A stretch of DNA of 63,315 nucleotides, the filler included, from Collodictyon triciliatum (Eukaryota), in the NCBI GenBank assembly GCA_043381765.1. It is 4 parts of 4 records of this genome, joined end to end, with 100 filler letters (N's around TTAATTAATTAA, not from the genome) between each part and the next. Parts side by side here need not be neighbours in the genome. Positions count along the whole stretch, not along the records: positions 25,052 to 49,977 come from JBHJMP010001063.1; 3 more parts are not named here. One strand, written 5' to 3'. A program made the position numbers and the translations under genes. Shown in pieces: positions 1-63,315 of the stretch. How positions within the stretch are numbered: the first letter of the stretch is position 1; every line of letters starts with the position of its first letter. A model generated the notes under the pieces. That model was given only the letters and a program-made list of their open reading frames with translations. It was not told where the DNA came from and searched no databases.

Positions 1-98
1 TTCTTTCTTTTTTTCTTTCTTTTTTTCTTTCTTTTTTTCTTTCTTTTTTTCTTTCTTTTTTTCTTTCTTTTTTTCTTTCTTTTTTTCTTTCTTTTTTT
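1..98. repeat. Tandem pyrimidine repeat (TTCTTTCTTTT-type)n
   Basis: Visible directly at the contig start. Confidence 0.95.
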
Positions 99-559
99 CC
101 ATCGTGTCACTTTGCCGATCGAGAAGTTGAGTTGTGGAAACGCCAAGAAACGGTTCTGCCACAGACACAAAGACGATTAGAACTCGGCGTAGCTTTCGAT
201 TCCTAGGCCTAAAATCAAGAAATATATGTTTAAAGCAACAAGATACAAGCACCAGCAAGAGCCCTGACCTTTCTTGCAAGCCTTTCGTCGAGCTCGTGAG
301 TGCAGAAAGCTGTAGACTCTGGCTTGCACAAAAATCACAAACTCTTTTTGCAAAGCAACACAAAGATCAGGTATGCAAAGGAAATAAAAAAAAAAAGGCC
401 TTCAAATAAGAGCAGTACCTTTGACTTATGGACAGTATTTTCTATTTATTTATTTTTTTTAGTTTGACGTTTAATTGTTTTTTTAAAAGCGCTGTTTTCT
501 TCTCCGAGTCTCTTTCTAACACGCCTCATGAACGAGATATAGAGCCACTTTAGAAGAAA

Positions 560-3500
560 ATGTCTTCAGCGCCACCGTCGAAACCGCCACCGCCACCTCC
601 TTCAAATCTCCCGCCGCCTCCGCCTCCGCCTATTGCTTTAGTCCCTGGTCAGCCTCATTCGATGTCCCTGCCACCTCCGCCACCTCTGCCTGCAAGTCTG
701 CTCCTGATCTCTTTTCATGCATACATATTTGATAATTTGACTTATCTATTCAAATTTCGCTTTATTTCATTCTCCTTTTTTTTTCCATTTCCTTCATCTC
801 TGCCACCCAATATATCATCCGTTTTTTTATCTGTTATAACAATCACATATTCTTTGTATAAACTCATGATATATTTTCTTACTTTTGCCCCATTCTCCCA
901 TATATCTTTATTGAAAATTGATGCTTAATATAATACCAAGAATAGCGCATACAAAAATATGAAGGAATTATTTAGTGGTGGGAAACAGTCCCTAATTTTG
1001 CCTACTTTTTAACTTCGGTGCTGTATTTCTTTGGTTAACCTTGCAAACTTCTACTAGGCGACACCCTTCCTCCTCCTCCGCCTCTCCCCTTTCCTCATGC
1101 GCCTCCGCGTGTATCCGTTCGTGGGCCTCTCCCTCCAACTCCAGGTTTTTATTCTATGAACAATTGGTATCATGATTATTTATATGCCTATCTGGTGGTT
1201 CGCCACTAGATATATTAATATGCTTGTGTCTCCCACTCATGAATAAACTGCATATTCTCTATTATTGCATCATGACCTGTTCGTTACAGTCGGACCCCCA
1301 CCTCCTCCAAATCCTCTTCGTAAGTAATTCTATAATTCATATATTCATGTATGTAATGTGTATGTTTATATAGTTTAACTGTTCGGTATGGTGCTGCATA
1401 CATCGGTATTAACCTAAGTCAATCGTTTATGCATCCAGAAAAACCATCTCATCCATCTCCCAACTCTGCAAATTCCCACCAACTTCCTCCACCTCCACCT
1501 CCACCTCCATCACAACCACAACCACAACCATCGTCGCATCTGAATACTACTCAACCTGCGTCACATACACCCTCATCCAATAGTTATGAGCTTAAAAAGA
1601 AGAAGGGATTTGGTTTGTTGTAATTTCTGGTGTAATACCTATTATAAAATTATCATTACATTTTTCCCCTTTATTCGATTCAAAAACATGCTCTTCATAT
1701 TATGAAATTTTATTATCTGCTATTTGAAATATACCAGCCATCAAAAAATATTATTGTTGTTGGATTATGTATACCACGTTTATTCATATACATTATACGC
1801 AATAGTTTCCTCTTTATTTGCTAGGAAAGAGACAGAAGGCCCTGACCTTGTCATTTCGCATCCCTTCAATTTTCATCACGACAATCATGTTTCATTTGAT
1901 TACGAAACGGGCACATTCCAGGTATACTCCCGCTGTTCCCCACTTTTCCATTTGTCGTAGTCTTTATATTTCACTTGCTCTTATGTTTGTTAATACGACT
2001 ATCGTATTTTGACAGGGTCTTCCTTCGGAGTGGTCGGTACTTTTGAAGGCATCTGGGATTTCGAAAGAGGAACAACGACAAAACCCGGAGGCTGTCATTG
2101 ATGCCATTAAGTTTCAGCATGAGTACAACAAAAAAACTATTACAGACTCAAGTGCACCAGAGTCGGATACTTCCGCAGAAAAAATGGTGCCCAACATAGA
2201 CGAAATTAAATTGGAGGATATGGTCAGCAAAGAGGACCCCTCCAAGCTGTTTATTGGTCTCCGAAAAGTGGGAGAAGGGTTTGGTTTCATCACTAAATTT
2301 CCAGCATTCTGGTATCTTTTCGTACATACGAATTATATCATCTCTATGTTGTTCTTTGGCGATTTGTATGTTATGTTTCAGCCCTTCTTCTATTCACCTC
2401 ACTTGATTCTAGTGCTTCTGGGATGGTCTATTTCGCTAAGGATTCCAAAACCAAAGCCGACGTATTGATACATATCTATAATTTGACTCATTGAAATAGG
2501 GACATAAAAATGGTGTCCTCGAATTCGCTAATATGTGCATCCATTCTTTATGAATGTATACTGTGTTATTTTAGGTTGCCATCAAGAAGATTGATAGATT
2601 GGCAGAATCGAACCAGAAGCTCATCAAAGCTGAGATTTATAACATGAGAAGAATCACTCACCCTTCTATCGTGGCCTATCTTGGCAGTTACTTTTGTGCT
2701 AATGAAATTTGGGTGAGTTACACTTATGCAATGACAATAAATTGGAGCTTAAGCATAATTATTGCAATTAATAGGCAACTAAGCAATATCATATTACTTG
2801 GTCAAATATGTATGCATAATTTGTTTTAGGTTGTACTTGAGTTCATGGACGGAGGCTCACTGACAGAAATTGTAACTGGCACGAAAAAAATGACCGAGCC
2901 GCAAATTGCGCGTGTCAGCCGCGATGTATTTTATATTTCATTTCTCGAATATCTTTTCAATATTTATGTATCATGTTTTGTTTACGCTTTTTATACTTTA
3001 ACCACACCGCGAATCGCTAGTCCAGGGAAAGTCACAAAATCACAGTAACACTACAAAAAAAAAAGGGCTGACTACAATTCCAAAAGTGTCGCAGGTAAAT
3101 AACTCGCATTAATTATCGTCATAGACTCTTGCAGGACTGGCCTATCTTCATAAGCTTGGATATATCCACAGAGACATAAAAAGTGATAACATTTTGATTA
3201 ACACAAAAGGGGATGTAAAACTAGGTTTGCTTCTTCTTTCTTCTTTTTTTCTGTTTTTATTTAGCTAATATACCCGTTTTAATATTACGGTGGATTCTTC
3301 TCAGTATAAATTTAAAAAATAATTAAATATGTTAGCTGATTTCGGATACTGTGCTTTACTGACCAAGGAACGGGCTAAACGGTATTACCCGAACTGCCTT
3401 GGTTAAAATTATTATGTTCTTTCAAATGGAAATTAAGCTATTCTCGAAGTGTCTATTGTTCTACTCTGTTTTATTAACACTACTTTGGTCTGGGATTAGT

Positions 3501-4084
3501 ACAAGTGTGGTTGGCACGCCATATTGGATGGCGCCCGAGCTTGTCAGGGGCCAAGAATATGGAACTAAGGCAATATGTCCCTCAAGNNNNNNNNNNNNNN
3601 NNNNNNNNNNNNNNNNNNNNNNNNNNNNNNNNNNNNNNNNNNNNNNNNNNNNNNNNNNNNNNNNNNNNNNNNNNNNNNNNNNNNNNNNNNNNNNNNNNNN
3701 NNNNNNNNNNNNNNNNNNNNNNNNNNNNNNNNNNNNNNNNNNNNNNNNNNNNNNNNNNNNNNNNNNNNNNNNNNNNNNNNNNNNNNNNNNNNNNNNNNNN
3801 NNNNNNNNNNNNNNNNNNNNNNNNNNNNNNNNNNNNNNNNNNNNNNNNNNNNNNNNNNNNNNNNNNNNNNNNNNNNNNNNNNNNNNNNNNNNNNNNNNNN
3901 NNNNNNNNNNNNNNNNNNNNNNNNNNNNNNNNNNNNNNNNNNNNNNNNNNNNNNNNNNNNNNNNNNNNNNNNNNNNNNNNNNNNNNNNNNNNNNNNNNNN
4001 NNNNNNNNNNNNNNNNNNNNNNNNNNNNNNNNNNNNNNNNNNNNNNNNNNNNNNNNNNNNNNNNNNNNNNNNNNNGATGCCTGA
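560..4084 (+). CDS. PAK/STE20 family kinase (Pro-rich N-terminus, CRIB/PBD, kinase); last exons fall in an N gap
   Basis: Spliced exons give [33 protein letters not shown], then [42 protein letters not shown] and [12 protein letters not shown]. About 12 GT-AG introns plus one likely GC donor at 3570. The 3' end is tentative because of the gap at 3587-4075. Confidence 0.92.
3587..4075. other. Scaffold gap (N run)
   Basis: N run inside the PAK gene. Similar gaps lie at 32665-33066 and 59307-59794. Confidence 0.99.
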
Positions 4085-4753
4085 GCTCTACGCTCATTAT
4101 TTCCCAAGAGGAAACTCATCTTTCTTGTAAACTGTAATCCTCTTAGTTATTTGCTGTAATACAAACGAACTGAAAGCCGCCAATATAATTCGATATCCGT
4201 CCGTTATCTAGCATGGCTTCATGGCCTCTGTATGTCCATCGTCAAGCCTTGTCACATTGTTGAAGTAAAGGCTCAAGATAATAGCCTCATCAATCTGATT
4301 GAAACAACAAATAAAGCAACAATTACTATGCGGTTAACGTTGCATGTTCTGTCGGTGGATTGTTTCAACCTGGAAGCTGGAATGATTAAGCATCAAAATT
4401 ATCTGAACATCTAAGAGAGAAAGAATGAAAAGGTAAGAGAGAATCACATAAATGCATCTGCAACAATAAAGACCCTCGCAAAAGAAGCCCCTTTTTAATT
4501 TTCAAACAAAATCCAACACAAAGCAAACGTGCCATGAATCTTTATTTATGTCCTGAAGCCACGGAGCGGCTCAAAAGATATGACGCACAGAATAATCATT
4601 CTGATGTATTTCGTTGCGCAGTAGAGTCAAGGCAAGAATACATATATATTTAACATATACATAGATCTGAATCAGACGGAAGGAGAATAGCAAAGAAATT
4701 AAAAGAAAGAAAAAGAAGAAAAGGAGGTGCAGGGGCGGGAATATATCTACAAG

Positions 4754-7700
4754 CTAAAGAGCCTTGGCCACGTGCGCATTGCTGTCAGGCGCATCCTGCT
4801 TCGCAGCGGCCGAGCCTTTCCCTTTGCAGAGCCTGTCGCAACCATCACCCTCGTCGGCGCCCGTGTTCGCAGCATTTGCAGCAACGGCGTTTCGGTGGGC
4901 GCGCCGCTCGTTTGACGCGTCGTCACAAAGTTGTTCGTTGGACAAGGGAGCGAGAACTCGTTGGCCAGGTCCGCCAAACAAGCCACTCAGCTTCACTGTG
5001 AGGAACTGATAGAAAGAATGAAAAGAGAGAGAGAAAGAAAAAGCCATAATGGTGTTAGTCTATGCGCGAATAACATGATGGTGAGGCAAAACTAAAAGGA
5101 TAACTGTGTGCGCGTGCGCGTGCTTCTATGGTTAATGCGTTAAGCTGTTTGTGTATTTACATATGTTGGTAAGGGAAATATGGAGTCAGGTAGAATGAAC
5201 AGGCAAACTGTTGGTCACTCAGGAATAGTAGGTATTACTTTAGGTGGGCGTCGGCTTTGTTGTGGTGTTCGCAGAGGCCGAGGCGTCATTTGGATTGCAT
5301 TGAACTTTGACACCTTCAATTCATGTAGGATAATGATGATGGTAATGATGATAGTAATGATGATGGTAATGATGATGGTAATGATGATGGTAATGATGAT
5401 GGTAATGATGATGGTAATGATGATGGTAATGATGATGGTAATGATGATGGTAATGATTGGAATATTACAAGAGCTGCCAACGGGTCGTTTACAACAGGGC
5501 ATATGATTATAGTCCCATCTTCGTGGATTAAAGGGGGGATGTCTTTTATGCATTCGAGAAATCGCTTGTCAGGACGTAAGAGGCATATCTTTTTTATGTT
5601 TGGGTGGATATAAATAATCATTAATGCTAAGAGAATGGTATTTGCATGTCCACTGGTTTGTTGTACTTGCTAAATTCATTGATGTCCATCAATCGTTCGG
5701 GCGTTCAATAAAAAGCAAGCGACCAAGAAAAATAACGAAGAGTATTTCAATTCGTAGATACGATATTACCTCTTCGATGGGGTTAACTGTGTCAAATTCT
5801 ATTATCACGTCGTTTATTGTCTTATTTTCTTGTGGTGGTACAACGAAGAAATAATGACTTGGCTGATTCTAACAAAATGTTGTTGTTTTTCAAAAAAAAA
5901 GTTACTGTGCTGGATTTTATTGTTTTGCTACCTTAGTCCATGAAACACACAGACGTAATAAATAATGCGCAGTGAGAGATGAAAGTAAACGAAGATGAGA
6001 ACAAAGAAAGAAAAAGTTTTTTTTAAAAGAGTGTTATAGAGTGCTATATTATTTTTTTCCTTTATTCGTGGAGTGCTATATTATGATTTTTATATGAAAA
6101 ATTGATGACATAATGAAACAAACGTTTACAAATGGCCCATCCGATTTTTCTTTGGATTTGGTGTGATTCTAAAAAAATTCATCATTAGACTGATAAAATT
6201 AAAAACACGCTTTATTATAAAAGCAAAAGAAGTATTATTACAAAAATGGAGGATTATTACAACAGTTTTCATCTTGATAAAGTCTGTCTCAAACTGGTAT
6301 CGCACACGAAATGACTGGATTTCGGGTGTAGATGGGAGTAAGCTATTGATCTGGTTTTGAGGTGTATGAAATACAAGAAAATACTCATTTAATCTAAATT
6401 GCCCACATTTCCTGTCCCAAGAACTACATAGTTCATCGAAAACATGTGTTTCAATAGCAAATAGTGTGTTTTAATCATATACAATCCCTACATAATTTGG
6501 TTGTATTAAATATATACTTTATATATGCACACAAATCCGCGGACGCTACTGACTAGTGATATTTTGCCTCGGTTGTCCCAGACTTTTCCGGACTGGATTC
6601 TCCCCATATTGATACCAACGGGCTGTGGATTCGATATTCCTGTAAAAGGTGCCCATTTGATGTATTAGGCGTTGATATGTGTCTACACATGAGTATCCTA
6701 TTATTGTATTCTTGATTCTATTTATCATAAACTGACACACCGCCGCTGTGTGTATGTATTGATATTGGTGTTTTCTCATGTTATGGAAAAATTAAGCACA
6801 CAGATTAATCATTCATTCAATCAATCCATCAATCAAAATATCTCAATTAGACCTGCACTTCTCTTCCAGCTGAAATATGCGGCAAAATGCACCGGAACTT
6901 TTTCTTCCGGATGCACCAATCCAAAATGCTCAGCAGAGAACTTCGGTAGCGTTCCTGATTTGACTGCGTGTGTGATTAAAATATAAAGCCTATACTCAAA
7001 CTGCACTTAAGAATTAAATGACTATACCGTTCTGGCCTGCAGCTTGTAAAGAGGGGGATTGTCTGGGGGATGAGGATACTGATGGCTCTACAGCATCGAT
7101 GACATAGATTTTAATTTGGGAGTGCTATATGTATCACCATGTCGGATAAGAAACATCAAGTTTATGTTCACCTCGTCCCTTGTTTGAAGAGAATGGTCTC
7201 GGAGGTGTTACTAAATCCTTTATTTTTTTTTAAGGAATTTGATATTAAGGTGTTGGCATATCGTAAATTAAGTTTCACTAATTCGATGATATCAAAGTCT
7301 ATATTCCTTAAACAAGGATGTGGTGTAAGGTCTATGAGAGGGTTTATCTGCAAATAGAAAAAAGGTATTCATTCTCTGTAAATTTATGCGTCACCAACAT
7401 AGCATTGTTTGTCATAAGCGTCTGGAGTCATCTGCCCCACCGCTGATTTTGATTGTTCATCTACAATATAATACACTTTTGAAGTGGCATGTAATTCAAA
7501 ACAAAGATATATTATGATTATTATTCCCGACTTTTTTATATGTGATAAAAAAATTACTTCATCGACAGAGCTATGCAATTAGAAAAAGTATGATAAACCT
7601 TCCATTTGGTCATGCTCCCAAGCAAGCCTTCCAAGCTCAGTCGAGCTGGGAGATTGGGATTTCTTTCTAGAGCCCACTTTTGGACTTGAGTAATCTGATG

Positions 7701-10700
7701 CGTCCAGCTTTGGAGAACAAACTTCGGATTGAAATGAACTATATCGCTGCGAAAAAAAAAGAAAGAAATTTGTCTCAAATTTTTGTTTTTTATGAAAAAA
7801 AAACTAGCAAAAAAAGTGAGAACAACTATATACCTGAGGATTAAATTCGATTCTTTCGAAGCTCAAATGCTCGTCTGTCGTATCCTTGTCAAATTCTGAA
7901 TGGCAGATTGATTGCTCAGATGTTTCGTCGAAGAAAATGCGAACCCCATGATTTTCCGTTTGGCATCCAATAGAATTCGTTACAATATCCTGTACCACCT
8001 GTGTTTGACCTCTCTTTTTATCAAACTAATTGTCAAAGATAAGTAAATAAAAAAAGCAATTACAAAACGATTTAACGTAATTTTTATGATGAAAATAGAT
8101 TAACCTCAGATATTCTCAGTTCTAATGTCTGACATTTCAACTCCCATTCACGGGCAATATTTTCAGATATGGCGACCTTTTTTCTGAATGGCACTAGTTT
8201 GTTATCCATGCTACTGAGTTCTTCATTTTGGAGGCCTATAATGTCTTCATACTCCTTGGTTGGAGACAATTCAAATTTGATGGCAAAGTAAGTTGTTTAT
8301 GTTTTGGTTTTGTTTTGTTTTTTTGGCAGATTATACAAAAAAAAAATGCTAGCCCAGTTCGCGCAAAATTTGGGGGAAATGTCTTTTTGTTACGATAAAT
8401 CATCTGTAGACTAACAAAATACACCTTGCACTTTTGCTCCAGCTCTTGAAGTCTAGTATTATACTGTTTTTCCTTGGAATCCTGTCACAAGAGTGTGCCA
8501 TGCAATAAGATTTCAATTATACATAATGATTTGTGATGTTGATGTTTTTGGTATGTTAAGTACGTGTAACGTCAAGGACAGAGAAAACAAAAATATACCC
8601 ATTCAAGGCATCTACTTTTCATCGTTCTGTTTGATTCCTGTTAGAAGAAAATGAAAAAGGAATGGATGAGAATAAGAAATTGAGTCAATTATTTACTTTT
8701 CTCTTTCCAATTTGTTCCCAGATGTTAGTAGAAATAGTGTAAGAATTATATACATCAATATTCTGGAGCATATCCCGGAGAGCCTTGTTCTCCTCCCGTT
8801 CTCTTACGACCTCTTCATGGAGCTTCTGTTTTGATCGATGTTTAAATGGTTACAGTGCATTTATTCCTCCATGCAAGAATGGATCGATAAAATTGCGAAA
8901 TCAATTGACGAAATTTAATGAATCATGCAACCACGACGAAACAATCGTTTGTGAGAATCGAAGCATTTTTTATAAGAATAGGAGAGCACCATAAGATAAA
9001 ATAAAATAAAAAAGTGTACTTCGATTTCTGATACAAAGGTCACTTTCATCCCTTCTATCGACATGATTTTTTCGTCTGCTAATTTTTGCCTCTCAGCTGC
9101 AATTATTCGGAGCTGTTCAGAGACCATCTGTAAGTTCAAATAAAATGTTTAGTAAACAAGACCTTTTATATCATTTGGTGGTGGTGTATGTTTAATCCTT
9201 CATGTAGTGCAATCAGTTATCGGCGAATTGATGGCTAGGATGAGGCCTCTCAAAGACTTGTATACATTTGATAGTTGTACCTTTTTCTCTTCAGCGATTT
9301 CGCTCTCTAGTTTTTTCCTTTGTTGAGTAAACTGTTGCTCCATCATTTGAAATTGTGACTGCAGCTTAGCCTCCATCTGCCGAATTCTCGCTCTCTCAAT
9401 CTTTCATCATAAGTAATATTTAAATTACTTTGATAGATTTTTTTAATAACCCATGTATAATTCTCACACGGAAGCCTTAATCCTCGCTCATAAAGTGAAA
9501 AAATGTAATGAAGGTTTCAGAAATTTTGGATTAGAACATGGGAGAGAAAGAGATAGGGTTGATTAACTAACCCTAAGGCGAATGGCAGAGGATGTAAGTA
9601 TTTGGTCAATTGATGGCCTCCTGTTTGTATCCTTTTCTAACATTCTGAATATGAGTGATTGGAAATCGATGCTGTACTTTTTGGGCATCGATGGGCAGGA
9701 ATCAGACACGATTTTACTAGAAATATAAGATTATTTAAAAAAAAAGAATCTGATGGCTAAGGTATGAATCAATTTAAAATCAATTTGAATAACTGATCTA
9801 GTAGTTGAGCGCATTTTATGTAAAATATATATAATAAATAATCTTTGCTAAGAAATATATCCTTTTACTCCGTCATTTGAGAAAGAGATGTACCGAGCAA
9901 GGGCCACTTGGTTAGAAGCCGTGAACGGAGGCCTTAGTGAAGCTAATTCAAACATCAGGCACCCCAATGCCCTTTTATTTACAGATGCTTCAATAATGAC
10001 ATTGAAGATACATTTTTACCCACAAGTACCAAAAGGAAACAGACTATTTTATCAAATCAAGAGAACCCCGCTGCACTTTGAATAGAATAAAGAGGAAAAG
10101 AAAGAAAGCAAATCAAGAATACCACTAAATTGATGTAAATTTACGAGCAGAAATAAACATTATTTACCAAATGTCAGTCTTGTAATTATACGGGCGACCT
10201 TCGCATAGTTCAGGAGAAAAATATAAAGGGGTTCCAACTATGCTCTGTTGAAGATATAAAATCAGGTACAAGATTCTCAATTCACATAAGTTAATTAGTA
10301 AGTGTGAATTTTATATCCCTCCATTTATATATCATTTGAAATCAAGCTCATGTGAAAAAGGATTAGAACACGATTGAAACTTGTAGATTTTATTCTCGTA
10401 CCTGCGTAGCTTGAGTCTAAAGTGGATGAAAGCACATAAACAAAAATACAACACATAAAATAAGTCATCACAAAAAAAATAGCGTATGATATACTCAAGT
10501 TTTACAATATCGTTTATGATGGATTATCATAGCTGTAAGACCAAAAATAGGCAGATTTTACCGTCGGCCCAAGCATTCGACCGAGGCCAAGGTCTCCAAT
10601 TTTGATATTATCATCTTCATCAAGAAATATATTCTGTGGTTTGATATCTCTGTGAATTATCCTTGCATCATGAAGACTTTTCAGTCCCTGTAATTAAGGT

Positions 10701-11538
10701 AGATGATATATGTTTTTTTAAAAAAAAAAAAACATTCGCTTCTTAGTTAAAAGAACGATCGTGGAAAAAAATTCCATCATGCTCTATTGTATCATATAAT
10801 TATATTTTTAATAATAAGAATAACCTGTGCAATTTGAATCAAATAAGCCCATAATTCCTCTTCATCAAAAAATTCTTTCTGGAGCTGCAGCTTCTTCCAC
10901 AAATCTCCACCAGAGGCATATTCCATAACAATAATCAGGTCTGTCCCTTCCACGAATGAATCAATGAGCTTAATTACATTGAAGTGTTGTATCCGACACA
11001 AAACAAGGACCTAACGATGTAGAATGTGGTTTGTTTTATTACATCGCTTGAGTTTGTACTATATATTCATCTTGCTTTTTTTCTTTATTTTGTGCTGAAA
11101 CATATATGTATTTCTATTTAATAATAGAAAGATAGTTGATATGGATAAAATAGTAACATTTTTTATTGCCAAAACACACCTCATTCAACGCCTCACTTTG
11201 CTCCTCTTCAGAAGCACCTTCGAGTGTAATTTTCTTGATCACACAAATGAATCCATCGCTAATTCGTTTCGCTTTGTGAACAGTTCCGTAAGTTCCCTGT
11301 AATTAAAAAAATGACATTAAATGACGAGTAACTAACAAGCGAAAGGATAATAAAGATGGACCGCATATGCTGATTTATCAATATGAATTTTGACAGAACA
11401 TATAATTGATGTGAAAATTTATACTTCCAAATAAAACAAAATAACTCATATATCCACCCCACACGATATTTCAGGATGTGAAAATGAGATACTAACTTTC
11501 CCGATGAACTGAAGTAATTCGTAGTCTTTCAGTCCCAT
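4754..11538 (-). CDS. NIMA-related (NEK) Ser/Thr kinase with coiled coil and long C-terminal extension
   Basis: [85 protein letters not shown]. More than 20 exons chain in frame through the coiled coil and tail. The distal exons and stop are less certain. Confidence 0.88.
5331..5457. repeat. 12-bp tandem repeat (ATGATGGTAATG)n in a NEK intron
   Basis: Produces the spurious MMMV, TIII and PSSL ORFs. Confidence 0.95.
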
Positions 11539-13233
11539 TTAGTAATAGGCTGGATATGTTTGAGGGAGAAAGAGAAAAAAAAAATGAATCCTGAATGCCG
11601 TGGTGAATCCTCTCGTCGCACAGAAAATATCTGGAATTAAAATAAAGGCAGTCTATTCGTGAGAATTACGAATCATATGTTGTAATCAAATAGAATTAAA
11701 ATGTCATGACCATGTTTCAAGGATCTTGCGTTAGAATATTCATTTGAGACTGCTTTGAAATGAACAATAGTGATGTTTTAATTTGACTGAAATAAATGAA
11801 AGACGTTCATAGAGTTCCCTCATGGTTCAATCACCTTGCAAAAACAGTAGAAGAAAACACATATGTGTTGGTAATAATTTCAGGAACAACTAAAAAAAAA
11901 AGAAACTTAGAAGGATGTGAAGAAGGAAAATAGCTACAGTTGAAATGCAGGCGAAGTGGATGGAAGGAGAAAGAAAATAAACAACTGGTTAGATATTCTG
12001 TAGGGCACCAGAGAAGTTAGTTAGAAGATAGAACATGCCGAATAATGATGCGGTACTCGAGAAGTTGTATTCAATAATTTGTCGAGTTTTCCTGTCTTGC
12101 ATTGTGGTGAACTTCCTCTTGCTGTGCATTTAGGGCCGTGACTCAGAGTCTTTTCTCTCCACCGCACCATCCCTTTGCCATTACCATGATCCGTCAATGT
12201 TTGGTCTCTGCTCTGTGGAATCTCTTTGCTAGATGGCCTGAACCTGATTTTGATTGATTGAATGTTTGAATTTTCAAATTAAGAAAAATTATCATATTTT
12301 TGGAATTTAAATATATATTTATGTTTGGAATTGAATTACCTTATATAATCGACCAATGCATTAAAAATGTTATTAAAATCACATTTTTTAGATTATTACT
12401 AAATTCTTTTGCGGCTTACCTGTCTTCATTAACACAGGGCGGTAATTGTGGCGAGCTCGAACATTCTGTGAATGTTGGCAAATTCAAAAATTTAATGGCT
12501 TTGTGTGTCACTATCCAGCAGGACAAAACAATAATCAAAGGTGTCCAATTTTACTGATACTTTAGTGAAAAATCCCCCCATATGTTGTTTTTCACATAAT
12601 TCATGTAAAATAGACAGTAATGTAGAAAGTCACGCAAATATCGTGATTTTCATCAAATTAGTCTATTTTCCATGAAACTCAAAATCAAATTTAAAATTTT
12701 TCCGTTTGAACCATTCTCACATCCGAATTCTTTTTGCCAAGCGTGCCAGCAATCGCAAGAGGCTCTTTTTCTTGCCCAATGAACTTCGCCCCGGTCTACC
12801 AAGCACCGATCCAAATTCCCCACACTACCCCACCATCCCACACACATGAACAAGCGAACACACACAAGCAAACACTGGCGAAAAGTCGGCAAGAAAAGTC
12901 GCCCCCATCATCACCATCACCATCACCATCACCGCGATCGGCTGTCAGCGGAATGCCGCATCCATAGCCGCGTGTCTTCACCAACCGAGGGATCCATAAG
13001 AACCAAAGTGAAAACGCAAACGAAAACGAAAGCTTGGAAAGGCGAATCCCTCGTCTGGTCGAGCCGCTTCTCCCCCCTCTCATCGCTGGTGTCCGCCACC
13101 ACGAGGACCACGAGCGCTTTGCCCGCCACCTCCAGGACCTCCCCTCCCCACCCCACCCCTCGCAGGACCCCCCACGCGCCCTCACCCAGCACACCACAGG
13201 CACCACCCACGCAGCGCCGCCCCACCGAGAGCC

Positions 13234-16200
13234 ATGGCCGCCCTCCCCATCCGCTACCAGGAGCTCTTCACGCTCACCAATCTCGGGATCAACCCGAACG
13301 CGATCACGTTCTCGTCCGTCAGCATGGAGTCGGACAAGTACATCTGCGTCCGCGAGCAGGAGAGCGGGACGATGACGATTGTCGACGTGGCCCAGCCGCA
13401 GAGCCCCATCCGCCGCCCCATCCAGGCCGAGTCTGCCATGGTGGCCCCGGCGTCCCTGGTCATCGCCCTCAAAGGTCTGCCTCTGCTTGCTTTTCTCCTC
13501 TCATTCTCCTCTCTCTCTTTGCCTCGATCTGTTGCTTCTACATCCACATCCACGTCCACCTCCCCCTTCCCGCCCCATCCACGCGTCTGACCGAAGGCAC
13601 ACGCCGTGCACGCCGCTAACATCCACCGTTCCTCACGACGCTGCTCGCGGCCACTGCCTCCCCGTGTGGGCCCTGACGCGGATCCCCCTCCCGGCACGCG
13701 GCTCCAGCCAACCAGATGATCCAGATCTTCAACCTCGAGACAAAGACCAAGCTGAAGGCGTACCAGATGACAGACGCCATCGTCTTCTGGAGATTCATCG
13801 ACAACACCACCATCGGCCTCGTCACGGGCACGGCCGTCTACCACTGGTCCATCGACGGTCTGTCGAAGCCACCCCCCTCCTCTCGCCTGCCACCCCACGA
13901 CGCATCCCTTTCCTGTGCTCCCTTCTCCTCCGTCTCTTTGGACGTGCCAAGGAATAGTCGCCCTCCCCCACCCCAAACCAAACCGCCCTGCTAACTGCCG
14001 CTCCACCGCGCAGGCGCCTCCGATCCCGTCAAGGTCTTTGATCGCCACGCCAACCTCGCTTCGGCCCAGATCATCAACTACCGTGTCGATCCCTACGGAA
14101 AGTGGTGCCTGCTTGTTGGTATCTATCCCCAGGTCAGCCTGTTGCCCATATCGTCTATGACTCGCTCTCTCTGCAAAACTGTTTCCTTTTTCCTTTTCCT
14201 TTTTCCTTCTCCTTTTCCTTTTCCTTTTCCGTTTCCTTTTCACATGAGTGTGTATGTGCTTTTTCTTTAACCTCAAAGCACAGAATAGCTCCTGGGAAAG
14301 AAGAGCCTCTCGTTCTTGGCTCAGGCGCTGACTTTATGCTCACCGCACTAGGAAAATCGCGTCGTTGGAACCATGCAACTGTACTCGATCGAAAAGAAGG
14401 TCAGCCAGCCGATCGAAGGACACGCAGGCGCTTTTGTCTCCTTCAAGCCAGAGGGTGCCTCCGAGAATGTCACTCTCTTCACTTTTGCCTCTCGCAACCC
14501 AACCGCCTCTCGCGTAAGCCATCTCCCCCTTAGTCATTTCATTCCCCTCTGCCTTCTACTCACTTGCTCCTTCTCTTCATCTCTTGTATAACAAGCAGAG
14601 TCGGTCGGTCATGCAATGATCAATCTGTAGTCCTGTGAGTACAAATACTAACCTACGTTGATCACCATTCTCTTCTCTTCTCTTCTCTTCTCTTCTCTTC
14701 TCTTCTCTTCTCTTCTCTTCTCCAGCTCCACGTCATCGAAGTCGGCGGAAGCACGGTCGAGGGCGCTTACAAGTTCCCCAAGAAGGCCACTGACATCTAC
14801 TTCCCTCCCGAAGCCGCTGCCGACTTCCCTGTCGCACTCCAAGTCTCAGCCAAGTACGGTGTCATCTACATGGTCACCAAGCTCGGCTACTTCCACATCT
14901 ACGACCTTGAGTCTGCCACACTGATCTACATGAACCGCATCACTACGGACACCATCTTCACCACCGCCCTCCATGATGCCACCGGCGGCCTGATCGGTAT
15001 CAATCGTCGCGGACAGGTAGCGAAATCGTACAATTCAACATCTCCAATCTGTCACTTTATCTTACAACTTGAAACAGGCCCTCTTGAATTGGAAACGCTT
15101 ATCCAAAAAAGAAAAAGAAAAAGAGCTCTTCAACTATCCGCTCATTCATCAAACCTTTTCCTTTATTCGATTCAAAGTGCTCATCCACCAAAACTTACAT
15201 CATCACGCTCCCAATCAGGTCCTGTTGGTTGCTGTCGACGAGACCAATCTTGTGCCCTACATCTCCACCACTCTGAACAACACTGACTTGGCTGCGCGCA
15301 TTGCTTCCCGCAACAAGCTTCCCGGAGCTGAGGGACTCTTTGCTCGTCAATTTGAAAGCTTCTTCGCTGCTGGAGATTACAAGGAGGCCGCCCGCATCGC
15401 TTATGAAGCCCCCAACGTTTGTAAAATATGAAATAAACATTTGTCATGAAAAGTTACCACATTCTACTACGCTACTTAAAATAATATAAAATTGTTTTTT
15501 TTTTTGGCACTACTCGTAAATATCTCACGGACTCATCACATTCCAATAATTCGTAGAATGCCCTCCGCACTGCGGCTATCATCCAACGCTTCCAAAACGC
15601 TCCCGCTCAACCAGGACAACACCCACCGCTTCTTCAGTACTTCAGCACTCTCCTGGAGAAAGGTAAACTGAACAAATCCGAATCCATCGAACTGGCCAAG
15701 ATGGTTGTTCAGCAACGCAAACCCCTTCTCGAGAAATGGCTGAAGGAGGACAAGGTATATCGTCCGCGAACTTTTGTTGACACTATGATTAATATCCACT
15801 GCTCAGTATCTTTCCTTGACTTTAATCACTGACATATCTTAAACAACCTTTCAGCTTGAGTACTCCGAGGAGCTTGGAGATCTCATCAAGCCTTATGATG
15901 TCAACTTGGCCCTGTCTGTTTACCTCCGTGGTAACTCCCCACAAAAGGTCGGTTGATTATCACATTATTATGATTAATTTCGCTATCTTCCTCTTTCATG
16001 AACTTCCATTTGTAATTCTATGTAGAATTCAGATTTGATATTTTTTTCCATTTTATATAACCGCAACAAACCTCCAGGTTGTTCAATGCTTCGCCGAGAC
16101 TGGAGCATATGACAAGATTGTCCTCTACGCCCAGAAGGTTGGTTACAAGCCCGACTATGCCGCCATTCTCCAGAATGTTGTCCGCACCAGTCCCCAGGGA

Positions 16201-19200
16201 GCATTGGCCTTTGCCCTCAGCCTAGCCCAGAACCCGAGTGGCCCACTCATGGATCACACAGCTGTTGTTGATGCCTTCATGAGCTTCAAGCTTATTCAGG
16301 AGACCACCTCGTATCTTCTGGACGTCCTGAAGAACAACCGCCCCGAGGAAGGATTCCTTCAAACGCGCCTGTTGGAAATCAATCTCGTTGCTGCTCCCCA
16401 AGTCGCCGACGCCATCCTCAGTAACAGCATGTTCTCTCACTACGACCGCACTAAGATTGGTCAAATGTGCGAACGTGCAGGACTAACTCAGCGTGTATGT
16501 TTTTTTTTTTTTTAAAATTTTTTATAATTATCGTTTTTATCACGTCATACTTTTTTTTTTTGCTGTAGACATCTTACACCAAAAAGTATACTCATCTACG
16601 CGCAAATGTTCTAGGCTCTGGAGCACTATTCTGACATCCGTGACATCAAGCGTGTTATTGTCCAGACGCATAACCTGAACCCCGAGGTACGCACAAACAT
16701 GTTTCTGGCGAAGTACGGAATATGAGCACAATTCTGACTGTTTTTTTTTTTTGAAAAATAATAAACAGTTTTTGATCGGCTTCTTCGGAACCCTCTCTGT
16801 GGAGAACAGTTTGGAGTGTCTTAAGGAACTCCTTCAGGTCAACATCCGCATGAATCTCCAGGTGGTCGTCCAGATTACGACAAAGTACTCCGACCAGCTC
16901 ACACCCGAGGCTGTCATTCGCCTCTTCGAAGCCTTCAACTGCTTCGAGGGACTGTACTTTTACCTCGGCTCGATTGTCAACACCAGCCAGGATGCCGAAG
17001 TTCACTTCCGCTATATCCAAGCTGCTGCCAAGGTCGGGCAAATCAAGGAAGTCGAGCGCATCTGCCGAGAGAGCAGCGCCTTTGACCCCAAGCGTGTCAA
17101 GGACTTTTTGAAGCAGGCTCGTCTCCCTGACCAGCTCCCACTCATCATCGTCTGCGACCGCTTCGACATGGTCGATGACTTGACTGCCTATCTCTACGCG
17201 AACAACATGACAAAGTACATCGAAGTCTACGTCCAGCGTATCAACCCCCTTCGCACACCCGTTGTTGTCGGTGCCCTCCTTGACTCCGATGCCGGAGAAG
17301 ACCTAGTCCGCAACCTCACCATGTCTGTGCGCAATCTGTGCCCTGTCGAGCCGCTCGTCGCCGAGGTTGAGAAGCGTAATCGCCTGAAGCTTCTGCTCCC
17401 ATGGCTGGAGGCCCGCTCGGCCGAAGGGAACATGGAGCCAGCCACTCACAACGCTCTGGCCAAAATCTACGTCGACTCTGGGACGAACGTCGAGAACTTC
17501 CTCCAGACTAACCAGTTCTATGACAGCCGCTCCGTTGGTGCCTACTGCGAGAAGCGTGATCCCCATCTTGCTTATCTTGCATATAAGCGCGGCCGATGTG
17601 ACCCCGAGCTGATTGACGTCACCAACCGCCATGGACTCTTCAAGAATCAGGCCCGCTACCTCGTCTCCCGCCAGGACCTTGAGCTCTGGGCTACTGTCCT
17701 CAACGAGGAAAACTCCTTCCGCCGCCAAGTGATCGATCAAGTTGTGCAAACTGCCCTCCCAGAATCCAAGAGTGCTGATGAGGTGTCTGTTGCTGTCAAG
17801 GCTTTCATGGATGCCGAGCTTCCCAATGAGCTCATCGAACTTCTCGAAAAGATTGTCTTTGAAAACTCAAACTTCAGTGACAACGTCACCCTTCAAAATC
17901 TTCTGATCATCACCGCCATCCGCGCTGACCAGAGCCGTGTCATGGATTACATTAACCGCCTCGACAAGTTCGAACACACCGAAATCGCAGAGATTTGCAA
18001 ACAGAGTGAACTCTTTGAGGTTTTATTTCATATCAGTGCTTTCCCCTTAATCAATATATGATTTTCTATTAATATATGCCTTCATACAGAAAGACATCTC
18101 GAACAAATAATCTTTAAGAAACATTCCTTTCGAATAGCAATCCTATGAATGTGAAAGCAATAGATTGCTTTTTATCATCTGCGCTCAATCATTCTATACA
18201 TTACTAACACGTTTTTTTCCCTCTGTCAACTACAGGAAGCTTTCACCATCTACAAGAAGTTCAAACTCAACCTTTTGGCTGTCGATGTTCTCATCGCAAA
18301 CATCTGCAATCTGGAGCGTGCTCTTGAGTTTGTCTCTCGCTTGGATGACCCCGAATGCTGGAGCAAACTCGCCCGCGCTCAGCTGGATAATAACTTTGTC
18401 ACTGAGGCCATCAGTACGTATCATCCTCATCGGATTGAGTTATAAATATCATCCCTCAATTTTACCTCGCACATGTACTATTTTATTCGACCACCAAAAC
18501 AGCATGTTGTAACAAAAAAATGTAACAGAACGAAAAGTTTTTTAAAATTACCCATATTGCTTTTTTTTTTTTAAGCTTCTTACATGAAGGCGAATGACGC
18601 GACCGATTTCCGCGTAAGAAATCCTGCATAGCTGCATGCATAATTCCCATATTCTTGCGCAAATGGCACTGATACACCTATTACATACAGGCTGTCACTG
18701 TTGCTGCAGAGCGCGAAGAGAAGTTCCTCGACCTGGTTAAGTTCCTCCAAATGGCCCGCAAGAAGATTAAGGATGGTTACATTGAAACCGAGCTCATCTA
18801 TGCCTTTGCCAAGACCAACGAGCTTGCTGAGCTCGAAGAGTTCATCTCCGGACCCAATATCGCTGAGGTTTACTCCTCACACCATTGTTTCATTCCCTGT
18901 TATTCGCTCTTGCAATAGAGTGGCTTCGTTCATTTTATGGGATAAAGGAAGTTTGCCCAGCCAACACCATTGTCTTTCTAGACTAACAATAATTGTAATG
19001 CTTAAGATTCAAGGCGTTGGTGACCGCTGCTTCGATGAAGGGTTGTATGAAGCCGCTAAACTCCTCTACACCAATATTTCGAACCACGGCCGCCTTGCCT
19101 CAGCTCTCGTGAAGCTGAACCAGTATGCTGCTGCTGTTGAGGCTGCACGCAAGGCCAACAGTGTCAGGTTTATATCCCTACATTTTCAATTCTTAACTCT

Positions 19201-21436
19201 TTACCACGCCCTGGTGAATCTTATGTGAGGTCACTATAATCATACACATAATTGAGGCGCCAAAAATCCCACATTGTCTCAAAATACGTTTTGAGATTCC
19301 TGAATAGTTTTGCCTCGCTTTCCTAGAAACACTATCACACAATTATCTCTATGTATTCTGCCACTTATCGTTAAGATAGAAAAAAAGAAAAGAAAAGAAA
19401 AGAAAAGAAAAGAAAAGAAAAGAAAAGAAAAGAAAAGAAAAGAAAAGAAAAGCAACAAAAATGCTGTCCACTAACCAATTCTGCTCATACCTTCCAACCA
19501 TCCCGCCATAATTCGCACTGTCTTGTAGAACCTGGAAAGAAGTCAACAAGGCTTGCGTTGATGCTAAGGAATTCCGCCTTGCCCATGCTTGCGGTGTTCA
19601 CATTATTGTCCGCCCAGACGAACTGGAAGATACCATTAACTACTACGAAGAGCGAGGCCACTTCGAAGAAATCACTTCCCTCCTTGAGGCTGGTGTCCCT
19701 CTCGAGGGAGCCCACGCGGGCATCTTTACAGAGCTCGGCATCCTCTACACAAAGTACAAGCCCGTTAAGCTTATGGATCACCTGAAAGCCTACTGGGCCC
19801 GTCTTCATATCCCCAAGGTTGCCCGCGCTTGCGAAGTCGGTCATCACTGGGCCGGTAAGTCATCATATCATACCAAATCACACCATACCACACTGCGAAT
19901 CTTGCATGGACGAATGGTATCTTATTAATCGCGACTTTCAATACAAAGAACTCTGCTTCCTCTATGTCCACCATGATGAGTTTGACAACGCATCACTGTG
20001 CATGGTTGAGCACTCTGTGGATGCTTGGGAGCACATCCAGTTCAAGGAGGTGATTGCCAAGGTGTCAAACATCGACATCTACTACCGCGCCATCTCCTTC
20101 TACCTCAACGAGAACCCCACGCTCCTCAATGACCTGCTGAAAGTTCTCTCCCCCCGCGTTGACCACACCCGTGTTGTCACTATGATTCGCCGCGCTGGAC
20201 ACTTGCCCCTTATCAAGCCCTACCTCGTCAGCGCCCAGGTATGAGAAACCATCCCTTGTCTATTATCTCTATTACCGTTTCTACTAACAATATCATCATC
20301 ATCCTAATTGAACCACGCCAAGATTATCTATGTCCTGAAATAACTCATCGTTATCTTTACATATTTCTTGTTTCCATGTGAACTGTCCCAACGCATTTAT
20401 CTGTTCACTCTTGTGTGATTAACAGCCCACGAACACCACTGCGGTCAATGAAGCTCTGAACGAGCTCCTTGTCTACGACGAGGACTTTGAAGCACTCCGC
20501 TCGTCTGTGGACACATTCGACAATTACGACCACTTTGGCCTTGCCCAACAACTGGAGACTCATGAACTCCTCGAGTTCCGCCGCGTCTCTGCTTACCTGT
20601 ACAAGAAATACAAGCGCTATGCTCAGTCTGTTGCCCTCTCTAAGAAGGACAAGCTCTACAAGGATGCCATGGAGACTGCCGCCCACTCTGGAGACAAGGC
20701 TCTTGCTGAAGAGCTGCTTAAATTCTTTGTTGAGAATGGAAACAAGGTCTCTTTCTCTTTCTCTCTCTTTCTCTGAAAAGTTTTATCAAATTCCCTTCTG
20801 ATGATTACAGTATCTACTATACGATTCTCTGCGACATACCATGCCTCATATTCGCACTTGCCCACCCAGCAATCCTTCGCTGCCACTCTCTTCACATGCT
20901 ACGACCTGATTGGCGCCGACGTTGCCCTCGAGTACGCTTGGAGATACAACATGATTGACTTTATCATGCCATACCTTATCCAAACCGTCAAGGAGTACAC
21001 CTCCAAGGTAACTCACCTTGTTTCATAGAATATTAAATATACATTCTACCTCGTCACTCCACGTGAAGCCACTACGACGTTCGTTGCAGCCCACCAAACC
21101 AACCCACCAAATCACCACCAGGTGGATACTGTCGTGAAGGAGCGCGAAAAGGAGAAGGAGGCCAAGGAGAAGGAGGCCAAGCGCGCACAGGAGGAGATGG
21201 CCACAGTCGACCCCACACTGCTCTACGCCAACGCCCCGCTCGCGATTGAATACAACCCCGCTCAGCTCGGCGGAATGGGCGGCGGCTTCGGTGGAATGGG
21301 CGGTGGCGTTGTCCCTGATGCCCAGTTTGGCGGCATGGGCGGCGGCCTCGGAGTCAGCGGCTATGGCGCACCCAACGCCCAGTTTGGCGGAGCGTCGTTT
21401 GTCGGTGGATATCCCAACCAGTTTGGCGGATACTAA
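13234..21436 (+). CDS. CLTC: Clathrin heavy chain (20 exons)
   Basis: [10 protein letters not shown]...[17 protein letters not shown]...[48 protein letters not shown]. All 19 introns splice in frame at GT-AG. Stop TAA at 21434-21436. Confidence 0.98.
14669..14720. repeat. (TCTTC)n microsatellite forming the polypyrimidine tract of a clathrin intron
   Basis: Lies between a CTAAC branch motif at 14648 and the CAG acceptor at 14723. Confidence 0.95.
19379..19452. repeat. (AAAAG)n intronic microsatellite
   Basis: Visible directly. Confidence 0.95.
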
Positions 21437-22020
21437 CCAGCGCAGCCCGCTCCTCTCTCTCTCTCTCAGCCCTCTCCTCTCCAGTCTACAGCCCACCCCA
21501 CGAAAAACACTAAGCGCACCTATCCTTCAACTCCCACAGCCACACCACCACCCACACAATAAAATCCGAATCACACACACGCACAAGAACTGCTTGCCTG
21601 CTTGCTTGCACTTTTGCTTCGCTGAGAAAACCCGCTTGGCGACGAGGAGCCGAAGCAGGAGGTGCATTCTCCGAACAGCGCAATTTGAATCAGGGAATGG
21701 ACGAAGCGCCACTGACATTCCATAACCCACAATGCCGTAAAAACCTCGTTAAATGAATATTTATTAAAAAGAAAAAGAAAAAAGGGAGAGGAGCAAAGTC
21801 ATTAATTCTCTTGGTGGTCGGCTTTAACAGAGGCAGACGACCTCACTGGATGCGGAGTGATGTGATGTGATGTGATGTGTTGCGATGCGGGCATGGGGTG
21901 CATCTCCAAGTCGGCAGCGCAGCCAGGGCGAAAGAATAAAGTACGTGCGGAAGAGAATTCTGTAAGTATGGAGAGAACATAAAGCGAGTGGAGAGTAAAG
22001 CAGATGCAGAAAAAAACAAA

Positions 22021-24200
22021 TCACAGCCGCGAGATTGCGAAGCAGGGCCGGCGTGGGAGAGCATGGTGACAACCACAGCGGCATTCACGAGGAGGACAAA
22101 GAGGTGGAGGAAGAAGCCAGGGGAACGGGGATTGCGGCGAGGGCAGCCATGGACCAATGGTGGACGTGCGGGAGGTCGGCATCCGGAGGGCAGGTTCCAT
22201 GCGGACCAGTTGCACAGGAAGGGCGAGTACTGCCGTCGCACTCGAATCCTTTCGGGCATCCAAGGCACTTTTCTGTGCCTCCATTCAGGTGGTGGCTGGC
22301 TGACAGGCAGATGCAGTTGCGAATGTTCGCCGACCCTGTAATGTTGGTCACAGAGTCGCTAGGGCATTCCATGCAGGACGGCTTGCCCTATTCTGCGTTG
22401 TAGCTGGTGGAGGAGCACCTGAAACATCCCTGTCAGATTTCATAATATCCTGGTTTGCATTCACATTACTTCCTGTCGTCGATTAAATCATAACCAGCTT
22501 TACATTGTCACTCTTTTGCGTCTTGGGCGCCCGCCATCCTGGTGGTGTATTTAGGGTCGCAAGGCGAACATAACCCAGTCCCGTTGGTGGCCTTGTAGGC
22601 GCCATACTTGGAAAGGCTGCATTCATCCCCTTCTTCATACTGGGCGGGAAGGCATATGCACTCATGCCCATCCAAAACGTACCCGCGCTTGCAAATGCAT
22701 TCTGAAATATCCTTCAACCCTTCAAACCTTGTCGTAAATCTTGTCGGGCAGCTCGTACATAACTTACTTCTGTCGGTGCTGTGCGTCTCTTTGGTACATG
22801 AAATACATGATGACTCTCCAAAATGAACCTTCGCCCCATTATACATCCCAGACGCGCAATCTTTACAACTCACTCTTTTCTCACCACCAAAAGTCCCCCT
22901 TGGACACAGGAAGCGTGCTGATTCCCTGAACCCGCCTTCATTTGATATATACGTGACTCGGGGACATATTGCACAGTTTGTTTGTCCTTCTCTTCCATCG
23001 TAATAGCCTCGTTGGCACGCACGACACATGGATACCTTAATCTCTGACAAAAAATACCCCACTGGATAAGTCTTACAACTCCTTTCACTGTCAGAAGCAA
23101 CCAAAGGACTAAAGGTTCCAGCCGCACATTCCTCACAAAAAAATAGCTTTATCGTGCCTAGAAAAGTTCCGGGCGCACACAGAGAAGAATACGCCAACCT
23201 CGTATCATTTGAATAATACCCAAAGCGACATTCATAACATTGATATTGACCTCGAGCTCCATTTTAGCTTCCTTGTGTACACTTAATTCATAAAGGTGCA
23301 TCGAATGACCTATAGTTTGGATTTAAGCTTCCAACAGGGCACGAGTCACAGACAGTTATTCCATATGTGTCACTAAAAGTCCCAGGATTGCATTCAAAAC
23401 ATGGCATGAGCCAGTTCGCAGACCGTGCCATCATGTTATATGTGCCCGGCACACACTCTCTACAAGACGATTGACCATAAGAGGGGTTGAAAGTCCCTGG
23501 CCCACATGATTGACAATCTTCCGCACTACTGGACCCAATCTTATTATTAAATGTTCCAGGTGGAGATTTTATATATTTACGTTGGTCGTTGACATTTGAA
23601 TAAGCCCCACTAGGGGATATGACACATGTATTGTACAAGCCATCATAATAATGTTCCTGATCACAAAACAGTCAAATAGATATAGCGTTATCAGTAGAAC
23701 CAGATATAATTTTCTCCCATTCGAGGCCATTCTTACAGTGATTGTATTCAATAAATTCTCCCAAAGGTTTCATATAACTTGTCCGGTGTTGATACCATTC
23801 ACTGAAATACCTTTATTTGCAACTTCGGCAACAATATATACCCCATTCGAGAAAACAATTAAACTTGTAATGGGAGAATATTTTTTTTTAATCGTTCTCA
23901 CCCGAAATCAAATTCCCATCTTCCATATAATTACGCTTCTCATAAAACCTTCCACCAGAAATAATCTTTGAATTATCAGGAGTCACAGCAACAGCTGAAA
24001 CAAGGTCTATGTGACATAAAAGAGTCGCTAATATTACTCCACCCAACACCGACCAAACTTTATCAATGAAATCACTGCCCAGGCTACAGGCCAAACCGCA
24101 GGATGCAATTCCTGATTACCGACTACTTCTCCGCCACCCGGTCACCAAGTAGCGCCCATGCAAATGATGGCCAGTGAATCAAAACCAACATCTTCACCAT
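22021..24200 (-). pseudogene. Decayed WD40 + Cys-rich (CxxCxxGx[FY], GCC2/GCC3 / ephrin-receptor-like repeat) surface protein
   Basis: WD40 remnants (GSDFIDKVWSV...HIDLVSAVAVTPDNSKIISG; EKIISGSTDNAISI*) are followed by many CQSCGPGTF / CRECVPGTY repeats. There are seven in-frame stops, many lost Cys codons, and frameshifts in the WD40 part and at the 3' end. Confidence 0.82.
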
Positions 24201-24497
24201 CCTGCACAAAATTGAAAGGAAGAATAAAAAAAAATACTCACACTGCAGAATTAACTCCCATTCTACTTGACTAATATGCATACGGATAAACTACGGGTAA
24301 ATTATACATAGCAAGTATCTAATACTTGTATATACTTTCCCTCGGGTTCATGATCTATGGCGAATATCGTTTTTATCTTATTACATTGGGACACGCCATC
24401 AGTCTAATACGCGGCGAGGCAGTCTTGCTTGTAGGTCAAGCGATATGAGTTTTATGGGTTCTTGACGCCCAGAGTTTGTCATCAGGGTTCGGCAATA

Positions 24498-24849
24498 TCA
24501 AGCCAGGAGAGCATTGTCTCGCAGTTTGGAGAAGAGCAGGGCTTGATTCTCAGGAGACAGAGAGATGATTTGGTTCACGAGCTTATCCACGATAAATCTA
24601 TGTTACATTCAATCGTCAGTGGGCGTATATATCACAAATAAGTGTCTGTACTTGCTAAGAAAGGAGACATGGCTATAGAATCATCTGAAGCGTTGAGACA
24701 TGTAAGCGGGTTGCAGCGCAAAGAGCCTCCTCATACCGTTTGCTGGCAATAAAAGACGAGAAGTAAACATAGGTGAACAGTCCCATGAGGAGTTGGCAAT
24801 CCATTCGATCTGTGATTCCGCCGTGGCCAGGAATACTTTCTCCGAAATC
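24498..24849 (-). CDS. CDS1: Phosphatidate cytidylyltransferase (CDP-diacylglycerol synthase), last two exons only
   Basis: [19 protein letters not shown] is the family signature. It splices to [33 protein letters not shown]. The 5' part is cut off by the spacer at 24952. Confidence 0.93.
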
Positions 24850-24853
24850 CTGG

Positions 24854-24951
24854 CAAAACAAAACAAAACAAAACAAAACAAAACAAAACAAAACAAAACA
24901 AAACAAAACAAAACAAAACAAAACAAAACAAAACAAAACAAAACAAAACAA
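24854..24951. repeat. (AAAAC)n intronic microsatellite at a contig end
   Basis: Visible directly. Confidence 0.95.
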
Positions 24952-25051
24952 NNNNNNNNNNNNNNNNNNNNNNNNNNNNNNNNNNNNNNNNNNNNTTAAT
25001 TAATTAANNNNNNNNNNNNNNNNNNNNNNNNNNNNNNNNNNNNNNNNNNNN
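24952..25051. other. Artificial contig spacer N44-TTAATTAATTAA-N44
   Basis: Exactly 100 nt with an all-frame stop linker. Genes are truncated on both sides. Confidence 0.95.
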
Positions 25052-28000
25052 GACGAGGCCACGCTTTTGGAAGAGTTGCAAAAAATCACCGGGGTCGCCA
25101 ACATTGCTGCTTTACGAAAAAGCACGTCACTTTATATTTCTTCCAAAAATCTGGTGTATGTTCCTCTCGGTGTATTCTTGTTGGATCTGTTGAAAACTTT
25201 GTCCGTTTTTTCCAACAAGCTTTCGTCGCTGCCACCAGAAATATCGCGCTTGACCTGTCTCGTAGATTTTCAAGTTTCTTTCAACAAGCTGTCGACACTA
25301 CCACAGGAAATATTTCATTTGACTGGTCTCTTAGAAATTGATGCTTCTTATAATGAGCTTTCATCTCTGCCCTCAGAGATATCACACTTAAATTATCTCA
25401 TGGCACTTAATATCTCTTCAAACAAGCTTTCGTCGCTGCCACCAGAAATATCGTGCTTTACTCGTATCACACGCCTGGAAATGTGCAACAATCAGGTTTT
25501 TATTTAAATTAAACTTTACTTATACTCATACTTATGAATCACTAAAGAAAAGGATAAACTCTTTATTTAACATATAGATCGAAGAGCTTCCACCACAAAC
25601 TACAGCTCTTGTAAGTCTGAGGGAACTCTCCATCAAAGGTGGCTACAATACACAAACTATAAAAAGAGCACCTCGTGGAATTACAAATCTTCCATTATGG
25701 GATAACACAACCCACAAGGACCATTCATGCATACTCACTCTGGAGCTTTACGAAGTTCCGGTATATCTCCATTATGCTTCTAATGATATGTAAATGAATA
25801 TAAACGTCTTTTCGCCCAAAGCCATTGAAAATGATACATTAGGAGGATGATATGATGATGATGGAATGGATTGCAGATGCGAAGGAGATACGCTTCCAAT
25901 CGCTCAATTTTTACGGCATGGGCATCTCCATTCTACCCAAAAACTTATCACAGTTGACGAACATCACATATCTCAACATCAGCTGCAATAAGGTATAGCC
26001 ATCTATCTTTGAATCGAATAAAGAAAAAAAAAGGTATAACCATTTATAAAGCCCCTATTCCGAGAACAGTAATTTGATTGAAAAGAAAAGAGAGCATAAC
26101 AATTCACCAAGTATCCTTGGCTTCGTATATGAGTTCATAGTCATCCCTCTTGTGCCAATTCATGATTTTTTCGTATGACTGTACAGTTTTCCTCGCTACC
26201 CGACCTACGAGCAATGAAGAATCTGAGAAAGTTGGATGTGAGACAAAACGCATTCCCACCTCATATTCAACAATTTTTAGACTCTATTGACCTGGTCAAT
26301 AGCGAGGAAATCAGCATAACAGGCCGTGAAATTAAACAAGTACCAGAAGAGATGCTTCTCTTGCCCATCAAACCAAAGCGACTCAACATTTCCGAAAATT
26401 ATGTTCGTACTACATTTTGCATTTCTTTTACAAAAGAAGAGTTCTATCCTTGTCCTATCTAATGGATAATTATCGACACCCATTCTAATTGATGTTTAAA
26501 AAAACGTTAGATATCGTCGCTTCCTACAAACGTGTCGCACCTATCTAGCATCACATATCTCAACATCAGCCGCAATAAGGTATTCAACGACTCGAAGGAA
26601 TCCCATATTTGGAACAAAGTTAACTCTTTCAATACTCAGAATTTTAGATAACATACATGTACGTTATTATAGTTCAACCTATTTCCCGCATCTATATGCA
26701 CATTGACTCTAATCGAGTCTCTCAATATTTCAAACAACCAGGTTTCTTTAGAACTTTTTTAAGTACATTGAACTGGAAATATTGTGTGCCATATATTGTT
26801 CCTCTTATTTGATTGTAGTCTAACATGTTATTTAAACCCAGATTTCGCAGATTCCGGATGCCATCGCAAATCTTGTCAATATCCACAGATTCGATATATC
26901 TAACAACCAGGTCTTTTTTTTATGTTTTAATATGTTTTTGACCTTCTCTTAAAAATATAATAAGAGTTTGCTCACCTGTTCGATGCATAGATTCAAAAAT
27001 TGCCCAGAATTATTGGAGCTTTAAAGAGCGTGCGAAGTGGGCTGATTGTGCAAGGAAATCCCATCAAGAATGTACAAGGAAATGTCATCCGAAATGGATC
27101 TGAAGCTGTATTTGATTTCCTAGCAAACTCTATGAGTGGGCTCGTACGATGGACTCAAGGGAGGCTCCTTTTACTTGGTGAAGGAGAAACCGGGAAAACC
27201 ACCCTCATCAAATCAATAACTCAAAAATTGGTCTCTTTCAAGAACACCACAGACCAGAAGCAAGAGCGAACCGATGGTATAGCGCATGTCGATATTGATG
27301 AATTAATCATGGATACACCCTCAAAAACTAAGATGGCCATACGAATCTGGGACTTTGGGGGACAGGAAGAGTTCCAAGTAACACACCCGTTCTTTTTGTC
27401 ATCAGGTGCTCTCGTTTTAATCCTTTACAGACTTGACAGAAACAAAAATGAGAACAACCTCGGACGCTGGGTCAAAATGCTTGACGACTTTGCGCCTGGT
27501 TCAAAAATTATAATTGCTGGGACTCACCAGGACAATCAGAATCCGACTTGCAAAAAAGAGATGCACAAAGAAATCGAACGAATAAAAAAGGATAACGCAC
27601 AGAAATTGGATGAAAAGGCTCAACACATCTTTATTCACACAAACTTGAGGGTTAGCAACAAAAGCGGTGAAAAAATCTCTGATTTGAAGGATGAAATATA
27701 CAAAGGAATGATGAGACTAGACAATATGAACAAGGACGTTCCAAAAACATATATTGGACTGAAAGACTATCTGGATTCAAAAAGCCAAATTTTAAAGTAT
27801 GAAAGAATCCAAGACACATACAGTTTTGCCGAGAAGCAGTTGGGAATGGACAGAAATGGATGTGAAAGTGCTCTCAAATTTCTTCACGACCTTGGCTCCA
27901 TCGTTTGGTATTCATCACTTGAAAGTGTCAAGGATATTATTTTTTTGGACCCGCTATTTCTCATCAACATTTTCCGCTGTGTTTTCAGCTTCAAAGGAAT

Positions 28001-31000
28001 CGGGAAGGGTACAAGCGGCATCATTTTGTTGAGTAAGCTAAAAGACCAAATCAAACAAGAACTGAAATCCGAATTAGATGAACAAGTGTTCAATACAATT
28101 TTCCGAATTTTTGACCATTTTGGCCTTGGTATTCAATTTAACAGAGAATGCATCGCCTTTCCCTCGCTAATGGAAGATTGTAGCAACCTAAGGGCGTTAT
28201 GGAATGAAAAAGCAGAGTCGAACTGTATTGCTGAAACCTCTGTAGAAATAATGACCAATGGTGAGGTCCAGCTCTCTGATAAAAGCAACGTCATCATACA
28301 AGCGCTTCGTTTAACAAAAGCGGGACAAACTGGAGTTCAGTATGAAGACCAATTTTTCAGAGATATAGCGCTCATACACTTAAATGCTTCGTACAAAACA
28401 GGAACGGATGAAATTCAATTGGTTCCAGGAAATGGATTGATTATCTTGTACCAAATCCACCAAAGAAATATAAAAGTCAATATTAGGAGATATGAAAATG
28501 AGGTTGATGAAAGTGATACAATCGTCAGGATTTTTGACATTCTTTGCACCTTTATCAAACAAATATCATCAATTCGACCAAATTTTATTGAAGAGTATCG
28601 TTTTGAATGCCCTGAATGCCAGCGTCAAGGTTCAGATGGTTATATGCGAACTTCATTCAAGATAGAAAACTCAGAATTGAAAATATGTACAAAGAGCCAT
28701 CAACTGGAAGCGAGTGCAATAACGCAAGGGCGTGTCTATTTGGAGCAAGGTTTGTAAATAAGTGCATTAAAACTTGGTGTCACCAGAATGATAATGTACA
28801 AATTTGTATATGTATGTTATGTGCTACCATTGAAATATAACACATTGAATGTTTATTTTAGGAATTTCAAAGATATTTGCCTCTGTCATAAAAGGGAAAA
28901 GGAAAAGGAGGCCACAATCCGCTAAATCGATCTTTGAGCTGGATTCAATAAACAAAGAGCTGAAAGGTCAATGGATTGATGAAAAGATAGAGCTTTTGGA
29001 GTATCTCGCAAAGGGTTCATTTGGGCGTGTTTATACAACATCATTTCAAAAGGAAAAAAAAGCTGTGGTGAAAATCCAAACAATCAAAGAAATGGATACG
29101 CAGACCGTCAGCCAGGTGATTCAATCGCTTATTTATGAAAGCAAGTATCTGCATGAATGTAAGGAGTGTGAAAATATTGTCAAGTTGTTTGGTGTGTATC
29201 GCAAAGATGACGATTTCTTTATGGTTATGGAGAATGCAGGCTTTTCTCTGAAATCTATGTTGGAGAAGAAAGGTATTAAACCAACGTTATCTCAAGTAAT
29301 ATCTTACACGGAGCAACTGTGCAAGGGTCTCATCTTTATGCATTCTAAAAACCTCTACCATGAAGATTTGAAGGCTGACAACGTTATGATAATGGACGAA
29401 ACCATAAAAATTGTAGATTTTGGAATAATAAGCCATCGAAGCGTTGAGGAAGTTGGTTCAAACTTACCTACAAAGTATGGTGATAATAAAGGCGGAACTA
29501 CCAACTGGCAAGCACCAGAAATCCATGATATTGTTTCTACACCTCATTACGAAGACAACCCTGAAATTTATGGCGAATATGGGGTCAATGTGGGGCATCG
29601 AGGAGAACCAAGCAACGTGTATGCTTTGGGAATGCTCGTCTGGTACATGTTTTCTGGCATCGAGCCTTTTATGAATGAAAAAGAAACACAAGGATTTGTC
29701 ATCAGAGGCTTACGTCCTGAAATACCGAATGAAGCCACTCCGAAGGAGTTGAATCATCTTATCAAAGCATGTTGGAGGCAAAACTATAAGCTTCGACCAT
29801 CTCTGAGTCAAGTTTGTAAGTATATGGATGAATTGAAATCAAATGGGTCGAAGCTTTCTCGATTTGTGATGAACCATTTGCTTCCTATTAAATACGCTCC
29901 GTTGGCTGATATGTACCAGGGTGAATTTGTGGAGTGGCTTCGAGAGCATGGCTTTTCGAATTTGAGCGATAAGATTTCAAAGCAAACGACCTGGAAGAGA
30001 TTTGTCGAAATTCAAGACATGCTGATTGAAAGTAAGATGATTGAGACCTATCATATAACCCCGAATGACATAATTGCATTTTTGGGATTATCGAAAGAGG
30101 ACGATGCTGGCAGCAGTTCCAAAGTTTCGAAGAAAAAGGTTGAGGAATTATTTTATAACCCATTGGTAACCCATTTGCAGAAAAAGAAAGACGGATTGTC
30201 AAAAAGATTACTTGAAAAAGTGAAAGCCTTGCACCTTGATGGGAATATAATATCCAAGCTTGACAAACCAGATATCCGCGCGAACCACTCGGTTTCTGAA
30301 CAGGAACTTTCGTTTGTATCCCGATTCATAGAAAACCAGACGCAGCCAAATGATTCTGAACCTCCCAAACATGTATTAAGCACCAACATCCTTCAAGAAT
30401 TGGAAGAAAGTCAATTTATGAATTTGCGATACATCCCTTACAATCATGGAATCCAACACGCAACCACGTTGTGGATGGGTGATATGAAGCTCCCTCAGAT
30501 TCCGAATTCCCTCAGTCACTTTGTAGAATTGATGAGACTCTACCTCCATTCGAACGAAGTAGTTTTGATTCAATTATGTTTCAAAAGCTGGCGATTTTAT
30601 TCAGTTGTTAATTGCAGACTAACTCATGACCTGTTTACAGCTTACATCTTTCCCGAAGCCATGCCTTGCTCTCACAAAGTTAGTCTATCTGGACTTGTCA
30701 AAAAATAAGGTACATCACTCTTCTCTCTCCATTGTTTTCTATTTACCAATTTGTTTTAATATACATGTTCATCCTTATACGATGATGATAGCATTATAAT
30801 TTGCATTTTGTATTATTAGGCTTTAATTTTCATCAAACTACCACGTATTTTTCACCCATGCTCATTCATTTAACATCACTACATGTCCAAATTATGTCTG
30901 ATGGGCCTCATTCCATTCTGTACCACCGAAAACCAGCTATCGTCGCTGCCTCCAGAAATATCGAGCTTATCAATTCTCATGCACTTGGACATTCGAGATA

Positions 31001-31272
31001 ACCCGGTTTGTTTGGATTATAGATCAAAATTATTGGAGATTAGTCAGCGGTATTGACTGATTAGCGTTTCATCATTTCTGTAGATTAAAGAGCTTTCTGC
31101 CCAAATCACCTCTCTTGCTGCCCTCAGTTGTTTGCGTCTCCAGGGTGAAAGTGGACAATCAACCATAAAGGGGGCGCCCCGAGGTATCACCAACCTCCCA
31201 TGTTGCAAGAATCCGAGCGATCCAGATCACGAGTTCATTAGCAAACTGGAGTTCTACGACCACGTAACATGA
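25052..31272 (+). CDS. Roco family protein: LRR-Roc GTPase-COR-kinase-SAM-like x2-LRR (5' end truncated)
   Basis: LRR exons 25052-26910. Roc motifs GEGETGKTT, TDGI, WDFGGQ, GTHQD and VSNK. COR-like LKFLHDLGSIVWY...IFLDP. An intron at about 28750-28861 joins the kinase (LAKGSFGRVY, VVK, HEDLKADN, DFG, WQAPE). C-terminal LRR exons lie at 30641-30709, 30937-31005 and 31084-31272. Confidence 0.92.
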
Positions 31273-32016
31273 TTTAACACATTTCTCCCTCGCACTATGG
31301 CTCATCTAAGACATTTTCGCTTTCACACAGAGGAATATGCAAGAAAAATACTTTAATTATTTGTACTCTAAACCAAGCAGCAGTAACATGCAACTGAACT
31401 CTTATCTCTGGGCTTGATTGGGTGGACGGGTGAGACGCCAGGTGGTTGTGTGGCTTCGACGCAGACTCGATTATTTTGCTTTTCCGTTTGTTGCTTCTCG
31501 AAATATCAAAGGCGTTGTTTAGTTCATCGCATGTATGGTGGAGCTGATGCAACCGCGCTGTGTGCTCCACTCGCATCCTGGTTGTCTTTTTTGCTTCGCC
31601 GACAAGGCGACGCACCCGTCTCATCATTTTATCGCTCTTTCCTCTCCTCTCGTCTTGATTCCATTTCTTTTCGGGGTTTTTTAAACCAGGCTTTTTCCCG
31701 ACACCAAAAATCAGTCTTCCCGCTCACACCCATAAGCCAGAATAAAGACAACCAGCATTTGTGATGACAGCCATTCCCGAACGTCACATGAGTATCAACC
31801 ACGCTGTACGAGACTTGAAAATACCTCTGTTCGTTGTCTGATGTGTGTTATTCTAGTCTATTTTTTTTTATTTTTTTTAAGGTTTGCTTTATTTTACACA
31901 CATAATTTCCACGACAAGGAGAAAAGAAAAAGGTAGACAAAGAAGCGAGACAAAGAAGCCCCCACCCTCTGCGCGATAGTCCTGAACGAGACAACCAAAC
32001 AGACAAGGCCGTGTCG

Positions 32017-34676
32017 ATGGAGGAACCCAAGTGCACAGACGTCTTTGTGAGAATCCGCACAACCGACGGCCTCGAAACCCAAGTCGCCTGCAAGCCGCAC
32101 ACAGCGTAATGCCGCCAAAGCACACGAGCGTCTGCCCAGAAAAGCTCCACACACTCCTCTATTCCCCACTGCCCAAACTACATGTTCCCTCACCCGCGCT
32201 CACCGGCTTTGCTTTACTCTAGCCTGGGCCAAGTTCTTCAGACTTGGAGCCCAACGACAGGCACTTCCGGTCGCTCGTACAATGTCCTGCTGCGCGGCAA
32301 ACGTCTGTCGCTCGAGACAAAGGTCGCGGACCTTCTGCTGCGTTCGCACGGTATTCACAAACATCTGTCCACACATCCAACAAAGCCCGACTGACTCCCG
32401 ATGCTGACTGTGCCCGCGCTGCTCTATCTCGCTTGCAGAGTTTCTCACCGCGTGCCCCGTTCTTGCAAAGAAGCCCGTCTCCCCGGAATCCTTCCCACGC
32501 ATCACGCAGACGCTCATCAACGAGCAGACGCGCAATCTCGTCACCGAGCAGGAGGCTGAAAGCCCCAACGCCCTGGACCTCCTGCGCATCATAGCCGAGC
32601 TCGAAGAGAAGCAGCTTCTCCTCCTGCAGGCCAAGGAGCAAATCCGCCGCTTGTATGAAGCATCNNNNNNNNNNNNNNNNNNNNNNNNNNNNNNNNNNNN
32701 NNNNNNNNNNNNNNNNNNNNNNNNNNNNNNNNNNNNNNNNNNNNNNNNNNNNNNNNNNNNNNNNNNNNNNNNNNNNNNNNNNNNNNNNNNNNNNNNNNNN
32801 NNNNNNNNNNNNNNNNNNNNNNNNNNNNNNNNNNNNNNNNNNNNNNNNNNNNNNNNNNNNNNNNNNNNNNNNNNNNNNNNNNNNNNNNNNNNNNNNNNNN
32901 NNNNNNNNNNNNNNNNNNNNNNNNNNNNNNNNNNNNNNNNNNNNNNNNNNNNNNNNNNNNNNNNNNNNNNNNNNNNNNNNNNNNNNNNNNNNNNNNNNNN
33001 NNNNNNNNNNNNNNNNNNNNNNNNNNNNNNNNNNNNNNNNNNNNNNNNNNNNNNNNNNNNNNNNNNAATGCAAATGTGCCATACATAATATTTCTAAATG
33101 TAATCTATGAATTTACCATTGTCATGTAACCCGAGACAAACAAAGTTGTTTTTTCTCCCTTCTTTTCTTGAAGGCACTGGTTTGTGTCGCTTTTTTCTTC
33201 AATTTTGTCCTTATCAATATAAACATTTCCATTTGTAGGCTGAGTATACCAAAGGCTATAGAGCGGCTTCTCTCCTTTGGTGATGATGAATTATTCTCCA
33301 TTCCTTTCACAGAGGATGAATTGAGCCGACTGCGCGAATGCTTCTTGCGAATTGGCCCCATTCCATTTGTGAGTGTGAAAAATGGGCAATATATGAAAAA
33401 AAAAACACATTTTTTTTAGTCAAGAGATATCAGCAACCACAATCATCGGGGACGTAGCCTTGAAATTTTGTTTGCTTTTTATGCAACTCTTTTTTTTTTC
33501 TTTTTTTTTCCTAGCATGTTCATGTCTTGTCAAAGCTTGGGTATCCTGAGGTTGACTGTGTGGATGCACTGAGGACGACCCTTGGAGATTTCCACGCCGC
33601 CAGAAGAATATTACAACAGCGGGTATCTTCTGTTCATGTGATTTAGCAAGTGGCCTGTTTAAAGGGGGTTATGTCTCCTCGTGTGCTTACATATCAATGA
33701 ATAAATGTGTTTATTTCCTACAGTTTCTCTTTCGGATAATAACCAACATTTTTTTCATGAAAAAAACAATCACATGAAGACATTTTCATTATTATCACTA
33801 TCACAATTGACATCTTGTAATTCATTTTAAACTGAGCTATATACGAAGTTGGTGATGATTTGTTTTTTTTTGTTTTTTTTTTTGGAGGCCACATAATACA
33901 CCCCTGTGCAAACTGTAATTAATCTACTGTTCAGGGGGCTGAGTCCTATTCACACACCTCGAACTCTGAGGGGGTTTCAACAGCAACACAAACAACCAAC
34001 GATGATGGAGAGGAAGAGGAAGCTTCCAATCGAATCCCAAGTGCTCTTTCTATAGCCCAGGGTTTATTCTTGCGGCCAGATATTCAGCAAAGATTATGCG
34101 AAGATAGTGAATTCAGGGGTATGCTCTTTGTTCTCTTTCCTTTCTTTCTTTTTTTATTTTGTGCCAGTGTCTTTGTTTGTTGGATTGTTAATATATATCG
34201 TCTCTGATTGTTGCGCCGATGTCAGGAGAAGAATACAATCCAAGAGATAGCATATTTTTCTTTTCCTTTTCTATTATGGCCAGATTTCTCTCTTTGCATT
34301 GTTTGTGCCCCTGGGGTATACGCACAATTCTATTATCTAATATGCGTTGCGAATTCGGTTTATTCAAACAGGGGCACTGGAATCAATTGTTCTCGACCCG
34401 TCCAGATTACCCGAGCACATCCAACGCGTTTGTTTTCTATTATTATGATTATTATATTTTTTAAAAAAACTATTATTATTATATCATTATCATTAACAAG
34501 CTTGCGAGAGGGATATGCACAGAAGAAATAATCTCGAATGGAGCTGGAATGACCAGTTGGCTCCTGGTAACCACCTCCGACTCAATTTTCTTTCATCTTC
34601 TCAGAACCCGGCTGTTCGTGAGATTGTGCAGGAAATAATAGAAGCGTCAACAAGCCAGACAGAGCATCTTCCTTAG
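32017..34676 (+). CDS. UBL-UBA-UBA-STI1 protein, UBAC1/KPC2-like (internal N gap)
   Basis: Ubiquitin-like N-terminus (VFVRIRTTDG...VLLRGKRLSLETKVADL), UBA end SIPKAIERLL, UBA VLSKLGYPEVDCVDALRTTLGDFHAARRIL, and STI1-like LESIVLDPSRLPEHIQR|NPAVREIVQEI. Confidence 0.7.
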
Positions 34677-34754
34677 CCGCACACACAATTTAACGAGAGT
34701 ACATAATGCCCACAGAAGAAAGAGAAAGGAATAATAAAAGCAGCGATTAACAAA

Positions 34755-34755
<1 letters not shown>

Positions 34756-34842
<87 letters not shown>
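34756..34842. repeat. (CA)n microsatellite between convergent genes
   Basis: Visible directly. Confidence 0.97.
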
Positions 34843-34844
<2 letters not shown>

Positions 34845-35032
34845 ACGAACGAAGGAGAAGGAGATGTTGTAACTTTTCTTTGTCTTTTCTATTCTCGCCC
34901 TCCCGACTGCTGTGACTTTATGCACTAATTTGCAAAGAAAAAGAGGAGGACAAGAAAAGAACAGGAAAAGAGGAGAAGCCCGTTTGTGTCTGGCATAATC
35001 GCAGAGGAAGAGAGGGAGCCCCATCCCAGGCA

Positions 35033-36050
35033 TCACGCAAGGCCCTGGGCCCTGGCGAGGGCGCTGCGGAGCGAGGGCTGGACGGAGAGGGCGGCGTGGT
35101 AGTGGTCCCACCAGAGGGCGTGGAGGGCGGCGAAGGGCTGCGGGGCGGGCGGGAGCCAGGGCTTGGGCCCCATGAAGTGGAGGGCGCGGATGGCGCGGAG
35201 GTCCCAGGCGAGCGGGGTGACGAGGTAGAGGGGCTGGAGGGCGTTGAAGGCGAAGGGCAGGGCGTGGGGGGCGGGGAAGAAGGCGTTGAGGAAGCCGCCG
35301 TCCGCGTGGTCGTAGGAGCGCACGTGCGGGACGGCCCGCAGCATTGCGCGCAGCGTGTGGGCGCTCGGCCGCAGCACCATCAGCCCCGTGTTGAAGCGGT
35401 CGCAGCACTCCGGCGCCGCACTCAGCTGCGGGTGCGCAAACAGCTCGTCCATGCGCCGCAGCACAAGCATGTCGGCGTCCACAAAGACCACCGCGCCCAG
35501 GTCCGTCTGCCCCCACACCTGCAGCTTGCTGTACGTCTCCGCCCAGTTTGCCTTGCTGACCGCCCCGGCCTGCGGGTTGCCGATCGCCGCGACCTGCACG
35601 CGGTGGCTGCGCGTTAGTTTGCCCGGCCAAACCGCCCCTCTGCCGCTCCGCGTCCGCCTCCACACCGCCTCCACACCGCCTCCCACCCACCTCCACAACC
35701 TCCCACCCGGCCTCCCGCAGAACGTCCCGGTCCTCCTCCGACACCTGCGGCAGCACCAGCGCCCGCAGCCCCGCGTCCGTCCCGTTGTGCTGTCTGCGCA
35801 GCGAGTGTCCCAGCACAGCCGCCCCGACCGCGTACTTGTCGCCGCTCACAAGCGTCACAAACGCCCGCCGCGCCGAACCTGCCTCGTCGTCTCGTCCGTC
35901 GTCCCGTCCGCCGTCCGGGCAGATCGCAGGCGCAAACGTCCACAGCGTCCCCGCCACAAGCAGCGTCCCCGCCACAAGCAGCAGCCGCAGCCGCAGCCGC
36001 AGCCGCACGGACCGCACAGCCTGCACACGCGTCGGCGACAGTGGATACAT
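35033..36050 (-). CDS. Glycosyltransferase family 8 (glycogenin-like / PGSIP-IPUT1-like), type II membrane protein
   Basis: N-terminal TM, AFVTLV...YAVGAAVLGHSL, YSKLQVW, DxD motif VFVDADMLV, FNTGLMVLRPS, HFMGPKPW. One intron at about 35595-35690 joins ORFs 34755 and 35033. Confidence 0.92.
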
Positions 36051-36467
36051 CCCGCTCTGCTCTTGTTCTTGCTCTTGTGAAACTTGTTCGGCCTTGTTCT
36101 TGCCTCCTGCTTCCGACCTGCTTCGCTCGCCAGGCTGATTGATCTCCTGCCGCACATGCAGATCGATCGGGATCGGGGCCGACAGATCTGGAAGTTTGCT
36201 TTCACTCCCTTTCTGCCCCAATACGACGTTTCGACGCCCCTGTCTTTGTGCCGCTGGGAATCGGCCTGTCGCTTCTTCCGTCTCCACTCGCACGGCGTGA
36301 CCTGCTGCTGACTCAGACTGGGCACACCCTCGTGCTCTTGTGCAACGATCGCCATTCGCCTGGCAAATGCGTGCTTTCTGCCCCCGGCCGCTTTCTCTGC
36401 CACTAACAACCCTTCTCTTTGCGCTTGCGTTGGGTGCCGCCGTGTGTGCTGGAAAGTCGGGCCGGCC

Positions 36468-63237: not shown

Positions 63238-63315
63238 AACAAAAACAAAAACAAAAACAAAAACAAAAACAAAAACAAAAACAAAAACAAAAACAAAAAC
63301 AAAAAAAAAAAAAAA
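63238..63315. repeat. (CAAAAA)n / poly-A in an HDAC intron at the window end
   Basis: Visible directly. Confidence 0.9.

What the first reader, a model, noticed from the sequence alone, without database searches (positions are those of the whole stretch)
26511..31005. Roco LRRs encoded as exact 69-nt, phase-0, one-repeat-per-exon cassettes: candidate shuffled receptor system
Seen: exons 26511-26579, 26673-26741, 26842-26910, 30641-30709 and 30937-31005 are each exactly 69 nt (23 aa, one LRR). All are phase 0-0 and break at the same position, after the N-x of LxxLxLxxNx. The neighbouring larger LRR exons also end at this register. Established: brown-algal (Ectocarpus) ROCO genes have single-LRR symmetric exons proposed to be shuffled as immune receptors. 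Inference: any cassette here can be skipped, duplicated or swapped without a frameshift, giving a combinatorial recognition surface on a Roc-COR-kinase switch in a protist lineage.
Basis: partly seen in the sequence, partly recalled or inferred. Interest (0 to 1): 0.8.

Follow-up and report, generated by a model that had tools for sequence, protein, structure and literature searches.

The report
Single-repeat LRR exons in a protist ROCO kinase
A large signalling gene (LRR-GTPase-kinase) of a diphylleid protist really does encode several of its leucine-rich repeats as identical-length 69-base exons that could be added or dropped without breaking the reading frame, but nothing here shows that the cell actually shuffles them.

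Summary
All five intervals are exactly 69 nt, phase 0-0, with AG/GT borders, and each encodes one 23-aa LRR ending after N-x. A spliced cDNA contig joins 26579>26673, 26741>26842 and 26910>26991. Exons 30641-30709 and 30937-31005 have no RNA cover.

The gene is a 12-exon ROCO of at least 1660 aa, spanning 25052-31272 (+). Its layout is LRR-cap-LRR-Roc-COR-kinase-orphan linker-LRR-cap. The host is a diphylleid (CRuMs): the clathrin exon is 90% identical to Diphylleia rotans. A second gene on the minus strand (50228-51634) has four more 69-nt LRR exons.

The shuffled-receptor reading is not supported by this window:
- The nine cassettes are old: pairwise nucleotide identity is at most 57%, median 42%.
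- Introns share no similarity.
- No relic or inverted LRRs lie in the introns.
- The one cDNA contig includes all three exons it spans.

Exon size, phase and border differ from the brown-algal ROCO exons (72 nt, phase 2) and the Tetrahymena LRR exons (90 nt, phase 2). I read this as an independently arisen variant of a known architecture. A genome-wide census and long-read cDNA are needed.

The parts
25052..25495 (+). ROCO exon 1 (5' end lost in N run 25008-51): N-terminal segment plus five 23-aa LRRs in ONE exon; ends ..NNQ|GT at the common register
   Evidence: ORF and Pfam LRR_8 1e-11. Collinear with the N-terminus of Diphylleia P0100/P0040/P0041. Internal 69-nt periodicity at 57-70% nt identity.
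25578..25760 (+). ROCO exon 2: one LRR plus a conserved 'cap' motif (..APRGITNLP.W..LELYE..)
   Evidence: 47% identical to the terminal exon. Matches P0100 residues 104-166 and 683-745. No Pfam family. The junction 25760>25843 is inferred only.
25843..25992 (+). ROCO exon 3: linker plus one LRR. Alternative reading: a separate gene starting at ATG 25852
   Evidence: 25760|25843 is the only frame-compatible GT..AG pair (82-nt, phase-0 intron), read. No cDNA joint was seen here.
26187..26402 (+). ROCO exon 4: irregular three-LRR module, 216 nt, ends ..ENY|GT
   Evidence: Matches P0100 residues 239-309, E 5e-6. Borders.
26511..26579 (+). 69-nt single-LRR exon (ROCO exon 5)
   Evidence: Donor joint seen in the X1 cDNA contig. 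74-80% nt identical to the LRR at 25924-25992.
26673..26741 (+). 69-nt single-LRR exon (ROCO exon 6)
   Evidence: Both borders seen in the X1 cDNA contig.
26842..26910 (+). 69-nt single-LRR exon (ROCO exon 7)
   Evidence: Both borders seen in the X1 cDNA contig.
26991..28749 (+). ROCO exon 8: last N-side LRR, Roc GTPase and COR; ends in phase 1
   Evidence: Pfam Roc 73.5 bits, COR-A 44.4 bits. Best PDB match is human LRRK2 Roc-COR, 1.3e-20. P-loop, DFGGQ and THQD present. The acceptor and the 28749>28862 joint are seen in cDNA.
28862..30558 (+). ROCO exon 9: protein kinase, 223-aa orphan linker (29821-30489) and first C-side LRR; ends ..SNE|GT
   Evidence: Pkinase 1.1e-36. HEDLKADN, DFG and APE present. 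The linker has 0 hits in 1.84 billion representatives.
30641..30709 (+). 69-nt single-LRR exon (ROCO exon 10)
   Evidence: Frame logic only; no RNA cover.
30937..31005 (+). 69-nt single-LRR exon (ROCO exon 11)
   Evidence: 70% nt identical to LRR unit 25427-25495. No RNA cover at 95% or more.
31084..31272 (+). ROCO exon 12: LRR, cap motif and stop
   Evidence: Matches the cap regions of Diphylleia P0038, P0039 and P0100.
51311..51634 (-). Gene 2 exon 1: ATG, N-terminal segment and 3 LRRs; ends ..NNP|GT
   Evidence: LRR_8 5.6e-8. Collinear with P0100 residues 4-104.
50937..51221 (-). Gene 2 exon 2: LRR, cap motif and linker; ends ..SLNL|GT
50748..50816 (-). Gene 2: 69-nt single-LRR exon
   Evidence: AG|..|GT, open, LRR score 6.
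50540..50608 (-). Gene 2: 69-nt single-LRR exon
50402..50470 (-). Gene 2: 69-nt single-LRR exon (degenerate; no Asn)
   Evidence: score 5.
50228..50296 (-). Gene 2: 69-nt single-LRR exon. The following intron runs into a (TACA)n tract and the N run 49978-50077

Best explanation
This is a constitutively spliced, multi-domain ROCO kinase of a diphylleid protist. Its order is LRR block - cap - LRR block - Roc GTPase - COR - Ser/Thr kinase - orphan helical linker - LRR block - cap. By analogy with LRRK2 and bacterial Roco proteins, it most likely works as a cytosolic GTP-regulated kinase whose LRR solenoids bind partners and/or fold back on the catalytic core (inferred).

The 69-nt exons record how the solenoids were built. 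An LRR unit carrying a phase-0 intron directly after the N-x of LxxLxLxxNx was multiplied long ago, or introns entered the same AAG/CAG| site repeatedly. The copies have since diverged. Some arrays have lost the introns or never had them.

The symmetric cassettes make gain, loss or skipping of a repeat frame-neutral. That is a latent evolutionary property. It is not shown to be a working diversity generator.
For: Domains and catalytic motifs are intact.

Nine of the 11 introns lie at one LRR register in phase 0. The two exceptions are the cap/linker intron (phase 0) and the COR/kinase intron (phase 1).

The same register and the same 69-nt length occur in a second gene 19 kb away. The feature therefore belongs to the family, not to this locus alone.

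The cassettes are old. Identity is at most 57% and the median is 42%, against an all-unit median of 39%. There is no intron homology. There are 0 intronic or antisense LRR relics at PSSM score 8 or more, while real units score 15.5-34.

The X1 cDNA contig has exons 5-6-7-8 in order, none skipped. It shows 1 mismatch in 179 nt of LRR exons, against 6 in 322 nt of the Roc part.

The cap and the irregular three-LRR module are conserved in the same order in Diphylleia rotans ROCO transcripts.

Diphylleia isoform clusters differ only by N-terminal truncation or 1-2 substitutions, not by 23-aa cassettes. Three multi-member clusters were checked.
Against: Only one window and one cDNA contig were available. 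Contigs drop rare isoforms, so exon skipping is not excluded.

Two LRR units have moved between contexts. The LRR at 25924-25992 is about 74-80% identical to exon 26511-26579. The unit 25427-25495 is about 70% identical to exon 30937-31005. Repeat exchange has therefore happened.

Many X1 and X2 contigs lie at 90-95% likeness on short parts of 25052-25475 and run on into other LRR-like sequence. This hints at a larger expressed LRR family.

Four distinct ROCO paralogues turned up in D. rotans alone.

The function of the protein is inferred from domain content only.
Confidence: 0.62

Rival explanations
1. First reader's reading. The 69-nt cassettes are a working diversification device. Exon skipping, duplication and exchange between ROCO and LRR-only loci generate a repertoire of recognition surfaces on a Roc-COR-kinase switch, giving an immune-like or prey/self-recognition system.
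For: All cassettes are symmetric phase 0-0. Nine such exons sit in two genes within one 63-kb window. Gene 2 could be an LRR 'reservoir' locus of the kind described in Ectocarpus (PMC3341825 section 15). LRR units are shared at 70-80% identity between different exon contexts. Paralogous LRR contigs appear in the transcriptomes. At least 4 ROCO paralogues exist in D. rotans. Brown-algal ROCOs with the analogous architecture show alternative splicing (PMC11378527 passages).
Against: Cassette pairs are at most 57% identical, and the introns are unrelated. No relic or inverted LRR exons were found. The one spliced contig shows constitutive inclusion and the same order as the genome. The LRR exons are no more variable than Roc between the window and X1 (1 in 179 against 6 in 322). 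The most recent repeat growth is intra-exonic.
Confidence: 0.15
2. Parallel intron gain. The LRR arrays were originally intron-less, as exon 1 still is. Introns were inserted independently into the same protosplice-like site created by the N-(K/Q) codons (AAG| or CAG|). The equal exon length then follows from the 23-aa repeat period and does not come from cassette duplication.
For: The unsplit LRR borders in exon 1 carry the same AAG|CT or GAG|CT context as the split ones. The intron sequences share nothing. Three in-exon units are also flanked by AG and GT by chance of this codon context.
Against: Fourteen introns in two genes at exactly one nucleotide position out of 69 is a great deal for independent insertion. 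Several split borders end in TAT, GAA, CCG, AAC, TAC or AGT, which are not protosplice-like. Clonal spread of exon-intron units is the documented route in Tetrahymena and brown algae (PMC6564038, PMC3341825).
Confidence: 0.18
3. Two genes instead of one. The stretch 25052-25793 is a separate small LRR-cap gene ending at TAA 25791, and the ROCO gene starts at ATG 25852.
For: An in-frame stop lies at 25791-93 and four ATG codons start at 25852. Homology to Diphylleia runs to 25772, past the proposed donor at 25760. No cDNA joint was seen at 25760>25843. Gene 2 shows that LRR-cap units can begin a gene.
Against: Only 58 nt separate the stop from the ATG. A canonical 82-nt phase-0 GT..AG intron joins the frames. 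Diphylleia ROCOs have LRR-cap-linker-LRR-Roc-COR in one protein, collinear with 25121-28202.
Confidence: 0.25

Closest known systems
Brown-algal LRR-ROCO genes (Ectocarpus and kelps), 'type I LRR exons'
   Same: They are ROCO GTPases whose LRRs are each encoded by one symmetric, equal-length exon. Related LRR-only loci lie nearby. They have been proposed as shuffled receptors (PMC3341825 section 15 read; PMC11378527 passages read).
   Different: There the exons are 72 nt (24 aa) and phase 2, and they run GxxPxx..LxLxxNxLx. Here they are 69 nt (23 aa) and phase 0, with the border two residues earlier (after N-x). Brown-algal proteins are LRR-Roc-COR without a kinase. This protein adds a kinase, a cap motif and a C-terminal LRR block. 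Near-identical, recombined, intronic and inverted LRR exons are seen there. None were found here.
Tetrahymena LRR genes with arrays of exactly 90-bp exons
   Same: These are tandem arrays of equal-length LRR exons with a single intron phase. They are read as clonal expansion and exon shuffling (PMC6564038 passages read).
   Different: The exons there are 90 bp and phase 2. There are thousands of genes, and the young cohorts still show nucleotide conservation. Here only 9 old cassettes were seen, in phase 0.
Human LRRK2, and the Roco proteins of Chlorobium tepidum and Methanosarcina barkeri
   Same: The order LRR-Roc-COR(-kinase) is shared. The best solved matches of exon 8 are LRRK2 (1.3e-20), 4wnr and 3dpu/6hlu.
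   Different: No ARM, ANK or WD40 domain was found by Pfam in the parts scanned. The kinase is closest to TTK and RIPK1, and no LRRK2 kinase appears among the 49 PDB sequences at E 1e-15 or better. The C-terminal LRR-cap block replaces the WD40.
Diphylleia rotans ROCO transcripts (EukProt; P0038-P0041, P0100)
   Same: These are the closest relatives of Roc-COR (31-35% identity, E 4e-62 to 3e-55). They share the N-terminal segment, the cap motif, the irregular three-LRR module and the LRR-cap-LRR-Roc-COR order.
   Different: After COR they carry DUF4062/AAA-type NTPase or PH domains in place of a kinase (precomputed Pfam lists). They are transcripts only, so their exon structure is unknown.

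Membership tests
ROCO proteins | Roc (Ras of complex) GTPase domain | tested here: met
   PF08477 at 73.5 bits (cut-off 27), residues 58-181 of exon 8. GEGETGKT, DFGGQ and THQD present (the motif definitions are recalled).
ROCO proteins | COR domain directly C-terminal to Roc | tested here: met
   PF16095 COR-A at 44.4 bits (cut-off 35.3), residues 251-377 of the same exon. The LRRK2 match spans Roc-COR, residues 1318-1675.
LRRK-type ROCO kinases | Protein kinase domain after COR with its catalytic residues | tested here: met
   Pkinase at 127 bits. AVVK, HEDLKADN, DFG and APE present.
LRRK-type ROCO kinases | Kinase specifically related to LRRK/TKL kinases | tested here: inconclusive
   The best PDB matches are TTK (2e-18) and RIPK1 (1e-16). 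LRRK2 is not among the 49 sequences at E 1e-15 or better. No kinase tree was built.
Brown-algal type I LRR-exon ROCOs | 72-nt exon, phase 2, border after NxLx | tested here: not met
   The exons are 69 nt, phase 0, with the border after N-x. This was compared with PMC3341825 and PMC11378527.
Brown-algal type I LRR-exon ROCOs | Signs of ongoing shuffling: near-identical exons, and relic or inverted LRR exons in introns | tested here: not met
   Cassette identity is at most 57%. There were 0 non-exon PSSM hits on either strand of both loci. The one possible relic, at 30907-30936, matches 18 of 30 positions, while another intron tail reaches 17 of 30.
Brown-algal type I LRR-exon ROCOs | Alternative splicing of LRR exons | tested here: inconclusive
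   One contig includes all three exons. Contigs cannot show rare isoforms.
Brown-algal type I LRR-exon ROCOs | Large clustered family with pseudogenes | not testable with these tools
   No genome is held. Only two cassette-bearing genes are visible in the window.
Tetrahymena 90-bp LRR exon arrays | Exactly 90-bp exons separated by phase-2 introns | tested here: not met
   The exons are 69 nt and phase 0. Exon lengths other than 69 nt (60-78 nt in steps of 3) gave 0-1 LRR units; 90 nt was not scanned.

The most novel reading that the evidence does not exclude
Diphylleids (CRuMs) independently evolved a genome-wide family of 69-nt, phase-0 single-LRR cassettes, shared between ROCO kinases and LRR-cap genes. 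These cassettes are exchanged and alternatively spliced to diversify a recognition surface. That would be a third, convergent invention of exon-modular LRR receptors, after brown algae and Tetrahymena, and the second on a ROCO scaffold.
Probability: 0.15. Interest if true: 0.7.

Novelty: new variant of a known kind. Interest (0 to 1): 0.4.

Why it matters
One-LRR-per-exon arrays are the substrate proposed for rapid receptor diversification in brown algae and ciliates. Here the same design appears with a different exon size, phase and border. It sits in a ROCO kinase of a deep-branching and barely studied supergroup. This suggests the design arises repeatedly, and twice on the ROCO scaffold. 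It gives a concrete, cheap test for the new diphylleid genomes: an exon-length census at 69 nt, plus long-read cDNA. As it stands, the locus looks like an old, stably spliced gene. The immune-like reading remains a hypothesis.

Tried and rejected
- Whole-genome census: no genome is held for this window, so only the window could be scanned.
- RNA evidence: no RNA holder is listed. X1 and X2 are 'RNA?' contig runs holding small shares of the sampled words (0.11 and 0.07), and X3 laid nothing. There is no cover of 30564-30775. No joints were seen for 25495>25578, 25760>25843, 25992>26187, 26402>26511, 30558>30641, 30709>30937 or 31005>31084.
- Metagenome scan with a Roc-COR alignment: 479 relatives were found and 80 kept, all at 21-30% identity. 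None is close, so they were not examined further.
- Diphylleia isoforms as a proxy for cassette skipping: they differ only by N-terminal truncations or 1-2 substitutions. This evidence is weak, because the clusters are built at 90% identity.
- LRR relic at the 3' end of intron 30710-30936: it matches 18 of 30 positions and is the only one of 919 intronic 30-mers at that level. However, another intron tail reaches 17 of 30 against the best of 13 LRR tails, and the frame holds a stop. I judged it not significant.
- Orphan linker 29821-30489: Pfam gave only a sub-threshold Ndc10_N hit, scanned as part of 29821-30558. There were 0 hits in 1.84 billion representatives. The single-sequence AlphaFold model had pLDDT 43.8, so it was not fold-searched.
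- Cap exon: no Pfam family. The Atlas gave only generic plant LRR clusters, with recognition 2160 below the 2300 mark.
- Alternative donors for the exon 2/3 junction were worked through by hand. Only 25760|25843 keeps the frame.
- Literature: a search for '69 bp' + leucine-rich repeat + 'phase 0' + exon found 0 papers. ROCO + CRuMs found 3 papers, of which 2 were listed, each with one occurrence of each term. Supplementary tables of the brown-algal papers were not seen.

Full report
**1. The observation**

Each is preceded by AG, followed by GT, open, and translates to a 23-residue LRR of the form (L/I/F)xx(L/I/F)Pxx..LxxLxLxxNx.

In a 12-exon model of the gene the reading frame is open for 1660 codons. 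Every exon has AG/GT borders, and the five cassettes begin and end in phase 0. The four larger exons that end inside an LRR (ends at 25495, 25992, 26402, 30558) stop at the same register, directly after N-x. In all, 9 of the 11 introns lie at one position of the repeat, in phase 0. The exceptions are the cap/linker intron (phase 0) and the COR/kinase intron (phase 1).

A window-wide scan for AG|open 69 nt with an LRR signature|GT gave 12 units. Exon lengths of 60-78 nt other than 69 gave 0-1 each, and 30 Markov shuffles gave 0-2 each. The pattern is therefore real and far from chance.

**2. Transcript evidence**

No run is on record as RNA. Two small coded runs, X1 and X2, hold parts of the stretch.

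X1 contig record 1 (524 nt, depth 11.1) lies on 26537-26577, 26671-26737, 26838-26908 and 26989-27310, with GT..AG skipped parts. With the tool's stated cut shifts, these are exactly the joints 26579>26673, 26741>26842 and 26910>26991. The contig's 5' loose end looks like a template-switch oligo; that recognition is recalled, not tested.

Contigs of X1 and X2 also join 28749>28862. So 4 of the 11 introns are confirmed. Both borders are confirmed for exons 26673-26741 and 26842-26910, and only the donor for 26511-26579.

Exons 30641-30709 and 30937-31005 have no cover. They rest on frame logic: read-through of either neighbouring intron meets a stop. They also rest on homology of the terminal exon.

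**3. What the gene is**

Exon 8 carries Roc (73.5 bits) and COR-A (44.4 bits). Exon 9 carries a protein kinase (127 bits). The GTPase and kinase motifs are intact. The best solved relatives of Roc-COR are human LRRK2 (1.3e-20) and the M. barkeri and C. tepidum Roco proteins. The kinase is nearest to TTK and RIPK1, not to LRRK2.

The closest proteins anywhere are four Diphylleia rotans transcripts (31-35% identity, E 4e-62 to 3e-55); the next best hit is at 7e-24.

These Diphylleia proteins show that the LRR stretch upstream (25052-25760) most likely belongs to the same gene:
- Their N-terminal segment, LRRs, a conserved 'cap' motif (..APRG(I/L)xxLPCW..LxL(Y/F)..), a linker, an irregular three-LRR module and Roc-COR are collinear with 25121-28202.
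- A canonical 82-nt phase-0 intron (25761-25842) is the only frame-keeping join.

This junction is inferred, not seen in cDNA. The start codon is hidden in the N run 25008-25051.

After the kinase come a 223-aa linker and a second LRR-cap block. The linker has no detectable relative: 0 hits at E 0.001 or better in 1.84 billion representatives.

**4. The organism**

A clathrin heavy-chain exon in the same window (16679-18061) is 90% identical to D. rotans and 71% identical to Rigifila ramosa. The host is therefore a diphylleid (CRuMs).

**5. A second locus**

On the minus strand, 19 kb away, a gene starts at ATG 51634. It has an exon with an N-terminal segment plus 3 LRRs, and then an LRR+cap+linker exon. 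Four consecutive 69-nt phase-0 LRR exons follow, at 50816-50748, 50608-50540, 50470-50402 and 50296-50228. The gene then runs into a (TACA)n tract and an N run.

Its first 240 residues are collinear with the N-terminus of Diphylleia P0100. No Roc-COR lies beyond the gap in this window, so whether it is a ROCO or an LRR-only gene is open. The 69-nt cassette is thus a family trait: nine cassettes in two genes.

**6. Is it a shuffled receptor system?**

Tests of the hallmarks described for Ectocarpus (PMC3341825 section 15) gave negative or neutral results here.
- (a) Among the nine cassettes, the 36 pairwise nucleotide identities have a maximum of 57% and a median of 42%. The median over all 24 LRR units is 39%.
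- (b) Self-comparison of both loci finds no intron-intron similarity.
- (c) A PSSM built from the 24 units finds 18 and 8 hits at score 8 or more in the two loci, all inside annotated exons on the coding strand. It finds 0 in introns or on the opposite strand. The null is 0.04 per shuffled intron set, and real units score 15.5-34.
- (d) The only spliced contig includes all three cassettes in genomic order. It differs from the window at 1 of 179 LRR-exon bases against 6 of 322 Roc bases.
- (e) The most similar LRRs (57-70%, with one 52-nt stretch at 88%) lie within the intron-less exon 1. The latest repeat growth was therefore intra-exonic.

On the other side:
- Two units have clearly been copied between contexts. 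The LRR at 25924-25992 and exon 26511-26579 share 80% identity over 64 nt, including 4 nt of intron. The unit 25427-25495 and exon 30937-31005 share 70%.
- Many 90-95% contig pieces on 25052-25475 run on into other LRR-like sequence.
- D. rotans has at least four ROCO paralogues.

The reading is therefore not excluded, but this window gives no positive evidence for it.

**7. Comparison with known systems**

Brown-algal ROCO LRR exons are 72 nt (24 aa). They are phase 2 according to PMC11378527, they run GxxPxx...LxLxxNxLx, and the proteins lack a kinase. Tetrahymena LRR exons are exactly 90 bp with more than 96% phase-2 introns (PMC6564038). Here the exons are 69 nt (23 aa) and phase 0, with the border two residues earlier. 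The intron position is not homologous, so the architecture arose independently.

I found no paper on ROCO or LRR exon structure in CRuMs. A search for ROCO + CRuMs found 3 papers; 2 were listed, each with a single occurrence of each term. A search for '69 bp' + LRR + 'phase 0' + exon found 0 papers. Supplementary tables of the brown-algal papers could not be seen.

**8. Verdict**

Active shuffling or combinatorial splicing is not shown.

The most likely reading (0.62) is an old, constitutively spliced ROCO kinase whose LRR introns are a fossil of how the solenoid was built. Novelty: a new variant of a known kind. Interest: 0.4.

Noticed in passing
window 50228-51634 (-): A second gene with the same front end as the ROCO (N-terminal segment, 3 LRRs, cap, linker), followed by four consecutive 69-nt phase-0 LRR exons. 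It is cut off by a (TACA)n tract and the N run 49978-50077.
   Followed up: partly
window 25647-25760, 31153-31269 (+) and about 51152-51040 (-): A conserved LRR-terminating 'cap' motif (..(A/H)(P/H)(R/G)GI(T/S)xLP.W.. then L(E/D)(L/F)Y(E/D)) occurs three times in the window and repeatedly in Diphylleia rotans ROCOs. It has no Pfam family.
   Followed up: partly
window 29821-30489 (+): A 223-aa region between the kinase and the C-terminal LRRs has no relative in 1.84 billion representative proteins. It is predicted all-helical, but at pLDDT 44.
   Followed up: yes
window 24952-25051, 49978-50077, 58998-59097: The same odd pattern (44 N, 12 bases, 44 N) occurs three times, each time next to a microsatellite or low-complexity tract. 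Longer N runs lie at 3587-4075, 32665-33066 and 59307-59794. It is unclear whether these are true gaps or masking.
   Followed up: no
window about 12800-21500 (+): A clathrin heavy-chain gene in several exons (Clathrin 4e-83, Clathrin_propel 9e-11). It is 90% identical to D. rotans and sits in a block of much higher G+C (43-52%) than the ROCO gene (38%).
   Followed up: partly
window 21800-23700 (-): A Cys-rich repeat protein (Ephrin_rec_like 5e-21). Next to it, at about 24700-24900 (-), is an ORF ending in a GHGG..DR.DCQ-like motif that I recall from CDP-diacylglycerol synthases; this was not tested.
   Followed up: no
window 10517-10690 (-): A weak tblastn match (33% over 78 aa, E 8e-4) to the kinase part of a Rhizamoeba ROCO-like protein. 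There may be another kinase gene here.
   Followed up: no
window 25052-25475 (+): X1 and X2 contigs at 90-95% likeness lie on 40-50-nt pieces of the exon-1 LRRs and continue as different LRR-like sequence. One joint replaces 171 nt by 33 other letters. These are probably expressed paralogues.
   Followed up: no

What the first reader, a model, noticed from the sequence alone, without database searches (positions are those of the whole stretch)
25214..30968. Sub-repeat DNA patchwork among LRRs (gene-conversion-like tracts), including across splice sites
Seen: AACAAGCTTTCGTCGCTGCCACCAGAAATATCG is identical (33/33) at 25214-25246 and 25421-25453, 207 nt (3 x 69) apart, while the flanks differ. 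A third copy at 30937-30968 matches 29/32 from 5.7 kb away, on the far side of the kinase, and its intron acceptor AACCAG mirrors the exonic AACAAG. Separately, 25962-25996 and 26549-26583 match 34/35 and include the GTAT donor, although the first halves of those LRRs diverge. Inference: half-LRR segments were recently copied between repeats, reminiscent of template-copy LRR diversification. The AACCAG acceptor hints that introns arose at the N-Q/K|L proto-splice site.
Basis: partly seen in the sequence, partly recalled or inferred. Interest (0 to 1): 0.7.

Follow-up and report, generated by a model that had tools for sequence, protein, structure and literature searches.

The report
Shared DNA patches between LRR repeats
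Two short DNA stretches are copied almost letter for letter between otherwise dissimilar leucine-rich repeats of a protist signalling-kinase gene pair, which is best explained by ordinary sequence exchange between repeats, as already known from plant and algal receptor genes.

Summary
The 33-mer is exact at 25214 and 25421 and matches 30/33 at 30931. 25962-25996 and 26549-26583 match 34/35.

Amino-acid constraint plus codon bias cannot explain this. Codon use is weakly biased, and chance identity of all 11 codons is about 7e-7. Site-specific nulls give 1e-12 and 1e-10.

- The window is a chain of contigs joined by linkers.
- 25052-25793 looks like the 3' end of an upstream tandem paralogue, cut by a contig start.
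- It is followed by a complete, expressed LRR-Roc-COR-kinase-LRR (ROCO) gene at 25852-31272.
- The "third copy" is therefore the positional counterpart in the paralogue.

Contigs from four public runs carry tract 1 in other LRR contexts. One DNA-like contig joins 25961 to 26549 in frame, inside tract 2.

Best reading: non-allelic exchange (short-tract conversion or unequal recombination) within a multi-copy LRR family. The intron-origin idea (AACCAG) is at chance level. Nothing supports somatic, VLR-like diversification. This is a new member of a known kind, of moderate interest.

The parts
24952..25051 (.). Contig-joining linker (N44, TTAATTAATTAA, N44). The sequence to its right starts a new contig.
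   Evidence: N runs; sequence. Identical linkers lie at 49978-50077 and 58998-59097.
25052..25495 (+). Open exon at the contig start. It looks like the C-terminal LRR region of an upstream paralogue ('A'). It holds four intronless 69-nt LRR units, u1 to u4, starting at 25214, 25283, 25352 and 25421.
   Evidence: Pfam LRR_8 at 2e-11. Units in register. Colinear with the C-terminus of gene B.
25214..25246 (+). Tract 1, copy a (unit u1). It encodes NKLSSLPPEIS.
25421..25453 (+). Tract 1, copy b (unit u4), 33/33 identical to copy a.
   Evidence: Extends to 42/45.
25496..25577 (+). Predicted phase-0 intron of A (GT..AG), at the same position as intron 9 of B.
   Evidence: Inferred; no RNA contig listed.
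25578..25793 (+). Last exon of A: final LRR plus a cap-like tail, with TAA stop at 25791-25793. An alternative reading uses a donor at 25761 and an acceptor at 25842, which would fuse A to B.
   Evidence: 47% amino-acid identity over 59 residues to the last exon of B. Alignment. The choice between two genes and one is not settled.
25852..25992 (+). Gene B exon 1 (first ATG at 25852). Its tail is an LRR.
   Evidence: An X2 contig covers 25837-25961 with an in-frame 3-nt gap.
25962..25996 (+). Tract 2, copy a: the end of exon 1 (ITYLNISCNK) plus GTAT.
26187..26402 (+). Gene B exon 2 (three irregular LRRs).
   Evidence: Reading-frame continuity and GT..AG. Inferred.
26511..26579 (+). Gene B exon 3: one 69-nt LRR, phase 0.
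   Evidence: The 3' junction 26579|26673 is seen in an X1 spliced contig.
26549..26583 (+). Tract 2, copy b, 34/35 identical to copy a. The single difference is non-synonymous (TGC against CGC).
26673..26741 (+). Gene B exon 4: one 69-nt LRR.
   Evidence: Both junctions are in X1 contig record 1.
26842..26910 (+). Gene B exon 5: one 69-nt LRR.
   Evidence: Both junctions are in X1 contig record 1.
26991..28749 (+). Gene B exon 6: last N-terminal LRR, Roc GTPase and COR-A.
   Evidence: Pfam Roc 2.1e-20 and COR-A 2e-11. Junction 28749|28862 is seen in X1 and X4 contigs.
28862..30558 (+). Gene B exon 7: protein kinase domain, a linker of about 230 residues, and the first C-terminal LRR.
   Evidence: Pfam Pkinase 1.1e-36.
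30641..30709 (+). Gene B exon 8: one 69-nt LRR.
   Evidence: Inferred.
30931..30968 (+). Tract 1, copy c: the last 6 nt of intron 8 (AACCAG) plus the start of exon 9. It matches copies a and b at 30/33 and copy b at 35/39.
30937..31005 (+). Gene B exon 9: one 69-nt LRR (LSSLPPEIS...). It is the positional counterpart of unit u4 of A.
31084..31272 (+). Gene B exon 10: last LRR plus cap-like tail, with TGA stop.

Best explanation
The tracts are footprints of non-allelic sequence exchange among the 69-nt LRR units of a multi-copy family of ROCO-type (LRR-Roc-COR-kinase-LRR) genes in an unidentified protist. The exchange could be short-tract gene conversion, unequal recombination or template switching.

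Shown:
- Gene B (25852-31272) is a complete 1448-codon gene with one LRR per 69-nt phase-0 exon, and it is expressed and spliced.
- Two kinds of sub-unit tract are identical at synonymous sites between units whose other halves are as diverged as any two units. Tract 1 covers NKLSSLPPEIS, the first half of the unit. Tract 2 covers ITYLNISxNK, the second half.
- The same tract 1 sits in a paralogue that is otherwise saturated at synonymous sites.
- Other samples hold tract 1 next to other variable halves.
- One DNA-like contig removes exactly the 587 nt (95 codons, in frame) between the two copies of tract 2.

Inferred:
- Repair or replication of one LRR unit uses another unit as template. This homogenises tens of nucleotides and, when resolved as a crossover or slippage, adds or removes whole units.
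- The shared tracts then serve as the homology for the next exchange. Half-units are reshuffled while LRR number varies: four units in A where B has two, and four fewer N-terminal LRRs in the X2 variant.

The function of the protein (a GTPase-switched kinase with two LRR sensor arms) is inferred from its domains only.
For: Exactness and position of the tracts.

Codon bias excluded. No Ser, Leu or Pro codon exceeds 0.33, and TCG is 0.17 of Ser codons although it is used 3 of 3 times in the tract. The product of homozygosities is about 7e-7.

Site-specific nulls: 1.2e-12, 2.6e-8 and 1.1e-10.

Synonymous contrast within A: 11/11 against 139/341, p = 6.8e-5.

Synonymous contrast between paralogues A and B. 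Inside the tract 8/11 same-amino-acid codons are identical, against 17/56 outside, p = 0.011. The equally conserved peptide APRGITNLP shares only 1 of 9 codons.

Both halves of the unit occur as tracts in different pairs. That fits exchange rather than one fixed functional element.

- An X1 contig carries the tract, then 33 other letters, then the tract again.
- An X2 contig carries a 42-nt tract, then 27 other letters, then the tract again. Both therefore have a 69-nt period.
- Loose ends start or stop at 25213-25218 and 25254-25261 in all four runs.
- X2 contig record 6 covers 25837-25961 joined to 26549-26672. Its joint falls within 22 shared letters, and it still contains intron 3, so it is DNA-level.

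Spliced contigs confirm 4 of the 9 predicted introns of gene B. The gene model gives an uninterrupted 4347-nt reading frame.
Against: The two exact copies lie in the first 400 nt of a contig. Tract 1 is multi-copy in the organism and about as long as common assembly k-mers, so the local order of units could be an assembly chimera. No listed contig spans 25214-25453 as the window has it (66 pieces were not shown).

Only three copies of tract 1 and two of tract 2 are in the window, so donor, direction and age of any conversion cannot be inferred.

The flanks are so diverged (17/36) that classical homologous recombination would be inefficient. The actual enzymology is unknown.

The evidence from other samples comes from short contigs at 88% or more likeness, in metagenomes and small cDNA-like runs. 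Some may come from related organisms.

No related DNA was found in any searchable collection, so the family-wide claim rests alone.
Confidence: 0.66

Rival explanations
1. Assembly artefact. The start of the contig (25052 to about 25500) is a chimera threaded through a k-mer shared by several paralogous LRR genes. The two exact copies 207 nt apart would then not lie together in the genome.
For: The fragment starts at a contig boundary. Tract 1 occurs in many other contexts in four runs, and contigs break at its edges. The exact length of 33 nt is close to common k-mer sizes (my knowledge, not tested). No listed contig spans the window's arrangement.
Against: A chimera needs the shared tract to exist in several loci, so the mosaic at family level would remain. 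The reading frame and the 69-nt register are kept through all four units. Tract 2 and the third copy of tract 1 lie well inside the contig. Exons 4 to 7 of gene B match spliced contigs of independent runs at about 99-100%.
Confidence: 0.12
2. Selection on the nucleotide sequence itself keeps the tracts alike without any copying. Candidates are a small-RNA target site shared by the family, a splicing enhancer or an RNA structure.
For: Synonymous sites are conserved between paralogues that are otherwise saturated. In Ectocarpus, some repetitive LRR exons were predicted miRNA targets (table note in PMC3341825, a passage seen).
Against: The two tracts cover opposite halves of the LRR unit and differ in sequence. 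Units u2 and u3 encode nearly the same peptide with different codons: 3/9 and 6/8 same codons against u1. RNA folds of five tract regions are no more stable than shuffles, with z from -1.28 to +1.44. No antisense copy lies in the window. The in-frame deletion joint in X2 needs recombination anyway.
Confidence: 0.08
3. Recent duplication of whole LRR units, followed by very fast divergence of only the other half under diversifying selection or targeted mutation.
For: LRR variable positions are classic targets of positive selection, as reported for brown-algal ROCO LRR exons (PMC3341825, passages seen). The second halves of u1 and u4 are slightly more alike than average (17/36 against 12.7 expected).
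Against: There are 19 differences in 36 nt next to 0 in 33 nt. The only same-amino-acid codon in the second half also differs (ACC against ACT). In tract 2 the conserved half is the one that includes the beta-strand positions, which is the opposite polarity.
Confidence: 0.07
4. Programmed, possibly somatic, template-copy assembly of LRR modules that uses the shared tracts as anchors. This is VLR-like, or as hypothesised for brown-algal ROCO genes.
For: Short shared tracts flank variable segments. The same tract appears with several variable halves, and an LRR-number variant has its joint inside a tract. The hypothesis is in print for Ectocarpus (PMC3341825, passages seen).
Against: Gene B is a complete open gene, not an incomplete germline gene. 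Its spliced transcripts in two runs match the genome at about 99-100%. No array of orphan LRR cassettes lies in the 63 kb window. For brown algae, somatic recombinants have not been reported (PMC11378527, passage seen). The variants seen can be alleles or paralogues.
Confidence: 0.04
5. Chance, or amino-acid constraint plus codon bias.
For: NKLSSLP(P/S)EI is a generic LRR consensus that also appears in unrelated database proteins.
Against: The probabilities range from 1e-12 to 7e-7.
Confidence: 0.01

Closest known systems
Brown-algal LRR-ROCO genes with LRR exon shuffling (Ectocarpus, Saccharina; PMC3341825 and PMC11378527, passages read)
   Same: A ROCO family gene with an LRR arm in which each LRR is one short symmetric exon. 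Intra- and intergenic recombination among LRR units has been traced, paralogues are clustered or tandem, and LRR number varies.
   Different: Here the exons are 69 nt in phase 0, cut after N-x. In brown algae they are 72 nt, given as phase 2 in PMC11378527, with other boundaries. Here a kinase follows COR and a second LRR arm closes the protein, whereas brown-algal ROCOs are described as simple LRR-ROC-COR. Here the exchanged pieces are half-units (33-45 nt), not whole exons, and one paralogue has intronless units. Sequence relatedness was not tested directly. The best Roc-COR relatives found are Diphylleia rotans transcripts at 31-35% identity.
Mosaic evolution of plant disease-resistance LRR genes by unequal crossing-over and gene conversion (for example Cf-4/9, RPP5 and the flax L locus; recalled, no paper read here)
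   Same: Patchwork of short identical tracts among LRR units and paralogues. LRR-number variants with in-frame joints inside repeats.
   Different: A different protein family and kingdom. The plant cases were shown with many alleles and progeny, whereas here there are only three and two copies plus contigs from other samples.
Lamprey variable lymphocyte receptors (listing and abstracts seen; mechanism partly recalled)
   Same: LRR modules joined through short stretches of shared sequence by a gene-conversion-like copying process.
   Different: VLR germline genes are incomplete and are assembled somatically from flanking cassettes with cytosine deaminases. Here the gene is complete and transcribed as encoded, no cassettes were seen, and nothing somatic is shown.
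Concerted evolution of WD repeats in Podospora HNWD/NWD non-self recognition genes (PMC1805685 and PMC2873952: titles and abstract starts seen; details recalled)
   Same: Repeat units are kept nearly identical at DNA level by exchange within and between paralogues, while a few positions vary. Repeat number is unstable.
   Different: WD40 rather than LRR. There whole units are homogenised to high identity, whereas here only sub-unit tracts are.
Dictyostelium Roco kinases and metazoan LRRK1/2
   Same: LRR-Roc-COR-kinase domain order.
   Different: Only 21-26% identity over Roc-COR to the LRRK1 entries listed. No ankyrin or WD40 family was found in the pieces scanned. A C-terminal LRR arm replaces the WD40.

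Membership tests
ROCO proteins | Roc GTPase domain directly followed by a COR domain | tested here: met
   Pfam Roc (PF08477) at 2.1e-20, residues 58-181, and COR-A (PF16095) at 2e-11, residues 251-377, both in exon 6.
ROCO proteins | LRRs N-terminal to Roc, and a kinase C-terminal to COR (LRRK or Dictyostelium Roco type) | tested here: met
   LRR units in exons 1-6. Pkinase at 1.1e-36 in exon 7. The N-terminal LRR exons taken singly gave no Pfam hit (proteins 3 and 4), so their LRR nature rests on the motif register.
Metazoan LRRK1/LRRK2 | Ankyrin (and armadillo) repeats N-terminal, WD40 C-terminal, and close sequence relatedness | tested here: not met
   No Ank or WD40 family was found in the seven pieces scanned. 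The C-terminus is LRR plus a cap. LRRK1 entries align at 21-26% identity.
Brown-algal shuffling LRR-ROCO | One LRR per exon, with successive exons of equal length that are multiples of three | tested here: met
   Five 69-nt phase-0 exons (26511, 26673, 26842, 30641, 30937). Junctions around exons 4 and 5, and 3' of exon 3, are seen in spliced contigs.
Brown-algal shuffling LRR-ROCO | 72-nt 'type I' exon (GxxPxxLxxxxxLxxLxLxxNxLx) and LRR-ROC-COR without a kinase | tested here: not met
   The exons are 69 nt and cut after N-x. A kinase domain is present. The defining features are taken from passages.
Brown-algal shuffling LRR-ROCO | Traceable recombination among LRR units within and between loci | tested here: met
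   Tract statistics. X2 in-frame joint. It occurs at sub-exon rather than whole-exon scale.
Gene conversion tract (operational definition) | A run of identity, including synonymous sites, bounded by flanks at background divergence | tested here: met
   Tract 1 is 33/33 against 17/36 in the flank. Tract 2 is 34/35 against 21/38. Same codon at same amino acid is 11/11 and 9/9.
Gene conversion tract (operational definition) | Non-reciprocal transfer with an identifiable donor, or phylogenetic incongruence across many copies | not testable with these tools
   Only two or three copies are in the window, and no whole genome is held.
VLR-type somatic LRR assembly | Incomplete germline gene flanked by donor LRR cassettes | tested here: not met
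   Gene B is an uninterrupted 1448-codon gene. No further tract copies or orphan LRR cassettes lie in the window, apart from one unrelated LRR reading frame at 51179-51916.
VLR-type somatic LRR assembly | Somatic variants within one individual or clone, and a dedicated deaminase | not testable with these tools
   Only contigs of public runs were available. There is no clonal read data and no genome.

The most novel reading that the evidence does not exclude
The segment of about 42-49 nt shared by many LRR units of this protist's ROCO/LRR family (25213 to about 25261) is a dedicated recombination anchor. Through it, variable half-LRRs are swapped at high rate, possibly within clonal lineages. 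A unicellular eukaryote would then have a diversifying receptor repertoire, functionally parallel to lamprey VLRs and to what was proposed, but never shown, for brown algae. The in-frame LRR-number variant with its joint inside tract 2 would be one such event caught in another sample.
Probability: 0.05. Interest if true: 0.85.

Novelty: new member of a known kind. Interest (0 to 1): 0.38.

Why it matters
LRR receptor families in plants, animals and brown algae diversify by exchange among repeats. This would be a further, independent example in a poorly sampled protist lineage, whose nearest Roc-COR relatives are 31-35% identical. It occurs in a ROCO kinase with two LRR arms, and at half-repeat resolution.

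It also gives a concrete, PCR-testable LRR-number polymorphism. Practically, it flags that LRR arrays of this family are hard to assemble, so unit order near contig ends should not be trusted without long reads.

It does not by itself reveal a new mechanism.

Tried and rejected
- **External DNA copies of the tract:** 0 matches in metagenome contigs, genome contigs and viral contigs.
- **Relatives of the Roc-COR exon in metagenome contigs:** 190 pattern matches, none confirmed.
- **Earlier notes of this scan:** nothing by place, sequence or words.
- **Protein database with the LRR fragment:** 35 hits at E <= 1e-5 among 343 candidates. The best are 47-50% identical, and none comes from the same family at high identity.
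- **Sequencing runs:** no listed holder is on record as RNA, and all six rows hold small shares of 0.11 or less. Only contigs could be laid, so start, depth and assembly collapse could not be judged. Parts without cover (for example 26097-26514 and 30695-30903) say nothing.
- **Intron 8 as a decayed LRR unit.** I considered that its 3' part might be a decayed unit, which would explain AACCAG. A permissive alignment and an in-frame LRR-like reading of its last 13 codons (by eye) suggested this. With stricter scoring, intron 8 has no more similarity to LRR exons than shuffles do (z = 0.9, 37 of 200 shuffles as good). Rejected.
- **Intron 7:** it scored z = 3.8 (2 of 200). It is one of 11 introns tested, so I treat this as unproven.
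- **RNA structure over the tracts:** none beyond shuffles.
- **One gene or two (A and B):** not settled. An 82-nt phase-0 GT..AG intron at 25761-25842 is possible, and no contig listed covers it.

Full report
**1. What is at the coordinates**

The 33-mer AACAAGCTTTCGTCGCTGCCACCAGAAATATCG is exact at 25214-25246 and at 25421-25453, 207 nt apart. It has 3 mismatches at 30931-30963. None of 100 shuffles gave a match. BLASTN extends the exact pair to 42/45 and the third copy to 35/39. 25962-25996 and 26549-26583 match 34/35, while the 38 nt before them match 21/38.

**2. The setting**

The window is not one molecule. Three identical linkers (44 N, TTAATTAATTAA, 44 N) lie at 24952-25051, 49978-50077 and 58998-59097. 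The finding lies in a contig that starts at 25052.

From 25852 to 31272 there is a ten-exon gene (B). Its joined exons give an uninterrupted 4347-nt reading frame. Pfam finds Roc (2.1e-20) and COR-A (2e-11) in exon 6 and a protein kinase (1.1e-36) in exon 7. LRRs lie on both sides. Five of them are single 69-nt phase-0 exons cut after the N-x of the LRR motif.

Contigs of two small runs (X1, X4; labelled 'RNA?', a guess) skip exactly four of the predicted introns: 26579|26673, 26741|26842, 26910|26991 and 28749|28862. They match the exons at about 99-100%. Some of their loose ends look like a template-switch cDNA adapter (recalled). I therefore treat gene B as expressed and these junctions as shown. 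The other five junctions are inferred.

The stretch 25052-25793 (A) holds the two exact copies. It is open from the first base of the contig and carries four intronless 69-nt LRR units, one intron and a last exon with a stop at 25791-25793. It is colinear with the C-terminal end of B:
- the same order of first LRR, middle LRRs, penultimate LRR, intron and cap-like last exon;
- 47% amino-acid identity over 59 residues of the last exon;
- a stop within 11 codons of B's stop position.

The simplest reading is that A is the 3' end of an upstream tandem paralogue, cut off by the contig start. Only 58 nt separate A's stop from B's first ATG, and an 82-nt phase-0 GT..AG intron (25761-25842) could instead fuse them. 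This is not settled.

Either way, the 'third copy beyond the kinase' is the positional counterpart (B exon 9) of unit u4 of A. A has four units where B has two.

The organism is a eukaryote. A clathrin heavy-chain repeat ORF lies in the neighbouring contig. The nearest Roc-COR relatives in a database of 5.8 billion proteins are only 31-35% identical, and they are transcripts of Diphylleia rotans.

**3. Is it more than constraint and codon bias?**

Yes. Codon use in B is weakly biased. Ser TCG is 0.17 and the commonest Leu codon is 0.28. The product of codon homozygosities for the 11 tract codons is about 7e-7.

A null built site by site from 75 other unit pairs absorbs both amino-acid constraint and any family codon habit. 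It gives 1.2e-12 for 33/33 and 2.6e-8 for at least 30/33. With only the 18 pairs among the most similar units it gives 3.7e-9 and 2.6e-5. For tract 2 the probability is 1.1e-10.

Units u2 and u3 encode almost the same peptide with other codons. Across all other pairs, same-amino-acid codons are identical in 139/341 cases in the first half and 65/201 in the second, against 11/11 and 9/9 in the tracts.

Between A and B, 17/56 same-amino-acid codons are identical outside the tract, so synonymous sites are saturated. The invariant peptide APRGITNLP shares 1 of 9 codons. Inside the tract the figure is 8/11 (Fisher p = 0.011). The third copy is thus significant but much less striking than the exact pair.

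**4. Evidence from other samples**

Many contigs of X1, X2, X3 and X4 (three studies) lie only on about 25213-25261 and then run on unlike the window.
- One X1 contig has the tract, 33 other letters, then the tract again.
- One X2 contig has 42 tract letters, 27 others, then the tract again.

Both therefore have a 69-nt period. By my eye, the intervening letters read in frame as LRR second halves. Loose ends cluster at 25213-25218 and 25254-25261 in all four runs. Tract 1 is thus a segment shared by many LRR units of a family, not a private copy between two units.

Separately, X2 contig record 6 covers 25837-25961 and then 26549-26672, with the joint anywhere within 22 shared letters of tract 2.
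- The skipped 587 nt contain 285 coding nt, which is 95 codons, so the joint is in frame.
- The contig still contains intron 3, and no GT..AG fits the joint.

It is therefore a DNA-level variant with about four fewer LRRs, whether an allele, a paralogue or a relative. This is what unequal recombination at the tract would produce. These are short contigs at 88% or more likeness, and some may come from relatives. The listing was truncated: 66 pieces and 65 loose ends were not shown.

**5. Explanation**

The best-supported reading is non-allelic exchange among LRR units and paralogues. Short patches are copied (conversion or template switching), which keeps some tens of nucleotides identical. Occasional crossover or slippage at those patches changes unit number.

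Both halves of the unit occur as tracts in different pairs. Tract 1 is the N-x-L-x-x-L-P-x-x-I half. Tract 2 is the x-L-x-L-x-x-N half that, from general LRR structural knowledge (recalled), forms the beta-strand face. This argues against a single fixed nucleotide element.

RNA folding gives no signal (z from -1.28 to +1.44), and there is no antisense copy in the window. Duplication followed by fast divergence of one half does not fit 0/33 against 19/36 differences.

The main caveat is assembly. The exact pair sits at a contig start, in a motif that is multi-copy. No raw reads could be examined, so the local order u1-u4 is unverified.

**6.

*Across splice sites.* Tract 2 enters the intron by GTAT only, and 3 of 11 donors start GTAT.

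*AACCAG mirrors AACAAG.* With AG fixed, a 5/6 match has probability 0.064 for one intron and 0.52 for at least one of 11. The true upstream codons after splicing (AATAAG) match equally well. I also tested whether intron 8 hides a decayed LRR unit; it does not (z = 0.9).

*Template-copy diversification.* This is only an analogy. B is complete, transcribed as encoded, and no cassette array is seen.

**7. Comparison with what is known**

The closest described system is the brown-algal LRR-ROCO family. There each LRR is one 72-nt exon and intra- and intergenic recombination among LRR exons is traceable (PMC3341825). This was confirmed in four species, with the remark that somatic recombinants have not been found (PMC11378527). 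I read passages of both papers.

The present gene shares the ROCO core, the one-LRR-per-exon layout and traces of exchange. It differs in exon length and boundaries, in having a kinase and a second LRR arm, and in the sub-exon scale of the tracts.

Mosaic LRR evolution in plant resistance genes and concerted evolution of Podospora WD repeats are functional parallels. For these I rely on recall, or on titles and abstract starts only. A search for ROCO + 'gene conversion' + LRR returned 9 papers. None of the 8 listed, by title and abstract start, deals with a protist ROCO. I did not read them, so I claim no more than that.

**8. Verdict**

This is a new member of a known kind, of moderate interest.

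Noticed in passing
24952-25051, 49978-50077, 58998-59097: Three identical linkers (44 N, TTAATTAATTAA, 44 N) show that the window is several contigs strung together. Features on either side of a linker are not neighbours in the genome. Plain N gaps lie at 3587-4075, 32665-33066 and 59307-59794.
   Followed up: partly
24845-24951: A (CAAAA)n microsatellite of about 21 units runs up to the end of the preceding contig.
   Followed up: no
25791-25852: Only 58 nt separate the stop of the upstream fragment from the first ATG of the ROCO gene. An 82-nt phase-0 GT..AG intron (25761-25842) could fuse the two reading frames. One gene or two is undecided.
   Followed up: partly
25987-26004 and 26028-26045: Intron 1 of the ROCO gene contains a second copy (15/18) of the exon-end-plus-donor motif AAxAAGGTATAxCCAT, 41 nt downstream of the real donor (family D4). 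It could be a small duplication or an alternative donor.
   Followed up: no
27044-27091: A tandem 24-nt duplication (18/24) in exon 6 encodes VQGNPIKN followed by VQGNVIRN, just after the last N-terminal LRR (family D8).
   Followed up: no
30559-30640: Intron 7 aligns to the intronless LRR array of the upstream fragment better than 198 of 200 shuffles (z = 3.8). It is one of 11 introns tested, so this may be chance or a relic of an LRR.
   Followed up: no
26991-29150 (runs X1 and X4): Two small cDNA-like runs of one study, labelled as different organisms, both hold spliced contigs about 99-100% identical to this gene. The source organism, or a close relative, is present in both.
   Followed up: no
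25881: The X2 contig lacks 3 nt here. This is an in-frame indel in exon 1, consistent with this stretch being coding (table 4).
   Followed up: no
51179-51916 (-), 16679-18061 (+), 22508-23263 (-): Other contigs of the window carry an unrelated LRR reading frame (LRR_8, 4e-7), clathrin heavy-chain repeats (4e-83) and an ephrin-receptor-like cysteine-rich domain (5e-21). G+C content ranges from 0.26 to 0.56 along the window.
   Followed up: partly
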